Part shown: positions 1 through 64,000 of the stretch, in pieces
Layout of the letters: the number at the start of each line of letters is the position of its first letter
Numbering within the stretch: the first letter of the stretch is position 1
Assembly: GCA_015487785.1 (NCBI GenBank)
Contig: WFPC01000015.1
Span: 51,942 to 115,941 of the forward strand
DNA from: Gammaproteobacteria bacterium
GTDB taxonomy: Bacteria > Pseudomonadota > Gammaproteobacteria > S012-40
Direction of reading: 5' to 3'
Length of the DNA: 64,000 nt
Program-made: the position numbers and the translations under genes
Notes under the pieces: generated by a model
The model's database searches: none
The model's input: the letters and a program-made list of their open reading frames with translations, nothing else
Told to the model about the DNA's origin: nothing

Positions 1-546
1 CCCGATGTCTATAACCTGTTGCTGCAGGTGATGGATCATGGCTCGCTGACCGACACCAACGGTCGCAAGACCGATTTCCGCAACGTCATCCTGGTGATGA
101 CCACCAATACCGGTGCCCAGGAGATCAGCCGGCCCTCTATCGGCTTCACTGAACAGGATCATTCCAGCGACGGCGCCGAGGCACTCAAACGCACCTTTAC
201 GCCGGAGTTTCGCAATCGCCTGGATGCCATCATCCAGTTCAAGCCGCTGGATAGCGAAACCATCGGCCACGTGGTGGACAAGTTCCTGATGGAGCTGGAG
301 GTCCAGTTGGAGGCCAAGGGTGTGCGCATGGAAGTGACGCCGCAGGCCCGTCAATGGCTGGCAACCCATGGCTACGACAAGACCATGGGCGCACGCCCCA
401 TGGCGCGCCTTATCCAGGAGCACATCAAGAAACCGCTGGCCAACGAGTTGCTGTTTGGCGAACTGGCCAATGGGGGCCTGGTGAGGGTGGAAGAGCAGGA
501 CGGTGAGTTGAGTTACCGTGTGTTACGCGAGGAAACGGTGTCCTGA
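1..546 (+). CDS. clpA: ATP-dependent Clp protease ATP-binding subunit ClpA, C-terminal portion (5' end lies outside window)
   Basis: Frame-1 ORF is open from nt 1. The translation PDVYNLLLQVMDHGSLTDTNGRKTDFRNVILVMTTN...ARPMARLIQEHIKKPLANELLFG aligns to the ClpA C-terminal D2/C-terminal domain. A convergent infA follows, as in the E. coli clpA/infA arrangement. Confidence 0.9.
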   Translation, partial: PDVYNLLLQVMDHGSLTDTNGRKTDFRNVILVMTTNTGAQEISRPSIGFTEQDHSSDGAEALKRTFTPEFRNRLDAIIQFKPLDSETIGHVVDKFLMELEVQLEAKGVRMEVTPQARQWLATHGYDKTMGARPMARLIQEHIKKPLANELLFGELANGGLVRVEEQDGELSYRVLREETVS

Positions 547-573
547 GAAGTGCAGGGTATGCGCTTGCTGTGA

Positions 574-599
574 AAAAGCCGACCTTGTGTCGGCTTTTT
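574..599. terminator. Bidirectional rho-independent terminator between convergent clpA and infA
   Basis: Hairpin aaaaagccgac-cttgt-gtcggcttttt, flanked by A-run on one side and T-run on the other. Confidence 0.6.
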
Positions 600-615
600 C
601 GTTTATAAGCGCCTG

Positions 616-834
616 TTATTTTGCGCGGTAGACGATGCGCCCCTTGGACAGGTCGTAGGGTGTCAACTGCACCGTGACCTTGTCACCGGTCAGGATACGG
701 ATGTAGTTCTTGCGCATCTTACCGGAGATGTGGGCGGTGACCACGTGACCATTCTCCAACTGGACCCGAAACATCGTGTTGGGAAGGGTTTCGATCACCG
801 TCCCTTCCATTTCGATATTTTCTTCTTTCGCCAT
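616..834 (-). CDS. infA: Translation initiation factor IF-1
   Basis: 72 aa, [67 protein letters not shown]. Near-identical to E. coli InfA. Confidence 0.97.
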
Positions 835-1032
835 AAGTGTTCAGAACCACCTGTTGATTTTGTCCATCCACGGCAGGGCGTGCCAAGATCGGCCATCCCG
901 CGGTGCTTCAAAAGGGCGTGATTATACCCTTGTGCCGGGTATATCTCTAGGGCTATTTCCCGCTCTTTTATTTGGGGATCAGGCACCGTTTATGCAAGTG
1001 TTTTCCGGCGTGTTTTTCAGTCGGGAGGATAC

Positions 1033-2034
1033 ATGAAGCACCGTATTCTGCATATCACCAACCTGCCCAGCGTTTGTCGCAGCCTGCAAGCGGCGGATAT
1101 TGGCGGTGATACTCTTGCCTGGCAGGACCTGCTCTACCAGGGGCCCCTGCTGGCCTTGCCCCTGGACGAGCTGGCGGCGCGGCGGTCAGCCTATTTCGCT
1201 AGCCAGGGCTGGGGAGCAAGAGGCAGGATTCTGGCGTTGTTTGAAAGGCGAAATGAACAATTGCGCGCTTTTCGTGCCTATGATGAAGTAGTGCTGTGGT
1301 TCGATCATGACCTGCTCGACCAGCTGCAGTTGCTACAGCTGCTCAACTGGTTCTCCCAACAGACTCTGGGCAGGACCCGTCTGACGCTCATCACCCTGGA
1401 TCACTATCCCGGAATCTATCGCTTTACCGGCCTGGAAGTGCTCAAACCCGCGCAACTGCGCAATTTGCCGGCCAAGCGCCTGGAGGTGTCGCTCAACCAG
1501 TTCGAGCTGGCGCGCCGGGCCTGGGAGGCAGTGACGGCCAGCGATCCGGCCCGGTTGCAGGTTTTCGGCTGGCCCGACATGTCTTCCTTGCCCTATCTCA
1601 AGGATGCCTTGAGCCGGCTGCAGGAAGAATATCCTTCCCGTCAGGACGGTCTTTCGCGCAGCGAACGCCAGATCCTGCGAGCCGTGTACGCCGGTGCATG
1701 TTATCCGCGGCATATCTATGCCACGGCACAGCGCATGGAGGACCGTCCCTTCATGAGCGAAAAGGCGTTTCGTTTCCTGTTGCGCAAGCTGTTGCGTGAC
1801 CGCGAGCCCTGTATTCGGGTGAAAAAGGGTGACAGGGTGGATGATATCGAAGCCGAAGCATTCTATTATCAGAATATCGTGATCACTGCCGCTGGTTTCA
1901 AGGTGTTGGCGGAAGACCGTGACTACGTGTTCATGAACGGCGTCGACCGCTGGGTGGGTGGGGTACACATCAGTGATGCCTGTATCTGGCGGCGTAACCG
2001 CCACAACAAGGCCATAAAGCGAACCTATGCCTGA
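1033..2034 (+). CDS. Hypothetical protein, DUF1835/DUF3658-like
   Basis: 333-aa ORF with good codon usage. N-terminus MKHRILHITNLPS..L resembles the DUF1835 family start. No catalytic motifs recognised. Confidence 0.5.
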   Translation: MKHRILHITNLPSVCRSLQAADIGGDTLAWQDLLYQGPLLALPLDELAARRSAYFASQGWGARGRILALFERRNEQLRAFRAYDEVVLWFDHDLLDQLQLLQLLNWFSQQTLGRTRLTLITLDHYPGIYRFTGLEVLKPAQLRNLPAKRLEVSLNQFELARRAWEAVTASDPARLQVFGWPDMSSLPYLKDALSRLQEEYPSRQDGLSRSERQILRAVYAGACYPRHIYATAQRMEDRPFMSEKAFRFLLRKLLRDREPCIRVKKGDRVDDIEAEAFYYQNIVITAAGFKVLAEDRDYVFMNGVDRWVGGVHISDACIWRRNRHNKAIKRTYA

Positions 2035-2596
2035 AAAACCACAAGCCACATTGGCAACACCGCAGGCGGTACTGAACACCTGGTTCTCCGAGTATGCGAG
2101 GCCGCTGTGGTTCAGATCCACCGCGGCCTTCGATCGCGAGCTGAAGCAGCGTTTCGGTGCCACGGTGGAGGCTGCGCTTGCCGGCGGTCTGCGGCACTGG
2201 GCCGATACGCCAACGGGCGCTCTGGCCCTGGTCATCGTCTTGGATCAATTGCCCCTCAACATCTATCGCGGCCGTGCACGAGCCTTTGCCGGTGAAGCCA
2301 TGGCGCGGGAGATCGCGGCCCGGGCCATCGAACGCGGGTACCATAGCGGCTTGAGCCAGGAGCAAAAGGTCTTTCTCTATCTGCCTTTCATGCATAGTGA
2401 AAACCTGGACGACCAAGATCGCGCCGTGGCCTTGTTCCAGGCGGCCGGTCTGCAGGAAAATCTTCGCTATGCCCATCATCATCGTGATATCGTACGACGC
2501 TTCGGTCGCTTTCCTCACCGCAATGCCATTCTCGGGCGGGAAAGTACCCCGCAGGAACTGGAATACCTGAATTCACCCGAGGCCTTTACCGGTTGA
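2027..2596 (+). CDS. DUF924 family protein (YbaA-like)
   Basis: 189 aa. Overlaps the upstream gene by 8 nt. Composition and motifs WF..Y.RPLWF, D..R.FG, LDQ.PLNIYRG are typical of DUF924. Confidence 0.6.
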   Translation: MPEKPQATLATPQAVLNTWFSEYARPLWFRSTAAFDRELKQRFGATVEAALAGGLRHWADTPTGALALVIVLDQLPLNIYRGRARAFAGEAMAREIAARAIERGYHSGLSQEQKVFLYLPFMHSENLDDQDRAVALFQAAGLQENLRYAHHHRDIVRRFGRFPHRNAILGRESTPQELEYLNSPEAFTG

Positions 2597-2603
2597 ATAC
2601 GAC

Positions 2604-3317
2604 ATGAAACCCATACGCATTTTTCGACACGTGGACTGCGAGGGTCCCGGCTATCTGCTGGATGTACTGGCGCGTCACGGTCTGACCTATGAGCTGGTTC
2701 GCGTGGACCAGGGAGAGGCGGTGCCTCCGCGCATCGACGATGTGGCTGGCCTGGTGTTCATGGGCGGCGGCATGAGTGCCAACGATGAACTGCCCTGGAT
2801 CGATCAGGAACTGGCGTTGATTCGCCGTGCCATCGAGGCCGAGGTACCGGTATTGGGGCATTGTCTCGGTGGACAGTTGATGAGCAAGGCTCTGGGGGGA
2901 GAAGTGGTGGCCAACCCGGTACGGGAAATCGGTTGGTTGGAGGTGCAGGCCGCCGATACCGCGCTGGCTGCTGAATGGTTGCCGGTGCGGAGTGGGTCTT
3001 TCGAGGCCTTCCACTGGCATGGCGAGCGCTTTTCCATCCCGGAGGGAGGCCGCCTGATCCTGTCCAGTGAACACTGCCGGGAGCAGGCTTTCGTGATCGG
3101 CAATTCGCTGGCCATGCAATGCCATGTGGAGATGACGGAAGCTCTGGTGCGGGAATGGGTCGCGCGCTTTGCCGACCAATTGGACGACGGGGCGCCAACG
3201 GTCCAGTCGAAGGACCTGATATTGCAAGGACTGCGCGAACGGATACGCCATCTGCAAGCCGTTGCGGATGTGATCTACGCCCGTTGGCTGCGCCCCATAC
3301 TGGCGCAACAGCGATGA
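2604..3317 (+). CDS. Class I (type 1) glutamine amidotransferase-like protein
   Basis: 237 aa. Nucleophile-elbow motif VLGHCLGGQL (G-x-C-x-G) and HWHGE fit the GATase1 / GMP-synthase-like fold. Confidence 0.75.
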   Translation: MKPIRIFRHVDCEGPGYLLDVLARHGLTYELVRVDQGEAVPPRIDDVAGLVFMGGGMSANDELPWIDQELALIRRAIEAEVPVLGHCLGGQLMSKALGGEVVANPVREIGWLEVQAADTALAAEWLPVRSGSFEAFHWHGERFSIPEGGRLILSSEHCREQAFVIGNSLAMQCHVEMTEALVREWVARFADQLDDGAPTVQSKDLILQGLRERIRHLQAVADVIYARWLRPILAQQR

Positions 3318-3400
3318 ACGACTCAAGCCTGCCCACCCGGGCGACGATAAGGGGGGCGAGGCTTGTACAAACCCGACAATCAGCTTTGGAGAAATGACCT

Positions 3401-3940
3401 ATGTCCTTTACAAATAAGAAATTGCTCAAAACTCTCGTGACGGCCTGCGCTCTGGGCGTGGCAGCCCCCATGGCCGTGGCCGATGGGGACTGGGGTGGTG
3501 GCATGAAGAAAGATCATCACATGATGAAGGGTCACCATGCCAAGATGGGCAAGTCCTGGGATGGCGCCAAGGGTGGCGAATGGTCCATGGGTGAAGGCCA
3601 CATGACAGCGCGTCTGCGCGCGGTGTGGAATCTGGACCTGTCGCCGGAACAGCGAGCCAAGATCCGCAAGATCCAGCGTGAGCTGCGCAAGAAGCACTGG
3701 GCCCTGGAAGACAAGATCGAAGACGTTTCCGACAAACTGTTCGAGCTCTACCGGGCCCCCGAGCGCGATGCCAAGGCCATTGGCAAGGTCTATGGGCAGA
3801 TCTTCGACTATCGTCGCCAGATGATCGAGCTGGCCATCGAGGCGGGCAATGAGGTGGGCAGGGTGCTCACCCCCGAACAGCGCAGGCAATGGATGATGAT
3901 GTTGCCGCATCCCAAGTGGGGTGCCGGCTGGGGCCAGTGA
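3401..3940 (+). CDS. Periplasmic Spy/CpxP/ZraP-family protein (LTXXQ motif), His-rich
   Basis: Signal peptide MSFTNKKLLKTLVTACALGVAAPMAVA. His/Met-rich segment KKDHHMMKGHHAKMGK. Two LTXXQ-type motifs (LSPEQRAKI, LTPEQRRQW), as in CpxP/Spy/ZraP. Confidence 0.75.
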   Translation: MSFTNKKLLKTLVTACALGVAAPMAVADGDWGGGMKKDHHMMKGHHAKMGKSWDGAKGGEWSMGEGHMTARLRAVWNLDLSPEQRAKIRKIQRELRKKHWALEDKIEDVSDKLFELYRAPERDAKAIGKVYGQIFDYRRQMIELAIEAGNEVGRVLTPEQRRQWMMMLPHPKWGAGWGQ

Positions 3941-3965
3941 ACCAGAAGCGCCAAGCAGTGAAAAG

Positions 3966-3994
3966 AACCCGGTGGTCCGCCACCGGGTTTTTTG
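3966..3994 (+). terminator. Rho-independent terminator after the cpxP-like gene
   Basis: cccggtgg-tccg-ccaccggg followed by tttttgttg. Confidence 0.8.
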
Positions 3995-4142
3995 TTGTCA
4001 ATTCTTGGGATATTTCATATCGTTTTGATAATATAGCATATTTCGACATACAGATCCCGTCTTTCCTCGATCGCAGCCAAATTCGGCCAAATAGGGTAGA
4101 ATTGGCGCCCTGTTTGTTTTCGTAATCGATGCGAGGTGCCCC

Positions 4143-6707
4143 GTGTTAGAGAGTTATCAACAGCATGTCGAAGAGCGCGCCGCCCAGGGCTTGCCCCCCT
4201 TGCCGCTGGACGCCCGGCAGACCGCCGAACTGGTGGAGTTGTTGAAGCAGCCCGAGGGCCACGATGGCGACATGTTGCTGGAACTGCTGAGCCAGCGGGT
4301 TCCGGCGGGCGTCGACGATGCCGCCTATGTCAAGGCCGCCTTTCTGGCCGATCTCGCCCGGGGCAAGGCCCGCTCGCCGTTGCTCGACCGCAGGCGCGCC
4401 ACCGAGCTGCTGGGAACCATGCTGGGTGGCTACAACATTGCACCGCTGATCGAGCTGCTGGACGACGAGGCGCTGGCGCCCACCGCTGCCAGGGCGCTTT
4501 CCAACACTTTGCTGATGTTCGATGCCTACCACGATGTGCTCGACAAGGCCAAGGCGGGCAACGCCTTCGCCCGCCAGGTGGCCGACTCCTGGGCTGCGGC
4601 AGAGTGGTTCACCCGTCGGCCCGAGCTGCCGGCGGAAATCCGAGTCGTGGTGTTCAAGGTGGAGGGCGAGACCAATACCGATGATCTCTCGCCGGCCTCC
4701 GAGGCCTGGAGTCGTCCCGATATTCCCCTGCACGCCAAGGCGATGTTGATGAACCGCATGCCCGATGCACTGGACAAGATCGAACAGCTCAAGGCCAAAG
4801 GCTTGCCGCTGGCCTACGTGGGCGATGTGGTGGGCACCGGCTCCTCGCGCAAATCGGCCATCAACTCGGTTCTCTGGCACATGGGACACGATATCCCTTA
4901 CGTGCCCAACAAGCGTCAGGGAGGCGTAATCCTGGGTGGCAAGATCGCTCCCATCTTCTTCAACACCGCCGAGGACTCCGGCGCCCTGCCCATCGAGTGC
5001 GATGTCTCCAGACTCAACATGGGCGATGTTATCACCATCAAGCCCTATGACGGCGTGATCGAGAACGAAGCCGGCGAAGTGATCTCCACCTTCGACCTCA
5101 AACCCTCGACCCTGCCCGACGAGATTCGTGCCGGCGGCCGCATTCCGCTCATCATCGGCCGCTCGCTGACCGACAAGACCCGCGAGGCCCTGGGCCTGCC
5201 ACCCTCGGAGGTCTTTCTGCGTCCCGAGCCTCCCGTGGAGAGCGACAAGGGCTACACCCTGGCACAGAAGATCGTCGGCCGTGCCTGCGGCGTCGAGGGG
5301 ATCCGCCCCGGTACCTACTGCGAGCCGCGCATGACCACCGTCGGCTCCCAGGACACCACCGGCGCCATGACCCGCGACGAACTGAAAGAGCTGGCCTGCC
5401 TCGGCTTCTCCGCCGATCTGGTGATGCAGAGCTTCTGCCACACCGCCGCCTACCCCAAGCCGGTGGATATCAAGCTCCAGCACGAGCTGCCCGAATTCAT
5501 CCAGAACCGCGGTGGCGTGGCGCTGCGCCCCGGCGATGGCGTCATCCATAGCTGGCTCAACCGCATGATCCTGCCCGACACCGTCGGCACCGGCGGCGAC
5601 TCCCACACCCGCTTCCCCATGGGCATCAGCTTTCCCGCCGGCTCCGGCCTGGTGGCCTTTGCCGCCGCCCTGGGAGTGATGCCGCTGGACATGCCCGAAT
5701 CGGTGCTGGTGCGTTTCACTGGCGAGATGCAGCCCGGCATCACCCTGCGCGACCTGGTCAACGCCATCCCCTACGCCGCTATCCAGCAAGGGCTGCTGAC
5801 GGTGGAGAAGGCGGGCAAGAAGAATATCTTCTCCGGCCGGGTGCTGGAGATCGAGGGGCTGGAGCACCTCAAGGTGGAACAGGCCTTCGAGCTGTCGGAT
5901 GCCTCGGCCGAGCGCTCCGCCAACGGCTGCACTGTCAAGCTCGACAAGGAACCCATCATCGAATTCCTCAACTCCAATATCACCCTGCTCAAATGGATGA
6001 TCGCCAACGGCTACGAGGACAAGCGCACCCTGGCGCGGCGTATCGAGGCGATGGAGAAGTGGCTGGAGAAGCCCGAGCTGCTGGAGGCCGACAGCGACGC
6101 CGAGTACGCCGCCGTGATCGAGATCGACATGAACGAAATCAGGGAGCCCATCGTCGCCTGCCCCAACGACCCGGACGACGTGAAGCTGCTCTCCGAGGTG
6201 GCCGGCGACAAAATCGACGAGGTCTTCATCGGCTCCTGCATGACCAACATCGGTCACTACCGCGCCGCCGGCAAGGTACTGGAGAAGTTTGGCGGCGCCG
6301 TACCCACGCGCCTGTGGATTGCGCCGCCTACCAGGATGGACGAACACCAGCTCATCGAGGAGGGCTATTACAGCATCTTCGGCCGCGCCGGCGCCCGCAC
6401 CGAGATGCCCGGCTGCTCGCTCTGCATGGGCAACCAGGCCCGGGTGCGCGATGGTGCCACCGTCATGTCCACCTCCACCCGCAATTTCCCCAACCGTCTG
6501 GGCAAGGATGCCAACGTCTACCTCGGCTCGGCCGAACTGGCCGCCGTCTGCGCCCAACTGGGCAAGATCCCCAGCGTGGAGGAATACATGGAAGCGGTGC
6601 ATATGCTCGATCCCCTGGCCGACGACATCTACCGTTACCTCAATTTCAACGAAATCGAGGAATACCAGAGAGTGGCGGCCAAGGTGATACCCATTGCCGC
6701 CGCCTGA
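4143..6707 (+). CDS. acnB: Aconitate hydratase B (bifunctional aconitase 2 / 2-methylisocitrate dehydratase)
   Basis: 854 aa with a GTG start. [16 protein letters not shown]...[11 protein letters not shown]...[10 protein letters not shown] is collinear with E. coli AcnB over the full length. Confidence 0.97.
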
Positions 6708-6740
6708 AAAATAGGTTGAACGGAGGAGCGTGGACGACAC

Positions 6741-7202
6741 ATGATACGCCTATTGTTGGGCCTGGTTTCACTGCTGATCATTTTTGCCATCCTGCTGCCG
6801 GTGGTGATGGACAAGCCCGAGCACATGAAAACCGACTGGGAACGCATCCGTGAGCAATTGGGTCCCTACGCCTTCAATACGCCCAAGGAGATCGAGCTGT
6901 TGCTGCGCAGGCAGAGTGTTGACCAGAAGACCCGGGAGCGCATCGAGCGTTTGATTCTCAAGACCAACGAGGAATTCTTGCCTCGCACGCCGCGTATTCC
7001 CGACACCGTGGATAACGTCATGCGTGCCTTGCGCAAGTATCTTCCCGATTACGATTTCGGCGAGCCGGTGGTGGAGGAGGCTAGTTATTTCCACTGGTTG
7101 AGCCCCAACACCAAGTGGTTCGTCTCGTCCATCGAGACCACGCGGGGGCACTTTTCCTTCTGGGAAAAGCGCATGGATGTCAGTCAACTGATCAACGACT
7201 GA
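6741..7202 (+). CDS. Hypothetical membrane-anchored protein
   Basis: 153 aa. N-terminal TM helix LLLGLVSLLIIFAILLPVV. No recognisable domain. Confidence 0.45.
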   Translation: MIRLLLGLVSLLIIFAILLPVVMDKPEHMKTDWERIREQLGPYAFNTPKEIELLLRRQSVDQKTRERIERLILKTNEEFLPRTPRIPDTVDNVMRALRKYLPDYDFGEPVVEEASYFHWLSPNTKWFVSSIETTRGHFSFWEKRMDVSQLIND

Positions 7203-7223
7203 TCGGCGAGAGCGGGGCCGCCC

Positions 7224-8582
7224 ATGGATATCACTTTTCTCGGCGGCACCGAAACCGTCACCGGTTCCAAGTTCCTGCTGCACAGCGGCGATACCCGGGT
7301 GCTGGTGGACTGTGGTCTTTTTCAGGGGTTCAAGTGGTTGCGCCGGCGCAACTGGCAGCCTTTGCCGCTGGATATCCACGATCTCGATGCGGTAGTGCTC
7401 ACCCATGCCCACATCGACCATTCGGGCTATCTGCCGGCACTCTATGAACAGGGTTATCGTGGTCCGGTGTATACCCACCATGCCAGCAAGGCGTTGTGTG
7501 CCATTCTGTTGCCGGACAGCGGTCATCTGCAGGAGGAAGATGCTCGCTACTATGCCCGTCATCACCTGAGCAAGCACGCCCATCCACGTCCCTTGTACGA
7601 TCGAACCACCGCCGAGCGTTGCCTGGAGTTGTTCCAGGGCGTGGATTTTGGTGAGCGCTTCCAGGTGGGTGAGATAGATTTCCATCTGCAACATGCGGGG
7701 CATATCCTGGGGGCTGGCAGCGTGATCGCCGAGCTGGAGGGCAGGCGCGTGGGGTTTTCCGGCGACGTGGGCAGGCCCCACGATATTTTGATGAAACCCC
7801 CCAAGCCTCTGCCCGAGCTGGACCTGTTGCTGTTGGAGTCCACTTATGGCAATCGGTTGCATGAACACGACGATCCCTTCGAGCAACTGACCAGAGTGGT
7901 CAATGATTGTCTGAGGCGGGGCGGGGTGTTGCTGATTCCCAGTTTTGCCGTGGGCCGCGCCCAGACCCTGCAGTACATGTTGACGGAATTGATGGCCAGT
8001 GGGCGTATCCCCCACTTGCCAATGTATCTCGACAGCCCCATGGCCATCGGCGTGTCCGACATCTATTGTCGTTACAACGACCTGCACCGCCTGGATCGGC
8101 GACAATGCCACGCCCTGTGTGAATCCACCACCTATGTTCGCAGCGTGGAGGAATCCAAGGCCCTGGCGGAGCAGAACTACCCGCATATCATCATCGCGGG
8201 CAGCGGCATGGCCACCGGCGGGCGTATTCTGCATCATTTCAAGCGCCTGTTGCCGGACAAGCGCACCACGGTGTTGTTCACCGGTTTCCAGGTGGGCGGC
8301 ACCCGTGGCGCCAAGATGCTGGCGGGGGCCGACAGTGTCAAGATCCATGGGCAGTGGATTCCGGTGAAGGCGAGACTGGAAATGATCACCGGCCTGTCCG
8401 GGCATGGCGATTACCGCGACATCCAGCAATGGCTGGAGCGCAGCCGTTTGCATCGCCACACGCCCATTCAGTTGATCCATGGCGAACCCGAGGCGCTGGA
8501 AGCCATGCGTGACCATCTGCGTCGCCACACCGCCTTCGAAGTGGATGTGGCCGGCTATCGCAACATTCTTCGTTTGCCCTGA
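7224..8582 (+). CDS. MBL-fold metallo-hydrolase with beta-CASP / RNA-specificity domain (RNase J / CPSF-like)
   Basis: 452 aa. The HxHxDH motif (THAHIDHSGYLP) and downstream D/H motifs typical of the beta-CASP ribonuclease family. Confidence 0.8.
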   Translation: MDITFLGGTETVTGSKFLLHSGDTRVLVDCGLFQGFKWLRRRNWQPLPLDIHDLDAVVLTHAHIDHSGYLPALYEQGYRGPVYTHHASKALCAILLPDSGHLQEEDARYYARHHLSKHAHPRPLYDRTTAERCLELFQGVDFGERFQVGEIDFHLQHAGHILGAGSVIAELEGRRVGFSGDVGRPHDILMKPPKPLPELDLLLLESTYGNRLHEHDDPFEQLTRVVNDCLRRGGVLLIPSFAVGRAQTLQYMLTELMASGRIPHLPMYLDSPMAIGVSDIYCRYNDLHRLDRRQCHALCESTTYVRSVEESKALAEQNYPHIIIAGSGMATGGRILHHFKRLLPDKRTTVLFTGFQVGGTRGAKMLAGADSVKIHGQWIPVKARLEMITGLSGHGDYRDIQQWLERSRLHRHTPIQLIHGEPEALEAMRDHLRRHTAFEVDVAGYRNILRLP

Positions 8583-8796
8583 GTATTTCGCGCTATCAAC
8601 CCGTCGAATGATGGGAGGCGGGCAGTATTACCCACCCTTCGGTTCCATCCCGCTTCCAACGGTTCTTCGCTGTCGTCTTTGCTTTACGGCGTCAAGAGAA
8701 AGAGCGTCGCCCGCCGGGTGGGGTCGGCTGTTCAAGAAGACATTGCGTAGCGACCACGAATGCCACCGTCTCTGGACTGGGAGGGAACTATTCGAG

Positions 8797-9123
8797 CTAT
8801 GTTTCCGAGGGCGGTTTGGCCGCTTTCGGTTTTCGGGACGGGGATTTCATGCCCTCGTCGAGGGTGTAGATGAAGGCCAGCACCTCGGCCACCGCACGGT
8901 AGAGGCTGACCGGGATGGCCTGATCCAGTTCCAGGCGGGACAACAGGCGCACCAGGTCGGCATCCTGGTAGAGGGGCACGCCATGTTCTTCGGCGATCTC
9001 GATAATGCGCCGGGCCAGCTCTCCTTCGCCCTTGGCCACCACCCGCGGCGCACTGGCGCCGCCTTCGTATTGCAGGGCTACGGCACGGGTTTCCCCGGTG
9101 TCTTGTGAGTCGTTCTTGTTCAT
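8797..9123 (-). CDS. FlhB C-terminal-domain-like protein (EscU/YscU/HrcU family, YlqH-like)
   Basis: 108 aa. RAVALQYEGGASAPRVVAKGEGELARRIIEIAEEHGVPLYQDADLVRLL matches the FlhB/YscU C-terminal autocleavage-domain family. 4-nt overlap with the upstream fliK-like gene. Confidence 0.8.
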   Translation of the reverse strand: MNKNDSQDTGETRAVALQYEGGASAPRVVAKGEGELARRIIEIAEEHGVPLYQDADLVRLLSRLELDQAIPVSLYRAVAEVLAFIYTLDEGMKSPSRKPKAAKPPSET

Positions 9124-10685
9124 GCCTCGAGATCCAGCAGTGGCGGTTTGTCGGCATCGTCAGGGCGCGGCGTATCGGCTGGAGCTTGGCCTTGCAACAG
9201 ACTGACTCGCTCGGCCTTGAGCCCGGTACGAGCGAGTCCCTGTTCCAGCTCTGGCAGATGTTCGCGGGCGGCGGCGAGGGTGGCTTCGTGCTCGGCCCAG
9301 ATGACCACACTTACCTGCTCCCCAAGCAGGGTGAGGCGGGCAGAAACGGGACCGGCATGTTCCAGTTCCAGGCGCAGGGTGACTACCAACGGGGCCTGTT
9401 GTTCCCCGCCACTGTTGCCCGTGTCATCGCGTTCGATGCGCAGGCGCAGTAGTTCGATCTTGTCGCCCTGGCGCAGGGGAAGTTCCAGTGACCACAGCAG
9501 GCGACCGCTTTCCTGTTCTACCAGGGCGTTGAGTTGCTGGGTCTGGATGCGGCTTGTGGCGGCCTCCGCATGACGCAGCAGTTCGCCCAGTTGTTGCAGC
9601 GGCGATGGGGTTTTTAGGCCCGCATCGCCACGCGTGGTTTCGACTGTCCGCGCAGGCTGAGATGCGGGTGGGGATAGTAGAAGTTTTTCCAGCTCGCTGC
9701 GCAAGGCGAGCAGATGACTCACCAGCCCCTGGCTGGCGGATGTGGGCTGGGCCAATGGGGGCTGGTTGAGCAGCGTGTTGGCAAGATTGAACAGGCTATG
9801 CAGCAGGGTGAGAATGCGGTCCCGCTCCGGCCCACTGCCGGCTGCGGTGATACCGGGACTCTCCATCACCAGCATGGCCAGTTGCCGGAACTGTGTGAGC
9901 TGGCTGTTCAACTTGGGCTGTATGGCCGTGCGTTCCAGCAGCCGGGGCAGAGCATCGCTTTGTAGCAGGTTCTGCAATTGCTGGCGGATCTCGGGTAGGC
10001 GATTCTGTATCTGTCGGGTTTCAGGGTGGGGCAGCTCGCGCTGTTGCTCGAGCCGGATGATTTGCAGGCGCAAGGCGTGTTGCAGTTGTAACAGCCCGGC
10101 CTTGAGATCTTCCCGTGGAGAGCTGGCCGGGGAGCCTTGCAGGCCCTGGCGCAGGCGTGATTCCAGCGACAGGCCGGAATTTTCCAATGCCTGCTTCAAG
10201 CCTTGGGGAGTTTGTAGCTGCTGACGCTCGGGCAGGCGCTCGAACAGTTGCCGGGTGATGTTTTGCAGGACAGCCGGCAGGGAAGAAGCCGGGGTCTGTG
10301 CGGCAGGCCGGAGCAGGCGAAGGATCGGGTTCAACGCCTGGTCCAGCGCCACCTGTCGTGGCAGATGTTGCCGCAGGGCCTGAGTCAGCACGGCCTGGTC
10401 GATGCTCTTCTGGGTGAGTTGCAGAACCACCTGCCGATCGCTTTTCTGTACCTGCAATTCCAGCTTCTGCCCTGCCAGCAGGGTCAGGGCGGTACGGGCC
10501 TGCAGCAGGGCTTGGTCGATCTGCAGGGTGACCTGGCCATTGGCTACGGTGATCACGCTGGCGTTGAGGATTTGTCCCGGATTAAGCATCAGCGTCTTGT
10601 CACCCGTTGCCGTGGTGTTGGTGACCAGCAGCTGGGGAACGGGGGGAGAGGTGGTGACTTGCATGGTTTCAATCGCCCTGGGCAC
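9120..10685 (-). CDS. FliK-like protein (flagellar hook-length control protein C-terminal domain), Pro/Gln/Leu-rich
   Basis: 521 aa, low complexity. The C-terminal LRLRIERDD...LVVTLRLELEHAGPVSARLTLLGEQVSVVIWAEHEATLAAAREHLPELEQGLARTGL fits the Flg_hook/FliK C-terminal pattern. The start overlaps the recN stop by 17 nt. Confidence 0.65.
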   Translation of the reverse strand: MPRAIETMQVTTSPPVPQLLVTNTTATGDKTLMLNPGQILNASVITVANGQVTLQIDQALLQARTALTLLAGQKLELQVQKSDRQVVLQLTQKSIDQAVLTQALRQHLPRQVALDQALNPILRLLRPAAQTPASSLPAVLQNITRQLFERLPERQQLQTPQGLKQALENSGLSLESRLRQGLQGSPASSPREDLKAGLLQLQHALRLQIIRLEQQRELPHPETRQIQNRLPEIRQQLQNLLQSDALPRLLERTAIQPKLNSQLTQFRQLAMLVMESPGITAAGSGPERDRILTLLHSLFNLANTLLNQPPLAQPTSASQGLVSHLLALRSELEKLLLSPPASQPARTVETTRGDAGLKTPSPLQQLGELLRHAEAATSRIQTQQLNALVEQESGRLLWSLELPLRQGDKIELLRLRIERDDTGNSGGEQQAPLVVTLRLELEHAGPVSARLTLLGEQVSVVIWAEHEATLAAAREHLPELEQGLARTGLKAERVSLLQGQAPADTPRPDDADKPPLLDLEA

Positions 10686-12336
10686 GCTGAAGCATTTCCC
10701 GGGCGTGTTCGCGGGTGCGCGGGGTGATCTCGCTGCCCCCGATCATGCGGGCGATTTCGTCGCTGCGGGCGTCGGCCTCCAAGTTCTCGATGTGCGTGAG
10801 CACCCGGTCTGCGTCGATCTGTTTTACGACCCGCAGATGGGCGTGGCCCTGGGCGGCCACCTGGGCCTGGTGGGTGATGCAGAGAATCTGGCGTTCCGTC
10901 GCCAGTTGGCGCAGCAGGCGGCCGACGGTTTCCGCCACCTGGCCGCCTATGCCCACGTCCACTTCGTCGAATACCAAGGTGGGGATGTGGGCCAGTTGTG
11001 AGGTGACCACCTGGGTGGCCAGGCTGATGCGCGAAAGCTCGCCGCCGGAAGCGATCTTGCCCAGGGGACGTGGTGTCTGGCCGGGATGGGTGGCCACCAG
11101 GAAAGTGACGCTTTCCAGGCCGTGAGCCCGGGGCTGCTCGTGGGGGCTGAGTTCGATGTGCAACTCGGCATGGGGCATGCCGAGTTGTGGGAGCAGCCTA
11201 CTGATGGCCTGACCCAGCGCCTTGGCGGCTTGTTGTCGCTTCACGCTCAGCCGGCTGGCCAGTTCCTGGTAGCGTTGTTGGTGTTGACGCAGGGTTTCGG
11301 ACATGGTGTCGAGGTCGTGCTGGGCAGTATCGAGGCTGTTCAGTTCCTCGCGCAGGCGCTGGTGGACCGCAGGCAGTTCACCTGGCTCGCAGCGGTGCTT
11401 GCGAGCCAGGTCGGCCAGTTCGCCCATACGGCGTTCCAGATGTTCCAGGCGACCGGGTTCTACCTCGTCGTGGGCACTCAGACGACGCAGTTCCAGGGCG
11501 GCTTCTTCCAGTTCGATGGCGGCACTGCCCAGCAACTTGGCGATGTCGCCCAGCTCGCCACGGTAGCGGGCGTTTTCATCGAGGCTTTGTACGAGACTTT
11601 GCAGACGGGGGAGCAGTGCGTGTTCGTGTTCGTAGAGTTCTCCCAGGGCATGCTGGAGGGTGGCATTGATTTCTTCGGCATGGGCCAGTTGCCGGTGTTC
11701 CTTCTCCAGGTTTTGCCATTCGTCGGGCTGAGGGGCGCAGTTTTCCAGTTCCTCGATCTGGAAACGCAGGAAGTCGCGGCGGCTTTCGCGCTCGTGCTCG
11801 CTTGCGCGCAAGCGTTGCCAGTTTTGTTGCGTCTGTTGCCATTGGCGAAAGGCAGCCTCCACCTCCCGGCTCAGTGCCTGGTGACCGCCGAAGCCGTCCA
11901 GCAGGCGGCGTTGTTCATCGCCCCGCAAGAGGGATTGATGTTGGTGCTGGCCGAAGATGTCCACCAGTTGTTCGGCCAGTCCACGCAACAGTTGCAGGGG
12001 GACCGGGCGTCCGTTGATATAGGCCTTGGAACCGCCACTGGCGGCTAGGGTACGGCGCAGGATGCAGTCGTCGCCATCGTCCAGTTCGTGCTGGGCGAGC
12101 CAGGCGCGCACGGGGCTGTGCCGGGGGAGCAGGAAGCTGGCGACGATTTCGGCCCGCTCGCGACCCTGGCGCACCACGGAACTGTCGGCACGGTTGCCCA
12201 GCGCCAGCCCCAAGGCGTCGATGGCAATGGACTTGCCGGCTCCGGTTTCGCCGGTGAGCACGCTCATGCCCGGGCCGAACTCCAGCGCCAGATGGTCGAT
12301 GATGGCGAAATCGCGTATGTGCAGTTCGCTCAGCAT
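10669..12336 (-). CDS. recN: DNA repair protein RecN
   Basis: 555 aa. N-terminal Walker A LTGETGAGKSI, coiled-coil middle, C-terminal SGGE signature (ASGGELSRISLA) and Walker B LVFDEVD. Confidence 0.95.
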   Translation of the reverse strand: MLSELHIRDFAIIDHLALEFGPGMSVLTGETGAGKSIAIDALGLALGNRADSSVVRQGRERAEIVASFLLPRHSPVRAWLAQHELDDGDDCILRRTLAASGGSKAYINGRPVPLQLLRGLAEQLVDIFGQHQHQSLLRGDEQRRLLDGFGGHQALSREVEAAFRQWQQTQQNWQRLRASEHERESRRDFLRFQIEELENCAPQPDEWQNLEKEHRQLAHAEEINATLQHALGELYEHEHALLPRLQSLVQSLDENARYRGELGDIAKLLGSAAIELEEAALELRRLSAHDEVEPGRLEHLERRMGELADLARKHRCEPGELPAVHQRLREELNSLDTAQHDLDTMSETLRQHQQRYQELASRLSVKRQQAAKALGQAISRLLPQLGMPHAELHIELSPHEQPRAHGLESVTFLVATHPGQTPRPLGKIASGGELSRISLATQVVTSQLAHIPTLVFDEVDVGIGGQVAETVGRLLRQLATERQILCITHQAQVAAQGHAHLRVVKQIDADRVLTHIENLEADARSDEIARMIGGSEITPRTREHAREMLQRAQGD

Positions 12337-12340
12337 GTCT

Positions 12341-13219
12341 TCAGAGTTTTTCTCCCCAGCGCAGCTTGCGGCGCAGGATCTCGAAATAGTTGTAGTCTTC
12401 GGGGTGTAGCAGGCGAATGGTCTTGTCGTAGCGCTGGATCAGCACCCGGTCGTTGGCGATGAGACCGAGATTGATCTGGCCGTCACAGGTCACCTGGGAG
12501 CGGGCATGGCCGGATTCGCTGATGACGATCTCGATCCGGCTGTCACCGGAGACGCACAGGGGACGCAGGCTCAGGGTGTGAGGACAAATGGGCACCATGA
12601 CGATGGCATTGAGACTGGACTGCAGGATGGGGCCACCGCCGGACAGGGCATAGGCCGTGGAGCCCGTGGGCGTGGCGATAATGAGGCCGTCGGAGCGCTG
12701 GCTGTTGACGAAGGCGCCGTCGATGAAGGTCTCGAACTCCAGCATGCGGGCTTCTTCCCATTTGTGTACCACCACATCGTTGAAGGCGATGTTTTCGCTG
12801 AGAATGACGTCATCGCGCAAGATTTGCATGCGCAGCAGCAGGCGTTCCTCGCACTGGTAGCGTCCGGCGAGGATTTCGCCCAGTTTTTCGGTGAACTGGT
12901 CGGCATGGATGTCGGTGAGGAAACCCAGTCGGCCCCTGTTGATGCCCACCAGGGGAACGTCATAGGGTGCCAGGGAGCGGGCGGCATTGAGCAGGGTGCC
13001 GTCGCCACCCATGACGATGGCCAGATCACATTCACGGCCAATCTGTTCGCGCTCGATGACCTCTACATGTTCGATGCTCAGCCCGTTGTGGGTGCCCCGG
13101 TCGAGTACCACCCGGCGCCCCTGTTGCTGTAAATAGTCCGCCACGGCCTGCAGGTGGGCGCCCAGTTCGCTATCGGCGTATTTGCCGATCAGGGCGATGG
13201 TGGCAAAGGAGTTTTTCAT
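12341..13219 (-). CDS. nadK: NAD(+) kinase
   Basis: 292 aa. GGDGT motif (AIVMGGDGTLL), NRGRLGFL, DGLIIATPTGSTAYALSGGGP. 4-nt gap to recN (operon). Confidence 0.95.
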   Translation of the reverse strand: MKNSFATIALIGKYADSELGAHLQAVADYLQQQGRRVVLDRGTHNGLSIEHVEVIEREQIGRECDLAIVMGGDGTLLNAARSLAPYDVPLVGINRGRLGFLTDIHADQFTEKLGEILAGRYQCEERLLLRMQILRDDVILSENIAFNDVVVHKWEEARMLEFETFIDGAFVNSQRSDGLIIATPTGSTAYALSGGGPILQSSLNAIVMVPICPHTLSLRPLCVSGDSRIEIVISESGHARSQVTCDGQINLGLIANDRVLIQRYDKTIRLLHPEDYNYFEILRRKLRWGEKL

Positions 13220-13267
13220 ACAAAGCCTTGTGTAACAATAAGTTATGCTCCTGTGGCAGGCGCCTTG

Positions 13268-13296
13268 CTTGACACTGGCCGGGCGAGCTGATAGCG
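13268..13296 (+). promoter_or_regulatory. Putative sigma70 promoter of the hrcA operon (TTGACA-17-TAGCGT)
   Basis: ttgaca at 13268-13273, 17-nt spacer, tagcgt at 13291-13296, immediately 5' of the CIRCE element. Confidence 0.4.
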
Positions 13297-13301
13297 TGCC
13301 T

Positions 13302-13328
13302 CCAGCACTCTTGACTCAAGAGTGCCAA
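13302..13328 (+). promoter_or_regulatory. CIRCE operator (HrcA binding site)
   Basis: cCAGCACTC-ttgactcaa-GAGTGCcAA versus consensus TTAGCACTC-N9-GAGTGCTAA. Lies 33 nt upstream of hrcA. Confidence 0.85.
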
Positions 13329-13360
13329 TTCACTCCAGGTAGTAATGATCAGCGCTAATT

Positions 13361-14425
13361 GTGACCAAAAACCGACGAAGTTCAAAGCAGAGTTTGCAGC
13401 AGGAGGCCGAGCTCAACGACCGTTCCTTGCGCTTGCTCAAGAGCTTGGTGACCCAGTATATCGCCGAGGGTCAGCCAGTGGGTTCCAAGCGCCTGGCCCA
13501 GGTCTCCGGCCTGGACCTGAGTCCTGCCTCCATCCGCAACATCATGGCCGACCTGGAGCGCCGGGGCCTGATCGTGTCGCCGCACACCTCTGCCGGCCGG
13601 GTGCCCACGGAGAAGGCCTATCGCTTGTTCGTCAACAAGCTGATCCGGATCGAAAAGCTCACGCCCTCGCTGGTGGAACGCCTGAAGCAGGAATTGCGCC
13701 TGGAAGAAAGTACCCAAACCCTGATGAGCGCGGCCAGCGACCTGCTGTCGAATCTCACCCACATGGCCAGTATCGTCATGTTGCCCAAGCGCGATCATCT
13801 GGCATTGCATCGTATCGAGTTTTTCCCTTTGTCGGAGAACCGGGTGCTTGCCGTGCTGGTGTTCAATGATGCGGAAGTGGAGAATCGCATCTTCCACACT
13901 ACCAAGACCTATAGCGAGGCGGAATTGCAGCAGGCGGCCAACTTTCTCAACGAGGCTATCGGCGGCCATGACGTGCAGACCGTGCGGCACAGACTGTTGA
14001 AGGATATTCGCCAGGCGCGCCAGGAGGTGAACGAGTTTTTCGGGGTGTTGCTGGAGATGACGGAAAAATTGTTCGACGATGCCGCCGGCCACGATTATCT
14101 GATGGCAGGGAAGAGTCATCTGCTCAAGCTGGCCGAAGAGACCGATTTGCAGCGCATGCGCCAATTGTTCGAAGCCTTCGAGCGCAAACAGGACATTCTG
14201 GAATTGCTGGACCAATGCTTGCTCGCACAGAGTACCCAGGTGTTCATCGGTTCCGAATCGGGCCTGGCCGATTGCAGCGTGGTCAGCGCACCCTATGGTG
14301 TGGATGGCGAGGTGCTGGGCGTGCTCGGCGTGGTGGGACCCACGCGCATGGACTATGAAAAGGTGATTCCGGTGGTGGACGTGACCGCCAAGCTGCTCGG
14401 TTCGGCCTTGCAATTGAAACAATAG
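13361..14425 (+). CDS. hrcA: Heat-inducible transcription repressor HrcA
   Basis: [49 protein letters not shown] is the canonical HrcA N-terminal HTH. The true start may be the in-frame TTG at 13394 rather than the GTG at 13361. Confidence 0.9.
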
Positions 14426-14483
14426 ACCCCATTTATACCCAGGTATCGAAAACCAAGCTGAGAATGAATATCGGGAGAGCATA

Positions 14484-15086
14484 ATGAGCCAAGACCAGGC
14501 CAACGAAACCGAACACACCCACACCCAGGAAGATCCAGCATCATCGACTACCGCGGCGGACGAAAGCGGGCAGCGCTTGGCCGAACTGGAGGCCGAGCTG
14601 GCGGCCGCCAAGGCCAAGGCGGAGGAGAACTGGAACCTGGCGCTGCGCGCCAAGGCCGAGGCTGAGAACACCAAGCGCCGGGCTGAGATCGATGTGGCCA
14701 ATGCGCACAAATATGCCCTGGAGAAATTTATCGAGGGGCTGCTGCCGGTGATCGACAGCATTGAGCTGGGCCTGGAAGCCGTGTCGGGCGAAGACGCTGA
14801 TATCGCCAAGTTCCGCGAGGGCAGCGAATTGACCCTGAAGCTGATGAAGGCTGTGCTGGAACGTCACAATATCGAGCAGATCGATCCACAGGGAGAGAAG
14901 TTCGACCCTGTCTGCCACCAGGCCATGAGCATGCAGGAGAGCCATGAGGCCGAGCCCAACACGGTGCTCAAGGTAATGCAGAAGGGATATCGTCTCAACG
15001 ACCGGGTGATTCGCCCGGCCATGGTCATCGTATCCAAGGCCGCCAGCCCGCCGCCCCAGGACACGAGCATAGACGAAATGGCCTGA
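14484..15086 (+). CDS. grpE: Nucleotide exchange factor GrpE
   Basis: 200 aa. Coiled-coil N-terminus and GrpE motifs ([49 protein letters not shown]). Confidence 0.95.
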
Positions 15087-15110
15087 TGGCGCGATTGGGT
15101 TCGAAAAGGC

Positions 15111-15140
15111 TTGAATTTGCCGAAATCAACCCAATATTTC
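15111..15140 (+). promoter_or_regulatory. Putative sigma32 (RpoH) heat-shock promoter for dnaK
   Basis: cTTGAAt - 13 nt - CCCAATATtt versus sigma32 consensus TTGAAA-N13-15-CCCCATNT. Lies 60-90 nt upstream of the dnaK ATG. Confidence 0.55.
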
Positions 15141-15199
15141 CCCACAACAATCATTCGGCAACGAATTTGAATCACAGACTGACATAACGGAGAACATTC

Positions 15200-17158
15200 A
15201 TGGGCAAGATTATCGGTATCGACTTGGGTACGACCAACTCATGCGTCGCGGTGATGGAAGGGGACACTCCCAAGGTCATCGAGAACAGCGAGGGTGAGCG
15301 CACCACGCCGTCGGTGGTGGCCTTCACCGACGACGGTGAAATCCTGGTGGGACAGCCGGCCAAGCGTCAGGCGGTCACCAACCCGGCCAACACCTTTTTT
15401 GCGGTCAAGCGCCTGATTGGACGGCGCTTCGAGGAAGACGTGGTGCAGCGCGACATCGACCTGGTGCCCTACAAGATCATCAAGGCCGACAACGGCGATG
15501 CCTGGGTCGAGGCCCAGGGCAAGAAAATGGCGCCGCCGGAGATTTCTGCCCGCGTGTTGATGAAGATGAAGAAGACCGCCGAGGACTACCTGGGTGAGCC
15601 GGTGAGCGAGGCGGTGATCACGGTTCCGGCCTATTTCAACGATTCCCAGCGCCAGGCTACCAAGGACGCGGGCAAGATCGCCGGCCTGGATGTGAAGCGC
15701 ATCATCAACGAACCCACGGCTGCGGCCCTGGCCTATGGCATGGACAAGTCCCGCGGCGACAAGAAAATCGCCGTGTTCGACCTCGGTGGTGGTACCTTCG
15801 ATATTTCCATCATCGAAATCGCCGAAGTGGAAGGCGAGCACCAGTTCGAAGTGCTGGCCACCAATGGTGATACCTTCCTCGGCGGCGAGGACTTCGATAC
15901 CCGCCTGATCGACTACCTGGCCGAGGAATTCAAGAAGGACACCGGTGTCGATCTGCACAACGATCCGCTGGCCCTGCAGCGACTCAAGGAAGCGGCCGAG
16001 CGGGCCAAGATCGAGCTGTCGTCCAGCCAGCAGACTGAGGTCAACCTGCCTTATATCACCGCCGATGCCAGCGGACCCAAGCACCTCAACATCAAGGTCA
16101 CCCGGGCCAAGCTGGAGTCTTTGGTGGAGGACCTCATCGAGCGCACCATGGAACCGTGCAAAGTTGCGCTCAAGGATGCCGGGCTCAGTGTATCCGATAT
16201 CGATGACGTGATCCTGGTAGGTGGTCAGACCCGCATGCCCAAGGTACAGGAAGCGGTGAAAAACTTCTTCGGCAAGGATCCGCGCCGCGATGTCAATCCC
16301 GACGAAGCGGTGGCCATGGGTGCCGCCATCCAGGCCGGCGTACTCAGTGGCGAGGTCAAGGACGTGTTGTTGCTCGACGTGACCCCGCTGTCGTTGGGCA
16401 TCGAGACCATGGGCGGCGTGATGACCAAGTTGATCGAAAAGAACACCACCATCCCGACCAAGGCGAGCCAGGTGTTCTCCACCGCCGAGGACAACCAGAC
16501 AGCGGTAACGGTGCATGTTTTGCAAGGCGAGCGGGAAATGGCTTCGGCCAACAAGTCGCTGGGGCGTTTCGACCTCACCGATATTCCGCCGGCGCCGCGG
16601 GGCGTGCCGCAGATCGAGGTCACCTTCGACATCGACGCCAATGGCATACTCAACGTCTCCGCCAAGGACAAGGCCACGGGCAAGGAGCAATCCATTGTCA
16701 TCAAGGCTTCCAGCGGCCTGTCCGAGGAAGAAGTGGAGCGCATGGTCAAGGATGCCGAGGCCCATGCCGAGGAAGACCGCAAGTTCCACGAACTGGTGTC
16801 GGCGCGCAACCAGGCCGACAACATGATCCATGCCACCGAGAAATCGCTCAAGGAACTGGGTGACCAGGTGGAGGCCTCAGAGAAACAAAACATCGAGAAC
16901 GCCATTGCCGCCCTGCGCGAGGCCATGAAGGGCGACGACAAGGCCGACATCGAGGCCAAGACGGAGAAGCTGGCCGAATATTCCGGCAAGCTGGCCGAGC
17001 GTCTCTACGGGCAGAAGGGCGAGCAGCCCGGGGCCGCCGCATCGCAGTCTCAGCAGGCGGGTACGGGCGAGGCCGATACGGGTGCCAGCACCAACAAGGC
17101 CGACGACGATGTGGTCGATGCCGAGTTCGAGGAAGTCAAGGACGACGACAAGAAGTAA
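15200..17158 (+). CDS. dnaK: Molecular chaperone DnaK (Hsp70)
   Basis: 652 aa. [31 protein letters not shown]-terminus. Confidence 0.98.
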
Positions 17159-17176
17159 ACCTCGGGCTTCACGGAA

Positions 17177-17212
17177 CGGGCACAGGCGCGGCAACGCGCC
17201 TGTGCCTTTTTG
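17177..17212 (+). terminator. Intergenic hairpin + T-tract between dnaK and dnaJ (partial terminator/attenuator)
   Basis: gggcacaggcgcg-gcaa-cgcgcctgtgcc then ttttt. Confidence 0.6.
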
Positions 17213-17230
17213 ACAAACAGGTAATCATCC

Positions 17231-18367
17231 ATGGCGAAACGTGATTATTACGAAATCCTTGGTGTCTCGCGCAATGCGAGCAAGGATGAACTGAAGAAGG
17301 CCTATCGGCGGCTGGCGATGAAATATCATCCCGACCGTAACCAGAACGACAAGGAAGCCGAGGAAAAATTCAAGGAAGCCAAGGAAGCCTACGACGTTCT
17401 CAGCGACGAACAGAAACGCGCCGCCTACGATCAGTTCGGCCATGCCGGAGTGGACCCCACTGCGGCCGCGGGAGGTCCTGGTGCCGGTGGTTTCGGTGGT
17501 GCCAGCTTCAGCGATGTGTTCGGTGACATCTTCGGCGACATCTTCGGTGGTGGTCGCGGTGGTGGTAGCCGGGTCAATCGTGGCGCCGATCTGCGTTACA
17601 ACCTCGATCTCACCCTGGAAGAAGCCGTCAGCGGCACCACGGTCAAGATTCGCGTGCCCACCCTGGTGCCCTGTGACACTTGCGGTGGCTCCGGTGCGCG
17701 CAAGGGCAGCCGTCCGGTCAAATGCAGCACCTGTGGGGGGCACGGCCAGGTGCGCATGCAACAGGGATTCTTTTCCATTCAGCAGACCTGCCCCAGTTGT
17801 CAGGGGCGGGGCGAAGTCATCTCCGATCCCTGTCCCAGTTGTCATGGCCAGGGCCGGGTGCGTGATCACAAGACCCTTTCGGCCAAGATTCCTGCCGGTG
17901 TCGATACCGGTGACCGCATCCGCCTGTCGGGTGAAGGGGAAAGCGGCGAAAACGGAGGGCCGCCAGGCGACCTCTATATTCATATCAATGTCAAGCCACA
18001 TCCCATCTTCGAGCGTGACGGCAACAACCTCTATTGTGAAGTGCCGGTGAGTTTCGTCACCGCGGCTCTGGGCGGTGAGCTGGACGTGCCCACCCTCGAT
18101 GGTCGCGTCAAACTCAAGATCCCTGCTGAGACCCAGAGCGGAAAGATGTTTCGCCTGCGGGGCAAAGGCGTGCAATCGGTGCGTGGCGGCACTGTGGGTG
18201 ACTTGTTTTGCCGCGTGGTGGTGGAAACCCCGGTGAATCTCACCAAGCGCCAGAAAGATCTGTTGCGGGAATTCGAGGCGAGTATGAGCAACGGTGAAAA
18301 ACACAGCCCCCAGACCCATTCCTGGCTCGACAAGGTGAAAAACTTCTTCGAAGAAATGAAATTCTGA
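17231..18367 (+). CDS. dnaJ: Molecular chaperone DnaJ
   Basis: 378 aa. J-domain HPDRN, G/F-rich linker, four CxxCxGxG zinc-finger repeats. Confidence 0.98.
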
Positions 18368-19195
<828 letters not shown>

Positions 19196-19395
19196 TCTCC
19201 GTATCCAACCCGAATGTTATATAAAATCGCTACAAATCAGAACCGAGCCTATGTTTATAGAGGATATTATTCTCCCTACATGAGCAGGTGACGAAGGATT
19301 CCGACCCGTTTTAACGGTGTTTTCCGCCAGGGCACACTTATCCGGTAGTTTCACGCAAGGCTCTGGCTAGCAGCGTTTGAGGTGCCTGGCCAAAG

Positions 19396-20178
19396 TCATT
19401 TTGGTTCAGGCATGGCGCGTGAGAGTTTGGCGATGAATTTCTCATCGAATTCATATGCACCCGTTTCGCGGGATTTTTTCACCATGCGCCATGTGCGTTC
19501 ATAATTAGCCTGGTCATAGGCGATTATGCCTCCCCATCTATAGGCATCTCCATAGTCTGGGGCGATGCGCAGAGCATCATCTATAAGTTTGTCTGCTGTT
19601 TCATAAAGTGCGCGTGATTTTTCCGCGTCAGTCTTTTTCAGTTTGCTTGCCTGCCAGGCATTAGCTCTTGCAACATCGACATAAAACGGCGGTTTCTCCT
19701 TCGTTTCGTCTGTCATGCTCTTGTCGATTCTGCTCATGGCATCTTCGAAATAGACCAAGGCCTTTTCAGGTTTTCCTTCACCGAGCATGAGGACCCCAAA
19801 GCCCCAATAAGGTTGATAGTAGTCCGGGTCGAGCAGCCATGCCTGGTTGAATCGCATCATGGCAGTTTTTGCGTCTCCGCTGCTCATCTTCATCCATCCT
19901 GCCATGGAAAAACGCCTGGCACCTATTTCTCTGGATCCTTCAGACCTGATAATGGACTCAATAAACTTTTGGTCACTTTCCTTCTGTTTCTTGGTTTTTT
20001 GTATTTGCGGATAATATTCAGCGCCATACATTGGCAATAGATTGAGCGGTTTGTAGTGGGCGCCACTGCTTATCAGTTCTTTTGTTTTTGGAGAGACGCA
20101 CGAGGTCAAGCCGATGATGAGAAAGAGGGAAAGTATGTAAATCCGGCGTCGATGTTTACTGGCTTCTTTATATTTCAT
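19396..20178 (-). CDS. TPR-like repeat lipoprotein, in low-GC islet
   Basis: Start taken at MKYKEASKHRRRIYILSLFLIIGLTSC (lipobox LTSC); the longer track ORF is an upstream extension. TPR-like helical repeats (YYQPYWGFGVLMLGEGKPEKALVYFEDAM..., AYRWGGIIAYDQANYERTW). GC is visibly far below the flanking genes. Confidence 0.6.
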   Translation of the reverse strand: MKYKEASKHRRRIYILSLFLIIGLTSCVSPKTKELISSGAHYKPLNLLPMYGAEYYPQIQKTKKQKESDQKFIESIIRSEGSREIGARRFSMAGWMKMSSGDAKTAMMRFNQAWLLDPDYYQPYWGFGVLMLGEGKPEKALVYFEDAMSRIDKSMTDETKEKPPFYVDVARANAWQASKLKKTDAEKSRALYETADKLIDDALRIAPDYGDAYRWGGIIAYDQANYERTWRMVKKSRETGAYEFDEKFIAKLSRAMPEPK

Positions 20179-20402
20179 TGTGTTGTCTCTCGTTATCGCG
20201 CAAACAAAACTGCCATGGGCTATAGAGAGTGAAGCCGTATCGCCATCCACGAAAGCAGTCTTTATGCTGTCTTTATACAGAATCATAGAGAAACCTGGCA
20301 AAATGTAAATACGAAAATGAATTGCCATGGACCGGTCAAGATTTGACTTGATAGCATGTCGTGCTTGTCGGCCCAGCGCTGGCGGCTTCAGTGTATTCTC
20401 CG

Positions 20403-21500
20403 TTACTCAGGTATTTCGAAAAGCAGACTTTTTACTCCCACCTCACCGCGCAGGCCCGATACATTTACCGTGAGGATATGAAGGCCTGCCGCCAGGCCCG
20501 AGGGGTTCCAGCGCCAGGTCAGTGGTACATAGCCTTGCTCCTGCTCGGAAACGAATTCGTGGTCGATGAAAAAACCGATTTCGTAGAGACTTTGCTGAAG
20601 CTGGGCCTTGTCGTTCGGATCGGCAATATCAACCCGGATGGGGCAGGGGCATGACAGAATGGGTTGGCCGGCGGCATTGAGGGGGTAGTCGCCGGTGAAA
20701 GCCACCGTGATGGCGGGCGAGAGATTGATGTCCTTGGGCAGGTAGTAGTGTTTTTCGATGCGCTTGCCATTGCGTTCCAGCTTGATGGCGGAAGGCGGTG
20801 GTGGTGGCGATTTATCGGCTAGCTGGCTGCGGTAGTCGCGGTAAGTGAGTCTATTGTTGCCATGGGCGATAATGGCATGTTCCGGAAGGCGGTAGGCGCG
20901 CGACATGATACTGAGTTTGCCGGTCTTGCGAATGTCGATGAGGCCATCCTGGTCATAGCCGTTCCAACGCACGATAACGCTGCCCCTGTTCTTTACCTCC
21001 CAGTTGGCCAGGGAGCGCAACATGGGACCGCCCTTGATGCCCGCACGCACCATGAGGCGGGCCGGGCTGGGCAGATTGAACTGAAGGTTTTTGTCGGGTG
21101 TGATGTGCATTTTCAGCTCTTCGATGACTTCACCGCCGGTGTTTCTGCGGTCGTAGGTGAAGCGCTCTCCCGTGCTGGTGGTCAGGATGGCAATTGGCAG
21201 ATAGGCTTCATCCGGCACGACCCGGCCTTGCTCGTCCTTTCCATCCCATTGCATGTGATGAGCTTTATCGCTAGGGGTGACCTCCGAGTGAAGGCTGCGA
21301 ATGAGTTCACCGTCGGGTGTGTAGATGCGTAGCTCGACTCTGCCTGCCTCAGTGGTCTTGAAGGGGATGTCAAACCGCTGGCCGTGGATGGGAGAGAATT
21401 CGTTCTTTTCGTAAGGCAGCAGACGAATAGGCAGGGTTTCCGCCGCCAGGGTGGGGAGTGGGAGCAGGAAAAAGAGCAGAATTGGGGTAAGGGTGAAATG
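20403..21500 (-). CDS. Secreted protein with FlgD-Ig-like beta-sandwich repeats (start codon unresolved)
   Basis: Track ORF begins at M (21254), but the reading frame is open up to the kinase TGA (21540-21542) and encodes a classical signal peptide KASRFFTHFTLTPILLFFLLPLPTLAA-ETLP. Domain pattern RVELRIYTPDGELIRSLHSEV...HMQWDGKDEQGRVVPDEAYLPI is the FlgD-Ig/FlgD-like fold. The 5' end is approximate. Confidence 0.5.
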   Translation of the reverse strand, partial: HFTLTPILLFFLLPLPTLAAETLPIRLLPYEKNEFSPIHGQRFDIPFKTTEAGRVELRIYTPDGELIRSLHSEVTPSDKAHHMQWDGKDEQGRVVPDEAYLPIAILTTSTGERFTYDRRNTGGEVIEELKMHITPDKNLQFNLPSPARLMVRAGIKGGPMLRSLANWEVKNRGSVIVRWNGYDQDGLIDIRKTGKLSIMSRAYRLPEHAIIAHGNNRLTYRDYRSQLADKSPPPPPSAIKLERNGKRIEKHYYLPKDINLSPAITVAFTGDYPLNAAGQPILSCPCPIRVDIADPNDKAQLQQSLYEIGFFIDHEFVSEQEQGYVPLTWRWNPSGLAAGLHILTVNVSGLRGEVGVKSLLFEIPE

Positions 21501-21539
21501 TGTAAAAAATCTCGACGCTTTCTGCCCCGCAGGGGATGC

Positions 21540-23255
21540 TCAGCCCAGCAGGAAAAACAGCAGCACCAGATTGGTGATGAACAAGACGATGGCCAGGCTG
21601 CGCCAGAAGGCGGTGGGATTCCTTTCCAGCAGGGAGGCTTCTTGTTTTTTTACCAGCTCGGGGTTGGGGTGGGTGAGATCTTGCAGGAATTCCGACAACA
21701 CCTTGTAGCGGCGTTCGGGATTCAGGCGCACGGCTTTTTCCAGCGCGGCATCAACCCAGGCGGGAATCTCAGGGTTGATGTGATTGATGGGGCGATAGCG
21801 TACCCGCTTGAGATTGCGCGCCGACAGCGGGCCTCCATAGGGTAGCTTGCCGCACAGCATCTCATAGGTGATGACGCCGATGGAATAGATGTCGGACAGG
21901 TGTGTGCCGGGGTAGCCAAGAAAGTATTCCGGCGCGGAATAGTCCAAGGTGCCCAGCAGGGCGCCGCGTTCGATGGGAGCGGCGATCTCCTGCATGCCGG
22001 CGATCTTGGTGGAACCGAAGTCGATGATCTTGAGGGTGCCGTGCTCGTCGAGCATGATGTTTTCCGGCTTCAGGTCCTGATGCACCATTTCCTGGCGCAA
22101 CAGGGCGCGTACGCCCTTGATGAGTTGCCCGACGATCTCGCGCGCTTCTGCCAGCGGGGGGTTGGGATGGTCGTTCATCCATTGGCGCAGTGACTGTCCC
22201 TCGATGTATTCGGTAAGATAGTAGAGAAAACGTCGTGGACGCGGTGGTTCGATCACTTTGAGCACATGGGGGCTGTTGATGCGTCGTCCGGCCCATTCCT
22301 CGTGCAGGAAACCATCGATGTATTGGGGATCATCCTCGAAGTTCACCGAGGGTGTTTTCATGGCCCATTTCTGCCCGGATGCCGTGTCCAGCACCAGGTA
22401 GACCTGGGTACGCTTGCTGGCATGGATTTCCCGGATCACCTTGTAGCCGTCGATAATCTGGCCGGCCTGCAGCGGTGGCGGGAAGGGCAGCTCGGTAAGC
22501 TGTCGATAGAACTCTTCCTCGTTTTGATTGGGTAGGGATTCTATTTCACATACTTGGCAGGTCACATTGTCGTGGCTGCCATTGGCCAGGGCCTGCTTGA
22601 CGATCTGGCGTGCGGCGCGGTCGGGATTGTCGCGGTACTTCTGTACCAGGGCGATCATATCCTTGGCATGCAGGTATTCATATACCCCGTCGGTGGCGAG
22701 AATGAAAATATCGCCCACCTCCAGCGGCAGGTTGCGATAGTCGATGTCGATGTTGAGATCGGCCCCCATGGCGCGGGCGAGGAAGGCCTTGCTTTCCGAG
22801 GCCCAGGTGGTGTGGTCGCGGGTAAGCCGTTCCAGTTCATTGCCGCGCAGGCGATAGATGCGTGAATCGCCCACGTGGAAGATGTGCGCGGTGGTGGATT
22901 TGAGCACCAGCACACTGAGGGTGGTGAGCATGCCTTGGCCGGTATAGTTGATACGGGCGCTTTCGCCATAGAGCCAGCGATTGAGGGCGCCGAGGATGCG
23001 CTGGCCGGAGGTTTTTACCGTCCAGGACTCCGGAGTACTGTAATAATCCAGCATAAAACCTTTGACGCAGGCCTCGCTGGCCTGGCGGCCGGCAGCGCTG
23101 CTGCTGACGCCGTCCGCCACCATGAGGGTTATGCCCTTGGTGGTGAGCAGAGGTTCTTCCGGAACCTTGATGCCGCAACAATCCTGGTTTTCGGACTTGA
23201 TGCCCTTCTCGCTCAGTTGGCCGGCGCGTATGGCCAGGCTGGAGGTAGTGCCCAT
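21540..23255 (-). CDS. Bifunctional PP2C-family phosphatase / Ser-Thr protein kinase with C-terminal transmembrane anchor
   Basis: N-terminal PP2C motifs (SENQDCCG, MVADGVSS, HVGDSRIY, TRDHT, ATDG, GSHDNVT). Central Hanks kinase (KTPSVNFEDD..., HQDLKPENIML, DFGSTK, APEY). C-terminal TM helix WRSLAIVLFITNLVLLFFLLG. 5 nt downstream of narK. Confidence 0.85.
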   Translation of the reverse strand: MGTTSSLAIRAGQLSEKGIKSENQDCCGIKVPEEPLLTTKGITLMVADGVSSSAAGRQASEACVKGFMLDYYSTPESWTVKTSGQRILGALNRWLYGESARINYTGQGMLTTLSVLVLKSTTAHIFHVGDSRIYRLRGNELERLTRDHTTWASESKAFLARAMGADLNIDIDYRNLPLEVGDIFILATDGVYEYLHAKDMIALVQKYRDNPDRAARQIVKQALANGSHDNVTCQVCEIESLPNQNEEEFYRQLTELPFPPPLQAGQIIDGYKVIREIHASKRTQVYLVLDTASGQKWAMKTPSVNFEDDPQYIDGFLHEEWAGRRINSPHVLKVIEPPRPRRFLYYLTEYIEGQSLRQWMNDHPNPPLAEAREIVGQLIKGVRALLRQEMVHQDLKPENIMLDEHGTLKIIDFGSTKIAGMQEIAAPIERGALLGTLDYSAPEYFLGYPGTHLSDIYSIGVITYEMLCGKLPYGGPLSARNLKRVRYRPINHINPEIPAWVDAALEKAVRLNPERRYKVLSEFLQDLTHPNPELVKKQEASLLERNPTAFWRSLAIVLFITNLVLLFFLLG

Positions 23256-23259
23256 GGGT

Positions 23260-24729
23260 TCAGTGTACGTCGATCATTTGCACGGTGCCATCGGGCAGGG
23301 TTTCCACCATCGCGCCGCGAGGCTCTTCCATGAAGAAATACACCAGCACCAGGGTCAGCACGGCAGCGCCGGCAATGGTCAGGAAGAAGGCCATCGGTGA
23401 TACGAAGGACAACACGGTGAGAAAGACCACTGCGCCCACATTGCCATAGGCGCCGGTCATGCCGGCAATCTGGCCGGTGAGACGACGTTTGATCAGTGGC
23501 ACCATGGCAAACACCGCGCCTTCGCCGGCCTGTACGAAAAAGGAACACAGCATGGTCACGGCCACGGCCAGGAAAAGAGGCCATTGGGCGTCTATCTGGC
23601 TCATGAGAACATAGCCCAGGCTCAGGCAGGCGAGCAGGATCAGCATGGTCTTTCGTCGACCGAATTTGTCGCTGAACAAACCGCCGCTGGGGCGTGAGAC
23701 CAGGTTCATGAAGGCATAGCCAGAGGCCAGCATGCCGGCCATCACAGCCGAGAGTTGGAAAGTGTCCTGGAAGAACAGGGGCAGCATGGACACCACCGCC
23801 AGCTCGGAGCCGAAGGTGACGAAATAGGCCAGGTTGAGAATAGCTACCTGCTTGAAGGAATAACGCTCGATTTCCGGCACGGGTTTCTCGAACACGTGCT
23901 TGTTGATGCGGTGTATGTGGAACAGCTGATAGAGAAAGATGAGTGCCAGGCTGCCATAGAGAGTGATGACCACGGCCTCTCCGAGCATCTCCAGGTTGCC
24001 GGGGCCCAGCTTCCAGGTGAGGATGGCCAGGGCACCGTACAGGGGCAGGTTCATGATGACGTAGAGAATGAAATCTCCCTTGCTGGTGACTTCCATGGCG
24101 CCGGTCTTCTTGGGTTTGAAATAGGTAGAGCCCTTGGGGGTGTTGCGGGCGGAAAAATAGAACACGAAGGAATATACCAGGGCGATGGCTCCCGTGGTGG
24201 CGATGGCGTAGCGCCAGCCGTTTTCGCCGCCGTAGAGCATGGCCAGGGTGGGCAGGGTCAGGGCCGCAGCGGCGGAGCCGAAATTGCCCCAGCCGCCATA
24301 GATACCCTCGGCCAGGCCCACCTCCCTGGCCGGAAACCACTCGGCAATCAGACGGATACCCACCACGAAACCAGCACCCACGAAGCCCAGCAGGAAGCGC
24401 AACAGGGCAAGTTGTTCATAGTCGTCGGCAAGGGCGAAGCCAAAACAGATCACGCTGGAAATGGAGAGCAGGGCGGCAAACATGATACGCGGACCCAGCT
24501 TGTCCACCAGCATGCCGACGATGATGCGCGCGGGGATGGTGAGAGCGACATTGAGAATGAGCAAGGCCTTGACCTCTTGATCGGTTAGGCCGAAGGTCTC
24601 GCGAATGGCTCCCAGCAGGGGAGCATGGTTGAACCACACGAAAAAACAGAGGAAGAAGGCCAGCCAAGACAAGTGCAGAATCCTGGTCTTGCCGGAAAAG
24701 GAAAGCAGCTTGAGTTTTGCGTCGGTCAT
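23260..24729 (-). CDS. narK: Nitrate/nitrite transporter, MFS NNP family (NarK/NasA-type)
   Basis: 489 aa, 12-TM MFS. Nitrate signature-like GGWGNFG and GAYGNVGA motifs. Confidence 0.9.
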
Positions 24730-24762
24730 CGGGACGACTCCAGGTAAAACTTTTCCAGCTCC

Positions 24763-24779
24763 TAGCTAAAATCGTGCCA
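24763..24779 (-). promoter_or_regulatory. Putative sigma54 (-24/-12) promoter for narK-kinase operon
   Basis: Minus-strand TTGGCACGATTTTAGCT versus TGGCACG-N4-TTGCW, with correct GG-N10-GC spacing. About 35-50 nt upstream of the narK start. Confidence 0.5.
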
Positions 24780-24931
24780 ATACATTAATTGTTTGTTTTT
24801 TAAAGTCTAATTTATCTACAGGGTGCATTTTTCAAATTGCCCGTGCCTCAAAAACGGGCCTTGTGGTCTCGCTTTTTCCGTGATGCACCAAAAAAGAGCC
24901 GGGAATGTTTGCGTCGGTATTCTTGATTCAT

Positions 24932-24961
24932 CTGGTGCGAGTCCCGGTTTGTACGCACCAG
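24932..24961. promoter_or_regulatory. Perfect 8-bp-arm inverted repeat between the divergent sigma54 promoters (candidate enhancer/regulator site)
   Basis: ctggtgcg-agtcccggtttgta-cgcaccag. GGTGC/GCACC half-sites recall NtrC-type sites. A further GCACC lies at about 24885. Confidence 0.35.
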
Positions 24962-25055
24962 AATAGAGCAAGCGGCGGCCAAAGGACGTCGCCAAAACGA
25001 GATCGATGCCGGATGAAATGAGATATTTCTTTTACAGTCAATATGATATGCCAAT

Positions 25056-25071
25056 TGGTCCAAATGTTGCT
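25056..25071 (+). promoter_or_regulatory. Putative sigma54 (-24/-12) promoter for nirBD-nasC operon
   Basis: TGGTCCAAATGTTGCT versus TGGCAC-N5-TTGCW with GG-N10-GC spacing. About 40 nt upstream of the nirB ATG. Confidence 0.5.
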
Positions 25072-25110
25072 TGATGGACTGGCTTTAAGACTTAGGACCC
25101 GGAGTAGGCA

Positions 25111-27549
25111 ATGCGAGAGAAACTAGTCCTGATCGGAAATGGTATGGCCGGGGTGCGCACCATCGAAGAACTGTTGAAGATAGCGCCCGAGAAGTACGAC
25201 ATCACCATTTTTGGCGCTGAACCCTATGGTAACTACAACCGCATCCTGTTGTCGCCGGTGCTGGCCGGTGAAAAGACCATAGAAGAAATCATGCTCAATG
25301 ACGAGCAGTGGTATCGCGACAACGGTATTCGCCTGCACAAGGGCAAGAAGGTGATCAAGATCGATCGCCGCCAGCGCAAGGTGATCGCCGAGGACGGCAC
25401 CGAGGAATCCTATGATCGCCTGTTGCTGGCCACCGGCTCCAACCCGTTCATTATCCCCGTGCCAGGCAACGACCTGGAGGGCGTGATCACCTTCCGTGAC
25501 ATCCATGATGTGGACCGCATGTTGGAGGCCACAAGGAAACACAAACACGCGGTGGTCATCGGCGGTGGCCTGTTGGGGCTGGAAGCGGCCAATGGGCTGA
25601 TGCAGCACGGCATGCATGTCACCGTGGTGCATATCACCGACACCTTGATGGAGCGCCAGTTGGACAAGGAGGCCGGTGCTCTGCTGCAGAAATCCCTGGA
25701 AGAACGCGGCATGAATTTTCTCATGTCCCATGTCACCGAGGCAATTCTCGGGGAGGAGCGTGTCAAGGGCGTGCGCTTCGCCAACGGCCTGGAGATTGCC
25801 GCCGACATCGTGGTAATGGCGGTGGGCATTCGGCCCAATATGGAACTGGCTCTCAATGCCGGCATCTATTGCGAGCGTGGCGTGGTGGTCAACGACACCA
25901 TGCAGACCTATGATCCGCGCATCTACGCCGTTGGTGAATGCGTGCAACATCGCGGGGTCACCTATGGACTGGTGGCGCCTCTGTTCGAACAAGCCAAGGT
26001 GGCGGCCAATCATCTGGCCGAATACGGCATTGGCCGTTACGAGGGCTCGGTAACGTCCACCAAGCTTAAGGTGACCGGTATCGACCTGTTCTCCGCCGGC
26101 GATTTCATCGGTGACGAGACCACCGAAGAAATCGTGATGAAGGATGCCGCCCGCGGTGTCTACAAGAAAGTGGTGCTCAAGGACAATCGCGTGGTCGGCG
26201 CGGTGATGTATGGCGATACCGTGGATGGTGCCTGGTATTTCCAATTGTTGCGTGACAAGACCGATGTCAGCGATATCCGCGACCATCTGATGTTGGGGCA
26301 GGCCCACCTGGGTGACGCGGGCCATGGCGGGCAGAATGCCGCCGCGGCCATGAGTGACGACATGGAGGTTTGTGGCTGTAACGGAGTTTGCAAGGGCGAT
26401 ATCGTCAAGGCCATTACCGAAAAGAAACTGTTTACCCTGGACGATGTGCGCGCACACACCAAGGCATCGGCCTCGTGTGGTTCCTGTACTGGTCTGGTGG
26501 AGCAGATTCTGGCTTCCACCCTGGGCGGGGATTACTCCGCCGCTCCCCATGCCAAGCCCCTGTGCAAATGTACCGACTACACCCATGATGAGGTGCGCGC
26601 CGCCATCAAGGAGCAAAAACTCACCTCCATCCGTGCGGTGCAGAAATTCCTCGAATGGAAAACCCCCGACGGTTGTCATGTCTGCCGCCCGGCGCTCAAT
26701 TACTATGTGATCGCCGCCTGGCCGGCGGAGGCCAAGGACGACCCACAGTCCCGCTTTATCAACGAGCGCGCGCATGCCAACATCCAGAAAGATGGCACTT
26801 ACTCGGTGGTGCCACGTATGTGGGGAGGGCTCACTTCACCCAAGGAATTGCGCGCCATCGCCGATGTGGTGGAGAAGTTCAATATTCCCACGGTGAAAGT
26901 CACCGGTGGCCAGCGCATCGATCTTCTGGGTGTACGCAAGGAAGACTTGCCAGCGGTCTGGAAAGACCTCAACGATGCAGGCATGGTTTCCGGTCACGCC
27001 TATGGCAAGTCCTTGCGCACGGTAAAGACGTGTGTGGGTCAGGAATGGTGCCGTTTTGGAACCCAGTTCTCCATGTCCATGGGGGTGAAGCTGGAGCAGA
27101 TCACCTGGGGTTCATGGATGCCGCACAAGTTCAAGATGGCGGTATCCGGTTGTCCACGCAACTGTGCTGAGGCGACCATCAAGGACTTTGGTGTGGTGGC
27201 GGTGGAATCCGGCTGGGAACTGCATGTGGGTGGCAATGGCGGCGTGAAGGTGCGCGCCACCGACCTGTTGTGCAAGGTGGCTACCGAGGAAGAGGTGATC
27301 GATCACTGCCTGGCATTCATTCAGCTCTATCGCGAAGAGGCTCATTATCTGGAACGCACCGCGCCCTGGATCGAGCGCGTGGGCCTGAGCTATGTCAAGC
27401 AGCAAATCGTGGAAAATGAAGAGCGCCGCAAGCAATTGCGCGATGCCTTCCTCGAGTCGCAGAAATACATGCAGAAGGATCCCTGGAAGGAGCGCGCCAG
27501 TGAGGGCGTGGAGAAACATGAGTTCGTACCAATCAAGCAGGTGAGTTGA
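25111..27549 (+). CDS. nirB: NAD(P)H-dependent nitrite reductase large subunit
   Basis: 812 aa. N-terminal FAD/NAD Rossmann (LVLIGNGMAG, VVIGGGLLGLE), BFD-like 2Fe-2S region (CGCNGVC...CGSC), C-terminal siroheme/4Fe-4S sulfite-reductase-like domain. Confidence 0.95.
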   Translation: MREKLVLIGNGMAGVRTIEELLKIAPEKYDITIFGAEPYGNYNRILLSPVLAGEKTIEEIMLNDEQWYRDNGIRLHKGKKVIKIDRRQRKVIAEDGTEESYDRLLLATGSNPFIIPVPGNDLEGVITFRDIHDVDRMLEATRKHKHAVVIGGGLLGLEAANGLMQHGMHVTVVHITDTLMERQLDKEAGALLQKSLEERGMNFLMSHVTEAILGEERVKGVRFANGLEIAADIVVMAVGIRPNMELALNAGIYCERGVVVNDTMQTYDPRIYAVGECVQHRGVTYGLVAPLFEQAKVAANHLAEYGIGRYEGSVTSTKLKVTGIDLFSAGDFIGDETTEEIVMKDAARGVYKKVVLKDNRVVGAVMYGDTVDGAWYFQLLRDKTDVSDIRDHLMLGQAHLGDAGHGGQNAAAAMSDDMEVCGCNGVCKGDIVKAITEKKLFTLDDVRAHTKASASCGSCTGLVEQILASTLGGDYSAAPHAKPLCKCTDYTHDEVRAAIKEQKLTSIRAVQKFLEWKTPDGCHVCRPALNYYVIAAWPAEAKDDPQSRFINERAHANIQKDGTYSVVPRMWGGLTSPKELRAIADVVEKFNIPTVKVTGGQRIDLLGVRKEDLPAVWKDLNDAGMVSGHAYGKSLRTVKTCVGQEWCRFGTQFSMSMGVKLEQITWGSWMPHKFKMAVSGCPRNCAEATIKDFGVVAVESGWELHVGGNGGVKVRATDLLCKVATEEEVIDHCLAFIQLYREEAHYLERTAPWIERVGLSYVKQQIVENEERRKQLRDAFLESQKYMQKDPWKERASEGVEKHEFVPIKQVS

Positions 27550-27550
27550 A

Positions 27551-27859
27551 ATGGCAGAGTGGATTGAAGTAGGCCCGCTGGACGAGATTCCCCGTCTAGG
27601 GGCGCGGGTGATCAAGGGCGATGAAGGCAATATTGCCATATTCCGTACTTCCAGCGATGAGGTTTTCGCCCTTGCAGACCGATGTCCGCACAAGGGTGGC
27701 CCCCTGTCCCAGGGTATCGTGCATGGTAACAGCGTGACTTGTCCCCTGCACAACTGGGTCATTGGTTTCGAGGATGGTGAAGCCAGGGCCCCGGACGAGG
27801 GTTGTACAGCCACCTATCCGGTGAAGGTCGAGAACGAGGTTGTTTTCATCCAACTCTGA
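27551..27859 (+). CDS. nirD: Nitrite reductase small subunit (Rieske-like)
   Basis: 102 aa. CPHKGGPLSQG...CPLHNW Rieske-type motif pair. Confidence 0.9.
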   Translation: MAEWIEVGPLDEIPRLGARVIKGDEGNIAIFRTSSDEVFALADRCPHKGGPLSQGIVHGNSVTCPLHNWVIGFEDGEARAPDEGCTATYPVKVENEVVFIQL

Positions 27860-27883
27860 GAACACCGACAGGAGTGCCGAGAT

Positions 27884-30076
27884 ATGCTATTTGGACGCAA
27901 AGACAGAAAACCCATCAAACTTCCCGGCAAGGACCCGGAGGTGAAGGAATGGCGCTATACCACCTGTGGCTATTGTTCCACCGGTTGTTCCATTGAGGTG
28001 GGTGTCAACGAGCAGGGCGAGGGTGTGCGCGCCCGTGGTGTGGGGGGTGCCCATGTCAATCGGGGAAAATTATGCCTGAAAGGGATCTTCGAGCACGAAT
28101 TGTTCAGCTCCGCTGGGCGCGGTACCACACCCCTGATGCGCGACAAGACCTTCGAGGATTTTCGCCAGGTTTCCTGGGATCAGGCCTTGGATCGTACCGC
28201 GGCCGAAATCAAGCGTATCCAAGAGACCTATGGGCGTGACAGTTTCGCCATCGTCTCTACCGGCCAGATTCTCACCGAGGAATTCTATACCTTGGGCAAG
28301 CTGGCCCGTGGTGTGATCGGTACCAACAACTACGATGGCAACACGACCTTGTGCATGGCCTCGGCGGTGTCCGGCTACAAGCGTTCCTTTGGCTCCGATG
28401 GCCCACCCGGTTGTTACGACGATTTCGAACACACCGAATGCCTGCTGGCCATTGGTTCCAACCTGCCAGAGCAGCATCCGATCATTTTCTGGCGCCTACG
28501 TCAGGCGTTAGAGAAGCGCAAGTTTCCCGTCATCGTGGTGGATCCGCGGGTAACCATGTTTGCCCAGATGGCCGATATGCATCTGCCCATCACGCCGGGA
28601 ACCGATGTGGTGTTGCTCAACAGCCTGGCCCACGTAATCCTGGACGAGGGCCTGGAGGACCGGGCCTATATCGAGGCCCACACCAGTGGTTTCGACGAGT
28701 TCGCCCAATTGGTGGCGCAATACGATCCGGTGAGCGCCTCGCGTATCTGTGGCATCGACGAGGACACCATTCGCAACGTGGCCCGGCTCTATGCCAAGGC
28801 CGGGGCGGCCATGACCATCTGGACCATGGGTATCAACCAGAGTACCCATGGCTCCGATGGCGTGGTGGGTATCAACAACCTCAATCTCATCACCGGCAAT
28901 ATCGGCAAACCCGGTGGTACCTCGCTGTCCATCACCGGACAGTGTAACGCCATGGGTACCCGCGAGTGGTCGTCGTGTTCGGGGCTGCCCGGTTATCGTT
29001 TGCTGGAGAACGAGCAGCATCGCAAGGAAATCGCCGAGTTCTGGGGTATCGACCCGGAGTTCTTCCCCAAGAAACGCGGCCTGTTCCAGACCGATATTTT
29101 CCCTGCCATCGAAACCGGCCAGATCAAGGGACTGTGGCTGGTGGCCACCAATCCCATGACGTCCATGCCCAATACGGCACGTATTCGCAAGACCCTGGAG
29201 AAACTGGAGTTCCTGGTGGTGCAGGATGCCTACCAGGACGTGGAGACCACCGAATACGCCCACGTTTACCTGCCGGCGGCCATCTGGGCGGAAAAAGAAG
29301 GTGTCATGACCAATACCGAGCGGCGGGTCAACTACATCAGCAATGTGGTGAAACCCTATGCCGATTCCAAGCCGGATCTGTGGATCTTCAACCAGATGGC
29401 CCAGCGTTTCGAGCAGGGGCGCAAGATCCGCTTTCCGGAAACCGCCCGCGAGGTGTTCGACGAAATGCGCCAGTTGTCCAAGGGGCGCCTGCTGGACATC
29501 TCCGGCATGACCCACGAAAAGATCCAGCAGAATCGCGGCATCCAGTGGCCTATGCCGGAAGGCGCCGAGAGTGGCTCGCCACGGCTGTATACCGATGGCA
29601 AGTTCCAACATCCCGATGGTCGCGCCAAACTGATTCCTCTGCCGTTCGTAGACAACAACGAGCGACCCGACGAGGAGTATCCTTTCTGGCTCAACAGTGG
29701 CCGGGTGGTGGAGCATTTTCACACTCGTACCCGTACCGGCAAGATCGGCAACCTCAACAAGTTCAGCCCTACCCCCTACATGGAGATGAATCCGGATGCG
29801 GCGCAGGAGCTGGGTATCGAGCACATGAGTTATGTGCGCCTGGTCTCGCGCCGGGGCGATGCCGTGGTGTTGGTACAACTGACCCATCGGGTACCGCACA
29901 ACATGGTCTTTATTCCCTTTCATTTCCATGAATGCGTCAATCGCCTCACCCTGGGATTGCTCGATCCCTATTCCCGGCAACCGGCGTTCAAACAGAGCGC
30001 GGTGCGAATCGAGCCCCTGACTGAGGAAGAGAAAGACATGGCGGCACAGATCAATCGCGCCGCCCGCGCCTATTGA
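27884..30076 (+). CDS. nasC: Assimilatory nitrate reductase catalytic subunit, short NarB-like form (molybdopterin oxidoreductase)
   Basis: 730 aa. N-terminal CGYCSTGC-x..-C 4Fe-4S motif and a Mo-bisMGD fold. There is no twin-arginine signal, so the enzyme is cytoplasmic. There is no C-terminal 2Fe-2S/NifU-like extension. Confidence 0.9.
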   Translation: MLFGRKDRKPIKLPGKDPEVKEWRYTTCGYCSTGCSIEVGVNEQGEGVRARGVGGAHVNRGKLCLKGIFEHELFSSAGRGTTPLMRDKTFEDFRQVSWDQALDRTAAEIKRIQETYGRDSFAIVSTGQILTEEFYTLGKLARGVIGTNNYDGNTTLCMASAVSGYKRSFGSDGPPGCYDDFEHTECLLAIGSNLPEQHPIIFWRLRQALEKRKFPVIVVDPRVTMFAQMADMHLPITPGTDVVLLNSLAHVILDEGLEDRAYIEAHTSGFDEFAQLVAQYDPVSASRICGIDEDTIRNVARLYAKAGAAMTIWTMGINQSTHGSDGVVGINNLNLITGNIGKPGGTSLSITGQCNAMGTREWSSCSGLPGYRLLENEQHRKEIAEFWGIDPEFFPKKRGLFQTDIFPAIETGQIKGLWLVATNPMTSMPNTARIRKTLEKLEFLVVQDAYQDVETTEYAHVYLPAAIWAEKEGVMTNTERRVNYISNVVKPYADSKPDLWIFNQMAQRFEQGRKIRFPETAREVFDEMRQLSKGRLLDISGMTHEKIQQNRGIQWPMPEGAESGSPRLYTDGKFQHPDGRAKLIPLPFVDNNERPDEEYPFWLNSGRVVEHFHTRTRTGKIGNLNKFSPTPYMEMNPDAAQELGIEHMSYVRLVSRRGDAVVLVQLTHRVPHNMVFIPFHFHECVNRLTLGLLDPYSRQPAFKQSAVRIEPLTEEEKDMAAQINRAARAY

Positions 30077-30093
30077 GGGAGTGAGAGAAACGC

Positions 30094-32055
30094 ATGTACG
30101 AAATACGTAAAGACGAACCGGACTATGCCTTCATTCCCGATGTGGATACCCCGCCCACCAACCAGTGGGGGGATCCCATCGAAACCGTGCCGGAAAATGA
30201 TGCAGTGGTCGGACAGCCGCTGGAGATCAATGGCGAACCGGTGGTGGGCACTAATCCCAACCGCTACAAGCAACACGGTTTTCATTTCACCGCCGACAAC
30301 TGTATCGGCTGTCATGCCTGTGAGGCGGCGTGCAGTGAGAAGAACAATCTGCCGCCGCACCTGAGCTTTCGTTCGGTGGGTTTTCTGGAGGGCGGCAGCT
30401 ACCCGGCCTATAAGCGCTTGAATATTTCCATGGCCTGCAACCATTGCGACAACCCTGTCTGCCTCAAGGGGTGTCCCACCCGGGCCTATACCAAGTATCC
30501 CGAGTACGGCGCGGTGATTCAGGATCCGGATACCTGTTTCGGATGTGGTTACTGCACCTGGGTCTGCCCCTACAATGCGCCGCAACTGGATCCGGTGGAA
30601 GGCCAGGTATCCAAGTGCAACATGTGCATCGACCGTCTGGAGGTGGGGCTCAAGCCCGCCTGTGCGGCGGCTTGCCTGGGAGGGGCGCTGGATTTTGGCC
30701 TGATCGAGACCACGCCCCCCAACCGGGAACAGGCCAAGATCAAGATTCCCGGTTTTCCCGATCCCAGCATCACCCATCCCAATATCCGTTTTCAGCAGGT
30801 CAAGACCCTGCCACGGGACATGACCCGGGCCGACACCATGCCCTTGCACTACATGAACGATGAGCAGGGGCGCGGTGAGGAATACAAACCCAAACCGTTG
30901 GTGAAGGAGCGCAAGAAGGAGTGGAACTGGCGGGATCTCAGTTCCCGAGAAAATCCCCTGGTGGTGTTCACCCTCATTTCCCAGGCGGTTGTGGGCGGTT
31001 TCCTGGCGCTTTTCCTCGGACCCTTGCTGGGTCTGGAGGAACTCTCCCGTGAGGCTCATCCGGTGGCTTATGCCGCGGCCTTGTTGCTGATGTTGGGCCT
31101 GCAGGGCATTGCCCTGGTGGTGTCCACCATGCACTTGGGCAAGCCGCATCGCTTCTACCGCGCGTTCAACAATCTCAAGTATTCCCCGGTGAGCCGGGAG
31201 GTGGCCTCCCTGGCGGTGTTCTTCACCTTCTTTGCGCTCTACACCGTGCTCAATACCGGTTTGTTCAATTGGCTGCCGGAGTGGTTGCTGGGCGGGCTGA
31301 GCTTTATCATCGGCCTGGCGGCGGCATTCTCGGGCCTGGTCTTCATCTATGCCATGCACAAGATCTATCGTATCCCGGCAAGACCTTTCTGGAATCACTG
31401 GCAAGTGTTGACCAGTTTCTATGGCAACATGCTCAGCCTGGGAGGGCTGTTGGCGGGGCTGGTGTTCGCCACCGCCCTGGTGTTGCAGGGTGAATCCTTC
31501 GCCGGGCTCATGGGGATGCTGGCTTTGCCCATGCTGCTGGGTCTGGCCATGGAGGCCTATGGCCTCTATCGCCATGGCAAGGACATGGATGCACGGGGCG
31601 GCGAGGGCGCCGCGGCACATCTGCGCCAGCAGACCCATTTTGGATATACCGCGCGCGTGCGTCACATCGGCCTGGGGCTGGGCATGCTCCTGGTGGCCGT
31701 GCTGGGGTTCGCCGGGGCTGATGGCTGGCTGGGGTTGGCGGGCTGGCTGCTGACGGCCCTGGTGATGATTGCCACGGCGGTGATCGGTCGCGCTCTGTTC
31801 TATGTGCTGGTGATCCCCACCACCATGCCGGGCGCCTTCTTCTGGCGCAATCCGGGCTTCCAGGAACATGCCCGGGAGACGGGTCTGGCACGCATGCCCC
31901 AGGTGGGGGTGGTGCCCAAGACCGATTATCACCACGAGCATCTGGCGCGTGCCAAACGCGAACTCAAGGAAGAGTGGGAGGAAATCCGCCGTATCGGTTA
32001 CAAGGCCGCGTTCAAGCGGGCCTGGCAGTTCGCCATCACCCGCCTGGATTATTGA
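30094..32055 (+). CDS. Fusion protein: DmsB-like 4x[4Fe-4S] ferredoxin domain + DmsC-like 8-TM membrane anchor
   Basis: Four Cys clusters (CIGCHACEAAC; CNHCDNPVCLKGCP; CFGCGYCTWVCP; CNMCIDRLEVGLKPACAAAC) in residues about 70-200. Then about 8 predicted TM helices (residues about 290-600). No signal peptide. Confidence 0.75.
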   Translation: MYEIRKDEPDYAFIPDVDTPPTNQWGDPIETVPENDAVVGQPLEINGEPVVGTNPNRYKQHGFHFTADNCIGCHACEAACSEKNNLPPHLSFRSVGFLEGGSYPAYKRLNISMACNHCDNPVCLKGCPTRAYTKYPEYGAVIQDPDTCFGCGYCTWVCPYNAPQLDPVEGQVSKCNMCIDRLEVGLKPACAAACLGGALDFGLIETTPPNREQAKIKIPGFPDPSITHPNIRFQQVKTLPRDMTRADTMPLHYMNDEQGRGEEYKPKPLVKERKKEWNWRDLSSRENPLVVFTLISQAVVGGFLALFLGPLLGLEELSREAHPVAYAAALLLMLGLQGIALVVSTMHLGKPHRFYRAFNNLKYSPVSREVASLAVFFTFFALYTVLNTGLFNWLPEWLLGGLSFIIGLAAAFSGLVFIYAMHKIYRIPARPFWNHWQVLTSFYGNMLSLGGLLAGLVFATALVLQGESFAGLMGMLALPMLLGLAMEAYGLYRHGKDMDARGGEGAAAHLRQQTHFGYTARVRHIGLGLGMLLVAVLGFAGADGWLGLAGWLLTALVMIATAVIGRALFYVLVIPTTMPGAFFWRNPGFQEHARETGLARMPQVGVVPKTDYHHEHLARAKRELKEEWEEIRRIGYKAAFKRAWQFAITRLDY

Positions 32056-32069
32056 AGCAGCGCTGTCTC

Positions 32070-32095
32070 ATGGGGCCATGTTAGGATGGCCCCAT
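32070..32095 (+). terminator. Stem-loop downstream of the DmsBC-like gene (weak terminator; overlaps CPBP start)
   Basis: atggggccat-gttagg-atggccccat. A T-stretch cttttct follows about 9 nt later. Confidence 0.35.
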
Positions 32096-32519
32096 GAGGA
32101 CGGCTTTTCTGCGCGATCCTGTTTTCTGGCTGGCCATGGGTGCCGGTCCCCTGGGCTGGTTGCTGTTGCGCGAACTGGGCCATGTGCGGCCAGCCACGGA
32201 CTGGGCTGGCTTGGTCCTGGTGGTGGTGACCCATCCGCTGCTCGAGGAGCTGGCGTTTCGTGGCTGGTTGCAGGGCCGGTTGTTGACAAATGCTTCGGGC
32301 CGGACTCGCCGCTATGGTATTTCCCGGGCCAATTTCCTTACCAGCCTGGCCTTTGTCATCTTTCACCTGATCAGCCAGATGTCCCTGTGGGCCCTGCTGT
32401 TGTTGTTTCCTTCGCTGATCTTCGGTTACCTGCGCGAACGCCACCAGAGCGTACTCTCGGCTGTGGTGCTGCACATGTTTTATAACGCGGGGCTCTACGG
32501 TTTTTTGCCCTCGGCTTGA
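32094..32519 (+). CDS. CPBP-family intramembrane glutamic endopeptidase (CAAX-protease/Abi-like), short form
   Basis: 141 aa. EELAFRGW (EExxxR), FVIFHL (FxxxH), VVLHMFYN (HxxxN) motifs on TM helices. Confidence 0.7.
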   Translation: MRTAFLRDPVFWLAMGAGPLGWLLLRELGHVRPATDWAGLVLVVVTHPLLEELAFRGWLQGRLLTNASGRTRRYGISRANFLTSLAFVIFHLISQMSLWALLLLFPSLIFGYLRERHQSVLSAVVLHMFYNAGLYGFLPSA

Positions 32520-32863
32520 AGCCGCGCCAAATGGCGCTGCAGGGTGGCGATACGGCGCTCCAGAGCCACCACGTCGGGATGGGCGGGCATCAGATCCTGG
32601 AGCAATTCGGCGCGTCGTTTTTTCAGGCTATCGATGTGTGCCCGCAAGAGCCGCGGATCCTGTTCATGGAGTTCGGCCTGATCGTTGTGACGAGCCTCCA
32701 AGCGGCGTACACGTTGCGTCAGGGACCTCACTTGCTGCTCCAACAGGTGCAGTTTGGCAGTCTGCCGGTGCAATTGCTGTTCATGGCGCTGCTGGGCACA
32801 GCCGCTCAACAGCAATAACAGAAGGAGCCAGAAGCACAATGCGGGGAGGTGGGGTGAGCGCAT
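32495..32863 (-). CDS. Coiled-coil lipoprotein, hypothetical
   Basis: Start at MRSPHLPALCFWLLLLLLLSGC (lipobox LSGC). The rest is predicted coiled coil (QQVRSLTQRVRRLEARHNDQ...). The longer track ORF is an upstream extension. Confidence 0.5.
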   Translation of the reverse strand: MRSPHLPALCFWLLLLLLLSGCAQQRHEQQLHRQTAKLHLLEQQVRSLTQRVRRLEARHNDQAELHEQDPRLLRAHIDSLKKRRAELLQDLMPAHPDVVALERRIATLQRHLARLQAEGKKP

Positions 32864-32891
32864 ATAGCAATCATGCCATAATTGCTTTCTT

Positions 32892-33278
32892 TTGATGAAG
32901 GGGAAAACCATGTTGCGATGGTTCTGGCTGCCGTGTGCGGCGCTTGCCTTGGTGGCCTGTGGTAGTGCCGACCAGACGACTCTCAAATTGCACAACGACC
33001 CCAAGGCGGCCCAGGCCGTGGAGTTGGCGCGCAAGAATGGCTGTCTCAACTGTCACGGGGTGACCAATTCCATCATTGGTCCGGCCTGGGTGCTGGTGTC
33101 CGAGCGCTACAAGAATGCACCCGATGCCCGGGCCCTGCTGATCGAGAAGGTGAAGAAGGGGGGTAACGGTTCCTGGAACACGATCACCGGCGGCGCAGTG
33201 ATGCCGGCGCACGAGAACCGGGTATCACAGCAACACATCGAGACCCTGGTGGATTTCATCCTCTCGCTCAAGCGTTGA
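32892..33278 (+). CDS. c-type cytochrome lipoprotein (single CxxCH)
   Basis: Lipoprotein signal LALVACGS. Heme-binding motif CLNCHG. Distal Met candidate in GGAVMPAH. About 13 kDa, class I cytochrome c-like. Confidence 0.75.
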   Translation: MMKGKTMLRWFWLPCAALALVACGSADQTTLKLHNDPKAAQAVELARKNGCLNCHGVTNSIIGPAWVLVSERYKNAPDARALLIEKVKKGGNGSWNTITGGAVMPAHENRVSQQHIETLVDFILSLKR

Positions 33279-33324
33279 GCACAAAAGAAAAGAATAGAGG
33301 GTCGCCGGATGGCAACCCTCGATT

Positions 33325-33400
33325 TGGCTCCCCGAGCCGGACTCGAACCAGCGACCCAGTGGTTAACAGCCACTTGCTCTACCAACTGAGCTATCGGGGA
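33325..33400 (-). tRNA. tRNA-Asn (GTT)
   Basis: Reverse complement TCCCCGATAGCTCAGTTGGTAGAGCAAGTGGCTGTTAACCACTGGGTCGCTGGTTCGAGTCCGGCTCGGGGAGCCA. 7-bp acceptor stem, anticodon loop CTGTTAA, encoded CCA. Confidence 0.93.
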
Positions 33401-33474
33401 ATAGTTGGAGCCGCGTATATTAATGGGGCTTGTCGCCGGGGTCAATAGTTTGAAGTAAGTAATTGAGCCCTTGC

Positions 33475-34662
33475 CTATTTTTTCAACACGACGCTGAGCC
33501 GGTCGAGGGCTTCGTCGAGCATTTCCAGGGAGGTGGCGAAGGACAGGCGCATGAAACCGGGGGCGCCAAAGGCCGAGCCCGGTACCAGGGCCACGCCGGC
33601 TTTTTCCAGCAGCCATTCGCCTAGGCTCACGTCGTCCTCGATGCCATTCAGGCTGTCGATCACCCGGCTGAAATCCGGGAACAGGTAGAAAGCGCCCTGG
33701 GCCTCGGGGCAGCGCACGCCCGGAAGTTCATTGAGGCGCTGGCGTACGTGACGGTAGCGTTTTTCGAAGGTTTCGGTCATCTGGCGAATGAAACCCTGGT
33801 CCTGCTCCAGGGCGGCGCGGGCCGCGGCCTGGGAGATGGACGCTGGGTTGGAGGTACTTTGAGACTGGATGGTCTTCATGGCCTTGATCACGGAGGCCGG
33901 CCCGGCGGCGTAACCTATGCGCCAGCCGGTCATGGCATAGGCCTTGGAGACACCGTTGAGAATCATGGTCTGGGGATAAAGCTCGGGGCAGGCGTTGAGA
34001 ATATTGCGGCAGGGTTGGCCACCCCAGACGATGGCCTCGTAGATGTCATCGCTGACCACCAGCACCTGGGGATGGCGCAACAAGATCTCGCCCAGATCGC
34101 GCAGTTCGCCCTGCGAGTAGACCGCGCCGGTTGGATTGGAAGGACTGTTGAGCACCACCATGCGGGTGCGCGCCGTGATGGCGGCATCCAGTTGCTCCGG
34201 GGTAATCTTGAAGCCCTGGTCCATGCCAGCCTGAAGGATCACCGGCACCCCGCCGGCCAGTTCCACCATGGGAGGATAGGAAACCCAGTAGGGCGCCGGC
34301 ACGACGACCTCGTCACCAGGGTCGAGCAGGGCCTGGGCCAGGTTGTAGAAGCTGTGTTTGCCACCGCAGGAGACCAGGATCTGTTCCGGCTGGTAGTCGA
34401 GAGCGTTGTCGCGCTTGAACTTGCCAACGATGGCGGACTTCAGCTCCGGCGTGCCGTCTACCGCGGTATAACGGGTCTGCCCCTGCTCGATGGCCGCGAT
34501 GGCAGCAGTCTTGATGTGTTCGGGGGTGTCGAAATCCGGTTCGCCCGCGCCCAGGCCGATGATGTCGTGTCCGGCGGCGCGCAGCTCGCCGGCGCGGGCC
34601 GTGACCGCCAGGGTGGGAGAGGGCTTGATGTTCTTGACGCGCTGGGACAGGGGAATGTTCAA
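33475..34662 (-). CDS. Pyridoxal-phosphate-dependent aminotransferase (AspC-like, class I)
   Basis: 395 aa. [16 protein letters not shown], the [13 protein letters not shown] Lys-containing motif. Confidence 0.9.
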
Positions 34663-34733
34663 GCGACTACCTCGTGTGGGACATTTCCGAAACTGCTAAT
34701 ATACTCGATTGTTTTAACGGTCAGAAAGCAAAA

Positions 34734-36749
34734 ATGTCAAAAAAATTTCAGCTCCAGGCGCCATACAAGCCGGCGGGTGACCAGCCCACAGCCATCGAGC
34801 AGTTGGTGGCCGGGCTGGAGGCCGGCGAGGCCTATCTGACCCTGTTGGGGGTAACCGGCTCTGGCAAGACCTTCACCATGGCCAATGTCATCCAGCGTTT
34901 GCAGCGCCCGGCTCTGATCATGGCGCCCAACAAGACCCTGGCCGCTCAGCTCTATGGCGAGATGAAGGAGTTTTTTCCCTTCAATGCAGTGGAATATTTT
35001 GTTTCCTATTACGACTATTATCAGCCCGAGGCGTATGTGCCGGCCTCCGATACCTTCATCGAGAAGGATGCCTCGGTTAACGAGCATATCGAACAAATGC
35101 GCTTGTCGGCCACCAAGGCGCTGCTGGAGCGGCGCGATACAGTGATCGTGGCCACGGTGTCGGCCATCTATGGTTTGGGTGATCCCCATGCCTATCTCAG
35201 TATGATGCTGCATCTGGTGCGCGGCGATCAAATCGACCAACGCCGCATTCTGCGCCGTCTGGCCGAGTTGCAATACCGGCGTAACGAGGTGGATCTGCAG
35301 CGGGGCAGTTTTCGCGTCCGTGGCGATGTGATCGATGTGTTTCCGGCCGAGTCCGATCGCGAGGCCATTCGTATTGAACTGTTCGATGACGAGGTGGATT
35401 CGCTGGCCTATTTCGATCCCCTCACCGGCGAGGTGATCCGGCGGGTGCCGCGTATCACTGTTTATCCCACGACCCACTATGTCACCCCGCGCCAGACTCT
35501 TCTCGATGCCATCGAGCAAATCAAGGAGGAATTGCGTGAACGCCTGGCCCAGTTGCGCGAACAGAACAAGCTGGTGGAGGCCCAGCGCCTGGAACAGCGG
35601 GTCCAGATGGATATCGAAATGATGCGCGAATTGGGTTATTGCAATGGCATCGAAAACTATTCACGTTATCTCTCCGGGCGCAAAGCGGGTGAGCCTCCGC
35701 CCACCTTGTTCGACTACCTGCCCGAGGATGCCTTGCTGTTTCTCGACGAGAGTCATGTCACCGTGCCCCAGATCGGGGGTATGTACCGGGGTGACCGTTC
35801 GCGCAAGGAAACCCTGGTGGAATACGGCTTTCGGCTGCCCTCGGCGCTGGACAACCGGCCCTTGCGTTTCGAGGAGTTCGAACGCCTCAGCCCACAGACG
35901 GTGTTCGTCTCCGCCACACCCGGCCCCTATGAAGAACAACACTCGGGCCAGGTGATCGAACAGGTGGTACGGCCCACTGGCCTGGTGGATCCCTCCATCG
36001 AAATCCGCCCGGTGGCCATCCAGGTGGACGACTTGCTGTCGGAGATCAACCACACCGTTGAACGCAACGAACGGGTGCTGGTAACCACGTTGACCAAACG
36101 CATGGCGGAGAATCTCACCGACTACCTGTTGGAACACGGGGTACAGGTGCGCTACCTGCATTCCGACATCGATACCGTGGAGCGGGTGGAGATCCTGCGC
36201 GACCTGCGCCTGGGCGCCTTCGACGTGCTGGTGGGCATCAACCTGCTGCGGGAAGGCTTGGACATCCCCGAAGTGTCCCTGGTGGCCATTCTAGACGCCG
36301 ACAAGGAAGGTTTCCTGCGTTCCGAGCGCTCCTTGATCCAGACCATCGGGCGGGCCGCGCGCAACATCCATGGCCGGGTGATCATGTATGCCGACAGCGT
36401 CACCGCCTCGATGAAGAAGGCCATCGACGAAACCGAGCGCCGGCGCCAGAAACAACTGAGCTATAACCGCCTCCACGGCATCACCCCCAAGGGTGTGGAA
36501 AAGGCGGTCAAGGACGTGATGGAAGGAGCCAGTCCCGTCACGCCTGCGGCATCGGCGCAGCGGTTTTCCCAGGTGGCCGAGGAAGTGATCGAATACGCCG
36601 GTCTCACGCCCGCCCAGTTGCAGCGCAAGATCAAAAAGCTGGAACAACGCATGCAACAACATGCCCGCGACCTGGAATTCGAGGAGGCCGCCCGCCTGCG
36701 CGACCGTATCCGGCAATTGCAGGAAGCCAACATGGGCATTCCCGGGTAG
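34734..36749 (+). CDS. uvrB: Excinuclease ABC subunit B
   Basis: Start at [17 protein letters not shown] (E. coli MSKPFKLNSAFKPSGDQ). Walker A GVTGSGKT, helicase motifs, C-terminal UvrC-interaction coiled coil. Confidence 0.97.
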
Positions 36750-36762
36750 CCGGGTAGAGGCG

Positions 36763-38286
36763 TCATTGCGGCAGTTGACAGACGCCCAGCTTGATGCGCA
36801 TCAATGAGATGTCGTCGGCGGGAGGACGCTCGCCCATGTGTTCCAGCACGGCCCGGCGGATGGCTTGAAGCAGGCTCTCGTCGTCCTCGTTGTCCTCGAT
36901 CACCCGTAACAAACGCTCACTGCCGAACAGATTGCCCTGGGAATCCAGGGCCTCGGTGACACCGTCGCTCATCAGCAGCAGGGAGGCCGGAGCCTCCACC
37001 TCGATGCATTCACCCTCACCGAGTTCCTGGACGGCGGTGATACCCAGGGGGAGCTGGCGCGAGGGAAAAGTCCGCACAAGCTCGCCTTCACTGGATATCA
37101 GCAAGGCCTCGGGCAGACCGCAGTTCCACAGCTGGAGGTACTGGCGCGCGGGATCGAGGCGCACGAAAATTCCGGCACAATAGCGTTCCACCGGCAGCAC
37201 CGTGCTGAGCTTGCGATTGAGTTCGGCGAGAATCTTCTCCGGTGCCATGTTCTTGCGGCTCATGCCTTGTACGATGCCGGCGGCAATCAGGGTGCCCACC
37301 GCCGCCGGCAAACCGTGACCGGTGAAATCCCCCAGGAACAGATTGAGACTGCCGTCGGGACAACAGGCGTGCAGGAGAATGTCGCCACTGAAGTGACTGG
37401 CGGCCAGATTCCATTCCTCCAATTCCAGCGGCAGGCGGGACTGATTTTGTTGCAGTACCGACTGGAACACCTGCTGTGCCAGTTTCATTTCCTCCTCGGT
37501 GCGTTCACGATAGTGTTCCAGTTCCCGCTGTACCCGGGCGATGTTGCGGAACATGCGGATCTTGGCATCGAGCAGGCAGGGAGAAGCATTGCGTGGCAAG
37601 AAGTCGTTACAGCCGGTATCGAGACAGTTCTCCAGCTTGCAGATGTCGTCCTGATCGGCCAGCAGGATCACGGGAATGTCTTCGCCCACCTGTTTCCTGA
37701 CCCTGGCCATGAGTTCATGCAAGGGGGCGCCGGGCAGGTCGGCGCGCAGAAAAATCAGCTCGGGTTTGCGTTGCTGCAGAATCGCCAGCACACTCTCGGC
37801 ATCGTGCGCCGGATAGATGCGATGGCCCATTTTCTCCAGCGCCAGGGTGAAACGGCCACGTATCTCGAGATTGCTTTCGGCCAGCAGCACGCGGCTGCCG
37901 CTGAAAGGCTCGCGCGCGGCGCTCGCGGACGCCACGGTGGGCTGACTCGCCCCGGTTTGGAGGGAAGGGTGGCGCATGTGTGACAGTAGTTCGTCGAAAC
38001 CGTTTTGCAGATGCCGGTAGTCGTCTTTGCCGGGATCACAGCCGCCGGAACGCCACTGCTTGAGCTGGTTTTGCAAGCTGCGAGCGGCCTGGCTGATGGC
38101 CGTGTAGCCAAAGGTGGAGCCGGAACCGGCCAGGCCATGGACGAGTTGCTGGAGTTCATCCAGGTGTTCGGTATCGGGCTGTTGCAGATAAGCGCGCCAG
38201 AGATTCTCCAGCTTGTCGATCTTTTCCGGCAGGGCGTTCCGGTAGGCCGTCTTGAGGTGAACCAGCTTGTTGTGGAAATCATTCAT
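36763..38286 (-). CDS. Signal-transduction protein: N-terminal Hpt domain, atypical receiver-like domain, C-terminal PP2C/SpoIIE phosphatase
   Basis: Hpt-like HGLAGSGSTFG near residue 50. Central REC-like fold with non-canonical acid pocket (LLAESN...FLRADLPG...DFLPR). C-terminal PP2C/SpoIIE motifs (GDFTGHG, LLMSDGVTE). Confidence 0.65.
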   Translation of the reverse strand: MNDFHNKLVHLKTAYRNALPEKIDKLENLWRAYLQQPDTEHLDELQQLVHGLAGSGSTFGYTAISQAARSLQNQLKQWRSGGCDPGKDDYRHLQNGFDELLSHMRHPSLQTGASQPTVASASAAREPFSGSRVLLAESNLEIRGRFTLALEKMGHRIYPAHDAESVLAILQQRKPELIFLRADLPGAPLHELMARVRKQVGEDIPVILLADQDDICKLENCLDTGCNDFLPRNASPCLLDAKIRMFRNIARVQRELEHYRERTEEEMKLAQQVFQSVLQQNQSRLPLELEEWNLAASHFSGDILLHACCPDGSLNLFLGDFTGHGLPAAVGTLIAAGIVQGMSRKNMAPEKILAELNRKLSTVLPVERYCAGIFVRLDPARQYLQLWNCGLPEALLISSEGELVRTFPSRQLPLGITAVQELGEGECIEVEAPASLLLMSDGVTEALDSQGNLFGSERLLRVIEDNEDDESLLQAIRRAVLEHMGERPPADDISLMRIKLGVCQLPQ

Positions 38287-38468
38287 CTAGGTCGTGTCGT
38301 GCTGCTTTCGCATGCCCGTCCCTGGCAGTTGTTCAGTCATCGGCCCGTCGGGGGCTTGCCTTGAGTTTTCCGGCTTGCCAAACGGCGCTCAAGACGCCAC
38401 TATCCCGCGCAGCACCTGCCGATCGTGTTCTCACCACAAAGTATTAACATTGCCGTGAAATTTTACAA

Positions 38469-39092
38469 GTGAAGAAAATCGATTCATCCGTGACCACCGT
38501 GGTGGATGTGCTGCGCCATGGCGAACCCCGTGGAGGCGCGGTCTACCGGGGACAGGCCGATCATCCCCTGAGCGAGCGGGGTTGGCGTCAGATGTGGCGC
38601 GCCGTGGCCGACGAGCCTCCCTGGCAGGCGGTGGTCAGCTCCAGTCTGAGCCGTTGCGCCGAGTTTGCCCGTGAACTGGCCGCGCGGCGGGATTTGCCCC
38701 TGTATATCGAACCGGCTCTACGGGAAATCGGTTTTGGCGACTGGGAGGGCATGTCCGCGGCCGAGATCCGGCAGCGGGACCCCCTGGCGCTGGAGCGCTA
38801 CTGGGCCGATCCCATAGCTTGCACACCGCCCGGAGGCGAGTCCTTCGCTGATTTTCGGCGGCGCGTCCTCATGGCCTGGGAAGAACTATTGCGACGTCTG
38901 GCGGGCCGCCAGTGGTTGTTGGTGGCCCATGGTGGCGTGATCCGGGTGTTGCTGTGCGAAGTCTTGGGCTTGGAGCCACAGCGCATGTTTCACCTGGAGG
39001 TGGCTTTTGCCGGACGCTTGCGCCTGATCCAGGAAGGTGAGGGCAACGCAGCTCACCTTCGCCTCGTGTTTCCCACCGAGCATCGGCGATGA
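38469..39092 (+). CDS. cobC: Histidine phosphatase family protein, likely alpha-ribazole phosphatase
   Basis: RHGE motif (VLRHGEP). Length 207 aa. 4-nt overlap with cobS downstream. Confidence 0.7.
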   Translation: MKKIDSSVTTVVDVLRHGEPRGGAVYRGQADHPLSERGWRQMWRAVADEPPWQAVVSSSLSRCAEFARELAARRDLPLYIEPALREIGFGDWEGMSAAEIRQRDPLALERYWADPIACTPPGGESFADFRRRVLMAWEELLRRLAGRQWLLVAHGGVIRVLLCEVLGLEPQRMFHLEVAFAGRLRLIQEGEGNAAHLRLVFPTEHRR

Positions 39093-39838
39093 AAGCGGTT
39101 CTGCGTGCCCTGGGAGGAGCCTTGCAATTTCTCACCCGCCTGCCCCTGCCGTTGCCCCAGTCCTGGTGGCCGTGGGACATGCCCCGGGTGGCACTGGCCT
39201 TTCCGGCGGTGGGCTTGTTGATCGGCCTGGTGTTGTGGCTGGCGGCCGTGCTGCTGGGTGGCACTCAGGTCGAGTTGGTGGCGGCCCTGTTGCTTACCCT
39301 GTGGGTGTTGATCACCGGCAATCTGCATCTGGATGGACTGGCCGACAGTGCCGATGCCTGGGCCGGTGGCCTGGGTGACCGGGCGCGCAGCCTGGAAATC
39401 CTGCGGGATCCTCGTTGCGGCCCGGCGGCACTGAGCCTGGTATTGCTCACTCTGATATTGAAATATGCCGCCTTGCTGGTGTTATTACGCGTGGGCGAGA
39501 TTGCGCCGGCCATATGGCTGGCGCCCCTGCTGGCGCGCGCCGGTGCGCTGTGGCTGTTGAGCAATACCGAAGCAGCCCACCAGGGCAGTCTGCTGATACC
39601 CTTTCGCCAGGGCTTGTCTAGGCGCTCTCGCAATGGGGTGTTGCTGATGACGGGCGGGCTTTGTCTGTTGGTGGCCGGGTGGCATGGCTTGTGGATCCTG
39701 CTGGCTGCCTTTGCTCTGGGAGCCTGGTTGCGCCGGATGAGCCGGCAGCGATTGGGGGGGCTCACCGGTGATACCCTGGGGGCGGCCATCGAATGGCTGG
39801 AGTTGCTGGTATTGCTGGGTTTCGCCCTGGCGGTGTGA
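39089..39838 (+). CDS. cobS: Adenosylcobinamide-GDP ribazoletransferase (cobalamin synthase)
   Basis: 249 aa polytopic membrane protein. Motifs LHLDGLADSADA and GGLTGDTLGA. Confidence 0.9.
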   Translation: MKAVLRALGGALQFLTRLPLPLPQSWWPWDMPRVALAFPAVGLLIGLVLWLAAVLLGGTQVELVAALLLTLWVLITGNLHLDGLADSADAWAGGLGDRARSLEILRDPRCGPAALSLVLLTLILKYAALLVLLRVGEIAPAIWLAPLLARAGALWLLSNTEAAHQGSLLIPFRQGLSRRSRNGVLLMTGGLCLLVAGWHGLWILLAAFALGAWLRRMSRQRLGGLTGDTLGAAIEWLELLVLLGFALAV

Positions 39839-39897
39839 GGGGTAGGGGATGATTCCTGATATAATCACTCTCCAATTGGAATTTGACGGAGGTTGTG

Positions 39898-42126
39898 ATG
39901 GCGCAAGAACGCACCATACGCTTGTCCATAGGTGGCATGAGTTGCGCCGGTTGTGTGGCGGCGGTGGAACAGGCCCTGGCGGCGATCCCCGGAGTGCACC
40001 AGTCCAGTGTCAATTTCGCCGAGCACACCGCCACCGTGGCTGGTGAAGTGGATGCCAAGACGGTGATCCAGGCCATCGTCGATGCCGGCTACGAAGCGGC
40101 CGAGCTGCGCGGCGCGGAGGACGAGCAGGAAAAGGAAGCGGCCGAGTTCGCCCATTACCGTCGCTTGTTGTACAAGAGTCTGTTTGCCGCCGTGGTGGGC
40201 GTTCCGTTGTTCGTTGCCGGCTTGCTGGATGCCCTGCCGCCGGTGGAGGAGGCGAGGGCGTTCTGGCTGTTCGTGGCGGTGCTCACCCTGGGCGTGTTGG
40301 TGGTCTCCGGGCGCCAGTTCTTCCAGGGCGCCTGGAAGGCCTTCTGGGCGCATAACGCCAACATGGACACTCTGATTGCCCTGGGTACCGGCACTGCCTG
40401 GGTTTATTCCACCCTCATCACCTTGTTTCCCGGTCTGGTGGATGCCATGTCACGGCATGTCTATTTCGAGGCCGCGGCCATCATCATCGCCCTGATCAAT
40501 TTCGGCTCCGCGCTGGAGATGAAGGCCCGGGGCAAGAGTTCCGAGGCCATCAAGCGCCTGATTGGCCTGCAGCCTCGCACCGCGCGGGTGGTGCGCAATG
40601 GCCAGGAGCTGGATGTGCCCATCGAACAGGTGGGACTGCAGGAAACGGTGCGGGTGCGCCCGGGCGAGAAGATCCCGGTGGATGGTATCATCATCGAGGG
40701 CGAGTCCTATGTGGACGAATCCATGCTCACCGGGGAGCCCATGCCGGTGGCCAAGGGCGTGGGCGACGAGGTGACCGGGGGCACGCTCAACAAGCAGGGC
40801 AGTTTTCTGTTTACCGCCACCCGCATCGGCCAGGATACCGCCCTGGCGCGCATCATCGAAATGGTGCGCGAGGCCCAGAACAGCAAGCCCGCCATCGGTC
40901 GCCTGGCCGACAGGATTTCTGCCGTGTTCGTGCCTGCGGTACTGTTGATCGCCGTGCTGACCTTCATGATCTGGTACAACTTCGGTCCCGAGCCAGTGGC
41001 CAGCTATACCCTGGTCACCACCATGACGGTGCTCATCATTGCCTGTCCCTGTGCCCTGGGGCTGGCCACACCCATTTCCATCATGGTGGCGGTGGGCAAG
41101 GCGGCGGAACACGGCATCCTGATCCGCAACGGCGAAGCCCTGCAGCAGGCGGGCAGGCTCGATACCCTACTGCTGGACAAGACCGGTACTCTCACCGAGG
41201 GTCAGCCCCGGCTCTTGACGGTAAAAAGCATCGGCGAGTATGGGGATAATGAAATCATACGCCTGGCAGCTACTCTTGAAGCTGGATCTGAGCATCCCCT
41301 GGCGGAGGCCTTGCGCCAGGCCGCGCAACAGCGCGGACTGGAACCGGGTAATACACAGGACTTCGAGGCCGTGGCCGGGCAAGGGGTGAAGGGCCATATC
41401 GAGGGCAGAGAGGTTCTGCTGGGCAATGAAAAACTGATGCACGCCCACGGCGTGGACACAAGCGTTCTGGCGGTACAGGCCGAGGCATTGGCCACCCAGG
41501 GGCAGACACCCATCTACCTGGCCCTGGAGGGACGCTGCGAGGCCATACTGGGCATCGCCGATCCCCTCAAGAAGGGCTCGGTGGCTGCTGTGCAGGCCCT
41601 GCACGAGATGGGACTCAAGGTGGTCATGATTACCGGTGACAATCGGCTCACCGCCGAGGCCATCGCCCGCCAGGCCGGGGTGGACCAGGTGATCGCCGAG
41701 GTGATGCCCGCCGACAAGGCCGACAAGGTGGCCGAGTTGCAGGCCCGCGGCGCGCGCGTAGGCATGGTGGGCGATGGCATCAACGATGCGCCGGCACTGG
41801 CCCGCGCCGAGGTGGGTTTCGCCATTGGCAGCGGCACCGACGTGGCCATAGAAAGTGCCGATGTCACCCTCATGGGCAGTTCGCTCAAGGGCGTGCCCAC
41901 GGCCATTCGCCTGTCGCGAGCCACCGTGCGCAACATCAAGCAGAACCTGTTCGGTGCCTTCATCTACAACAGCGTGGGCATTCCCGTGGCGGCCGGCGTG
42001 TTGTATCCGTTCATCGGCCTGTTGCTCAACCCCATGATCGCGGGGGCGGCCATGGCCATGTCCTCGGTGACCGTGGTGTCCAACGCCAACCGCCTGCGCT
42101 GGTTCGACGACAAGGAGTGGTCATGA
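39898..42126 (+). CDS. copA: Copper-translocating P1B-type ATPase
   Basis: Start taken at the ATG after the GGAGG SD; the track ORF starts at an upstream TTG. HMA domain GMSCAGC, CPC motif [19 protein letters not shown] phosphorylation site, GDGINDAP hinge. Confidence 0.95.
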
Positions 42127-42212
42127 TGACGGACGTGATGGTCAATCTCACCGCCGCCACCCTGATGGCGATGATCATCTGGTGGTTCTGGATGTCGGGG
42201 CCGCGTCCTTGA
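42123..42212 (+). CDS. Candidate 29-aa hydrophobic micro-protein overlapping copA stop and lolA start
   Basis: ATGA overlap with the copA stop. [29 protein letters not shown]. Its TGA overlaps the in-frame TTG of lolA (cTTGAg). Not in the ORF track because it is under 60 aa. Confidence 0.3.
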
Positions 42213-42820
42213 GTCGCCTGTTCGCGGTCCTGTTGGGCGTGTTGTCGCTGGTGGCGCCGGTGGGAGCGGACGAGGCTGCCTTGGAGACCTTTTTCGCCGA
42301 TCTCCACACTTTGCGGGCGGATTTCGAACAGTGGAGCAGCACGCCGGGAGCCCAGACCGCCCGGGGACGGCTCTACATCAGCCGGCCGGGCAAGTTTCGC
42401 TGGGACTATCTCGAGCCCTATCATCAGCAGATCGTCTCCGATGGTCGCCGCTTGTGGATCTACGACGAGGACCTGGAACAGGTCACCCTGCGACCGCTCG
42501 GCGCCAGCCTGGGCAATACGCCGGCCCTGTTGCTGAGCGAAGCGCGTCCGCTGGCGCAAAGCTTTAGCATACGCGATCGTGGCCGCGAGCAGGGCCTGCA
42601 CTGGCTGGAGCTGCGGCCGCTGGATGCCGAGCAGGCCAGTTTCAAGTGGATCCGCCTGGGTTTGGCCGACAATGGCCTGCGCCAGATGATCCTGCGCGAC
42701 AAGCTGGACCAGACCACCCGTCTGCGCTTTGGTCGGCTGGAGAAAAATCCGCCGTTGGATTCCGGCCTGTTCGATTTTCGCGTACCCGAAGGGGTGGATG
42801 TGTTCGAGGTGACCGAATAA
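42182..42820 (+). CDS. lolA: Outer-membrane lipoprotein carrier protein LolA
   Basis: Signal peptide [22 protein letters not shown] if the TTG at 42209 is the start; the track uses the GTG at 42182. Conserved LolA core (RLYISRPGKFRWDY, IVSDGRRLWIYD). Confidence 0.85.
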   Translation: MVLDVGAASLSRLFAVLLGVLSLVAPVGADEAALETFFADLHTLRADFEQWSSTPGAQTARGRLYISRPGKFRWDYLEPYHQQIVSDGRRLWIYDEDLEQVTLRPLGASLGNTPALLLSEARPLAQSFSIRDRGREQGLHWLELRPLDAEQASFKWIRLGLADNGLRQMILRDKLDQTTRLRFGRLEKNPPLDSGLFDFRVPEGVDVFEVTE

Positions 42821-42821
42821 C

Positions 42822-44150
42822 ATGTCCCAGGTTGGCCTGTTCGGCGATGCCGGCGAGCCACTGCGACCTCTGGCCGATCGCCTGCGCCCCCGTAAGCTGG
42901 AAGAATTCTTCGGTCAGCGGCATTTGCTGGGGGAGGGCAAGCCCCTGCGCCTGGCCATCGAGACAGGCCGCGTGCATTCGATGATATTCTGGGGACCGCC
43001 GGGAACCGGCAAGACCACCCTGGCCAGGCTGGTAGCTCGTGCCAGTGAGGCGGACTTCGTCACCCTCTCGGCGGTACTGGCCGGGGTCAAGGACATACGT
43101 CAGGCGGTGGAAACAGCGCGTGGGGCGCGAGAACAGGGTCGGGCCACGGTCTTGTTCGTGGACGAAGTGCATCGGTTCAACAAGGCCCAGCAGGATGCCT
43201 TGCTGCCCCATGTGGAGAATGGTACATTCCTGTTCATCGGCGCCACCACCGAGAATCCATCCTTCGAGCTCAACAACGCCTTGCTCTCCCGCGCCCGGGT
43301 CTATGTGCTCAAGGCACTCACCACCGAGGATATCCGTGCCATCATAGATCATGCCCTGAGTGACAGCGAGCGAGGGCTGGGCGGGCTGCAGTGGCAATTC
43401 CCCGAGGGTTTGCGCGATACGCTGGCTGCCGGGGTGGACGGCGATGCCCGCCGGGCCTTGAATTTCGTGGAAATTATCAGCGACCTGGCCGACCGGGGTG
43501 ATGGACAACGGGTGGTGGACGAGACCTTGCTCGACGAGGTCCTGCGGGGTGGCGCACGGCGCTTCGACAAGGGGGGAGAGGCCTTCTATGACCAGATCTC
43601 CGCCCTGCACAAGTCGGTGCGGGGTTCCGCTCCCGATGCCGCCCTGTACTGGCTGGCGCGCATGCTCGACGGCGGATGCGATCCCTTCTACATCGCCCGG
43701 CGGGTGGTGCGCATGGCCAGCGAGGATATCGGCAATGCCGATCCCCGTGCCCTGCGCCTGGCCCTGGACGCCTGGGAAGCCCTGGAGCGACTGGGTAGTC
43801 CCGAGGGTGAGCTGGCCTTGGGCCAGGCAGTGGTCTACCTGGCCTCGGTGCCCAAGAGCAATGCCGTTTACACCGCTTTCAAGGCGGCCATGAAGGATGC
43901 ACGCGAGGCCGGCTCACTGGAGGTGCCGCTGCACCTGCGCAATGCGCCTACCAAGCTGATGAAATCGCTGGACTATGGCAGACACTACCGCTATGCCCAT
44001 GACGAGCCCCATGGCTATGCCGCTGGCGAGGTCTATTTCCCTGAAGCATTGCAGGGGCGGCGCTATTACCAGCCGGTGGACCGGGGGTTGGAAAGCAAGA
44101 TCCGCCAGCGGCTGGAGCAATTGCGTCGTTGGGACGAGGAGGTGGGGTAG
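42822..44150 (+). CDS. rarA: Replication-associated recombination protein A (AAA+ ATPase)
   Basis: 442 aa. Walker A GPPGTGKTT, Walker B VLFVDEVHRFNK. lolA-rarA-serS synteny. Confidence 0.95.
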   Translation: MSQVGLFGDAGEPLRPLADRLRPRKLEEFFGQRHLLGEGKPLRLAIETGRVHSMIFWGPPGTGKTTLARLVARASEADFVTLSAVLAGVKDIRQAVETARGAREQGRATVLFVDEVHRFNKAQQDALLPHVENGTFLFIGATTENPSFELNNALLSRARVYVLKALTTEDIRAIIDHALSDSERGLGGLQWQFPEGLRDTLAAGVDGDARRALNFVEIISDLADRGDGQRVVDETLLDEVLRGGARRFDKGGEAFYDQISALHKSVRGSAPDAALYWLARMLDGGCDPFYIARRVVRMASEDIGNADPRALRLALDAWEALERLGSPEGELALGQAVVYLASVPKSNAVYTAFKAAMKDAREAGSLEVPLHLRNAPTKLMKSLDYGRHYRYAHDEPHGYAAGEVYFPEALQGRRYYQPVDRGLESKIRQRLEQLRRWDEEVG

Positions 44151-44216
44151 GCGGTTTGCGTCGTCTGTCCGGGGCGGTTATCATCCGCCGATCGAAACAG
44201 CCGGAGAGTTCGACAC

Positions 44217-44591
44217 GTGACACATCTTCTGGCCATTGCCCTGGGAGGGGCTCTGGGTTCGCTGGCCCGTTTCCTCACCTCACAGGGCATGCACGCCTGG
44301 CTGGGCAAGGCCTTTCCCTATGGCACCCTCACGGTCAATATCCTAGGATCCCTGGCCTTTGGCGTGTTGTTCGTGTTGCTGCTGGAACGCTGGACGGTGA
44401 GCGCCGATGTGCGCGCCTTCCTGATGGTGGGTTTCCTCGGCGCCTTTACCACCTTTTCCACCTTCTCCATGGAGACTCTGCACCTGTTGCTCAACGGCGA
44501 GGCCCTCAAGGCAGGGCTCAACATGGTGTTGAATGTATCCCTGTGTGTGTTCGCCGCCTGGGGCGGCGTGATGCTGGCCCGTCAATGGTGA
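44217..44591 (+). CDS. crcB: Fluoride ion channel CrcB/Fluc
   Basis: 124 aa, 4 TM. GALGSLARF and GFLGAFTTFSTF motifs. Confidence 0.9.
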   Translation: MTHLLAIALGGALGSLARFLTSQGMHAWLGKAFPYGTLTVNILGSLAFGVLFVLLLERWTVSADVRAFLMVGFLGAFTTFSTFSMETLHLLLNGEALKAGLNMVLNVSLCVFAAWGGVMLARQW

Positions 44592-44615
44592 CGGCCGCTT
44601 CCGCTATGGCTTTAA

Positions 44616-45914
<1,299 letters not shown>

Positions 45915-45925
45915 ATTGAGCCGCC

Positions 45926-48900
45926 TTACGGTGGCCCGCCGGACAGGTTCAGGGTCAGGGTGACGCCAGCGGTGAACAGCTCACGGCTGAGATCGTCACG
46001 CAGCAGATAGGCCAGGCTCAGCAGGGCATCGCTGCTGTCCGCGTCGCTGATGTAGAGCAGGGCGGTGCCCTCGCCCGGTTCGAGGCTGCCGTCGCTGAGA
46101 TAGGCCGGATCGGTTACCGATTCCAGGGCGGCCTGGCTGTCGGACGCTTGGAAGGCCAGCACACTCAGCGGGCGGTTGGAGAAATTGGCGATGATCAGGC
46201 CGAAGCGGCTGCCGGCCTTGAGCTGACCATCGGCGATCAATGGGTCGGCCAGGGCCCAGCGGCCGATGATGTTGCCCAGCGATTCGGTGGCGTAGACCGA
46301 CAAGGTGTTGACCACCAGCGAATCGCGAATTCGTGCGCGCACGGTGACGATGCCACTGTAGCTGGAGCGCAAGCGGAATGTCGCCTGGCCGTCGAGCGTG
46401 GTCACCTGGGTGGCGCTGAGAACGGCCTCGCCGGCGATGATTTCCAGCTCCACCACGCTGCCATCGAGAATGGGGGTGGAGGGGTCGGCGGCGCGGGTGT
46501 AGATGCGGATCAATGTTTCCTCTATGCCGTTATTGAGGATTACATTGGGGCTGGCGGCCATGACCAGGGCTACCGGCGCCCTGGGGTCGGCGCTGATTAC
46601 CAGGGCCTGGCTGGCCTCCACGCCATCGAAGCGCGCCCGCACCGTGATGGTGCCCGGGGCCACCGTGGTCAGCCGGCCGGAGCCATCCACGGTATTGTCG
46701 ATACTGGCCAGATTCTGGCCACCATCATCGAGGCTCCATGTGGCGGCTCGGGTGATGTCCTGGGCGCTGCCATCGGCAAACCGGGCAATGGCGGTGAGCG
46801 GCAGGGTAACGCCATAGGGCAGGCTGTCCAGCGCGGGCTGGATCTCGATGCTCTGCAAGGGGGCATCGGTAAGGCTCAGGTAACTGCTGGCCACTATCTC
46901 ACCCAGGCTGGCGTCGATGCGCACCGGATTGGCGGCGGCGGCCAGGGCACTGACCTGGCCCTGTTCACCCTCACCATTGGCCACGACGGCCAGTGCCTCG
47001 TCGGCGGAAACCCACAGGACCTGTTCGGTGAGATCCTGGCTGCTGCCATCGGAGAACTGGCCTCGGGCACGCAGGCCCAGGCGGGTGCCTGGGGCGAGCA
47101 CGGCGCTGGCAGGCTCGATGCTCAATTGCTGCAGGGTGGCATCGCTGATCTCCACCACATAGGTACTGGTCACGCCGGTCAGCGAGGCGGTGATGTTGAC
47201 CGTGCCGGCTTGTAGGGCGGTGAGCCTGCCAGTGGCATCGATTACCGCCAGGGCATCATCGGAAGAAGACCAGTCCACCTGTCCGGTGGCCAGTTGCTGG
47301 CTGCCGTCGGTGTAATTGGCCAGGGCCCGCAGGCGGGTAGCGGTACCGGCGGCAAGCCGGTCGGTGTCGCCCTCGATATTGAGTGAAATCAATCGGGCCG
47401 GTGTCACCTCGATGGTAGTGGAAGCGCTGATGCCAGCAAAGCTTACCGTCAACTGGGTCTGACCCTCGTTCTGGGCGCGCAGATTCTGCAACGAGCGGCT
47501 GCTGCCGGCCGTCACCACAATGGTGTCATCGGCCAGGCTCCAGGCAACCTGGGTGCTCAGATCCTGTTTGACGTTGTTGGAGTAGATACCGGTCACCGCG
47601 ATGGCGAACTGGCTGCCCTTGGCCACGGCAGGGTTGTTTGGCGTGATTTCTAGCGCCACCAGTTGTTCCTGCCCGATGGTGAGTTCGATGCTGTCACTCA
47701 GCCCGGCGGTGGCCGCTGTGACGCGCACCGTGCCCGCTCCCACGGCAGTGGCCAGGCCGGCCTGGCCCAGACCATTGTCGATGTCCAGCACGGCGGGATT
47801 GTCGCTACTCCAGTTGGCCTCGTTGCTGAGATCGCGGCTGCTGCCGTCGCTGTAGATGCCCATCACGCGCAGTTGCTGGCTGTTGCCATTGACCCAGGGC
47901 AGCAGGGGGGGCTGGATTTCCAGGCGCTGGAGGACCGCTTGGCTGATCTCCAGTACGGCCTCGGCGTTGTAACCCCGGTAACTGGCACTGAGAATGCCAC
48001 TGCCCGCCTGCAGCGCAAACAGCAGGCCCGGGGCATCGCCGGCCGTGTTGATCTGGGCCAGGCGGGTGTCGCCCAGACGCCACAGGGCCTCGGCGGTGAG
48101 ATCCTGGCGACTGCCGTCGGTATACACCCCCAGCAGACGCAATTGCTGTTGATCACCGGCGGCCAGACGTAATAGGGGTGGCTCGATCAAGACCCGCGCC
48201 AGGGTGACCGGCGGCGGATCCAGGACGATGCTGGCGCTGATACCGTCCAGCGTGGCGCTGAGGGTGACCTCTTGTCCTTCACTGGGTCGTGTAACCCACA
48301 CACCTCGAGGGTCGAGAATGATTTCCACCTGTGCGGAAGAACTCTGCCAGCGCACTTGCCGGGTGATATCGCTGCGGCTGGCGTCGCTGAAGATACCGGT
48401 GGCGGTAATGGGAATCAGGTCGGATTCGTCGTCGAGACCTTGTGCCGGCAATGTGATCTCGATGTCCTGGAGGCTGGCCGCCGTTACCTCGATGGCGAGC
48501 GTGGCTTCCAGTTCATCCAGGCGGGCCACGACTTGGGCAGTGCCTGTGGCCAAGGCCTGCAACAGGCCGGCATTCTCGCCAGTGGGCACGATCTCCAGCA
48601 CGTTGGTATCGCCGGACGACCAAATCACCGTGTCGCTGAGATCACGCTTGCTGTCGTCGGAATAGATGCCGATGGCACGCACCACCTGTTGTGTGCCAGC
48701 GGGCATTTGCCGGCTGTCGATTTCCACCGTCAGAGCGGTCAGGCGTGCCTCGCTCACCCGGAAGTCCAGGCGGCTCTCGATGCCGTCCAGGCTGGCGCGC
48801 ACGCTGGCCTGACCGCTGGCGCGGGCGCTCAACAGGCCCGGCTGACGGACGTTGTCGATGGCGATGATGTCGGGGTCGGAGGAAATCCAGCTCACCCGCG

Positions 48901-50194
48901 CAGTGATGTCGCTGCGCGAGCCGTCGGAATAGACGCCGGTGGCGCTCAGGCGCAGGGTGTCGCCTGTAGGCAGGACCAGGGTTTCGCTGGAGAGCAGAAT
49001 CTCGTTCAATATCGCTGGTGTCACGCTCACCGGCAGACGGTCATAGAGGCCATCGAACAAGGCAACCACCTCGGTGCTGCCGGGGGCTATGGCCTGTAGT
49101 TGGCCGCTGTTGGCGTCTACGGCCACCACGTCGCTGTTCTTGCTGGTCCAGACTACATCGCGGGTGATGTCCTGCACGCTACCATCACTGAAGTGGCCCA
49201 GGGCTTTGAGAGCGAGTGCCATGCCGGCAGCGAGTTCACTGCGCTCGGCCACGATGTCGATGGACTCGATCCGGGCTGCGCTGATTTCCAGCGAGAGCGT
49301 GTCGCTGATCCCGTCGACCGCGGCTTGCACGCTCACCGTGCCCGGCTGACGCGCATACAGCCAGGTTCGCCCGTCTTCGATCTCGATGCTGGCCGAGGCA
49401 GGCGGGTTCACGCTCCAGCTTGCCTGGCTGCTGAGATCCACCTGCCTGCCATTGTCATACGTGCCGGTGAGCACGATGGGGCTGCGAGTGCCACTGGCGA
49501 TGCGCTCTTCGTCCAGGGAAAGCGTGAGTCGGCTCAAGGTGTTCGCTACGATTTCGATGGGCACGCTGACACTCAGGCCCGGGTCACCGGTATAGCGGGC
49601 CACCAGCTCACCGCTGCCGGGCTGACGGGCTTGCAAGGTATTGTCCGGAGCCAGGTCGGCCAGGCCTTCCGGTTCGATACGCCAGTCTATCTGTTGTTCC
49701 AGGGCTTGCTTGCTGCCATCACTGAAAATGCCGACGGCATTCAGCCGGGTCTGATTTCCCTGGGCCAGGTTGATGACCACTGGGCTGATCTGGAGTTGCT
49801 CCAGGCTGGCATCGGTCACCTGGACCAGGGCATCGGCCTGGATCACACCCAGAGCGACGCCGATGCGGCCTTCTCCGGGCTCGACCGCACGGAACTGGCC
49901 GGGTTTTGTCAGCGGCTGGATTATTCCGTTGTCGGGCAGGATCCACTGCACCTCATGGGAAATATCACGCCGGCTGTCGTCCTGATAGATGCCGGTGGCG
50001 GTCAACTGGAAATGGGTGCCCTTGGCCACCTTGCCGAGTTTGGGCTTGAGCTGGATCTTCAGCAACAAGGGCGAAGTAGCGCTGGTGCCCAGGGGAGCAT
50101 TCATGCGCTCGCAACCCGTCAGCACCAGCACCATCAACGCGATGAGCAGGCCTATTCTGAACAGGGGCGTTAGCGGCAGGTATGGCATGGACAA
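45926..50194 (-). CDS. Giant surface lipoprotein with about 13 tandem bacterial Ig-like (Big_2) domains
   Basis: 1422 aa. Lipoprotein signal LMVLVLTGC. Repeating approx. 85-90-aa units with the core pattern L.ATG.YSDGS..D.T..V.W.SSD. C-terminal approx. 250 aa non-repetitive. Confidence 0.8.
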   Translation of the reverse strand: MSMPYLPLTPLFRIGLLIALMVLVLTGCERMNAPLGTSATSPLLLKIQLKPKLGKVAKGTHFQLTATGIYQDDSRRDISHEVQWILPDNGIIQPLTKPGQFRAVEPGEGRIGVALGVIQADALVQVTDASLEQLQISPVVINLAQGNQTRLNAVGIFSDGSKQALEQQIDWRIEPEGLADLAPDNTLQARQPGSGELVARYTGDPGLSVSVPIEIVANTLSRLTLSLDEERIASGTRSPIVLTGTYDNGRQVDLSSQASWSVNPPASASIEIEDGRTWLYARQPGTVSVQAAVDGISDTLSLEISAARIESIDIVAERSELAAGMALALKALGHFSDGSVQDITRDVVWTSKNSDVVAVDANSGQLQAIAPGSTEVVALFDGLYDRLPVSVTPAILNEILLSSETLVLPTGDTLRLSATGVYSDGSRSDITARVSWISSDPDIIAIDNVRQPGLLSARASGQASVRASLDGIESRLDFRVSEARLTALTVEIDSRQMPAGTQQVVRAIGIYSDDSKRDLSDTVIWSSGDTNVLEIVPTGENAGLLQALATGTAQVVARLDELEATLAIEVTAASLQDIEITLPAQGLDDESDLIPITATGIFSDASRSDITRQVRWQSSSAQVEIILDPRGVWVTRPSEGQEVTLSATLDGISASIVLDPPPVTLARVLIEPPLLRLAAGDQQQLRLLGVYTDGSRQDLTAEALWRLGDTRLAQINTAGDAPGLLFALQAGSGILSASYRGYNAEAVLEISQAVLQRLEIQPPLLPWVNGNSQQLRVMGIYSDGSSRDLSNEANWSSDNPAVLDIDNGLGQAGLATAVGAGTVRVTAATAGLSDSIELTIGQEQLVALEITPNNPAVAKGSQFAIAVTGIYSNNVKQDLSTQVAWSLADDTIVVTAGSSRSLQNLRAQNEGQTQLTVSFAGISASTTIEVTPARLISLNIEGDTDRLAAGTATRLRALANYTDGSQQLATGQVDWSSSDDALAVIDATGRLTALQAGTVNITASLTGVTSTYVVEISDATLQQLSIEPASAVLAPGTRLGLRARGQFSDGSSQDLTEQVLWVSADEALAVVANGEGEQGQVSALAAAANPVRIDASLGEIVASSYLSLTDAPLQSIEIQPALDSLPYGVTLPLTAIARFADGSAQDITRAATWSLDDGGQNLASIDNTVDGSGRLTTVAPGTITVRARFDGVEASQALVISADPRAPVALVMAASPNVILNNGIEETLIRIYTRAADPSTPILDGSVVELEIIAGEAVLSATQVTTLDGQATFRLRSSYSGIVTVRARIRDSLVVNTLSVYATESLGNIIGRWALADPLIADGQLKAGSRFGLIIANFSNRPLSVLAFQASDSQAALESVTDPAYLSDGSLEPGEGTALLYISDADSSDALLSLAYLLRDDLSRELFTAGVTLTLNLSGGPP

Positions 50195-50272
50195 TGTGCT
50201 TGATCAGGCTTATAGCAAGGTTAGCGTACCGCAGAGAGTTTACTTTAAAAGGGAAGGATACCGGCCGGACGG

Positions 50273-50548
50273 TTAGGCCTCTTCCAGGGCCAGTGGCTCG
50301 ATATCGAGAAACTCGGGCGACAACTCGGTGCTGCCGTTACTGAAGATGGGAATGGTATAGGTTTTGGGTACCCGGCGGTGGGCTTCACCATGCTGGTCGG
50401 CCTGGATGCCTAGATGGGCTTCGAGATCGGTCAGCACCACGCTCAGGTCTTCCTCCAGAATTTCCACGATTTCGCAATAGACCCCGCGGTATTTCACCCT
50501 GAGACCGATCATGCCGCGTAACTTTTCGAAATCTATGGCAGTATCCAT
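50273..50548 (-). CDS. Hypothetical small acidic protein (91 aa)
   Basis: Only the C-terminal third of the 231-aa track ORF, from MDTAIDFEKLRGM...; the upstream part overlaps the LMW-PTP gene on the other strand and has Arg/Pro-rich nonsense composition. Lies 78 nt upstream of the giant Big_2 gene on the same strand. Confidence 0.45.
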   Translation of the reverse strand: MDTAIDFEKLRGMIGLRVKYRGVYCEIVEILEEDLSVVLTDLEAHLGIQADQHGEAHRRVPKTYTIPIFSNGSTELSPEFLDIEPLALEEA

Positions 50549-50664
50549 GGCTACCCAAGCGGTTACCCGAAGTAGTATGATGCAGCGGTAATGTATCCTA
50601 ACCACCGCTGCTTCGAGTGTAGGTTGTTTTCCGCGGCCTAGCAAGCAATTTGGAGCCATACGCA

Positions 50665-51165
50665 ATGGAAGAAAAAATCGCCGTCTTGTTTGTCTGCATG
50701 GGCAATATCTGCCGCTCACCCACCGCCCAGGGCGTGTTCGAACGCCTGGTGAGCCAACAAGGGCTGAGCGAACACATCCTGATCGACTCCGCGGGCACCC
50801 ATGCCTATCACGTGGGCAATCCACCCGACCGTCGCGCCCAGCAGGCAGCCGCCGCACGGGGAGTTGATCTGAGTGTCCAGCGGGCACGCCAGGTGCAGCG
50901 GCAGGACTTCGAGCGCTTCGACTACATCCTGGTAATGGACCGGGAGAACGAAACTGAATTGCGGGCACGTTGTCCGGAGCCCTGGCAGGACAAAATCCAA
51001 TTGTTCCTGGACTATGCCCCGGAATTTCCTGAAACCGAGGTGCCCGATCCCTACTATGGCGGCCAGCGGGGCTTCGAGCAGGTGCTGGATCTCATCGAGG
51101 CAGCCTCGGAGGGGCTGCTCGAACACCTGCGCAAGACCCATTTCCCGGTTCAACCCCGTGCATGA
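50665..51165 (+). CDS. Low-molecular-weight protein-tyrosine phosphatase
   Basis: CX5R P-loop VLFVCMGNICRSP and DPYYG D-loop. Start at MEEKIAVLF; the track uses an upstream TTG. Confidence 0.9.
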   Translation: MEEKIAVLFVCMGNICRSPTAQGVFERLVSQQGLSEHILIDSAGTHAYHVGNPPDRRAQQAAAARGVDLSVQRARQVQRQDFERFDYILVMDRENETELRARCPEPWQDKIQLFLDYAPEFPETEVPDPYYGGQRGFEQVLDLIEAASEGLLEHLRKTHFPVQPRA

Positions 51166-51209
51166 TTGGTGTATCATCTGCGCCTTTTTGAGACAGCCGT
51201 GGAAGCACA

Positions 51210-52305
51210 ATGGAAATCAATCCGATTCAGAATCGTATCAAGGACTTACTCGAGCGCAGCGGTGCGCTGAGGAGGTATCTTTGACTATGTCGGCAAGCGC
51301 GAACGCCTGCAGGAGGTGGTGCGCGAGCTAGAGGACCCGGCGGTCTGGAACGAGCCGGACAAGGCACAGGCCCTGGGACGGGAACGGGCCCAGCTCGAGA
51401 CCGTTGTCGATGGCCTGGACGAGATCCAGCGTCGCCTCGACGAGGCTGCGGAATTGCTGGATCTGGCGGCCGAGGAAGGCGACGAGGACACCCTGGCGGT
51501 GGTGGCCGAAGACCTCGATCAGGTGGAACGCCAGGTAGCGCAACTGGAGTTCCAGCGCATGTTCTCCGGTGAAATGGATGCCAGCAACGCCTACCTGGAT
51601 ATCCAGGCGGGTTCCGGTGGCACCGAGGCGCAGGACTGGGCCGAGATGCTGCTGCGCATGTATCTGCGCTGGGGGGAGAGGCACGGTTTCAAGACCGAGT
51701 TGATCGAGGTTTCGCCGGGCGAGGTGGCCGGGATCAAGAGTGCCACCATTCATTTCCAGGGCGACTACGCCTTCGGCTGGCTGCGCACCGAAACGGGTGT
51801 GCACCGATTGGTGCGCAAATCGCCGTTCGACTCGGGCAACCGGCGGCACACCTCGTTTGCCTCAGTATTCGTCTCGCCCGAAGTGGACGACGACATCGAC
51901 ATCGAGATCAACCCGGCAGACCTGCGTATCGACACCTACCGAGCCTCGGGTGCCGGTGGCCAGCACGTCAACCGTACTGACTCGGCGGTGCGCATCACCC
52001 ACTTGCCCACCGGTATCGTGGTGCAGTGCCAGAACGACCGCTCCCAGCACAAGAACAAGGCCCAGGCCATGAAACAGCTCAAGGCCAAGCTCTATGAGCT
52101 GGAAATGCTCAAGCGCAACGAGCAACAACAGGCACTGGAGGAAAGCAAGGCCGACATCGGCTGGGGCAGCCAGATTCGCTCCTATGTGCTGGATCAGTCG
52201 CGCATCAAGGACCTGCGCACCGGCGTGGAAACGGGCAACACCCAGGCCGTATTGGATGGTGAACTCGACCCTTTCATCGAGGCCAGTCTCAAGAGTGGTC
52301 TATAA
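51210..52305 (+). CDS. prfB: Peptide chain release factor 2 with programmed +1 ribosomal frameshift (frame 0 51210-51281, frame +1 from 51283)
   Basis: Leader [24 protein letters not shown] ends at CTT TGA C (51279-51285), preceded by AGGAGG. The +1 frame continues [22 protein letters not shown]...[16 protein letters not shown] (GGQ motif) to the stop at 52305. Confidence 0.93.
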
Positions 52306-52334
52306 CTATTTGAAATTCATCTGGAAATATTTCA

Positions 52335-53837
52335 ATGAGTGAGCACCAAAGTGAAGCCGACGAACATACCCTGATTGCCCAGCGCCGCGCCAAGCTGGCC
52401 CAGCTCCGGGAGCAGGGCAATGCTTTTCCCAATGATTTTCGCCGTAACGTGATGGCCGGCGAACTGCATGCGGAATACGGGCACAAGAGCAACGAAGAAC
52501 TGGAGCAGACGCCGGTGCGGGTAGCGGTGGCCGGGCGCATGATGACCCGGCGCATCATGGGCAAGGCCAGTTTCGTGCATCTGCAGGACATGTCGGGACA
52601 AATCCAGCTCTATGTCACCCGTGATCGCCTGCCGGAGGGCTATTACAACCAGCAGTTCAAGAAATGGGACATCGGTGACATCCTTGGTGCCGAGGGCGTC
52701 CTGTTTCGCACCAAGACCGGCGAATTGTCGGTGATGGTGGATTCGATACGTCTGCTGACCAAGGCGGTGCGCCCCCTGCCGGAAAAATTCCACGGCCTGG
52801 CCGATCAGGAAACCCGCTATCGCCAGCGCTATCTCGATCTCATCATGAACCCGCAGTCCCGGCGGACCTTCGTGCTGCGTTCACGCATCATCAGCTACAT
52901 TCGTCGGTATCTCACCGAACGGGACTTCCTGGAAGTGGAAACCCCCATGATGCAGGCGATTCCCGGCGGTGCCACTGCGCGACCCTTCACCACCTACCAC
53001 AATGCCCTGGACATGGAATTGTTTCTGCGCATCGCGCCGGAACTCTATCTCAAACGCCTGGTTGTGGGCGGTTTTGAAAAGGTTTTCGAGATTAATCGCA
53101 ATTTTCGCAATGAGGGGCTGTCCACGCGGCACAATCCCGAATTCACCATGCTGGAGTTCTACCAGGCCTATGCCGACTATCACGATCTCATGGACATCAC
53201 CGAGGACATGTTGCGTGGTTTGGCACAGACACTGCTCGGTGGCACGGTGGTGAGCTATCAGGGGGAACAATATGATTTCGGTCGTCCCTTCGCGCGCATG
53301 ACGGTGAAGGAGTCCATTCTGCACTTCAATCCCCAATTGCGTGCCGAACAACTGGAAGACCTGGAACAGGCCCGGCAGGTGGCCGAGAAGCTGGGTATTC
53401 CTCTGAGACCCAGTTATGGCCTGGGCAAGGTGCAAATCGAGATATTCGAGAAGACGGTGGAGCATCGCTTGAAAGACCCCACCTTCATCACCGCCTACCC
53501 CACCGAGGTTTCACCGCTGGCACGGCGTAACGACGCGGATCCCTTCGTCACCGATCGCTTCGAGTTTTTCGTCGGCGGGCGCGAACTGGCCAACGGTTTC
53601 TCCGAACTCAACGACTACGAGGACCAGGCCGAGCGTTTTCGCCAGCAAGTCAAAGAAAAAGAAGCCGGCGACGACGAGGCCATGCACTTCGACGAGGACT
53701 ACATCGTCGCCCTGGAGCACGGCATGCCGCCCACCGCCGGCGAAGGCATCGGCATAGATCGCCTGGTGATGTTGTTCACCGATTCACCCTCAATCCGCGA
53801 CGTGTTGCTGTTTCCACATCTGCGGCCCAAGGGCTGA
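52335..53837 (+). CDS. lysS: Lysyl-tRNA synthetase
   Basis: 500 aa. Collinear with E. coli LysS ([19 protein letters not shown]..., [15 protein letters not shown]). Confidence 0.97.
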
Positions 53838-53845
53838 AGGCGGCG

Positions 53846-54277
53846 TTACTGGAATTCGATCACGGCCATGTTTCCGTCGCGGATGATGTCGGCGACGGTG
53901 TACTTGTCCAGCACTTCCATGAAGCGGCGGGTGGCTTCCCCCAGCACGGGCTTGAGCATGCAGGCGGGTTCTACCACGCACTTGGCCTTTTCCCTGTCGA
54001 AACACTCAACGATGTTGAAATTGGGCTCGGTGGCGCGAACCACCTCCCCAATATTGATCTCCTCGGCAGGGCGGGCCAGCCGGATGCCGCCACTCTTGCC
54101 GCGGGTGGTCTGGATGAATCCTTTCTGGGCCAGGTGGTGCACAACCTTTACCAAATGGTTACGCGAAATGTCGTAATATTCGGCGATTTCGGTAATAGTG
54201 GCCTTTTCCCCGGGATCCTTGAGTGACAGATAGGCCAGAACCCTCAAGGTATAATCCGTATAAAGTGTCAGTTGCAT
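53846..54277 (-). CDS. nsrR: Rrf2-family NO-responsive transcriptional repressor NsrR
   Basis: Start at MQLTLYTDYTLRVLAYL, as in E. coli NsrR (MQLTSFTDYGLRAL). Three C-terminal Cys (CFDREKAKCVVEPAC). The track ORF is extended by 42 codons upstream. Confidence 0.85.
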   Translation of the reverse strand: MQLTLYTDYTLRVLAYLSLKDPGEKATITEIAEYYDISRNHLVKVVHHLAQKGFIQTTRGKSGGIRLARPAEEINIGEVVRATEPNFNIVECFDREKAKCVVEPACMLKPVLGEATRRFMEVLDKYTVADIIRDGNMAVIEFQ

Positions 54278-54407
54278 GTCATTCACTCGTCCTGTAATGC
54301 TCGATATATACACGCCGGGCGTGCAGATCTTCCCTGATCCATAAACAACACTAATAATGTTGATTAAACCACATAATTGATTCCGGTGCAGCTTTTTATT
54401 CATGCAC

Positions 54408-54420
54408 AGATAATATATCT
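54408..54420. promoter_or_regulatory. Palindrome AGATAATATATCT in nsrR/glbN divergent promoter region (candidate operator)
   Basis: Inverted repeat AGATA-ata-TATCT, 35 nt upstream of the glbN ATG. A second IR GTGCA-N13-TGCAC lies at about 54386-54408. Confidence 0.3.
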
Positions 54421-54455
54421 TACAGGATTCGATAAACTTGAACAGGAGAAGTGTG

Positions 54456-54824
54456 ATGAGCCAATCCCTTTACGAGCAGATCGGTGGCGAGGCCGCGGTG
54501 AACGCGGCGGTGGACATTTTCTACCGCAAGGTGCTGAGTGATGAGCGCATCAATGGGTTTTTTGAAGGCGTGGACATGGACAAGCAAGCGGCCAAACAAA
54601 AGGCCTTTCTGACCATGGCGTTTGGCGGGCCACACAATTATACTGGCAAGGACATGCGGGAAGGTCATGCCCACCTGGTGGCGCGTGGACTCGACGACAG
54701 TCACTTCGATGCGGTGATGGAAAACCTGGCGGCCACGCTCAAGGAACTCAAGGTGCCCGATCAGCTCATTGCCGAGGCGGCGGCCATCGCCGAGAGCACC
54801 CGCAACGACGTATTGGGGCGTTAA
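54456..54824 (+). CDS. glbN: Truncated hemoglobin, group I (trHbN / GlbN-like)
   Basis: MSQSLYEQIGGEAAVNAAVDIFYRKVLSDERINGFF...QKAFLTMAFGGPHNYTGKDMREGHAHL closely matches cyanoglobin GlbN and Mycobacterium HbN. AGGAGA SD sits 6 nt before the ATG at 54456. Confidence 0.9.
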   Translation: MSQSLYEQIGGEAAVNAAVDIFYRKVLSDERINGFFEGVDMDKQAAKQKAFLTMAFGGPHNYTGKDMREGHAHLVARGLDDSHFDAVMENLAATLKELKVPDQLIAEAAAIAESTRNDVLGR

Positions 54825-54843
54825 ACAGCACGGGGGACGGACT

Positions 54844-55812
54844 TTGGGTTATACGATTCATTACAACGGCAAAGACTATGATTGTGGCGACACGGAAACC
54901 GTACTCGATGCCTTGTTGCGCCATGGTGAGTCCGTTCCCTATTCCTGTAAGGCCGGCGTGTGTCATAGCTGTCTGATGCAGGCCCTCAAGGGGCAACCCA
55001 CCGAGGCTTCCCAGGCCGGCCTCAAGGAGACGCTCAAGCAACGCAATTTCTTCCTGCCCTGCAGTTGCGTACCCCAGGTGGACATGACGGTGGCCCTGGC
55101 CGGCGAGGCCGAACTGCATCATGTCAGCGCCGAGGTGATCGACAAGACACCGCTCAATGCGCATATCATGCGCGTGCGTCTCAGGCCCGAAGGCGAATTC
55201 AGCTACCACGCGGGGCAATTCGTCAACTTCTTTCGTGACGAGAGCGTGGTACGCAGCTACTCCCTGGCCAGTGTGCCGGCGCTGGAGGATTTCCTCGAGC
55301 TGCACGTGCAACGCCTGCCTGGTGGCCAGTTGAGTCCATGGATTCACGACCAGCTTGCGGTGGGTGACAAGGTCATGCTCAGCGAAGCCCTGGGTGATTG
55401 TTTCTATACCCGCAGGGATCCCGCACAGCCCTTGCTGTTCATCGGCACCGGCTCTGGTCTGGCGCCGCTCTACGGCATTGTGCGCGATGCCCTGCAACAA
55501 GGCCATAGGGGCCCTATTTATCTCTATCATGGCACCCGCAGCCGTGAAGAGATCTACCTGGTGGATGAATTGCGAGAACTGGCCGCCGCGCACGACAATG
55601 TACATTACCAGCCCTGCCTGTCGCGCGAAGAGGCGGCGGGTTTTGCCCATGGACGTGCCAACGAGATTGCCCTGGAGCGCCATCCCGACCTCAAGGGTTG
55701 GCGGGCCTATCTGTGTGGCAATCCCAACATGGTAGAAGCCAGCAAGAAGAAAATCTTCCTCGCCGGGGCGGCTCTCGGCGACATCTTTGCCGACGCCTTC
55801 GTGCACAGTTGA
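54844..55812 (+). CDS. 2Fe-2S ferredoxin / FNR-family flavin oxidoreductase
   Basis: TTG start at 54844 after a GGGGGA SD; the track ORF begins earlier and overlaps glbN. N-terminal plant-type 2Fe-2S (CKAGVCHSC...CSC), RSYSLAS flavin motif, GTGSGLAP NAD(P)H motif. Confidence 0.8.
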   Translation: MGYTIHYNGKDYDCGDTETVLDALLRHGESVPYSCKAGVCHSCLMQALKGQPTEASQAGLKETLKQRNFFLPCSCVPQVDMTVALAGEAELHHVSAEVIDKTPLNAHIMRVRLRPEGEFSYHAGQFVNFFRDESVVRSYSLASVPALEDFLELHVQRLPGGQLSPWIHDQLAVGDKVMLSEALGDCFYTRRDPAQPLLFIGTGSGLAPLYGIVRDALQQGHRGPIYLYHGTRSREEIYLVDELRELAAAHDNVHYQPCLSREEAAGFAHGRANEIALERHPDLKGWRAYLCGNPNMVEASKKKIFLAGAALGDIFADAFVHS

Positions 55813-55820
55813 GGCAAGCC

Positions 55821-56822
55821 ATGGAAGCCGTCAAACGCCACGGATCCTGGCTGCTCGGCATGCTCTTGTTGCTCACCCTGGGACTGGCGAAGGCCGACGA
55901 ACGCCCGTTGCCGGATTTCGCCACCTGGCTGGAGGCACTGCGCGCCGAGGCCCTGGCCCAGGGAATCTCCCTTCGTACCCTGGACGAGGCCCTGACGGGC
56001 GTCAAGCCCATCGAGCGCGTCATTCGCTTCGATCGCAACCAGCCGGAATTCAAGCTCACTTTCGCACGTTATTTCCAGCGGGTGGTCTCCCGTGCACGAG
56101 TGGAAAAGGGGCGTAAGCTGCTGCTCGAACATCGGGCCTTGCTGCAACAGATCCAGTCCCGTTACGGAGTACAGCCGCGGTTTGTGGTGGCCTTGTGGGG
56201 CATGGAGACCGATTTTGGCCGTCTCACCGGTGGTTTCAAGGTGATCGATGCCCTGGTGACCCTGGCCTACGATCCCAGGCGTTCAGGCTATTTTCGTCGC
56301 CAATTGCTCGATGCCCTGCGCATCATCGACCAGGGGCATGTGCGTGCTGCCGAGATGACCGGTTCCTGGGCAGGCGCCATGGGGCAGACCCAGTTCATGC
56401 CGTCCACCTTCCTGCGTTATGCGGTGGACTTCGACGGTGATGGCCGCAAGGACCTGTGGCACAGCACTGCCGATGCCCTGGCCTCCGGTGCCAATTATCT
56501 GGCCCGCATGGGTTGGCGTGACGACCAGACCTGGGGGCGGGAAGTGCGCCTGCCGGCGGATTTCGACCCCGGCCTGTTCGGCCTGGAGCAACGCAAGCGG
56601 CTCTCGCAATGGCAAGCCCTGGGAGTACGTCGCATCGACGGGCGGGACCTGCCGCGGCGGGACCTGCTGGCCTCACTCATCCAGCTCGATGGTGACACGG
56701 ATAAACCGCGTCATTTTCTTGTCTACGATAATTATCGTGCCATCATGAAATGGAACAAGTCCCATCACTTTGCCACCTCGGTGGGCATCCTGTCCGACAG
56801 AATCGGCCGCCGGCGTCTCTGA
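55821..56822 (+). CDS. mltB: Lytic murein transglycosylase B
   Basis: Start at MEAVKRHGSWLLGMLLLLTLGLAKA (signal peptide). Conserved MltB core (ALWGMETDFG, MGQTQFMPSTF). Confidence 0.9.
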   Translation: MEAVKRHGSWLLGMLLLLTLGLAKADERPLPDFATWLEALRAEALAQGISLRTLDEALTGVKPIERVIRFDRNQPEFKLTFARYFQRVVSRARVEKGRKLLLEHRALLQQIQSRYGVQPRFVVALWGMETDFGRLTGGFKVIDALVTLAYDPRRSGYFRRQLLDALRIIDQGHVRAAEMTGSWAGAMGQTQFMPSTFLRYAVDFDGDGRKDLWHSTADALASGANYLARMGWRDDQTWGREVRLPADFDPGLFGLEQRKRLSQWQALGVRRIDGRDLPRRDLLASLIQLDGDTDKPRHFLVYDNYRAIMKWNKSHHFATSVGILSDRIGRRRL

Positions 56823-57286
56823 TGGGTTTATCCAAAACATTAAATCAAATGGGTAATGGGTTGAAAATATTTAGCTTTATCCTGATTGCCGTGCTTCTTC
56901 TGGTGACTGCGTGTAGCCGTGGTCCGGAAAATCGCGAGGAGGACGTGGTGGCCGTCCGCAAGCTCATGCAGGAACGCGCCGAGGCCATTGCCAACAAGGA
57001 TATCCAGGCCTATGCGCGCCTTATCCATCCCGAATACAACGATGGCCGCAATACCCGGGAAATGGTCATCGAAGACATGCGCCATGCCTTTGAAACCTAC
57101 GACAGCATTGCCTTTAGCTATCAGAAAGCGCCGGTGGAGCTGAAAATGAATACCGCGCGGGTGGTGCAGCGCATCATGTACCGGGTGAACGGCGACAAGA
57201 CTCTTCACGATCACGAAATACTGATTCTGCGCAAAAGCGACGGGCGCTGGATGATTTCCGGTGGCATCACCACGGGTTTGTTCTAG
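56822..57286 (+). CDS. Lipoprotein with NTF2-like / SnoaL-like (DUF4440-type) fold
   Basis: The ATG overlaps the mltB stop (TGATG). Signal MGLSKTLNQMGNGLKIFSFILIAVLLLVTAC. ..DGRWMISGG C-terminus typical of NTF2-like proteins. Confidence 0.55.
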   Translation: MGLSKTLNQMGNGLKIFSFILIAVLLLVTACSRGPENREEDVVAVRKLMQERAEAIANKDIQAYARLIHPEYNDGRNTREMVIEDMRHAFETYDSIAFSYQKAPVELKMNTARVVQRIMYRVNGDKTLHDHEILILRKSDGRWMISGGITTGLF

Positions 57287-57339
57287 GACTCTGTCGGATT
57301 CAGAGACAATTACTACCGCGCACATACGGGTTTTTTGCG

Positions 57340-58011
57340 TCAGTCGCGGGCACCGAAAACCACGATGGTCTTGCCCTTGGCGCTGATCAGGCCCTGGCTT
57401 TCCATGTTTTTCATCACCCGGCCGACCATCTCCCTGCTACAGCCCACCAGTTTGCCCAACTCAGTACGGCTGATCTTGATCTGTATCCCATCGGGATGGG
57501 TCATGGCATCGGGTTGCTTGCACAGGTCCAGCAGAGCGCTGGCGATGCGGCCGGCGGCGTCCATGAAGGCCAGATGGCCCACCTTGCGGTTGGCTTGCAG
57601 TAGGCGTGTGGAAATATGCGTAGCCAGGGATCGCAGAATACTGGAGAATTCCTCCTTGAGTTCGTTCTCGGCCAGTTGCTCCAGCCTCTCGTAGCTGATG
57701 GCGGCCAGCACCGAGGGGGCACGGGTGCGCACGGTGACTTGGCGTTTCTCCTGCTTGACGAACAGGCCGGTTTCACCGATGTAGTCGCCGGCATTGAGAT
57801 AGCCGAGGATCAGGTCGTTGCCTTCGTCGTCTTCCATGGTGATGGTGGCCGAACCCTCGATCAGGTAGTAGAGCTTGTCGGCGGCATCCCCGGGGCGAAT
57901 GATCAGGCGCTTGTTGGGCAGTTCGCGGATCTCGCAGAAATCCAGCAAGCGGCGCAGGGCAGGGTCGGTAACATTCTTGAATTTAACGGGTTTTGATGTG
58001 TTCATCGTCAT
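57340..58011 (-). CDS. vfr: cAMP receptor protein / virulence factor regulator (CRP-Vfr)
   Basis: 223 aa. cNMP-binding fold plus C-terminal HTH. ...CKQPDAMTHPDGIQIKISRTELGKLVGCSREMVGRVMKNMESQGLISAKGKTIVVFG is near-identical to Pseudomonas Vfr / E. coli CRP. Confidence 0.93.
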   Translation of the reverse strand: MTMNTSKPVKFKNVTDPALRRLLDFCEIRELPNKRLIIRPGDAADKLYYLIEGSATITMEDDEGNDLILGYLNAGDYIGETGLFVKQEKRQVTVRTRAPSVLAAISYERLEQLAENELKEEFSSILRSLATHISTRLLQANRKVGHLAFMDAAGRIASALLDLCKQPDAMTHPDGIQIKISRTELGKLVGCSREMVGRVMKNMESQGLISAKGKTIVVFGARD

Positions 58012-58083
58012 CGAAGGTCAATCGCACGCTCTTCCATGTCATCGGCAGGAGGGCGGAAAATCTGAATCCCTGTTTGTCTGTCC

Positions 58084-59130
58084 ATGAGTTCACCTTATCA
58101 CTATAGTCCGGATTCTCTCGCGCGAGCCTGGGGGGAACCCATGGCATCGGCGCATCTGCGCCAGCGGCCGGAGGATTTCGTGGTGGTGGAGGAGCTGGGT
58201 TTCGAGCCGGAAGGAGAGGGGGAACACCTGTGGTTGTGGGTGGAAAAACGTGCCTGTACCACCGACTGGGTGGTGCGGCATCTTGCTCGGCTGACCGGGG
58301 TCACGCGGCGTGATGTGGGCTTTGCCGGGCAGAAGGACCGTCAGGCCCTGACCCGGCAGTGGTTTAGCATCTACTTGCCCACAGGGGGCGAGTTGGATGG
58401 GCGCCGCTTGAGCGAGGTGGCGGATTCCTCGCGGGGTGAGCATATTCGCCTGTTGGCACAGACCCGCCATCGCCGCAAGTTGCGCCGTGGCCAGCATCGT
58501 GGCAATCGCTTCGAACTGGTACTGCGTGACTGCCGGGGCGATCCTGCCGTCATGGCAGAACGCTTGTGCTGTATTGCCGAGCGGGGAGTGCCCAATTATT
58601 TCGGAGAACAGCGTTTTGGCCGCGGGGGAGACAATGTGACGCGGTTTCTGCAGCAGGCGCTCATGGGACACCGGCGGATCAACTCCATGTTGATCTCGGC
58701 GGCACGCTCCTGGCTGTTCAATGCCCTGCTGAGTCAGCGTGTGAGCCAGGGGAGCTGGTCCCATGCCCGTGCGGGTGATGTATTGATGCTGGCTGGCAGC
58801 CGCAGTCACTTTCTTTGCCAGGTGGTGGACGAATCCATCAAACGACGCCTGGTCGAAGGCGACCTCAGCCCCAGCGGTCCCTTGTGGGGACAAGGTGAGT
58901 TGTGCAGCAGTGGAGAGGTCCGGCAACAGGAAGAGGCATTGGCTGCGGAGCATCCCGAACTGTGCCAGGCTTTGGAGGCCCGGGGCTTGACACAGGAGCG
59001 CCGCAGCCTGCGCCTTGCTGTGGACGACCTGCAATGGCGCTGGGCCGGGAACGATCTGATGGTGTCGTTCTTTCTCATCCGCGGGGGATTTGCCACCTCG
59101 GTGTTGCGCGAAGTGGCCTCAACTGGCTGA
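58084..59130 (+). CDS. truD: tRNA pseudouridine(13) synthase
   Basis: 348 aa. N-terminal RQRPEDFVVVEELGF and catalytic Asp region GFAGQKDRQA, matching the TruD family. Confidence 0.9.
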   Translation: MSSPYHYSPDSLARAWGEPMASAHLRQRPEDFVVVEELGFEPEGEGEHLWLWVEKRACTTDWVVRHLARLTGVTRRDVGFAGQKDRQALTRQWFSIYLPTGGELDGRRLSEVADSSRGEHIRLLAQTRHRRKLRRGQHRGNRFELVLRDCRGDPAVMAERLCCIAERGVPNYFGEQRFGRGGDNVTRFLQQALMGHRRINSMLISAARSWLFNALLSQRVSQGSWSHARAGDVLMLAGSRSHFLCQVVDESIKRRLVEGDLSPSGPLWGQGELCSSGEVRQQEEALAAEHPELCQALEARGLTQERRSLRLAVDDLQWRWAGNDLMVSFFLIRGGFATSVLREVASTG

Positions 59131-59356
59131 GCCATGCTTGAGTGACAGCCCAGCCACAACGGACGAGAAAGCACTGGAGGCGGGATGGCGTCGAACGCTC
59201 ACGGGCCGCGCTCGTTGAAACCCGCCATATCCAACGCGATTATTCGCAACATCAAACAGTTGCATCGACTGTTCAGTTCGGCTGGTGAAATATTCAGACT
59301 GGTACAAGGACGGGGTTTCCGCTTACAATCCTGGCGCCCTGGTCCGAGAGGTAAGC

Positions 59357-61243
59357 ATGTCGAAGCAGTACAATGCAGAAGATATCGAGGTCCTGACCGG
59401 CCTCGAGCCCGTGCGCAAACGTCCGGGTATGTATACGGATACCAGCCGCCCCAATCACCTGGCACAGGAGGTCATTGACAACAGTGTCGACGAGGCCATG
59501 GCCGGTCATGCCGATCGCATCGAGGTCAGCTTGTTCCGCGATGGCTCGCTGGAGGTGCGTGACAACGGGCGCGGCATGCCAGTGGATATTCATCCCGAGG
59601 AAGGCCTGCCAGGTGTGGAGCTGATTCTCACCCGGCTGCACGCCGGCGGTAAGTTCTCCAACGACAATTATCGCTTTTCCGGGGGACTGCACGGGGTGGG
59701 CGTCTCGGTGGTCAATGCCCTGTCCTCCCGATTGGAGGTGCGGGTGCGCCGCGGGGGAAAGGAATATGCCATGGCCTTTGCCCAGGGCGAGAAAACCGAG
59801 TCCCTGCACGAAACGGGCAAGGTGGGCAAGCAGAACACCGGCACTACGGTGCGTTTCTGGCCTGAGGCCGGTTTTTTCGACACGGTGAAATTCTCCCTGC
59901 CCAGGCTGCGCCACGTATTGCGCGCCAAGGCTGTGTTGTGCCCAGGCCTGCGAGTGAGTCTATACGACGAGGCCAGTGGGGAAACCGAGCACTGGCATTA
60001 CCGGGATGGACTGCCAGACTACCTGGCCGGTGCCCTGCGAGACTACGAGTGCCTGCCGGAAATCCCTTTCTCCGGTGCCATGCAAGGCAATGACGAGGAA
60101 GTGGCATGGGCTCTGTGCTGGCTGCCACAAGGGGGCGAGCCGGTCACCGAGAGTTATGTCAACCTGATTCCCACCGCTCAGGGGGGGACCCATGTCAATG
60201 GCCTGCGCACGGGGCTTACCGAGGCCCTGCGGGAGTTCTGTGAGTTCAAGAGCCTGTTGCCCCGCGGACTCAGGCTGGCTCCGGACGATGTTTGGGATCA
60301 ATGCAGTTACGTGCTGTCGGTGAAACTGCTGGATCCACAGTTCTCCGGGCAAACCAAGGAACGCCTGTCGTCGCGTGAATGTGCCACCTTTGTCTCCGGA
60401 GTAATCAAGGACGCCTTCAGCCTGTGGCTGGGCGAACATCCGGAGCAGGGTGAGCGTATCGCCGAACTGGCCATAGGCAATGCCCAGAAGCGGCTGCGTG
60501 CGGCCAAGAAAGTGGTGCGAAAGAAGGTTACCAGTGGTCCGGCCCTGCCCGGCAAACTGGCCGATTGCAGTAGCCAGGACAGCCAGCGTAGTGAACTGTT
60601 CCTGGTGGAAGGTGATTCCGCCGGTGGTTCGGCCAAGCAGGCCCGGGATCGTGAGTTTCAGGCCGTGATGCCCCTGCGCGGCAAGATTCTCAACACCTGG
60701 GAAGTGGACTCCCAGCAGGTACTGGCATCCCAGGAAGTCCACGATATCGCCGTGGCCATCGGGGTGGATCCTGGTTCCGACGATCTCAAGGGGCTGCGTT
60801 ATGGCAAGATCTGTATTCTGGCCGATGCCGATTCCGATGGTGCCCACATAGCCACCTTGTTGTGCGCCCTGTTTCTGCGTCATTTCAAGCCCCTGGTATC
60901 CAGCGGCCATGTCTACGTAGCCATGCCTCCCCTGTATCGTATCGACGTGGGCAAGCATGTGTTCTATGCCCTGGACGAAAACGAGAAACAGGGTGTGCTC
61001 GACCGCATCGCGGCGGAAAAACTGCGTGGCAAAATCAACGTGCAACGCTTCAAGGGGTTGGGCGAAATGAATCCGCTGCAATTACGCGAAACCACCATGA
61101 ACCCGGATACCCGGCGGCTGGTGCAATTGACCCTGGAGCCTGGCGACGACAGCCACGCCCTGTTGGACATGTTGCTGGCCAAGAAACGCGCGGCCGACCG
61201 CAAAACCTGGCTGGAACAGAAAGGCAATCTGGCCACGCTGTAG
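59357..61243 (+). CDS. parE: DNA topoisomerase IV subunit B
   Basis: Start at MSKQYNAEDIEVLTGLEPVRKRPGMY. GHKL ATPase motifs, TOPRIM (EGDSAGGS), no GyrB-specific insert. Followed directly by parC. Confidence 0.93.
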   Translation: MSKQYNAEDIEVLTGLEPVRKRPGMYTDTSRPNHLAQEVIDNSVDEAMAGHADRIEVSLFRDGSLEVRDNGRGMPVDIHPEEGLPGVELILTRLHAGGKFSNDNYRFSGGLHGVGVSVVNALSSRLEVRVRRGGKEYAMAFAQGEKTESLHETGKVGKQNTGTTVRFWPEAGFFDTVKFSLPRLRHVLRAKAVLCPGLRVSLYDEASGETEHWHYRDGLPDYLAGALRDYECLPEIPFSGAMQGNDEEVAWALCWLPQGGEPVTESYVNLIPTAQGGTHVNGLRTGLTEALREFCEFKSLLPRGLRLAPDDVWDQCSYVLSVKLLDPQFSGQTKERLSSRECATFVSGVIKDAFSLWLGEHPEQGERIAELAIGNAQKRLRAAKKVVRKKVTSGPALPGKLADCSSQDSQRSELFLVEGDSAGGSAKQARDREFQAVMPLRGKILNTWEVDSQQVLASQEVHDIAVAIGVDPGSDDLKGLRYGKICILADADSDGAHIATLLCALFLRHFKPLVSSGHVYVAMPPLYRIDVGKHVFYALDENEKQGVLDRIAAEKLRGKINVQRFKGLGEMNPLQLRETTMNPDTRRLVQLTLEPGDDSHALLDMLLAKKRAADRKTWLEQKGNLATL

Positions 61244-61264
61244 TCATACTGAGAAAAAGCCATA

Positions 61265-63517
61265 ATGAACGATCAAGTACATATCGGCGAAGAGGGCCAG
61301 GAGCGCCTGCCCCTGGCCCGGTTTACCGAGAAGGCCTACCTGGACTATTCCATGTACGTCATTCTCGACCGTGCCCTGCCACACATCGGCGATGGCCTGA
61401 AGCCTGTGCAGCGGCGCATCGTCTATGCCATGTCGGAGTTGGGGCTCAAGGCCTCGGCCAAATTCAAGAAGTCTGCCCGCACAGTGGGTGATGTACTGGG
61501 CAAGTTCCATCCCCATGGCGACTCCGCCTGTTATGAAGCCATGGTGTTGATGGCGCAACCATTCTCCTATCGTTACCCCTTGATCGAAGGGCAGGGCAAT
61601 TGGGGGTCGCCGGACGACCCCAAGTCCTTTGCCGCCATGCGCTATACCGAGGCCAGGCTCACCCCTTTTGCACAGTTGCTGTTGTCGGAGCTGAGTCAGG
61701 GCACGGTGGACTGGGTGCCCAACTTCGATGGCAGCCTGCAAGAGCCGGCGGTATTGCCGGCGCGCCTACCAGTGGTCTTGCTCAATGGCGCCACTGGCAT
61801 TGCGGTGGGCATGGCCACCGACATTCCACCACACAACCTGCGTGAAGTGGCCGCGGCCTGTGCGCACCTGCTGGAACACCCCAAGGCCTCTGTCGAGGAG
61901 CTGTGTGAACACATACAGGGCCCGGACTATCCCACCGAGGCGGAGATCATCACGCCGCGCGAGGAAATTCGCGCACTATATCGCAAGGGACATGGCAGTA
62001 TTCGCTTGCGTGCCCGTTATCAGCGAGAAAATGGTGATATCGTCATCACGGCCTTGCCCTATCAGGCCTCGGGGGCGAAGATTCTGGAGCAGATCGCCGC
62101 TCAGATGCAGGCCAAGAAACTGCCTATGGTAGAGGACCTTAGGGACGAGTCCGATCACGAGAACCCAACCCGCCTGGTGATCACGCCGCGTTCCAGCCGG
62201 GTCGATGTGGAACAGTTGATGGCGCATCTTTTTGCAACCACCGACCTGGAGCGAAGTTACCGGGTCAATCTCAATATCATCGGCACCGATGGTCGGCCAC
62301 GGGTGCACGACCTCAAGACCCTGTTGCAAGATTGGTTGGCATTCCGAACGACCACCGTGCGCCGACGCCTGCAGCACCGGTTGGACAAGATCGTGCAGCG
62401 TCTACATATACTCGATGGCTTGCTGATCGCGTATCTGAATATCGACGAGGTGATCCACATCATTCGCAATGAGGACGAACCCAAGCCTGTGTTGATGCAG
62501 CGTTTCGCGCTCAGTGACGCTCAGGCCGAGGCCATCCTGGAACTGAAACTGCGTCATCTGGCCCGGCTGGAAGAAATGAAAATCCGTGCTGAACAGGACG
62601 AGTTGGGGCAGGAGCGCGGACAATTGGAAAAGACACTGGGATCGCAGCGCCGCCTGCGCAGCCTGATTCGCAAGGAAATCCTCGCCGATGCCGAACAGTT
62701 CGGCGATGAGCGCCGTTCACCCCTGGTGATTCGGGAGGCCGCTCAGGCTCTGGATGCCACTGCGCTGATTCCCTCCGAACCGGTAACTATCGTATTGTCG
62801 AAAAAAGGCTGGGTGCGCGCCGCCAAGGGACACGAAGTAGACCCCTCCGGCCTGAGCTATAAATCCGGCGATATTTTCCTCGCCGCCGCCGCGGGACGCA
62901 GCAATCAGCAGGCTGTTTTTCTGGATTCCAGCGGCCGTTGCTACGCACTTCCCGTCCACAGTCTGCCTTCCGCCCGCAGCCACGGCGAACCCTTGAGCGG
63001 ACGACTCAAGCCGCCTGCCGGCAGCAGCTTTCAGGCGGTGATCTGTGGACAGGAAACCGACTTGTACGTTCTAGCCAGCGATGCCGGCTATGGTTTCCTC
63101 TGTGCCTATACGGATCTGCTCTCGCGTAACAAGGCCGGCAAGGCCGTGCTCACTGTGCCCGCCGGTGCCGGGGTGTTGCCGCCTCAACGGGTAACAGATC
63201 CCGACACGGAATTTCTGGCCGTGGTCAGTAGCAGCGGTCATCTGTTGGTGTTTCCGCTGGCGGAATTGCCGCGCCTGGGCAAGGGGAAAGGGGTCAAGTT
63301 GATGAATATTCCCGCAGCCAAGGCCAGGAGCAGGGAAGAATACCTCAAGGCGATGACGGTGTTGGGGCTGGAATCGAAACTGGCGGTATACGCGGGCCAG
63401 CGTCACTGCGTACTCAAGGGGGCAGATCTGGATCACTACCTGGGCGAACGCGGGCGGCGAGGCCTGAAACTGCCGCGGGGTTTCCAGAAGGTGGACCGTT
63501 TGGCGCGATTGGACTGA
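61265..63517 (+). CDS. parC: DNA topoisomerase IV subunit A
   Basis: 750 aa. Active-site region [10 protein letters not shown] (catalytic Tyr). ParC-type C-terminal domain shorter than GyrA. Confidence 0.93.
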
Positions 63518-63543
63518 GAAGATAGCGGGTGGGCGGGTCCGGC

Positions 63544-64000
63544 TCACTCCTCCAACTTGCGAATCACGCCGGAAACGATGCCCAAGACCTGGACTTCCTC
63601 GTTACGCAGGCGAATGGGTTCCATCTCCGGGTTGGCCGGTTGCAGGCGAATGCCATCGGCCTCCACATAGAATTTTTTCAGTGTTACGGTTTCGCCATTG
63701 ATAAGGGCTACCACCGACTGGCCGTTTTCGGCCGTTTCGCGTTTTTCCACGATGATGATGTCACCGTCCTGGATATTGTCGTCGATCATGGAATGTCCTT
63801 GCACCCGCAAGGCATAACTGCTCTTGCGCACCATGTTGGCGGGCACCTGGACGGTTTCCCGTTGTTCCACGGGTTCGATGGGGTTTCCGGCAGTGATTAC
63901 GCCCAGCAAGGGGATGTCCATCAAGGCCATGGCCTCGGCCTCAGTTTCCAGCAGTTCGGCCGGCCAGGTGGGGCGTTGACGTTTTGGAATTAGAAAACTG
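63544..64000 (-). CDS. lexA: LexA repressor, C-terminal S24 peptidase domain (5' end beyond window)
   Basis: Frame open to the window edge. Ala-Gly-like cleavage region LLGVITAGNPIEP and the Ser/Lys dyad region QGHSMIDDNIQDGDIIIVEK...TLKKF. Confidence 0.85.
   Translation of the reverse strand, partial: SFLIPKRQRPTWPAELLETEAEAMALMDIPLLGVITAGNPIEPVEQRETVQVPANMVRKSSYALRVQGHSMIDDNIQDGDIIIVEKRETAENGQSVVALINGETVTLKKFYVEADGIRLQPANPEMEPIRLRNEEVQVLGIVSGVIRKLEE

Follow-up and report, generated by a model that had tools for sequence, protein, structure and literature searches.

We find that a start-less frame on the minus strand of the 64,000-nucleotide stretch of DNA analysed here (the window), at 20403-21482, is very probably a young 5'-truncated pseudogene made by a strain-level deletion or rearrangement. 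The frame is the remnant, from codon 7 to the stop, of a gene for a secreted tandem beta-sandwich protein of ~365 amino acids (family 'D', FlgD_ig), and shares 88% amino acid identity with its homologue P0001. The ancestral Ig-like gene is the fourth in a conserved envelope operon, with its ATG overlapping the stop codon of a PD40 gene (ATGA). In the window, the 3' flank of a kinase gene is instead joined to codon 7 at a structural breakpoint (21482/21483, minus strand) with ~1 nt of microhomology. The locus is polymorphic: co-occurring strains retain the intact arrangement, and one start-less strain has a nonsense codon.

The kinase gene ends in a TGA at 21542-21540 on the minus strand, and the Ig-protein frame is open from there to its own stop at 20405-20403, as a preliminary description of this DNA had stated. 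That description also noted correctly that the 95 in-frame codons after the TGA (21539-21255) include no ATG, GTG or TTG. An ATG first appears at 21254 (21252-21254), and the only near-cognate codons ahead of it begin with ATT at 21482 and CTG at 21479. The stop-to-stop frame comprises 378 codons, and its Pfam FlgD_ig match at residues 62-113 (21201-21356, minus strand) straddles Met96, the residue encoded by this ATG. In an AlphaFold model of the frame (pLDDT 88.5), from which we took the secondary structure, Met96 lies within strand 94-98 of the first beta-sandwich domain. ATG 21254 was judged not to be the natural start in the preliminary description, and the model bears this out. Because this codon, which gene callers take as the start, sits inside both the FlgD_ig match and a beta strand of domain 1, the 283-aa gene-finder product P0002 is an artificial truncation of the Ig-like protein. 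As annotated in public metagenome-assembled genomes (MAGs), this protein is a first-internal-ATG artefact in a truncated gene, and the locus deserves a pseudogene flag.

The remnant matches its family over the full length (E = 3e-214 to P0001) and keeps 40 of 40 invariant columns. The ~120 homologues (P0001-P0120) are ~360 aa long, within a range of roughly 350-400 aa. Family members, including those of Methylomonas methanica, Saccharospirillum salsuginis and Microbulbifer sp., are 36-88% identical to the window copy over the whole mature protein, and share with it the FlgD_ig match in the first domain, the C-terminal motifs SLYEI.FF and FVSEQEQGY, and a predicted tandem beta-sandwich array. 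Unlike them, the window copy lacks a start codon, the first six codons, the PD40 gene and the rest of the operon. Every homologue N-terminus that we inspected (12 listed and 22 aligned, of ~120) consists of M-K/R and a hydrophobic core, starting ~6 residues before the isoleucine encoded at 21482. The separate secreted protein favoured in the preliminary description is right as the origin of the frame; the window copy itself has neither its own ATG nor a complete Sec signal peptide, and codons 1-6 are replaced by kinase flank.

In the ancestral operon, the Ig-like gene follows genes for a ChrB_C/rhodanese protein, a membrane protein and a PD40 beta-propeller. The PD40 gene lies directly upstream in ~30 related loci with enough flanking sequence, the sole exception being a degraded copy (L034). 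Overlap between the PD40 stop and the Ig-like start is frequent in family loci, and takes the form ATGA in the two sister-species loci (L001 and L052) and in the intact allele on contig L050. We found no PD40 gene or other operon partner anywhere in the 64-kb window. In L001 and L052, the PD40 and Ig-like genes adjoin dapB-dnaJ-dnaK, so the window copy has kept its ancestral place and replacement is confined to its 5' side.

Comparison of alleles locates this replacement to the base. Homology to the window copy starts at 21482 for L001 and L052 (84% nucleotide identity), for L050 and L051 (99.75%) and for L053. The last three are contigs from co-occurring strains, and the intact-allele contigs are 1.7-2.5 kb long. 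All three have the PD40 gene ahead and read ...CAACC ATG AAA CTT CTT TGT ATC / ATT CTG CTC, with the slash at the point where homology to the window begins. The segment that L050 and L051 have in common with the window spans 1,214 bp (20269-21482), with three differences in L050; flanking sequences are unlike on both sides, as L050 and L051 also depart from the window past 20269. The match of L053 runs from 21482 to ~20962 only, the first 520 bp of the segment. From the other side, L049 carries narK, the kinase gene and 57 nt as in the window, then departs at the base of the breakpoint, and contig L047 ends 54 nt beyond it. Set against L001, L052, L050, L051, L053 and L049, the window copy has lost its start at 21482/21483. 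At the protein level the remnant differs from the intact P0242 by one residue and by the missing MKLLCI, and is otherwise identical. The missing start codon is thus resolved through the intact allele: L050, L051 and L053 retain ATG, a result that the preliminary description had named as evidence against a non-canonical start. A start-codon mutation was among the alternatives that it listed; the loss came about through a breakpoint that removed codons 1-6 and the upstream PD40 gene, and involved neither a point mutation nor an error.

Seven assemblies, produced by several assemblers in at least two projects, carry exactly the same truncated junction; they consist of NCBI MAGs (two accession series), assemblies from ENA and one from Logan. 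Because of this identity, the junction is not a sequencing or assembly error. All of the data are metagenome assemblies and contig ends cluster at the breakpoint, as they might at a chimeric join, a lost base or a binning fault; however, the seven assemblies carry differing linked SNP haplotypes, and ~1 nt of microhomology makes a k-mer-based chimera impossible. We regard an artefact of any of these kinds as very improbable. The deleted interval was not found as a single contig among those recovered, a PD40 protein search for longer intact-strain contigs returned just one contig of 1.7 kb, and neither the L049 tail nor the intact junction was matched when JGI metagenomes were scanned for the exact patterns.

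The breakpoint divides what looks like a single signal peptide into two parts of different origin. Positions 21441-21482 (minus strand) encode what survives of the ancestral Sec signal peptide, its hydrophobic core and cleavage region (ILLFFLLPLPTLAA, cleaved before E at 21440), as judged by alignment with the intact signal peptides MKLLCI-ILLFFLLPLPTLAA (followed by E) of P0242 and MKRLCV-ILLVLLLPAITMA of P0001. The 57 nt between this core and the kinase stop (21483-21539, minus strand) read in frame as ASPAGQKASRFFTHFTLTP and form a false signal-peptide n-region. This linker contains no start codon, and we detected no similarity between it and the sequence upstream of the ATG in L001, L050 or L052. 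It belongs to the kinase side, outside the ancestral coding sequence of the Ig-like gene, because L049 carries it after its kinase gene and turns into unrelated DNA after 21482. The textbook signal peptide of the preliminary description is therefore ancestral in its ILLFFLLPLPTLAA part, up to the E (21482-21441), while the charged residues, KASRFFTHFTLTP, come from in-frame reading of the kinase 3' flank. In all orthologues homology begins exactly at 21482, so that only 19 non-homologous codons are open back to the TGA; the chance of such an accidental opening is roughly 0.4-0.5 by our estimate from ~55% G+C, and is unremarkable. We also sought the source of the linker in the 3' flanks of the kinase orthologues L040 and L042 and in L001, and obtained chance-level scores in a comparison of low power, the nearest orthologue being 68% identical. 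A deletion junction can evidently yield both an in-frame upstream stop and a plausible signal peptide by accident.

Together, the comparisons point to the following course of events. Since its ATG overlaps the PD40 stop, the ancestral Ig-like gene is translated by coupling to PD40, with no Shine-Dalgarno sequence of its own. Illegitimate recombination then took away the upstream genes together with codons 1-6, most simply as a deletion that began 57 nt past the kinase stop and reached into the Ig-like gene as far as the boundary of codons 6 and 7; we infer this single-deletion origin from the junction, which is itself directly observed. The frame has by chance remained open for 19 codons to the kinase TGA, the kinase flank supplying a Lys and an Arg before the hydrophobic core. 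The narK-kinase transcript is predicted to carry what is left as an untranslated 3' extension, which has so far gathered few lesions. With no start codon, ribosome-binding site or partner genes, the remnant is most likely untranslated and a very young pseudogene.

Signs of selection and of decay are both compatible with this age. Over 360 codons the window ORF has no interruption, and none of the family-invariant residues has been lost. The dN/dS ratio against the sister species is low, at 0.24 over the 76 N-terminal codons and 0.08 over the others, and outgroup-polarised amino acid changes on the window lineage show no excess in the orphaned N-terminal part (8 versus 10), although the event is too recent for either test to inform. 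The intact ORF, low dN/dS and lack of an N-terminal excess are as compatible with a very recent loss as with continued function. Among the first four assemblies, all three strain SNPs are synonymous, and two of the three also occur in the intact allele, so these polymorphisms are silent on selection after the truncation; we dropped them as evidence of purifying selection for this reason, and because the L043 assembly (GCA_015490705.1) adds a nonsense change. L043, alone among the seven start-less assemblies, carries a G>A change at 20514 (minus strand) that turns a family-invariant Trp codon, TGG, into TGA. The window remnant resembles 5'-truncated unitary pseudogenes as a class in its lost start and upstream partner, sharp breakpoint, strain polymorphism and single nonsense allele, and differs from typical ones in being very young, with the frame fully open in most strains.

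We weighed two routes by which the frame might still be translated, both of which the preliminary description had raised. In the first, the remnant would be expressed as a separate secreted protein from ATT 21482 or CTG 21479, possibly by re-initiation after the kinase TGA. The ORF with its invariant residues is intact, the two codons come before any other near-cognate one and mark where the hydrophobic core begins, and no terminator is predicted between kinase and ORF, which are therefore probably co-transcribed; terminator and promoter scans around the junction returned nothing significant. Nevertheless, no Shine-Dalgarno pairing was found ahead of ATT 21482, CTG 21479 or ATG 21254. The calculated dG is +2.9 for the ATT and +2.6 for the CTG, compared with -5.9 to -6.6 in four of six flanking genes checked, -3.8 for dnaJ and -0.6 for the kinase gene. 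The candidate codons also lie 57-60 nt beyond the kinase stop, the resulting signal peptide would have no charged n-region, the partner genes are gone and one strain has a nonsense allele. The Escherichia coli infC gene has a genuine non-AUG start, a conserved AUU behind a ribosome-binding site, and it resembles the window copy in having this codon where translation would need to begin. Unlike in infC, the orthologues of the window copy start at ATG, the non-ATG state is unconserved, and the window ATT is ancestral codon 7 (Ile) with no Shine-Dalgarno sequence. Initiation at a rare codon thus has neither a ribosome-binding site nor conservation among orthologues behind it, and we consider separate expression distinctly improbable.

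In the second route, programmed read-through or recoding of the kinase TGA would yield a kinase-Ig fusion protein. The two frames are contiguous, but this contiguity was made by the rearrangement, and in the intact allele the PD40 gene occupies that place. Lengths of the 120 best-scoring kinase homologues range from 564 to 582 aa, with no longer orthologue among them, and all 25 C-termini that we inspected end 0-6 residues past the C-terminal membrane segment. Junction RNA shows no significant structure (fold z = -0.10), nothing SECIS-like and no Rfam match, so that neither a conserved extension nor a stimulatory RNA element accompanies the TGA. The topology would also be unfavourable, with two neighbouring hydrophobic segments, and the preliminary description had itself doubted such a fusion, rightly as it proves; we find it scarcely credible. 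By either route, Shine-Dalgarno-less re-initiation at ATT 21482 or CTG 21479 or occasional read-through of the TGA, we see only a slight chance that the start-less frame is usefully translated. Were it so, the gene for a secreted Ig-like protein would, through a recent deletion, have come to be expressed together with a nitrate-assimilation kinase. Under the pseudogene reading no new translation biology is implied, and the frame is a start-less remnant of an ordinary kind.

A further alternative leaves the lack of a start codon in place and concerns the history of the copy. The window locus might be a partial duplicate, with an intact operon of the L050 type elsewhere in the same genome and 21482-20269 as a near-identical 1.2-kb repeat; the window locus would still be start-less and non-functional, and the organism would retain the function. 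The intact-arrangement contigs are short, as at repeat boundaries, with L051 ending exactly at 20269 and L047 54 nt inside, and L050 is unlike the window on either side of the segment. Against this, contigs of 191 kb, 109 kb and 50 kb traverse the segment, which would be hard with a 99.9%-identical copy at equal coverage. Moreover, the window copy is in its ancestral place beside dapB, as in L001 and L052, and the recovered intact and truncated contigs come from different samples. We therefore hold duplication to be unlikely, and prefer loss of the 5' end of the gene in this strain.

The FlgD-Ig-like family is uncharacterised. We rejected an identity with the flagellar hook-capping protein FlgD, as the match is to the Ig-like domain only, NCBIfam scores reach 17-21 bits where the cutoffs are 230-383, and there are no flagellar neighbours. 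In a fold search, the AlphaFold model matched nothing more specific than generic tandem Ig-like or macroglobulin-like arrays (TM ~0.2), which give no functional clue. The comparison also exposed a conserved, unstudied envelope operon encoding a ChrB_C/rhodanese protein, a membrane protein, PD40, the Ig-like protein and a large PKD protein; our literature search on the PD40-linked operon found nothing relevant.

The neighbouring gene (21540-23255, minus strand) encodes a bifunctional PP2C phosphatase and Ser/Thr kinase with a C-terminal membrane anchor (Pfam PP2C_2, PP2C and Pkinase). It comes after narK in a nitrate-assimilation cluster, opposite nirB, and has no functional link to the Ig-like gene. 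Nitrate-cluster kinases elsewhere (NCBI 'bifunctional protein-serine/threonine kinase/phosphatase'), of which we take Pseudomonas aeruginosa PA1782 to be an example, have the same PP2C and kinase domains, C-terminal anchor and narK/nirB setting, with varying downstream neighbours such as Rrf2 or ABC transporter genes. On the other side of the remnant, a TPR lipoprotein gene (19396-20178, minus strand) lies in a low-G+C island (0.45-0.48 versus 0.58-0.60). This gene, a second local rearrangement, is missing from the interval between the Ig-like gene and dapB in the sister species.

The PP2C/kinase gene (23255-21540, minus strand) ends with a TGA at 21542-21540, and the frame of this stop codon stays open on the minus strand as far as the stop codon at 20405-20403. 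A codon-by-codon listing of the 95 codons 21539-21255 contains no ATG, GTG or TTG; the earliest canonical start in frame is ATG 21254, and the earliest near-cognate codons are ATT 21482 and CTG 21479. In the 378-residue stop-to-stop translation, Pfam matches FlgD_ig at residues 62-113, and Met96, encoded by ATG 21254, falls within this match. In an AlphaFold model (pLDDT 88.5, pTM 0.82; 23-sequence alignment as input), Met96 belongs to a strand in the first of the beta-sandwich domains. The preliminary description of a start-less frame whose first ATG sits mid-domain was accurate on these points. The continuity with the kinase TGA spans just 19 non-homologous codons, with a chance of roughly 0.4-0.5 by our own estimate.

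Judged by sequence, the window protein belongs to the uncharacterised family "FlgD immunoglobulin-like domain containing protein", with about 120 homologues in a large protein collection, nearly all of 350-400 aa. Their N-termini (12 listed and 22 aligned) all read Met-Lys/Arg followed by a hydrophobic core, and align about six residues upstream of the window's Ile 21482; the Lys and Arg preceding the surviving hydrophobic core in the window are accidental. We rejected identity with FlgD itself: NCBIfam scores fall far under the cutoffs, and flagellar context is absent. Foldseek matches in the PDB are limited to generic tandem Ig-like or macroglobulin-like arrays.

In the closest species-level relative (protein P0001, 88% amino-acid identity; loci L001, L002 and L052), an ATGA stop/start overlap links a PD40 beta-propeller gene to the Ig-like gene, and both are convergent with dapB-dnaJ-dnaK. 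Nucleotide homology to the window begins exactly at 21482 (orthologue codon 7), reaches 20413 and picks up again in dapB, showing that the window copy is in the ancestral position with its 5' side replaced. A 365-aa protein (P0242) in the window protein's 90%-identity cluster begins MKLLCI-ILLFFLLPLPTLAAETLP and elsewhere differs from it by one residue. Two contigs carrying this intact allele, L050 (GCA_026999545.1) and L051 (ERZ23495177), are 99.75% identical to window 21482-20269 (3 mismatches in 1,214 nt). A further contig, L053 (ERZ23495238), matches the segment's first 520 bp (21482 to about 20962) and is less identical overall, largely because of an N run in the scaffold. All three carry the PD40 gene, then "...CAACC ATG AAA CTT CTT TGT ATC | ATT CTG CTC...": where a non-canonical start had been proposed, the orthologous loci have a canonical ATG six codons before ATT 21482. 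On the other side, contig L049 (GCA_026997855.1) has narK and the kinase followed by the identical 57 nt past the TGA, then departs from the window at the same base, entering unrelated sequence; another contig, L047, ends 54 nt beyond the breakpoint. Since both sets of contigs meet the window at the same base, 21482/21483 marks a structural breakpoint at strain level. The kinase side includes the 57 nt at 21483-21539, and microhomology at the join is only about 1 nt.

Beyond these junctions, L049 continues with an unrelated low-G+C stretch of 131 nt (L049:2923-3053), L050 has a 94-nt unit in tandem repeat after window 20269 (L050:2304-2500), and L051 ends exactly at 20269. The alternative flanks in L049 and L050 could represent either the ends of mobile elements or assembly loops.

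We consider a young, 5'-truncated pseudogene the best reading of this frame, and a quite probable one. A deletion or rearrangement would have taken out codons 1-6 together with the operon genes upstream, leaving the remaining Ig-like gene joined to the 3' flank of the kinase. The change may have been one deletion; no single contig recovered spans the lost interval. Start-less ORFs arising by 5' truncation are well known, and this remnant fits that pattern. An artefact at the junction, or the sequencing error proposed earlier, is unlikely: the identical junction occurs in seven assemblies (GCA_015492215.1, GCA_027075455.1, GCA_015490705.1, GCA_027053895.1, ERZ23495399, ERZ23495063 and the Logan assembly of SRR10312489) that differ in linked SNPs. 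The same genome may also contain a second, intact copy, given that the intact-allele contigs are short and that L050 and L051 also part from the window past 20269. Two observations speak against it: contigs of 50 to 191 kb run across the segment, and the window copy occupies the ancestral place beside dapB.

The preliminary description had also offered initiation at a rare codon, re-initiation, or read-through of the kinase TGA, each of which is unlikely. Shine-Dalgarno pairing is absent at ATT 21482 (dG +2.9), CTG 21479 (+2.6) and ATG 21254 (-0.2), compared with -5.9 to -6.6 for dnaK, dapB, narK and nirB, -3.8 for dnaJ and -0.6 for the kinase. The orthologous ATG itself lacks a Shine-Dalgarno sequence; in its native setting the gene relied on PD40 coupling for translation. 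Scans of the junction for terminators and Rfam families were negative, and its RNA structure is not significant (z = -0.10). Among the best-scoring 120 kinase homologues (564-582 aa), none offers a precedent for a fusion of kinase and Ig-like protein; the 25 with inspected C-termini stop 0-6 residues past the C-terminal membrane segment, and downstream neighbours vary. The remnant is probably merely carried on the narK-kinase transcript; in practical terms, the truncation reading means correcting the annotation of the 283-aa gene call.

Selection tests fit continued function and very recent loss alike: dN/dS relative to the sister species comes to 0.24 over the N-terminal 76 codons and 0.08 over the remainder (dapB: 0.07), and the polarised counts of amino-acid changes are 8 against 10 for the N-terminal part and 12 against 4 for what follows it. 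The start-less-allele polymorphisms at 21459 and 21231 are synonymous and common to the intact allele, and therefore predate or cross the event. Private to start-less copies are a synonymous change at 20517 and a nonsense change (20514, TGG>TGA) in strain L043 (GCA_015490705.1), which strikes a family-invariant Trp and shortens the gene call to 246 aa (P0241). At least one strain already shows decay. At 21459/21231, start-less copies fall into three or more SNP haplotypes (A/G, G/A and G/G; intact allele G/A), which suggests recombination among strains after truncation, or old polymorphism.

We fetched 33 related genomic loci. In all of the approximately 30 with enough flank, bar a degraded copy (L034), a PD40 gene lies directly upstream, the usual order being a ChrB_C/rhodanese protein, a membrane protein (about 235 aa, with a faint Ferric_reduct match), the PD40 protein and the Ig-like protein. 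The last is often trailed by a protein of ~865 aa with PKD and FlgD_ig domains, as well as DUF11, and then by a small secreted protein of about 140 aa. None of these partners is present across the 64-kb window. This conserved envelope operon (L009:3415-10162; L011, L014, L018, L021, L022, L026, L030; L052:1-9098) occurs in many Gammaproteobacteria and some other MAGs and is apparently unstudied; a full-text literature search found nothing on it. The degraded copy, in Methylococcaceae bacterium UBA2778 (L034:5400-7000), is missing PD40 as well as about 76 residues from its N-terminus, and has a frameshift close to the C-terminus.

Downstream in the window, a TPR gene (19396-20328, minus strand) sits in an island of low G+C (0.45-0.48, against 0.58-0.60), which the sister species lacks. 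Neither called start, 20328 or 20286, is likely to be correct; from ATG 20178 it encodes a lipoprotein signal, MKYKEASKHRRRIYILSLFLIIGLTSC. In window 21540-25111, a gap of 4 nt separates narK from the PP2C/kinase gene downstream of it, which is divergent from nirB; this is a nitrate-assimilation context. The kinase's homologues are tail-anchored via a conserved C-terminal membrane segment. The window kinase has the shortest tail among the 25 C-termini, stopping right at the end of ...FFLLG; a few kinase codons could thus have been lost in the rearrangement.

Follow-up and report, generated by a model that had tools for sequence, protein, structure and literature searches.

In this Gammaproteobacteria bacterium (GCA_015487785.1 WFPC01000015.1:51942-115941; the 64,000 nucleotides analysed are referred to here as the window), the nitrate transporter gene narK is directly followed by a gene for a single polypeptide that joins a PP2C phosphatase to a Hanks-type Ser/Thr kinase and ends in a predicted membrane anchor. 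The adjacency of the two genes is far beyond chance, since 65 of the 66 related loci with enough upstream DNA have a co-directional narK as the preceding gene. Because the kinase gene follows narK in these close loci and FNT, APC, or CitMHS transporter genes elsewhere among its relatives, a functional link to the transporter, and not to the reductases, is well supported by the comparative sequence evidence. The reading that we favor, with a probability of roughly 45%, is that the kinase/phosphatase sets the phosphorylation of NarK, tuning nitrate uptake after translation.

Positions 21540-24729 are exactly filled by two minus-strand open reading frames. The downstream frame (21540..23255, minus strand) encodes 571 amino acids, and its description in the first-pass annotation as a single polypeptide with a PP2C phosphatase, a Ser/Thr kinase, and one C-terminal transmembrane helix was borne out by Pfam, alignments, hydropathy, and AlphaFold2, with the PP2C_2, PP2C, and Pkinase profiles all scoring above cutoff. 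The PP2C (PPM) domain occupies residues ~8-240 (22536..23234, minus strand), as delimited by Pfam, alignment to tPphA, and Foldseek. PP2C_2 matches residues 40-215 (56.7 bits, cutoff 24), PP2C matches residues 183-231 (44.8 bits, cutoff 20.3), and the SpoIIE profile also scores above its threshold (26.3 bits, cutoff 25). The catalytic residues are present as D25, D48-G49, D130, D189-G190, and D229-N230; when aligned to tPphA, D25, D48, D189, and D229 correspond to the metal-binding aspartates of motifs 1, 2, 8, and 11, and D130 to the third-metal aspartate of the bacterial GDSR motif. All five metal aspartates are invariant in 101 relatives, and each occurs in at least 117 sequences of a diverse set of 122, made up of the window protein and 121 full-length representatives at 33-53% identity. 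The domain aligns to tPphA at 4e-15 and to the next family at 2e-9, with identities of 26-29%, and aligns also to PppA, PstP, and Stp1; Foldseek matched it to tPphA, PppA, and PstP with target-normalised TM-scores of 0.80-0.85. Mean pLDDT over 10-residue blocks of the model is mostly 81-96, with values of 48-76 near residues 71-80, 101-110, and 141-160. With profiles above cutoff, every metal aspartate in place, and a matched fold, the phosphatase is complete, as had been claimed, and the domain is predicted to be a member of the PPM/PP2C Ser/Thr phosphatases.

The affinity to tPphA bears on one alternative account of the substrate. In cyanobacteria, phosphorylation of PII at Ser49 controls nitrate uptake, and the PP2C phosphatase PphA removes this phosphate. 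The enzyme might analogously act on a small nitrogen-signaling protein (a PII such as GlnB or GlnK, or similar) that plugs or releases the transporter: among proteins with solved structures, tPphA, a phosphatase of PII-P, is closest to the PP2C domain and also ranks among its top Foldseek matches, and cyanobacterial nitrate transport is known to be under PII control (PMC10945777, PMC8042125). However, tPphA is one of few solved bacterial PP2Cs, and its identity to the domain is low. No glnB or glnK gene is present in the window or linked to the pair at any locus examined, and a soluble, global target would leave both the strict transporter adjacency and the tail anchor unexplained. Proteobacterial PII, moreover, is uridylylated on Tyr51 and usually lacks Ser49, and we regard a PII-type substrate as improbable. 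The cyanobacterial system resembles the window pair in offering short-term control of nitrate transport by nitrogen status through a PP2C, but PphA is a free, soluble enzyme acting on PII, whose kinase is unknown, whereas the PP2C of the window is fused to a kinase, tethered to the membrane, linked to a transporter, and has no PII gene nearby.

The Hanks-type kinase domain (residues ~265-530; 21666..22463, minus strand), delimited by Pfam, StkP alignment, and Foldseek, matches Pkinase over residues 281-516 (127.5 bits, cutoff 31.7), aligns best to StkP (4.8e-34), followed closely by PknA and PknB, and is matched by Foldseek to PknB, PknA, and Stk1 with target-normalised TM-scores of 0.77-0.86. 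The characteristic kinase residues are K300 (the VAIK lysine), E319 (the alpha-C glutamate), H392-Q-D394 (including the HxD aspartate), K396, N399 (the catalytic-loop asparagine), D412-F-G (beginning with the DFG aspartate), A-P-E443 (ending in the APE glutamate), and R516 (the subdomain XI arginine); K300, E319, D394, N399, D412, E443, and R516 are invariant in the 101 sequences and conserved in at least 93% of the diverse set. These alignments support strong purifying selection on both active sites. The catalytic loop reads HQD, which makes this a non-RD kinase, and phosphorylation of the activation loop is therefore probably not needed for its activity. The glycine-rich GxGxxG loop is not present, the window protein having IHASKRTQVY (H278 to Y) where StkP has IGRGGMADVY. 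This glycine-free ATP loop is the family consensus, one glycine appearing in only some distant members, and its R282 is found in 104 of the 122 diverse sequences. Thus, the view that the kinase is complete holds for its catalytic residues and fold but not for its glycine-rich loop or its non-RD motif, and alignment of more than 200 relatives reveals intact catalytic residues in both domains, invariant or almost so, apart from the glycine-free loop that the whole family has. Because the ATP loop has no glycines, the catalytic competence of the kinase is an assumption of what follows. The same loop, devoid of glycine in the clade of the window protein, would be expected if the kinase domain were a pseudokinase or scaffold and the PP2C alone were catalytic, perhaps reversing phosphorylation carried out by a different kinase. 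Pseudokinases, though, normally lose some catalytic residues, whereas those listed here are retained throughout, and conservation of the replacement residues, R282 among them, suggests that the nucleotide pocket is changed yet still works; we consider a catalytically dead kinase highly improbable.

The predicted transmembrane tail anchor (residues 549-570; 21546..21611, minus strand) was recognized by hydropathy, AlphaFold2, and conservation. The protein terminates in FWRSLAIVLFITNLVLLFFLLG, followed by the stop codon, and this tail is its only strongly hydrophobic segment, with a Kyte-Doolittle mean over 19 residues of 2.57 compared to a maximum of 1.19 elsewhere. AlphaFold2 models a confident helix at residues 547-570 (block-mean pLDDT of 72 over residues 541-550, rising to 86-95 beyond residue 550), and a C-terminal hydrophobic helix is found in 107 of the 121 full-length representatives. 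It is preceded by a juxtamembrane motif, E-R-N-P-x-x-F-W551, that is conserved across the family (W551 in 118 of the 122 diverse sequences). Sequence and model agree in predicting a tail-anchored protein, with a single transmembrane segment at the extreme C-terminus, a cytosolic bulk, and no signal peptide, so the membrane anchoring proposed earlier stands as a prediction. The link between kinase and membrane is only ~18 residues long, which would limit the reach of the kinase to membrane-proximal targets. The arrangement of the domains relative to one another in the model is unreliable (pTM 0.55). The enzyme contains no recognizable sensor domain (no PASTA or other domain), and its conserved elements beyond the catalytic ones are only the linker, the juxtamembrane motif, and the transmembrane helix.

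The upstream gene, narK (23260..24729, minus strand), encodes a 489-aa MFS transporter whose assignment to the NNP family agrees with the first-pass annotation: it matches the NCBIfam model TIGR00886, 'NarK family nitrate/nitrite MFS transporter', with 344.1 bits (cutoff 311.7), and alignment to E. coli NarK places R68 and R346 at the substrate-binding R89 and R305 and reveals the GGWGNFG signature. By hydropathy, two extra hydrophobic segments are inserted in its central loop, at approximately residues 221-241 and 252-272. Of 72,556 plasmid records, just 6 contain this long subtype, and 5 of the 6 also carry the kinase. The cytosolic loop after TM6 (residues 193-220; 24070..24153, minus strand) may serve for docking or as a phospho-acceptor, and among 66 kinase-linked NarKs no other part of the protein is as well conserved (0.84, against 0.73 for the protein as a whole). 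Its motif, D/N-T197-P-K-G-S201-T202-Y-F-K-P-K-K-x-G-A-M-E-V-T215-S216, is almost intact in distant kinase-linked NarKs. A second candidate regulatory segment is the cytosolic C-terminal tail (residues 466-489; 23263..23334, minus strand), which carries the motif E-E-P-x-G-x-M-A-E-x-L-P-D-G-T482-V-Q-M-I-D-V and has a conservation of 0.80 in the same 66 proteins, all of which have Thr or Ser at the position of T482. The Ser and Thr residues of both segments are invariant or almost so, and T197, S201, T202, T215, S216, and T482 are candidate phosphosites. In a single control sequence, the respiratory NarK1 of Roseinatronobacter, which has no associated kinase, TPKGSTYF is replaced by GATKDTHK and DGTV by DAEV, after which the tail is unrelated and longer.

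The narK stop codon (TGA) and the ATG of the kinase/phosphatase gene are separated by the spacer ACCC (23256..23259, minus strand). The adjacency reported previously is therefore as described, with one polypeptide encoded downstream, but the gap is 4 nt and not 5 nt. Since the spacer contains no Shine-Dalgarno-like sequence, translational coupling of the two genes is suggested; a GGAG lies 9-12 nt before the narK ATG on the same minus strand. A sigma-54-type -24/-12 promoter element, TGGCACGATTTTAGC (24765..24779, minus strand), starts 50 nt upstream of the narK ATG. Among the related loci, 50 of 66 have such a motif within 250 nt upstream of narK, in most cases at a distance of 47-94 nt, against a background of 1.9% of random 250-nt windows. 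The gap between narK and the kinase gene has a median of ~75 nt across these loci, versus 4 nt in the window, and none of the 46 longer gaps contains the motif. The short gap, the upstream sigma-54-type element, and its absence from the longer gaps make co-transcription of the pair, as originally put forward, very likely. The two genes would then form a module driven by a sigma-54 promoter that, by analogy with other nas operons, is presumably NtrC-dependent and turned on by nitrogen limitation.

Divergent from this pair is an assimilatory cluster (25111..32055, plus strand; NCBIfam, Pfam, and contig gene calls) that comprises nirB (25111-27549), nirD (27551-27859), a NasA-type molybdenum nitrate reductase gene (27884-30076), and a gene for a 4Fe-4S/DmsC-anchor fusion protein (30094-32055). 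A sigma-54-like element, TGGTCCAAATGTTGC (25056..25070, plus strand), starts 55 nt upstream of nirB; this is a pattern match only, and it is weaker than the element on the narK side. Given the divergent arrangement of narK-kinase and nirBD-nasA here and in many relatives, the enzyme might regulate the reductases NirBD and NasA or their assembly, its position after narK being a matter of operon packaging. Many transporter-kinase pairs, however, have no reductase genes nearby, including those of Azospirillum lipoferum, Methylobacterium nodulans, Cupriavidus, Thioclava, and plasmids of Acinetobacter and Psychrobacter. The order of transporter and then kinase is conserved while the position of the reductases varies, and the enzyme is tethered to the membrane whereas NirBD and NasA are cytosolic. 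We give control of the reductases very little credence.

The six full-length GTDB relatives likewise all have narK immediately before the kinase gene and in the same orientation, and the lone exception among the close loci has a CitMHS transporter gene in this position. We also considered a distant set of 18 plasmid or chromid relatives with 28-49% identity, 13 of which have a transporter gene directly upstream; eight of these genes encode an FNT channel, four a NarK/MFS transporter, and one an APC permease. The remaining five have no transporter gene directly upstream on the same strand; in Shewanella, Skermanella, A. thermophilum, and Comamonadaceae plasmid 2 the transporter gene is divergent, convergent, or elsewhere on the plasmid, and in A. 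caldus no transporter gene occurs in the stretch examined. Adjacency to a transporter gene is thus near-obligate across four transporter folds. No third gene is conserved downstream of the pair. The divergence of NarK and that of the kinase are moderately correlated (r=0.48), and the window is discordant in that the loci with the closest kinases have more distant NarKs; this loose coupling and the discordance argue against tight pairwise co-adaptation. A loose theme common to the various transporters is a threonine within a basic juxtamembrane segment (for example, RWRTTWG in the short NarK). A threonine in such a segment could arise by chance through the positive-inside rule.

Taken together, these features suggest that the pair probably either regulates the transporter or senses through it. 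According to our preferred reading, regulation of NarK by phosphorylation, the enzyme would face the cytoplasm, held on the inner membrane by its C-terminal helix, with a kinase that is predicted to be active and a PP2C, likewise predicted to be active, that opposes it. The opposed activities would set the phosphorylation of membrane-proximal Ser/Thr residues on the transporter encoded upstream, the putative targets being T197/S201/T202 and T215/S216, which lie in the loop that follows TM6, and T482, which lies in the C-terminal tail, and nitrate uptake would be adjusted post-translationally to cellular nitrogen/carbon status. With both activities in one polypeptide, output may follow the ratio of kinase to phosphatase and not the amount of enzyme, as in AceK and HPr kinase/phosphorylase. 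The identity of NarK as the substrate, the location of its phosphosites, the sign of the resulting change in transport, and the physiological signal, as well as the direct phospho-gating of uptake and the ammonium trigger proposed in the first-pass annotation, are points that we infer. More tentatively, the family may represent a general, transporter-dedicated phospho-switch that directly phosphorylates juxtamembrane Thr/Ser residues of its nitrogen-source transporter partner, be it NarK, a NAR1/LCIA-like FNT channel, an APC permease, or a CitMHS carrier. Under a phospho-switch model, four unrelated transporter folds would demand re-adaptation of the kinase each time.

The same data fit a transceptor, or co-sensor, in which the transporter is the sensor and the kinase/phosphatase reads its transport cycle or substrate occupancy and in response phosphorylates some soluble protein, for instance one that regulates nitrogen assimilation. 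The signal would pass through the tail-anchor helix and the ERNPxxFW segment, comparable to DctA-DcuS, LysP-CadC, and BceAB-BceS. The enzyme's want of a recognizable sensor domain accords with this arrangement, as does the loosely coupled divergence of NarK and kinase, and partnership with four unrelated folds is easier to accommodate if what the kinase reads is generic or if its target lies elsewhere. Furthermore, the narK and nirB leaders are ~25-40 nt long, too short for antitermination of the NasT/NasR type, and the window contains no nasST, nasR, or ntrBC genes, so nitrate sensing must have some other source. On the other hand, no soluble substrate candidate (FHA protein or regulator) is conserved beside the pair in any locus examined, the short tether favors membrane-proximal targets, and the conserved loop and tail of NarK suit a substrate or docking site at least equally well. 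We judge the co-sensor to be rather unlikely.

Regulation of NarK by this enzyme would have partial parallels in known systems. The pairs PknB-PstP (Mycobacterium), StkP-PhpP (Streptococcus), Stk1-Stp1, and PpkA-PppA (P. aeruginosa T6SS) use the same two catalytic folds and likewise operate as reversible Ser/Thr switches at the membrane, but they are separate proteins, whereas the window protein has both activities in one chain, a C-terminal tail anchor without an extracytoplasmic sensor, a non-RD (HQD) kinase with a glycine-free ATP loop, and a transporter as its partner in place of a cell-wall or secretion system. AceK (isocitrate dehydrogenase kinase/phosphatase) and HPr kinase/phosphorylase do add and remove phosphate on a dedicated substrate with a single polypeptide, allowing ratio-type control, but their folds are unrelated and they use one shared active site or domain, not two separate canonical domains. 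Nitrate transporters of plants and yeast are phosphoregulated, as with NRT1.1 T101 by CIPK23, the N- and C-terminal sites of NRT2.1, and Ynt1/Npr1, and NRT2 and Ynt1 belong to the NNP family, as does NarK. T482 in the NarK tail recalls the C-terminal sites of NRT2.1. These eukaryotic transporters offer an analogy only, in being under Ser/Thr phosphorylation according to nitrogen status; their regulators are non-homologous, and kinase and phosphatase activities reside in distinct soluble proteins, unlike the fusion described here.

The window protein is itself an ordinary member of a large, widespread, and already annotated family of ~2,200 clusters at 50% identity, whose database relatives bear the NCBI product name "bifunctional protein-serine/threonine kinase/phosphatase". 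The top 120 homologues have 564-582 aa and the same Pfam pair; among the best 150 representatives at 50% identity, most have 540-651 aa and match almost the whole query, and 29 are shorter and partial. A fusion with the order PP2C and then Hanks kinase was described in 2005 for P. aeruginosa, P. putida, and P. syringae (PMC1262709). The statement that a kinase gene occupies the equivalent position in a Pseudomonas nas operon is confirmed by nasA-ppkB of Pseudomonas sp. UW4, where the order is nasST-nasA-ppkB-nasDEC-cobA; the 2013 genome paper noted this adjacency and invoked transporter phosphorylation in plants and yeast (PMC3596284). PA1782 is still only a predicted kinase (PMC8560001, PMC11197903). 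The tie of the window protein to PA1782/PP_2091 rests on product name, published architecture, and gene order (PMC1262709, PMC3596284), and its architecture (~560-600 aa with a C-terminal transmembrane segment) and position downstream of a transporter gene indicate membership in the PA1782/PpkB type. It has in common with PA1782/PpkB the domain order, the place directly after a nitrate transporter gene, and the product name; it differs in that its partner is the 489-aa NarK of the long subtype, in which two hydrophobic segments have been added, that narK-kinase is divergent from nirBD-nasA where Pseudomonas has one co-directional cluster, and that no nasST is nearby. The fusion, the nasA-kinase adjacency, and the idea of transporter phosphorylation are therefore already known and not new, and our search found no experimental study. 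What is new is the presence of NarK upstream in nearly every close locus, the alternative transporters of distant relatives, the conserved sigma-54 promoter before narK, and the finding that the cytosolic loop and tail of NarK are unusually well conserved. If the family does act as a general, transporter-dedicated phospho-switch, it would be the first gating of transporter activity by a Hanks kinase in bacteria and a convergent counterpart of plant NRT2/NRT1.1 regulation, and it could explain how ammonium rapidly inhibits nitrate uptake at the post-translational level in heterotrophic proteobacteria.

The gene pair occupies positions 21540-24729 on the minus strand of the window and consists of two ORFs. 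The upstream gene, narK (24729..23260, minus strand), encodes a 489-aa NarK-family nitrate/nitrite MFS transporter, as judged by its match to NCBIfam TIGR00886 (344 bits, cutoff 311.7), and is matched by Pfam MFS_1 as well. Its relationship to E. coli NarK is distant only (7e-10); an alignment of the two reveals that the substrate arginines are retained (R68 and R346, corresponding to R89 and R305 in E. coli), and the GGWGNFG signature is present. Two extra hydrophobic segments reside in the central loop between TM6 and TM7 (aa 221-272; 23914-24069, minus strand), and on the sole basis of this hydropathy the subtype may be a 14-helix NNP transporter.

The downstream gene (23255..21540, minus strand) encodes a 571-aa protein in which PP2C and protein kinase domains precede a C-terminal hydrophobic helix. 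The first-pass annotation had proposed precisely this architecture in a single polypeptide, and an HMM search bears it out, with Pfam matches above the gathering scores for PP2C_2 (aa 40-215), PP2C (aa 183-231), and the protein kinase domain (aa 281-516). Alignment with tPphA, a PP2C of solved structure, identifies metal ligands D25, D48-G49, D130 (in GDSR), D189-G190, and D229-N230, and alignment with the Hanks kinase StkP identifies K300, E319, H392-Q-D394, K396, N399, D412-F-G, A-P-E443, and R516. The catalytic residues of both domains are thus intact. Two loops qualify the earlier description of the kinase as complete, which holds for its catalytic residues: the segment corresponding to the glycine-rich loop lacks glycine altogether (IHASKRTQVY, against IGRGGMADVY in StkP), and the catalytic loop reads HQD instead of HRD, making this a non-RD kinase. 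The activation loop carries few phosphorylatable residues and is disordered in an AlphaFold2 model. The only hydrophobic stretch (aa 549-570) is modeled as a confident helix; mean pLDDT for the whole protein is 82.3, and a pTM of 0.55 renders the relative orientation of the two domains uninterpretable, so it was set aside. Foldseek matches the kinase portion to PknB, PknA, and Stk1, and the phosphatase portion to tPphA, PppA, and PstP. NCBIfam matches to MADS6 (106 bits, cutoff 460) and BREX PglW (41 bits, cutoff 990) lie far below cutoff and represent generic kinase similarity, and an identity as a phage-defence kinase was rejected.

This protein is a new but unexceptional member of a very large family that already bears a name. 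A word-indexed search that scored 8,000 candidates returned at least 7,998 relatives at E<=1e-10; the best 120 are all 564-582 aa long with the same domain pair, and named entries among them are designated 'bifunctional protein-serine/threonine kinase/phosphatase' by NCBI. An exhaustive search of 50%-identity representatives yielded 2,213 proteins at E<=1e-30. Among the best 150 of these, identity declines to 33%, 121 are at least 540 aa long, and most align over nearly the entire query. The catalytic residues of both domains are invariant in 101 aligned relatives, and are 93-99% conserved in a diverse set of 122 sequences comprising the window protein and the 121 full-length representatives (33-53% identity). 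The C-terminal helix occurs in 107 of these 121 representatives, and W551 of a juxtamembrane motif, ERNPxxFW, in 118 of the 122 sequences. Such conservation argues that both activities and the tail anchor have been under long-term selection. The glycine-free ATP loop is likewise a family trait, in which R282 is conserved. A loop of this kind might bring to mind a pseudokinase, in which the kinase domain would have a noncatalytic role, but the invariance of the catalytic residues makes this unlikely.

Transporter genes are near-constant neighbors of this family. Close relatives share 52-68% identity. A GTDB scan with the kinase/phosphatase protein alone recovered nine loci, and narK lies directly upstream in all six that are full-length. 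After the addition of 80 metagenome loci, the count covered 66 loci whose upstream sequence extends for 1,600 nt or more, and in 65 of these a full narK lies directly upstream on the same strand, with a median gap of ~75 nt. The exception, locus L059, carries a CitMHS-family carrier gene (L059:3738-5192) directly upstream of a kinase 57% identical to that of the window. Since the L059 kinase is nested within the NarK-linked clade, this arrangement is a recent partner swap.

More distant relatives (28-49% identity) were found in 37 annotated plasmid and chromid records spanning Alpha-, Beta-, and Gammaproteobacteria and Acidithiobacillia, and 18 of these loci were examined. An FNT-family gene is located directly upstream on the same strand in eight, from Azospirillum lipoferum, Acinetobacter junii, Ideonella, Methylobacterium nodulans, Cupriavidus pinatubonensis, a Comamonadaceae strain, Psychrobacter, and Pseudoalteromonas (L094-L097, L099, L102-L104), and the kinases linked to FNT genes form one clade. 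In four others (Thioclava, Catenovulum, Vibrio, and Methylocystis) the same position and strand are occupied by a NarK/MFS gene, and in Burkholderia sp. PAMC 26561 by an APC permease (L108:2430-3866) beside glutamate-synthase-like genes. The remaining five have no transporter gene directly upstream on the same strand. Four of them carry a nitrate/nitrite-type or MFS transporter gene in divergent or convergent orientation or at another site of their plasmid; in A. caldus, IS elements lie on either side of the kinase/phosphatase gene, and the stretch examined contains no transporter gene. Seen from the transporter side, only 6 of 72,556 plasmid records have the long NarK subtype, and five of these also carry the kinase. 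The closest solved relative of the FNT partner is Chlamydomonas LCIA (4e-30) rather than FocA or NirC. On Acinetobacter and Psychrobacter plasmids, including the 17-kb Psychrobacter plasmid pA17P2, the FNT-kinase pair adjoins the cyanase gene cynS, and the substrate of this channel could be nitrite, bicarbonate, or cyanate.

Several transporter-kinase pairs form isolated modules that have no reductase gene in their vicinity, and no third conserved gene accompanies the pair in the loci compared. The conserved unit is therefore a transporter gene followed by a kinase/phosphatase gene, independent of the transporter fold and of reductases. Regulation of the neighboring reductases by the enzyme is unlikely, because many pairs occur without reductases; together with the four unrelated transporter folds, this narrows the hypothesis to an enzyme that acts on or through the transporter.

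The two genes of this pair were said to be separated by 5 nt and co-transcribed. The spacing is indeed close, although the TGA stop codon of narK and the ATG of the kinase/phosphatase are separated by 4 nt (ACCC), and the absence of a Shine-Dalgarno-like sequence ahead of this ATG points to translational coupling. The start of a σ54-type -24/-12 element, TGGCACGATTTTAGC (24779..24765, minus strand), lies 50 nt upstream of the narK ATG. Among the 66 related loci, 50 carry such a motif in the 250 nt ahead of narK, in almost every case between -47 and -94, compared with 1.9% of random 250-nt windows; it is absent from all 46 narK-kinase gaps that measure 40 nt or more. A consensus scan for promoters and terminators between the two genes revealed weak intragenic hairpins only. 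With a promoter motif upstream of narK and none in the gaps, it is very likely that narK and the kinase gene form one σ54-dependent operon, in agreement with the proposed co-transcription, presumably under NtrC control. A weaker σ54-type match precedes the divergent nirB. As the leaders from these motifs to the narK and nirB start codons are about 25-40 nt, too short for a NasT/NasR-type antiterminator, and as Rfam is empty in the region, an antiterminator leader or riboswitch was rejected; a tRNA gene (33328-33400, minus strand) is the sole Rfam match across the window. Inspection by eye of the divergent narK/nirB intergenic region (24730-25110, 381 bp) revealed an inverted repeat, TCTGGTGCG-N14-CGCACCAGA, and further GGTGCA / TGCACC half-sites, which resemble NtrC-type enhancer sites and represent candidates for such elements.

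Divergent from narK lie nirB, nirD, and two further genes (27884-32055, plus strand), the first for a NasA-type molybdenum nitrate reductase (730 aa) and the second for a 4Fe-4S/DmsC fusion protein (653 aa). The reductase lacks a Tat signal as well as any NAD(P)H or ferredoxin domain, and 17 nt after it begins the fusion of a DmsB-like 4Fe-4S domain (Fer4_11) to a DmsC-type membrane anchor. The usual electron route for such a reductase is NasC/NirB or ferredoxin; the arrangement here suggests a cytoplasmic 'assimilatory' enzyme that may be fed by a membrane-anchored, possibly quinol-linked electron supply. On the other flank, two ORFs of 283 and 310 aa (19396-21254, minus strand) precede dapB and dnaJ-dnaK-grpE-hrcA. 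Neither matches a Pfam family at E<=1e-4; NCBIfam gives no match for the former and a weak TPR-type match for the latter (TIGR02917, 26 bits, cutoff 312), and tblastn matches both solely in contigs of the same organism. No nasS/T, nasR, ntrBC, or glnK was found among the scanned ORFs of the window. A second PP2C-type enzyme (36763-38286, minus strand; 507 aa), composed of Hpt, response-regulator receiver, and SpoIIE/PP2C domains, is an RsbU-like phosphatase under phosphorelay control that is unrelated to the nas cluster. Six ORFs have no Pfam match at E<=1e-5: 1033-2034 (plus strand, 333 aa), 2758-3504 (minus, 248 aa), 4146-6740 (minus, 864 aa), 6768-8528 (minus, 586 aa), 33748-34839 (plus, 363 aa), and 50273-50968 (minus, 231 aa). 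Positions 45926-50194 encode a protein of 1,422 aa that contains Big_2 Ig-like repeats.

Conservation across the 66 kinase-linked NarKs draws attention to two cytosolic segments of the transporter. The loop after TM6 (aa 193-220), which contains TPKGSTYF and whose consensus ends -x-G-A-M-E-V-T-S, shows the highest conservation of any segment (0.84, against 0.73 for the whole protein), and the C-tail, whose consensus opens with E-E-P, includes DGTV, and closes on D-V or E-V, reaches 0.80, unusual for a terminal tail; the extra hydrophobic segments (aa 221-272) are the least conserved stretch (0.63). Both loop and tail are kept in distant kinase-linked NarKs from Thioclava, Catenovulum, Vibrio, and Shewanella. 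In the kinase-less NarK1 of Roseinatronobacter, from a respiratory narK1-narK2-narG cluster, TPKGSTYF is replaced by GATKDTHK and DGTV by DAEV with a different tail, despite 45% identity in the membrane core, a control that consists of one sequence. These segments are candidate target sites, and serve as leads rather than proof. A tail, LY(S/T)TH(V/Y)(R/K)TxPKR, is common to the FNT partners, and RWRTTWG to the short NarK partners; the resemblance across the three groups is loose, amounting to a Thr within a basic segment near the membrane, and as basic juxtamembrane segments are common, this was not counted as evidence for a shared phospho-acceptor motif.

The reading best supported by these observations is that of a phospho-switch dedicated to its transporter, to which we assign a tentative probability of about 0.45. 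The enzyme, which has no sensor domain, would be held in place by its tail anchor, which leaves only ~18 residues from the kinase domain to the membrane, and would set the phosphorylation state of membrane-proximal Ser/Thr residues in the cognate transporter, thereby tuning uptake. Ammonium, named in the first-pass annotation, would be a hypothetical signal for such a switch. Tight co-adaptation of the two proteins was not adopted as evidence, because a mirror-tree comparison gave r=0.48 over all pairs and was discordant for the window, where identities for NarK and kinase correlate at r=-0.46. In the comparison with loci L001, L004, L015, and L029-L031, the kinases closest to that of the window (67%) go with a less similar NarK (56%), and the closest NarKs (73-78%) go with less similar kinases (55-64%), which suggests that narK or kinase alleles have been exchanged between lineages. 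Alternatively, the transporter might report substrate flux to the enzyme, which would then act on a soluble target. Such a co-sensor would explain both the promiscuity toward four transporter folds and the loose co-divergence, including the pairing of the window's closest kinases with more distant NarKs; we consider it the main alternative, though on balance unlikely. A PII-type substrate is more doubtful still, the one observation pointing to it being that, among PP2Cs of solved structure, the PII-P phosphatase tPphA is the nearest.

The fusion of PP2C and kinase domains was described in Pseudomonas in 2005 as a new, uncharacterised class (PMC1262709), and PA1782 appears as merely a predicted kinase in 2021 and 2024 (PMC8560001, PMC11197903). 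The 2013 genome paper for Pseudomonas sp. UW4 reports the order nasST-nasA-ppkB-nasDEC-cobA, which agrees with the statement in the first-pass annotation that some Pseudomonas nas operons carry a kinase gene in this position, and raises transporter phosphorylation in plants and yeast as a possible parallel (PMC3596284). The gating of nitrate uptake suggested in the first-pass annotation therefore restates a hypothesis already in the literature, and the functional link between enzyme and transporter is strengthened here by synteny at 65 of 66 loci and by partner swaps. Full-text literature searches recovered only that 2005 domain survey, the UW4 paper, and kinase lists featuring PA1782, and turned up no experiment on this family. 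As far as our searches reach, what is new is the breadth of the association (NarK, FNT, APC, and CitMHS), the stand-alone two-gene modules, the conserved σ54 promoter, the family-wide glycine-free ATP loop, and the specific residues conserved in the loop and tail of NarK. The gene pair is genuine, conserved, and makes biological sense; it is a good experimental lead on short-term control of nitrate uptake in heterotrophic bacteria, and the mechanism given here is a proposal.

Nitrate uptake in heterotrophic proteobacteria is controlled transcriptionally by NtrBC/σ54 and by NasST/NasR; to our knowledge, adjustment within seconds to minutes is not established in these organisms. The comparison names concrete NarK residues to mutate, and tractable models exist in Pseudomonas PA1782/PA1783 and in the Acinetobacter and Psychrobacter plasmids that carry the FNT channel, kinase, and cynS alone. 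The narK-kinase pair is a strong and genetically compact candidate for a short-term layer of uptake control, and as it is extremely common in environmental Gammaproteobacteria, it matters for nitrogen cycling in marine and sediment environments.

Follow-up and report, generated by a model that had tools for sequence, protein, structure and literature searches.

The short nitrate reductase and the DmsB-DmsC fusion encoded next to each other in the window (the whole 64,000-nucleotide stretch of DNA that was analysed) probably form a two-subunit, membrane-bound quinol:nitrate oxidoreductase, which faces the cytoplasm and gives nitrite to NirBD for nitrogen assimilation. Quinol-linked assimilatory nitrate reduction had been suggested for this region in an earlier note, and every part of the suggestion that can be tested in silico turned out favourable: the domain content, cofactor ligands, topology, quinol-site residues, gene pairing and assimilatory context, all read from the sequence, point to such an enzyme. 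No description of the enzyme or of such a route was found in the open literature. The pair consists of the following genes:

27884..30076, plus strand: short nitrate reductase (catalytic subunit), 730 aa, ATG start
30094..32055, plus strand: DmsB-DmsC fusion (electron-input subunit), 653 aa, ATG start

Both open reading frames of the two-gene arrangement described in the earlier note were found exactly at these positions, separated by a gap of 17 nt and each with a Shine-Dalgarno-like GGAG on its 5′ side. The co-occurrence of the short reductase with the fusion is strict. Among the related loci with sufficient DNA upstream of the fusion, the short reductase lies directly upstream in 62/62, with intergenic gaps mostly of 3-250 nt and overlapping genes in L089. 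The arrangement extends to diverged fusions, which share 36-42% identity with the window fusion over the whole protein and 31-37% in the membrane domain. Three of the four that were looked up follow a short reductase, 57-69% identical to that of the window, and the fourth (L087) lies on a 1.8-kb contig without upstream DNA, where the pairing is not readable. In betaproteobacteria, the pair stays intact in rearranged clusters with the order NR-fusion-nasT-nrtABC...nirB. Homologues of the fusion number more than 3,500 matches, with the DmsB-DmsC architecture in all 120 among the matches listed, and a relative is encoded in 400 GTDB species genomes. Because the same pair is present in every related locus that can be checked, the juxtaposition does not arise by chance.

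The catalytic subunit, as judged from its sequence, is a Mo-bisPGD enzyme of the Nas/Nap/Fdh clade with an active site of the nitrate-reductase type. Two motifs define its cofactors:

27965..28075, plus strand: FS0 [4Fe-4S] motif, C28/C31/C35/C64, read from the reductase translation
28352..28357, plus strand: predicted Mo ligand Cys157, followed by Met158 (TLCMASAV), placed by alignment

Pfam recognizes Molybdop_Fe4S4, Molybdopterin and Molydop_binding in the 730-aa protein and no other domain. The Fer2_BFD domain was not found in the Pfam search, and the alignment with long NasA reveals that the ~170-aa C-terminal extension of that enzyme is missing. The N-terminus (MLFGRKDRKPIKLPGK...) has neither a twin-arginine motif nor a hydrophobic h-region, and the RR motif is found in 0/63 orthologues. 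Pfam, alignment and RR scan agree with the initial description of a short enzyme devoid of a Tat signal and of a C-terminal 2Fe-2S domain. The label "NarB-like", used in that description, stands for size and domain content, the length of ~710-730 aa fitting NarB as well as Bacillus subtilis NasC (PMC7331816), and does not extend to membership of the cyanobacterial NarB group. Orthologues in related loci are 68-92% identical.

The substrate is indicated by the residues around the metal centre. The CxxCxxxC of FS0, kept in 62/63 orthologues, matches in the alignment the cysteines that bind FS0 in NapA and FdhF. The TLCMASAV stretch corresponds to RHCMASAV in Escherichia coli NapA and RLCMSSTV in long NasA, while FdhF has U-H there; Cys-Met is retained in 60/63 orthologues. 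At the position of FdhF Arg333 the window enzyme has Thr, a feature shared with Nap and Nas. The claimed specificity for nitrate thus agrees with the Cys-Met of NapA/NasA and with the absence of both the Sec/Cys-His and the Arg333 of FdhF. It is very improbable that the protein acts on another substrate, as a formate:quinone oxidoreductase or a reductase of chlorate, selenate or another oxyanion, placed in nitrogen-assimilation clusters by coincidence. Such a reading draws on the similarity scores. The NCBIfam scores of the reductase (Fdh-alpha 606, NasC 540, NapA 436 bits) are all below the cutoffs, that for NasA is not reached either, and no equivalog cutoff is met; the highest score is that of Fdh-alpha. 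Among proteins of solved structure, the top homologue is an FdhF, the nearest structures being HDCR FdhF and Desulfovibrio desulfuricans NapA (E ~1e-135). Formate dehydrogenases, however, require the Sec/Cys-His and Arg pair, whereas the window enzyme has exactly the NapA/NasA pattern, and a coincidence is difficult to reconcile with the linkage of the pair to nirBD, narK, nrtABC, nasT and P-II, which is kept across deep divergence.

The fusion combines a four-cluster DmsB-like ferredoxin with an eight-helix DmsC anchor, as had been noticed earlier and as Pfam, alignment and hydropathy now agree. Its elements are listed below:

30301..30675, plus strand: four [4Fe-4S] motifs, 16 Cys (C70 to C194), from the alignment with E. 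coli DmsB
30952..31806, plus strand: eight transmembrane (TM) helices, residues 287-571, predicted N-in/C-in, NrfD/PsrC-like fold, from hydropathy and positive-inside statistics
31123..31200, plus strand: predicted quinol site in loop L2 (S344, H347, S364, E369), from the alignment with DmsC
31807..32052, plus strand: predicted cytoplasmic C-terminal extension, missing from DmsC, with a conserved motif followed by a basic amphipathic helix

Pfam assigns Fer4_11 to residues 112-202 and DmsC (PF04976) to residues 286-572, the latter at 77 bits (cutoff 22). The top NCBIfam match is DmsB (TIGR02951), with 156 bits under the cutoff of 214. The ferredoxin domain matches E. coli DmsB motif for motif (C70/73/76/80, C115/118/123/127, C148/151/154/158 and C175/178/190/194); the four motifs are found in 81/81 fusion sequences, and all 16 Fe-S cysteines are invariant across 40 fusion homologues (alignment A1). 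Hydropathy detects no hydrophobic segment before residue 287, and therefore the fusion carries no signal peptide; neither a Tat nor a Sec signal was found on the reductase or the fusion in any orthologue. The AF2 model of the fusion has a pLDDT mostly >90 over the TM domain and is poor for the FeS domain (pLDDT <50). In Foldseek, the membrane domain resembles the menaquinone-binding PsrC and ActC, the best PDB matches being PsrC 2vpw_C (prob 1.0, TMt 0.55) and ACIII ActC 6f0k_C. The C-terminal extension contains the motif PTTMPGAFFWRN..H..MPQVG, with invariant residues in P575-G605, and helices 611-652 in the AF2 model; its net charge is positive, and it may contact the FeS domain or the quinol site.

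The topology was derived from the positive-inside rule and the absence of signal peptides. Among 40 family members, the number of Lys and Arg residues on the FeS side (N-flank, L2, L4, L6 and C-flank) has a mean of 19.4 and a minimum of 15, against a mean of 0.25 and a maximum of 1 on the opposite side (L1, L3, L5 and L7). Such an extreme bias places the FeS domain and both termini of the fusion in the cytoplasm. In E. coli DmsC, the bias has the reverse sense (8 vs 4), and the P side holds both termini as well as the partner DmsB (PMC8076601). The whole module is thus predicted to face the cytoplasm with an anchor inverted relative to DmsC, the orientation proposed in the earlier note, in which a periplasmic fusion had been named as one of the refuting outcomes. 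The quinol site of DmsC comprises S62, H65, S82 and E87, with H65 and E87 identified by mutagenesis (Calisto & Pereira, PMC8076601). These residues align with S344, H347, S364 and E369 of the fusion, all invariant in its family (40 homologues), and the L2 loop which carries them shares one side of the membrane with the FeS domain. With 4/4 of the DmsC residues retained, the anchor fits the quinol-interacting role ascribed to it, and we infer that quinol is the donor.

In the best reading, the architecture is closest to SoeABC, with a catalytic subunit from the Nas/Nap/Fdh clade. SoeABC of Allochromatium vinosum and Aquifex aeolicus is likewise a three-module complex iron-sulfur molybdoenzyme without a Tat signal, and its hosts are sulfur-oxidising bacteria of the same kinds. 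A cytoplasmic (N-side) orientation was proposed for its peripheral subunits, and an inverted one for its SoeC anchor, with the quinone site of His65/Glu87 toward the N side (PMC8076601). However, SoeA belongs to another catalytic lineage and oxidises sulfite, sending electrons into the quinone pool, whereas in the window pair they are expected to leave the pool for nitrate. SoeB and SoeC, compared by description, are separate, while B and C of the window are fused and carry N- and C-terminal extensions. Homology to E. coli DmsB and DmsC (eight TM helices) runs along the length of the fusion, and DmsABC also wires a cofactor-less quinol-oxidising anchor to a Mo-bisPGD enzyme via four [4Fe-4S] clusters. 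In contrast to the Tat-exported, periplasmic DmsAB, the window module is predicted to be cytoplasmic, with the anchor inverted, B and C fused, a catalytic subunit that is not DmsA-like (TIGR02166: 143 bits vs a cutoff of 778) and nitrate as the proposed substrate. The polysulfide reductase PsrABC and ACIII, whose NrfD-family anchors have solved structures and are the best structural matches of the membrane domain, share the two four-helix bundles and the quinone site beside the Fe-S subunit, but they face the periplasm, are unfused and have other catalytic partners.

Two groups of nitrate reductases resemble the pair. NarGHI transfers electrons from quinol to nitrate, with its active site in the cytoplasm and an Fe-S subunit as the relay, and in some bacteria it is able to stand in for assimilation. 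NarG, however, is a type II enzyme of the DMSO-reductase family, and the NarH model reaches 53 bits vs a cutoff of 524 (NCBIfam). NarI is a di-haem cytochrome b which oxidises quinol at the periplasmic face, forming an electrogenic redox loop, whereas the window anchor lacks haem and is predicted to bind quinol at the cytoplasmic face. The second group, NarB, B. subtilis NasC and long NasA/NasC, has in common with the window reductase the cytoplasmic Mo-bisPGD, FS0, the Cys ligand of Mo and the nitrate-assimilation context. The donor is ferredoxin or flavodoxin for NarB and Azotobacter NasA, and NADH via NasB, NirB or NasG for other assimilatory nitrate reductases (PMC6618116). None of them has a dedicated partner with four clusters and a membrane anchor, and members of the clade are stated never to associate with such subunits (PMC7331816).

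The genes upstream of the pair belong to nitrate assimilation:

21540..23255, minus strand: PP2C phosphatase and Ser/Thr kinase fusion (Pfam PP2C_2 + Pkinase)
23260..24729, minus strand: narK-type nitrate/nitrite MFS transporter, divergent (TIGR00886, 344 bits, above cutoff)
25111..27549, plus strand: nirB, NAD(P)H nitrite reductase large subunit, same operon (TIGR02374, 972 bits, above cutoff)
27551..27859, plus strand: nirD, nitrite reductase small subunit, NasG-like (TIGR02378, 98.8 bits, above cutoff)

Across the family, the neighbours of the pair are nirBD, narK, nrtABC, nasT and P-II, which speaks for the assimilatory role assumed in the earlier note; nirB is present in 39/48 related loci with enough room. 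The PP2C-kinase gene adjoins narK again in L009, L033, L051, L066, L076, L085 and L090, and this co-conserved protein is probably a regulator. An alternative electron supply, considered unlikely, would lead from NADH to NirB (FAD, Fe-S), the Rieske-type, NasG-like NirD and the short reductase, with the fusion acting as a membrane tether, or else as an auxiliary or alternative entry for electrons, rather than as the main donor. In the operon, nirB and nirD immediately precede the pair, and the Rieske ligands of NirD (CPH...CPLH in the window) are intact, with the CxH...CxxH motif in 49/49 homologous loci. The precedent is the NasB-NasG-NasC system of Paracoccus, where NasG relays NADH-derived electrons from NasB to NasC (PMC6618116); NirD, being NasG-like with full Rieske ligands, could therefore also pass such electrons to the short reductase. 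However, Paracoccus NasG is said to serve NasB and NasC alike (PMC6618116), so that an intact Rieske NirD may be expected whatever the donor of the reductase. The pair also persists without an adjacent nirD in the betaproteobacterial loci L022, L028, L030, L031, L058 and L060, and a mere tether would not need 16 invariant Fe-S cysteines and four invariant quinol-site residues. Where long NasA co-occurs, it is the long enzyme that holds the BFD-type 2Fe-2S usually tied to NirB/NasB-type donors.

Long NasA with Fer2_BFD, 34-37% identical to the short reductase, is located directly downstream of the pair in 12/55 loci, roughly one in five related operons. In such operons, the short enzyme is either redundant with long NasA or has a different role. 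The same quinol:nitrate chemistry could be mainly dissimilatory or redox-balancing, a non-coupled sink which re-oxidises the quinone pool and, with NirBD, amounts to cytoplasmic nitrate ammonification. This role is judged improbable. It would explain a classical assimilatory enzyme already beside the pair in those 12 operons; the hosts are largely sulfur oxidisers of oxygen-poor habitats, NnrS, an NO-stress protein, follows the pair in L001, and NirBD can serve both assimilation and fermentative ammonification. The neighbours, however, are typical of assimilation (nasT antiterminator, nrtABC, P-II, narK + kinase), and most loci have no other assimilatory reductase in the cluster. The assimilation cluster of the window has no nitrate reductase besides the short enzyme, and the same state is found in the stretches read of L085 (22 kb of a 701-kb contig) and of L030 (18 kb).

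For the preferred reading, an assimilatory quinol:nitrate oxidoreductase, we infer that the two subunits dock into a complex and that electrons flow from quinol to nitrate. Quinol (ubiquinol in these gamma- and betaproteobacteria) would bind the cytoplasmic-side DmsC-like pocket of loop L2, and its two electrons would run through the fused DmsB-like domain, by way of its four [4Fe-4S] clusters, to FS0 of the docked 730-aa subunit and on to the Mo-bisPGD with its Cys157 ligand. Nitrate imported by NarK would be reduced there to nitrite, which NirBD would convert to ammonium. The potentials of the couples are ~ +0.1 V for UQ/UQH2 and ~ +0.42 V for nitrate/nitrite. With quinol oxidation and nitrate reduction both predicted on the N side, the reaction should be non-electrogenic, unless NrfD-type ion channels come into play. 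The strict pairing and the cytoplasm-facing quinol anchor suggest that nitrate is probably reduced for growth with electrons of the quinone pool. The benefit may be that 2/8 electrons of nitrate assimilation need not pass through NAD(P)H or ferredoxin, which would be attractive for sulfur oxidisers and methanotrophs, since their NADH comes from reverse electron flow. Among the hosts of the family, sulfur oxidisers are enriched (Chromatiaceae, Ectothiorhodospiraceae, Thioalkalispiraceae, Acidiferrobacterales, Thiogranum, Sulfuriflexus and Sulfurirhabdus), and the methanotroph Methylocaldum also carries a member. In L085, the pair is adjoined by dsrC.

The genes for the short reductase (730 aa) and the fusion protein (653 aa) close a tight run of four genes on one strand, nirB-nirD-730-aa gene-653-aa gene, in which the consecutive gaps are 1, 24 and 17 nt. 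The genes of this region of the window are the following:

21540-23255 (-), PP2C-phosphatase/Ser-Thr-kinase fusion, divergent from the nirB string
23260-24729 (-), NarK-family nitrate/nitrite transporter, divergent from the nirB string
25111-27549 (+), nirB (TIGR02374, 972 bits)
27551-27859 (+), nirD (TIGR02378, 98.8 bits)
27884-30076 (+), short reductase gene, ORF of 730 aa with a GGAG-type ribosome-binding site
30094-32055 (+), fusion gene, ORF of 653 aa with a GGAG-type ribosome-binding site

The last two ORFs were found exactly where the earlier note had placed them. The promoter and terminator scan gave counts no higher than those of shuffled controls, and the transcription unit is therefore judged from the very short intergenic gaps alone. 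Quinol-dependent assimilatory nitrate reduction is a moderately probable function of the pair, supported by every computational test, short of proof.

The short reductase contains the three Pfam domains of a minimal Mo-bisPGD enzyme and no others. The motif of FS0, the [4Fe-4S] cluster of the catalytic subunit, consists of C28, C31, C35 and C64 (Molybdop_Fe4S4, 41 bits, Pfam) and is kept in 62 of 63 short-reductase orthologues. The active site was compared in an alignment with E. coli NapA, E. coli FdhF and two of the long NasA proteins encoded in related loci. Cys157, which precedes a Met (TLCMASAV), is the predicted Mo ligand; the same position reads RHCMASAV in E. coli NapA, RLCMSSTV in long NasA and RVUHGPSV, with Sec-His, in FdhF. 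The catalytic Arg333 of FdhF is replaced by Thr, as it is in the Nap and Nas enzymes (ITGQ here versus VRGQ in FdhF). The nitrate-reductase type of the active site is settled as far as sequence allows, and nitrate reduction itself is predicted.

The top NCBIfam and PDB matches suggest a formate dehydrogenase. The Fdh-alpha model scores 606 bits against a cutoff of 666, and an FdhF and the monomeric NapA of D. desulfuricans are the solved structures nearest to the protein, both with E ~1e-135. The residues of the active site, together with the gene context, rule this candidate out. The remaining NCBIfam scores are likewise under their cutoffs (NasC 540/1100, haloarchaeal NasA_Halo 488/1000, NapA 436/904), and no curated equivalog subfamily is reached among NasC, NasA_Halo and NapA. 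By these scores, the short reductase is inside the Nas/Nap/Fdh clade yet outside every curated subfamily.

The lack of a Tat signal, reported earlier, is shared by the orthologues, with no RR motif in the protein or in any of 63 of them. The C-terminal 2Fe-2S domain is also absent, as claimed: Fer2_BFD was not found by Pfam, and the alignment lacks the ~170-residue extension of long NasA. The description of the enzyme as NarB-like holds for size and domain content, and the label goes no further than these two properties. The absence of a Tat signal, the adjacent nirB, nirD and narK genes, and the nrtABC, nasT and P-II genes of related loci are the features of an assimilatory enzyme.

The fusion protein was described in the earlier note as a four-cluster ferredoxin joined to a DmsC-type anchor, and this architecture is confirmed by residues 60-230, which match E. 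coli DmsB motif for motif, and residues 275-575, which match E. coli DmsC. Sixteen Cys residues form four [4Fe-4S] motifs that align with those of DmsB and are invariant in a 40-sequence alignment; the four motifs are present in 81/81 genome-derived family members. The DmsB-like part matches Fer4_11 (82 bits, Pfam) and TIGR02951 (156 bits, under the equivalog cutoff of 214), and the anchor part matches the DmsC family (PF04976, 77 bits versus a cutoff of 22, Pfam). The 8-TM topology proposed for the anchor is reproduced by hydropathy and the AF2 model, with eight TM helices in residues 287-571. The model has pLDDT mostly >90 in the TM domain and <50 in the FeS domain; as the latter is unreliable, the cluster chain is not argued from structure. 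In the PDB, the membrane domain has its top fold matches in PsrC, which binds menaquinone (2vpw_C, probability 1.0), and in the ActC of alternative complex III.

Three additions distinguish the fusion from DmsB and DmsC. The first is an acidic N-terminal extension of ~60 residues. The second is a linker of ~50 residues. The third is a conserved C-terminal motif, predicted to be cytoplasmic, PTTMPGAFFWRN...H...MPQVG, after which comes a basic helix. The database name of the fusion is 'DMSO reductase anchor subunit', and NCBIfam holds no model dedicated to either the short reductase or the fusion. In a tblastn search of the plasmid collection, no record reached at least 80% coverage of the fusion; the maximum was 61%, and mostly the DmsB-like part only was matched. 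Two Proteus mirabilis records of this collection (NZ_OL790811.1 and NZ_OL790812.1, ~4.08 Mb each) contain one tblastn piece at 31% identity to fusion residues 59-454. The piece is uninterrupted, reaches from the FeS part halfway through the membrane part, and has no feature annotated there. Since such a match spans both parts, DmsB-DmsC-type fusions may exist in other lineages.

The orientation of the fusion in the membrane was assessed from the charges of its loops, L1-L7, which connect the eight TM helices. Among 40 fusion family members, the number of K+R in the N-flank, L2, L4, L6 and C-flank has a mean of 19.4 and a minimum of 15, and in L1, L3, L5 and L7 a mean of 0.25 and a maximum of 1. 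This positive-inside signal is about as strong as possible, and the termini, L2 and the FeS domain are strongly predicted to be cytoplasmic. Neither protein of the pair has a signal peptide, in agreement with the earlier note, in which periplasmic placement of the fusion had been set beforehand as the outcome that would speak against it. Such placement is contradicted by the charge bias at the level of prediction, and the periplasmic orientation is rejected from the bias together with the absence of signal peptides. The bias of E. coli DmsC is opposite and weaker (8 K/R in the odd loops versus 4 in the even loops and termini), as would be expected of a protein whose termini and DmsAB partner are periplasmic. 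The reversal relative to DmsC argues that the anchor and its FeS partner are inverted jointly, as one unit. A single precedent has been described, SoeABC, where the proposed inversion is the same (PMC8076601).

According to Calisto and Pereira, the quinol site of DmsC is formed by Ser62, His65, Ser82 and Glu87, of which His65 and Glu87 are backed by mutagenesis (PMC8076601). These residues align with S344, H347, S364 and E369 of the fusion, and all four are invariant in the 40-sequence alignment. The predicted quinol site, carried by loop L2, would thus remain beside the last cluster, now on the N (cytoplasmic) side.

Homologues of the fusion number >3,500, with the same architecture in all 120 among the matches listed, and a relative is encoded by 400 GTDB species genomes. 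The locus survey covered the best 80 loci, and pairing was scored where at least 2.4 kb of upstream DNA was available (n=62). The association of the two genes put forward earlier is upheld in 62/62 such loci, where the reductase lies directly upstream on the same strand. These reductases are 68-89% identical to the 730-aa protein, and the gap to the fusion gene is usually 3-250 nt. Among related loci, nirB is found in 39/48 and nirD in 38/48. The betaproteobacterial loci have a different order, reductase-fusion-nasT (ANTAR antiterminator)-nrtABC...nirB, and the pair is intact.

An HMMER search of the whole library, with only the membrane domain as query, recovered fusions of just 31-47% identity in that domain; at E <= 1e-10 it returned 241 relatives among 50%-identity clusters, including stand-alone DmsC-like proteins. 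Three of the four diverged fusions looked up (36-42% identity over the whole protein) have a reductase upstream that is 57-69% identical to that of the window; the fourth, L087, lies on a 1.8-kb contig which ends before any upstream DNA. The neighbours of the three diverged pairs are P-II, MFS transporter, kinase and nirBD genes. These pairs are located at L088 1-3501, L089 1281-5235 and L090 2193-6216, and their membrane domains are 31-37% identical to that of the fusion. The reductase gene of L090 is called as two pieces of 541 and 204 aa, which may be due to a frameshift or an assembly error. The difference between the two identity ranges indicates that the catalytic subunit evolves much slower than its anchor partner. 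Pairing maintained across such deep divergence shows that the two genes behave as an obligate unit within nitrate-assimilation clusters. Like the domain content, the cofactor ligands and the conserved quinol-site residues, the pairing and its context are read straight from the sequence data.

Unfused DmsB-like and DmsC-like relatives were also considered and rejected; the pair in L092 follows a molybdoenzyme unrelated to the short reductase. This locus (1038-2424) encodes, as separate proteins, a four-cluster ferredoxin of 164 aa and a DmsC-like anchor of 309 aa; the anchor has 34% identity to the membrane domain of the fusion. An unfused pair of this type could be the kind of ancestor that gave rise to the fusion.

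The carriers of the pair include Chromatiaceae, Ectothiorhodospiraceae, Thioalkalispiraceae, Acidiferrobacterales, Thiogranum, Sulfuriflexus, Sulfurirhabdus, Methylocaldum and Burkholderiales, and in L085 the pair is adjoined by dsrC. Such a taxonomic spread would fit a saving of the NADH made by reverse electron flow, with nitrate reduction fed from the quinone pool.

In the proposed mechanism, quinol would dock in the cytoplasmic-face pocket of the fusion (H347/E369). Its electrons would be transferred through the four [4Fe-4S] clusters to FS0 and the Mo-bisPGD centre, where nitrate would be reduced to nitrite, and NirBD would then reduce nitrite to ammonium. We infer the docking of the two proteins, the quinol donor and the physiological role. 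The potential of ubiquinol is ~+0.1 V and that of the nitrate couple ~+0.42 V, so that nitrate reduction with ubiquinol would be strongly exergonic. Because the predicted quinol site and the active site are both on the N side, the reaction is not expected to be electrogenic, except if NrfD-type ion pathways take part.

The pair lacks at least one defining feature of each family compared, and it is therefore filed under none of them. It is like the Nas enzymes in gene context and in its predicted chemistry, but the BFD-like [2Fe-2S] domain of the NADH-linked long NasA/NasC (Klebsiella/Pseudomonas type) is missing from the 730-aa protein. Cyanobacterial NarB is a stand-alone monomer reduced by soluble ferredoxin, whereas the short reductase has a partner gene in all 62 scored loci. 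The net reaction resembles that of NarGHI, but the pair is without a cytochrome b redox loop; the NarH model TIGR01660 gives 53 bits versus a cutoff of 524, the anchor is a DmsC-family protein, and Pfam found no domain like that of NarI, the di-haem cytochrome b anchor of NarGHI. The parts of the fusion are homologous to DmsB and DmsC, as a four-cluster protein and an 8-TM anchor with the quinol-site residues. The Tat-exported periplasmic dimer and the periplasmic anchor termini of DmsABC are absent from the pair, which is predicted to be cytoplasmic, and the catalytic subunit is not of the DmsA/YnfE type (TIGR02166, 143 bits versus a cutoff of 778). SoeABC, compared by its description only, shares architecture and the predicted orientation, and the pair resembles SoeABC operating in the reverse direction. 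Peripheral subunits on the N side, an inverted anchor and an N-facing His65/Glu87 site, as described for SoeABC (PMC8076601), are all predicted for the pair. A SoeA-like identity of the catalytic subunit is unlikely, as its best matches are Fdh, Nas and Nap.

The quinol route might not be the only entry of electrons. The NirD encoded here and in 49/49 related loci is NasG-like, with the full Rieske CxH...CxxH ligand set, and is probably a true [2Fe-2S] ferredoxin; the cluster-less NirD of E. coli is not known to have this ligand set. NADH-derived electrons might reach the short reductase via such a NirD, perhaps alongside the quinol route, and the completeness of the Rieske ligands in every adjacent NirD favors this possibility. 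In Paracoccus, NasG passes NADH-derived electrons from NasB to NasC (PMC6618116).

A classical NasA of the long form (888-910 aa), with Fer2_BFD [2Fe-2S] as its C-terminal domain, is encoded directly downstream of the fusion gene in 12/55 related loci, for example:

L001 10091-12757, long NasA, 888-aa protein with Fer2_BFD
L059 10211-12943, long NasA, 910-aa protein with Fer2_BFD

The further loci with this arrangement are L004, L005, L006, L010, L011, L015, L019, L039, L053 and L075. The long NasA proteins are 34-37% identical to the short reductase, and none is encoded within the 64 kb of the window. Some operons thus encode two nitrate reductases. In these operons, either the enzymes serve as alternative entry points, for NADH and quinol, or the role of the short enzyme is one of redox balancing.

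The textbook electron donors of bacterial assimilatory nitrate reductases are ferredoxin or flavodoxin, or NAD(P)H via a flavoprotein, and the diflavin NasN is a more recent addition. A wider reading of the pair, as a true, undescribed and widespread third class of these enzymes, a two-gene, membrane-bound, cytoplasm-facing quinol:nitrate oxidoreductase, is tentative and given slightly less than an even chance. Its origin would lie in a Nas/Nap/Fdh-clade catalytic subunit that recruited an inverted fused DmsB-DmsC (SoeBC-like) module. In their 2020 phylogenetic survey, Wells et al. state that no member of the NasA/NasC-AioA-NapA-Fdh clade has canonical four-cluster or membrane-anchor subunits (PMC7331816). 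The catalogue of NrfD-like complexes includes no nitrate reductase and no fused form (PMC8076601). A full-text search, limited to open-access literature, returned no description of the reductase-fusion arrangement, and an earlier description is possible. What the analysis supports as new is a probable assimilatory nitrate reductase with a predicted cytoplasm-facing quinol-input module of the complex iron-sulfur molybdoenzyme (CISM) type, widespread and at present mis-annotated.

If the reading is true, the generalization on the Nas/Nap/Aio/Fdh clade (PMC7331816) is wrong, and the pair would be its first exception. In chemolithoautotrophs and methanotrophs, the quinone pool would directly supply the first two electrons of nitrate assimilation, and energy might even be conserved through NrfD-type ion channels. 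Nitrate assimilation would be cheaper for many sulfur oxidizers, some methanotrophs and Burkholderiales, since reverse electron flow to NADH would be spared for two of the eight electrons. Environmental 'DMSO reductase anchor subunit' genes would be mis-assigned and belong to the nitrate assimilation machinery. The pair would also be the second natural whole-CISM module inverted to the cytoplasmic face, SoeABC being the first, and thus a useful system for the study of NrfD/DmsC anchor function in either orientation.

Several minor observations concern the neighborhood of the pair. The PP2C-kinase fusion lies beside narK also in the related loci L009, L033, L051, L066, L076, L085 and L090, more diverged copies occur in betaproteobacterial loci, and it looks like a conserved uncharacterized regulator of the uptake or assimilation of nitrate. 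Window 32094-32519 (+), 38 nt past the fusion gene, encodes a small intramembrane protease of the CPBP/Rce1-like type; among the NCBIfam models it best matches MrtJ, from the JDVT-CTERM system (103.6 bits, above cutoff). Where the downstream genes of other loci were inspected, the protease was missing from this place (dsrC in L085; nasA and then nnrS in L001), and it is probably unrelated to the nitrate reductase module. The Rfam scan of the window returned one tRNA only, and no Moco or other riboswitch; the tRNA gene (33328-33400, -; RF00005, 67.9 bits) lies between the protease and aspartate aminotransferase genes.

Elsewhere the window is ordinary chromosomal DNA and includes dnaK, recN, uvrB, lysS, parE/parC and copA. 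Long ORFs occur at 4143-6740 (854 and 864 aa on opposite strands) and 6768-8528 (586 aa); the 854-aa ORF is on the plus strand, and a scan of the two minus-strand ORFs (864 and 586 aa) gave no Pfam match at E <= 1e-8. Bacterial Ig-like (Big_2) domains are repeated in a 1,422-aa ORF at 45926-50194 (-), which probably encodes a large surface protein.

Follow-up and report, generated by a model that had tools for sequence, protein, structure and literature searches.

A conserved cassette with a probable role in nitric oxide detoxification: an NsrR-like regulator, a truncated haemoglobin and a [2Fe-2S] flavoprotein reductase

Within a 64-kb stretch of gammaproteobacterial DNA (64,000 nucleotides; the window), we identified a three-gene unit in which a gene for an NsrR-like repressor of the Rrf2 family is divergent from a gene for a group-1 truncated haemoglobin (GlbN), and the gene following glbN encodes a [2Fe-2S] flavoprotein reductase. 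Judged from comparative sequence analysis, the unit most likely detoxifies nitric oxide (NO). The same arrangement has been published for Legionella pneumophila, where an nsrR<>glbN-lpg2536 locus was described and Hmp-like NO oxidation was proposed (Rodionov et al, 2005; PMC1274295, Table S4), a proposal repeated in a later review (Gardner, 2012; PMC3820574). The novelty implied by an earlier, sequence-only reading of the window is therefore lost; the observation on which that reading was built was confirmed, and its interpretation was partly supported.

Gene layout and protein identities

The coordinates of the three genes were confirmed (Table 1). As the sequence-only reading had proposed, genes with Rrf2/NsrR and group-1 globin matches diverge from a 178-bp spacer, and a ferredoxin-flavin-NAD(P)H reductase belongs to the transcription unit of the globin: the reductase begins 19 nt after the glbN stop codon, and a simple scan found no terminator-like site either between the two genes or 3' of the reductase. 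Both glbN and the reductase gene have their own ribosome-binding site, that of glbN being AGGAGA located 6 nt 5' of its ATG. A simple scan of the spacer for a strong sigma-70 consensus found none. A longer open reading frame overlapping the globin (54769-55812) was rejected as an artefact of a mechanical ORF rule, because homologues and the public gene call begin at 54844.

The gene for an SLT_2 lytic transglycosylase begins 8 nt past the reductase stop codon; given the closely spaced gene calls and the lack of a terminator, it and the following DUF4440 gene may be co-transcribed with the reductase in the window. Both were rejected as members of the conserved module because homologues were present in 0 of the 80 related genome loci; beside relatives of the cassette they were found only in a syntenic sister locus (L166). 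A link to nitrate assimilation was likewise rejected. The sequence-only reading had placed a nitrate/nitrite assimilation locus next to the cassette, but these genes occupy about 21.5-32 kb of the window, about 22 kb away, and uvrB, a copper ATPase gene, serS, a gene for a giant Big_2 protein, prfB and lysS lie between.

Table 1. Features of the cassette and its surroundings (positions in the window).
Feature	Position	Strand	Size and basis
nsrR-like Rrf2-family repressor	53846-54277	minus	143 aa; Pfam, NCBIfam, solved structures; public gene call agrees
Divergent promoter region nsrR-glbN	54278-54455		178 bp, AT-rich; from sequence
Candidate NsrR operator TCATGCACAGATAATATATCT	54400-54420		matrix built from homologous loci
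glbN, group-1 (N-type) truncated haemoglobin	54456-54824	plus	122 aa; Pfam Bac_globin and solved structures
Three-domain reductase, TTG start	54844-55812	plus	322 aa; Pfam Fer2, FAD_binding_6, NAD_binding_1
Reductase, plant-type [2Fe-2S] domain	about 54865-55074	plus	
Reductase, FAD-binding domain	about 55144-55407	plus	
Reductase, NAD(P)H-binding domain	about 55438-55746	plus	
SLT_2 lytic transglycosylase	55821-56822	plus	gene call
DUF4440 gene	56822-57286	plus	gene call

The regulator matches the Pfam Rrf2 family (PF02082, 3.5e-39). Its top NCBIfam model is NsrR (NF008240), although its 146.5 bits fall short of the curated equivalog threshold of 182, and RirA comes second with 123.6 bits. 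The closest solved structure is NsrR of S. coelicolor (5N07, 2e-15), and in the alignment to it Asp8 and three cysteines of the regulator (C-x7-C-x5-C) coincide with the [4Fe-4S] ligands. On these matches the regulator is NsrR-like.

GlbN matches the Pfam family Bac_globin (PF01152, 7e-19), and its best solved structures all belong to group 1, namely a Tetrahymena truncated haemoglobin (3aq5, 4e-37), cyanoglobins (6e-36) and THB1 of Chlamydomonas (4xdi, 4e-28). Group-1 structures as a whole matched at 4e-37 to 2e-18, whereas HbO of group 2 reached only 7e-5; by these comparisons GlbN is a group-1 (N) truncated haemoglobin with a 2/2 fold. Its key residues are Gly10-Gly11, Tyr23 (B10), Phe36, Gln44 (E7), Lys47 (E10), Gln48 (E11), Gly57-Gly58 and His71 (F8); all are invariant in 142 distinct homologues except His71, which is present in 141. 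Tyr23, Gln44 and Gln48 map onto Y25, Q46 and Q50 of the Tetrahymena protein, and this Tyr-B10/Gln-E7/Gln-E11 pocket has been associated with stabilising O2 and with dioxygenating NO in the trHbN proteins of Tetrahymena and mycobacteria (Gardner, 2012; PMC3820574).

The reductase carries a C-x4-C-x2-C...C ferredoxin motif, an RxYS motif for FAD, a GTGxGxxP motif for the nucleotide and, C-terminally, the aromatic residue F319; in three-domain [2Fe-2S]-FNR reductases this aromatic stacks on the flavin. Invariant within the family are Cys35/40/43/73/75, R137-x-Y139-S140, T202-G-x-G-L-A-P208, C291-G292 and F319. An AlphaFold model (pLDDT 93.4) matched the folds of 5OGX, 7C3A, 4WQM and 1KRH, the best being the P450 reductase GcoB (5OGX, 2e-31, 32% identity), and GcoB was also the nearest relative in sequence (5.8e-45), followed by CarAd, T4moF and BenC. 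The sequence-only reading had assigned the protein to the type that serves as the reductase module of Hmp. This holds for the FAD/NAD half, which is homologous to that module (1gvh, E 1e-12, 23% identity, rmsd 3.0 Å over 246 columns), but not for the whole protein, which scores 71 bits against the Hmp model (NF009805, cut-off 432), has GcoB as its nearest relative and contains a [2Fe-2S] domain, whereas Hmp has no Fe-S domain. The score was also under the cut-off of every named oxygenase-reductase equivalog (BenC, AntC, MmoC and PRK05713), for example 212 versus 338 for PRK05713, 132 versus 430 for BenC and 125 versus 500 for MmoC. By domain content and homology the protein is a three-domain reductase of the GcoB/BenC type, with an extra Fe-S domain and other than the Hmp type.

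Conservation of the gene pair and of its operator

Conservation of the gene pair was surveyed from both sides, using the best 80 homologue loci of the reductase in reference genomes (78 testable for the upstream gene) and the 80 closest globins in metagenomes (76 testable for the downstream gene). A globin lay directly upstream on the same strand in 72 of the 78 reductase loci (~92%; median gap about 22 nt), and a reductase lay downstream of 59 of the 76 globins. At most loci, which span diverse lineages, 7-30 nt separate the two genes, and among the surveyed loci the reductase has no other conserved neighbour. Carriers include Tenderia, Methylococcus, Methylobacter, Methylomonas, Gallionella/Sideroxydans and Chromatiales, with Methylococcales heavily represented, and the surroundings of the cassette are otherwise unrelated. 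Since the gene order repeats in dozens of unrelated genomic contexts, its conservation is far beyond chance. This conserved neighbourhood strongly supports a predicted joint function of globin and reductase.

A divergent nsrR was present at 37 of the 80 reductase loci and at 37 of 73 metagenome globin loci, and the full order nsrR<>glbN-reductase was found at 35 genome and 33 metagenome loci. Wherever a regulator is linked to the cassette in the surveyed loci, it is of the NsrR type and accompanied by an NsrR palindrome. An adjacent nsrR is missing from about half of the related loci, and 17 of the 76 metagenome globin loci have no reductase. The globin can also be missing: the syntenic sister L166 contains nsrR (86% identity) and an intact reductase (79% identity) with the globin absent, the L021 and L024 loci have kept nsrR and an intact reductase and lost the globin, and in L021, L024 and L069 the intact reductase stands beside a decayed globin remnant.

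Candidate operators were compared with the published NsrR palindrome gATGyAT-N5-ATrCATc, mismatches being counted against ATGyAT-N5-ATrCAT. A plain consensus scan of the window was at chance level (5 matches versus 5.7 expected) and uninformative alone; a comparative test and a matrix built from homologous loci were therefore used instead. Among nsrR-linked relatives, 29 of 35 carry the motif 5' of glbN with at most one mismatch, compared with 0.5% of shuffles, and in 18 of the 35 the palindrome is perfect. Where nsrR is not linked, 11 of 38 relatives carry the motif at the same stringency, and 24 of the 38 have no site within two mismatches of the consensus. The site upstream of Legionella glbN, GATGTATTTcAAATACATC, agrees with the motif of the window's relatives. 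These boxes support the predicted NO-responsive control of the cassette.

In the window itself, the matrix identified TCATGCACAGATAATATATCT, which lies 37 nt 5' of the glbN ATG. With 15.8 bits it is the best site in the whole 64 kb (the runner-up has 11.4 bits), and of 2000 shuffled versions of the spacer, 6 scored as high. It is nevertheless degenerate, with two mismatches, and scores below every training site of the matrix, the sites of relatives having at least 19.9 bits; on the core score it reached 14.1 bits versus 30.5 for the Legionella site. The sister locus L166, whose NsrR box scores 23.8 bits, shows no conservation of the window's box at the equivalent position, and TCATGCACAGATAATATATCT consequently has no phylogenetic footprint. 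By eye, TCATGCACAGATAATATATCT overlaps a -10-like GATAAT. The NsrR control asserted by the sequence-only reading thus finds support in the regulator and in the boxes of relatives, but the window's own box is weak.

Proposed mechanism, known systems and alternative explanations

On balance, we lean towards the view that the cassette is an NO-inducible two-component nitric-oxide dioxygenase. According to this model, in the absence of NO the NsrR-type repressor, carrying an Fe-S cluster, would bind the palindrome in the spacer and repress glbN and the reductase gene, and probably its own gene as well. NO would damage the Fe-S cluster and so derepress the glbN-reductase operon. GlbN with ferrous haem would then bind O2, stabilised by Tyr-B10, Gln-E7 and Gln-E11, and convert NO to nitrate, which would leave the haem ferric; the co-translated reductase would regenerate ferrous GlbN by transferring single electrons from NAD(P)H through FAD and the [2Fe-2S] cluster to the haem. 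Three elements of this model are inferred: docking of the reductase on the globin, NO dioxygenation as the chemistry, and a response of the regulator to NO. The dioxygenase model is supported by the operon structure, the conserved linkage, the NsrR motif, the invariant pocket and cofactor motifs, the precedent of GcoB and the prior prediction, and it is weakened by the degenerate operator, the sub-cut-off score of the regulator and the loci that have no nsrR, no globin or no reductase.

The closest known system is the Legionella operon, which has the same divergent nsrR as well as an upstream NsrR palindrome, and in which the gene for a cyanoglobin-type trHbN is followed by one for a 'ferredoxin reductase'; the window reproduces this gene order, with glbN and the reductase on one strand at short spacing. 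The likeness rests on the published description of lpg2536, a bioinformatic prediction in which the protein appears only as a 'hypothetical ferredoxin reductase' (PMC1274295). The window differs in its much weaker operator and in its host, an uncultured gammaproteobacterium from a metagenome. A literature search for experimental studies of the operon, of lpg2536 or of a reductase cognate to trHbN yielded nothing beyond the 2005 prediction and reviews.

Hmp is regulated by NsrR in many bacteria and combines a globin with an FNR-family FAD/NAD(P)H module that converts NO and O2 to nitrate. However, Hmp is a single polypeptide in which a 3/3 globin is fused to the FAD/NAD module and electrons pass directly from FAD to haem, with no Fe-S domain, whereas the window encodes a 2/2 globin and a reductase as separate polypeptides, and the additional [2Fe-2S] domain of the reductase is likely to be the last carrier of electrons. 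Calling the unit a split, two-gene flavohaemoglobin is accordingly a functional analogy only. With GcoB, BenC, T4moF and CarAd the reductase shares an N-terminal plant-type [2Fe-2S] domain followed by FAD and NAD(P)H domains, although it scores far under the BenC, MmoC and AntC cut-offs. The partners of those proteins are P450s or Rieske/diiron oxygenases of aromatic catabolism, whereas the family of the window reductase is linked almost exclusively to trHbN. GcoB, a [2Fe-2S]-FAD-NADH protein, directly reduces a haem protein whose gene lies next to its own (PMC6021390). In the raphidophyte NR-trHbN fusion, a flavin domain of the FNR superfamily serves to re-reduce a truncated haemoglobin for the dioxygenation of NO (PMC3820574). 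THB1 of Chlamydomonas resembles GlbN as a group-1 protein with Lys at E10. It is also reportedly linked to nitrate reductase (Sanz-Luque et al, 2015). THB1 and the raphidophyte fusion differ from the cassette in being eukaryotic, in drawing electrons from the diaphorase portion of an assimilatory nitrate reductase, and in having neither a [2Fe-2S] domain nor NsrR. A literature search for fusions of truncated haemoglobins with reductases found nothing usable.

The globin and its reductase could also act together on other nitrogen species or on O2, with ferrous trHbN reducing hydroxylamine or nitrite, or with the globin serving as an O2 buffer or delivery protein that a met-haemoglobin reductase of its own maintains in the ferrous state. 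Haemoglobins of cyanobacteria and plants can reduce hydroxylamine in vitro, and a role of this kind would be most relevant to methanotrophs, which convert ammonia to hydroxylamine. The abundance of the cassette in Methylococcales is in keeping with it, as are the many nsrR-less loci without a recognisable site and the transcription of a Methyloprofundus group-1 truncated haemoglobin, which is very high, apparently constitutive and among the ten highest of all genes without imposed NO stress (PMC8788690). We nonetheless regard another substrate as rather unlikely, in view of a linked regulator that is always of the NsrR type with an NsrR palindrome and a haem pocket of the composition tied to NO dioxygenation. 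It is very unlikely, in turn, that this regulator is a sensor of iron or Fe-S status or of redox state (an Rrf2 protein like RirA, IscR or RsrR) and the operon lies outside the NO stimulon. The sub-cut-off NsrR score, the RirA score and the cysteine spacing, which resembles that of RirA, would suit such a sensor; against it, NsrR tops both the NCBIfam and the solved-structure matches, and the palindrome 5' of glbN in orthologous loci, which the Legionella site also fits, matches the independently published NsrR motif.

The loci without a globin bear on the role of the reductase, which might not be dedicated to the globin at all and might instead be an NsrR-regulated donor for another partner, or have its own activity, for instance in Fe-S repair or in reducing another NO-handling protein, the globin being frequent but dispensable. 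L166, with nsrR, a strong box and an intact reductase but no globin, fits this explanation, as do the reductases beside decayed globins in L021, L024 and L069 and the fact that the nearest solved relatives serve oxygenases and P450s. We judge it distinctly improbable when set against the direct adjacency and short gaps at most loci and the lack of any other conserved neighbour; the globin-less cases could moreover be decaying operons or use a globin encoded elsewhere. A related possibility is that NsrR control centres on the reductase and not on the globin, the reductase being an NO-inducible donor with further partners or its own NO-related activity and trHbN its commonest client. This is suggested by the persistence of the reductase with nsrR in the globin-deleted L166, L021 and L024 loci and by the strong box; we consider it unlikely.

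Implications for truncated haemoglobin function

How truncated haemoglobins are re-reduced in vivo is a recognised gap. Progress has been said to hinge on identifying their cognate reductases (Smagghe et al, 2008; PMC2323109), and the Legionella operon has been presented as the main genomic clue (Gardner, 2012; PMC3820574). Conceptually the window locus is nothing new, being a further example of a widespread, predicted design; what the survey adds is the very wide distribution of the cassette and its tight linkage (about 92% adjacency), so that cultured, tractable carriers are now available for a 20-year-old prediction. If true even in its conventional form, the NO dioxygenase model would give a bacterial truncated haemoglobin its first natural cognate reductase, widespread in methanotrophs and in iron and sulfur oxidisers, and would bear on the handling of NO and N-oxides by methanotrophs and iron oxidisers.

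The globin and the neighbouring reductase

As the sequence-only reading had it, an nsrR-like gene is divergent from a gene for a group-1 (N-type) truncated haemoglobin (trHbN), glbN, and a reductase gene follows without a terminator; gene calls and a terminator scan bore this out. The glbN stop lies 19 nt from the reductase start, and the scan found no terminator-like hairpin either between these two genes or 3′ of the reductase. The nsrR-like gene really starts at the ATG opening MQLTLYTDY; the mechanically called ORF begins too early, at an ATG further upstream. Its product matches Pfam Rrf2 (3.5e-39), and its top NCBIfam model is NsrR (146.5 bits, below the curated cut-off of 182; RirA, 123.6 bits). 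The closest solved structure is Streptomyces coelicolor NsrR, with whose [4Fe-4S] ligands Asp8 and three cysteines align.

Features of the window
Feature	Position	Strand	Remarks
PP2C phosphatase-Ser/Thr kinase fusion	21540-23255	-	nitrate/nitrite assimilation-like cluster (21540-32055)
MFS transporter	within ~21.5-32 kb		same cluster
NirB	25111-27549		same cluster
Molybdopterin oxidoreductase	27884-30076		730 aa; same cluster
Fused 4Fe-4S dicluster (Fer4) and DmsC-anchor protein	30094-32055		same cluster
Big_2 (bacterial Ig-like) protein	45926-50194	-	1422 aa; many repeats; lipoprotein-like N-terminal signal
prfB	51211-52305	+	classic programmed +1 frameshift site AGGAGG TAT CTT TGA C, ~51271-51285; 329-aa ORF called from 51316 is the downstream frame only
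Second-ranked NsrR-matrix match	52302-52322		ATAACTATTTGAAATTCATCT; 11.4 bits; prfB-lysS spacer, ~1.5 kb from nsrR
nsrR-like gene (Rrf2 family)	53846-54277	-	143 aa
nsrR-glbN spacer			178 bp; AT-rich
Candidate NsrR site	54400-54420		TCATGCACAGATAATATATCT; 37 nt 5′ of glbN ATG
glbN	54456-54824	+	122 aa; AGGAGA ribosome-binding site
Reductase gene	54844-55812	+	322 aa; TTG start; GGGGGA ribosome-binding site
SLT_2 lytic transglycosylase gene	begins 8 nt past reductase stop
DUF4440 gene	after SLT_2 gene

By sequence, GlbN is assigned to the group-1 truncated haemoglobins. Among solved structures it matches the Tetrahymena protein (4e-37), cyanoglobins (~6e-36), Chlamydomonas THB1 (4e-28) and Mycobacterium tuberculosis HbN (2e-18), and group-2 HbO at only 7e-5. 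Mapping onto Tetrahymena Y25/Q46/Q50 gives a pocket of Tyr23 (B10), Gln44 (E7), Lys47 (E10), Gln48 (E11) and His71 (F8). Across 142 distinct homologues the distal residues do not vary, and 141 retain His71. GlbN has neither the mycobacterial pre-A extension nor the E10 His and C-terminal His behind the bis-histidyl and covalent haem of cyanobacterial GlbN.

The reductase, first read as being of the flavohaemoglobin (Hmp) type, is not of that type. It combines Fer2, FAD_binding_6 and NAD_binding_1 domains, whereas its likeness to Hmp covers the FAD/NAD half only (1e-12; 23% identity), the extra Fe-S domain belonging to the reductase here. Its nearest relatives are instead reductases of oxygenase and P450 systems: by both sequence and fold (AlphaFold model, confident at pLDDT 93.4) the top match is GcoB (5OGX; 5.8e-45; Foldseek 2e-31; 32% identity), followed by CarAd, T4moF and BenC. 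The C-x4-C-x2-C...C cluster ligands, RxYS, GTGSGLAP, Cys-Gly and the C-terminal Phe are invariant in 33/33 homologues. Because GcoB, a [2Fe-2S]-FAD-NADH protein, directly reduces a neighbouring haem protein, a P450 (PMC6021390), the proposed electron path from reductase to globin haem has a precedent. Globin and reductase make up a flavohaemoglobin analogue rather than a flavohaemoglobin split into two genes. The nitrate/nitrite assimilation locus, described as adjacent, actually lies ~22 kb off with housekeeping genes between. Its membership is unusual, the Fer4-DmsC fusion being atypical for assimilatory nitrate reductases.

Conservation and loss of the pair

Co-occurrence of globin and reductase, put forward in the sequence-only reading as a check, held in both directions. 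When the reductase alignment was scanned against one genome per species, the best 80 loci (47-57% identity) had a globin immediately 5′ on the same strand in 72 of the 78 with sufficient upstream sequence (57-85% identity to the window globin; median gap ~22 nt). Conversely, with the globin as query against metagenome contigs, 59 of 76 testable loci among the best 80 had the reductase directly 3′. Flanking genes vary (in Candidatus Tenderia, for example, the pair is flanked by prfC and by a gene for a type-II secretion ATPase), and SLT_2 and DUF4440 genes accompany none of the best 80 related genome loci. Upstream of the pair, 37/80 genome and 37/73 testable metagenome loci have a divergent nsrR-like gene. 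From these neighbourhood scans, therefore, the conserved module is glbN plus reductase, with nsrR optional.

Throughout, conservation of the globin markedly exceeds that of its partners. Four Methylobacter loci (L052, L074, L077, L084) hold a second trHbN copy (76-79% identity to the window globin) ~2 kb 3′ of the reductase on the opposite strand. Several reductase-less metagenome loci represent one lineage, with tandem duplicated globins (L140, L141, L164) beside an L-aspartate-oxidase-like gene, named by eye from its N-terminal sequence. Almost the same cassette occurs in MAGs that bear the labels Chthonomonadales, Blastopirellula and Phycisphaeraceae (L022, L030, L053, L082; globin 68-75% identity, reductase only ~50%), reflecting either horizontal transfer or mis-binned contigs.

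Of the six genome loci without a globin in this position, at least two (L021, L069) retain fragments of a deleted globin, as L024 probably does. These short remnants (L021:3652-3963, L024:3639-3998, L069:3724-3936) lie 5′ of intact reductases and mark independent losses; that of L021, MFDSLFNRLGGEAADIAETTRSDVLGR, joins the globin N- and C-termini through an internal deletion. The closest syntenic relative, L166 in the sister genome GCA_054045945.1, shares the context prfB-lysS...SLT_2-DUF4440-crp-truD-parE (nsrR 86%, reductase 79% identity to the window). It retains an intact reductase and a strong NsrR box (AGATTTATCCAGAATACATAA, 3534-3554, 23.8 bits), and no globin gene lies between nsrR and reductase; its place is taken by ~390 nt (3477-3868, syntenic to window 54278-54843) that are unrelated in sequence and in part GC-rich. 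The public call of this reductase (278 aa) lacks Fer2 because its start was mis-called. L166, L021 and L024 therefore show that the reductase can outlast its adjacent globin. Such operons are either in decay, or served by a globin encoded elsewhere, or their reductase has a further role. The cassette itself may have a hydroxylamine- or oxygen-related role, in line with its enrichment in methanotrophs and with very high trHb transcription in Methyloprofundus (PMC8788690).

Proposed control by NsrR

NsrR control, also part of the sequence-only reading, stood for the family and less securely for this locus. The independently published motif gATGyAT-N5-ATrCATc (PMC1274295) occurs 5′ of glbN in perfect form in 18 of 35 nsrR-linked relatives and with at most one mismatch in 29, compared with 11/38 loci without adjacent nsrR and only 0.5% of shuffled controls. 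With a matrix built from sites in related loci, the candidate site 5′ of glbN scored highest in all 64 kb. At 15.8 bits, however, it falls under every training site (lowest, 19.9 bits) and its score was reached by 6/2000 spacer shuffles. Control of glbN and reductase by NsrR is therefore well supported across the family, and plausible but weaker here. The second-ranked match is probably due to chance.

A predicted and widespread cassette

The operon and its proposed role are not new. Rodionov et al (2005) described Legionella pneumophila glbN-lpg2536 (<nsrR) with the site GATGTATTTcAAATACATC, and proposed an Hmp-like oxidation of NO by the cyanoglobin together with a 'hypothetical ferredoxin reductase' (PMC1274295); the likeness of lpg2536 to the reductase here is at the level of that published description. 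A review (Gardner, 2012; PMC3820574) repeated the case as evidence that ferredoxin reductases feed electrons to truncated haemoglobins, and Smagghe et al (2008) stressed cognate reductases as the missing piece (PMC2323109). Our literature search found no experimental follow-up of the Legionella-type operon, lpg2536 or a cognate trHbN reductase. The initial interpretation was correct in essence, with three details wrong, and the window locus is another case of a predicted, widespread, uncharacterised NsrR-linked trHbN-reductase cassette.
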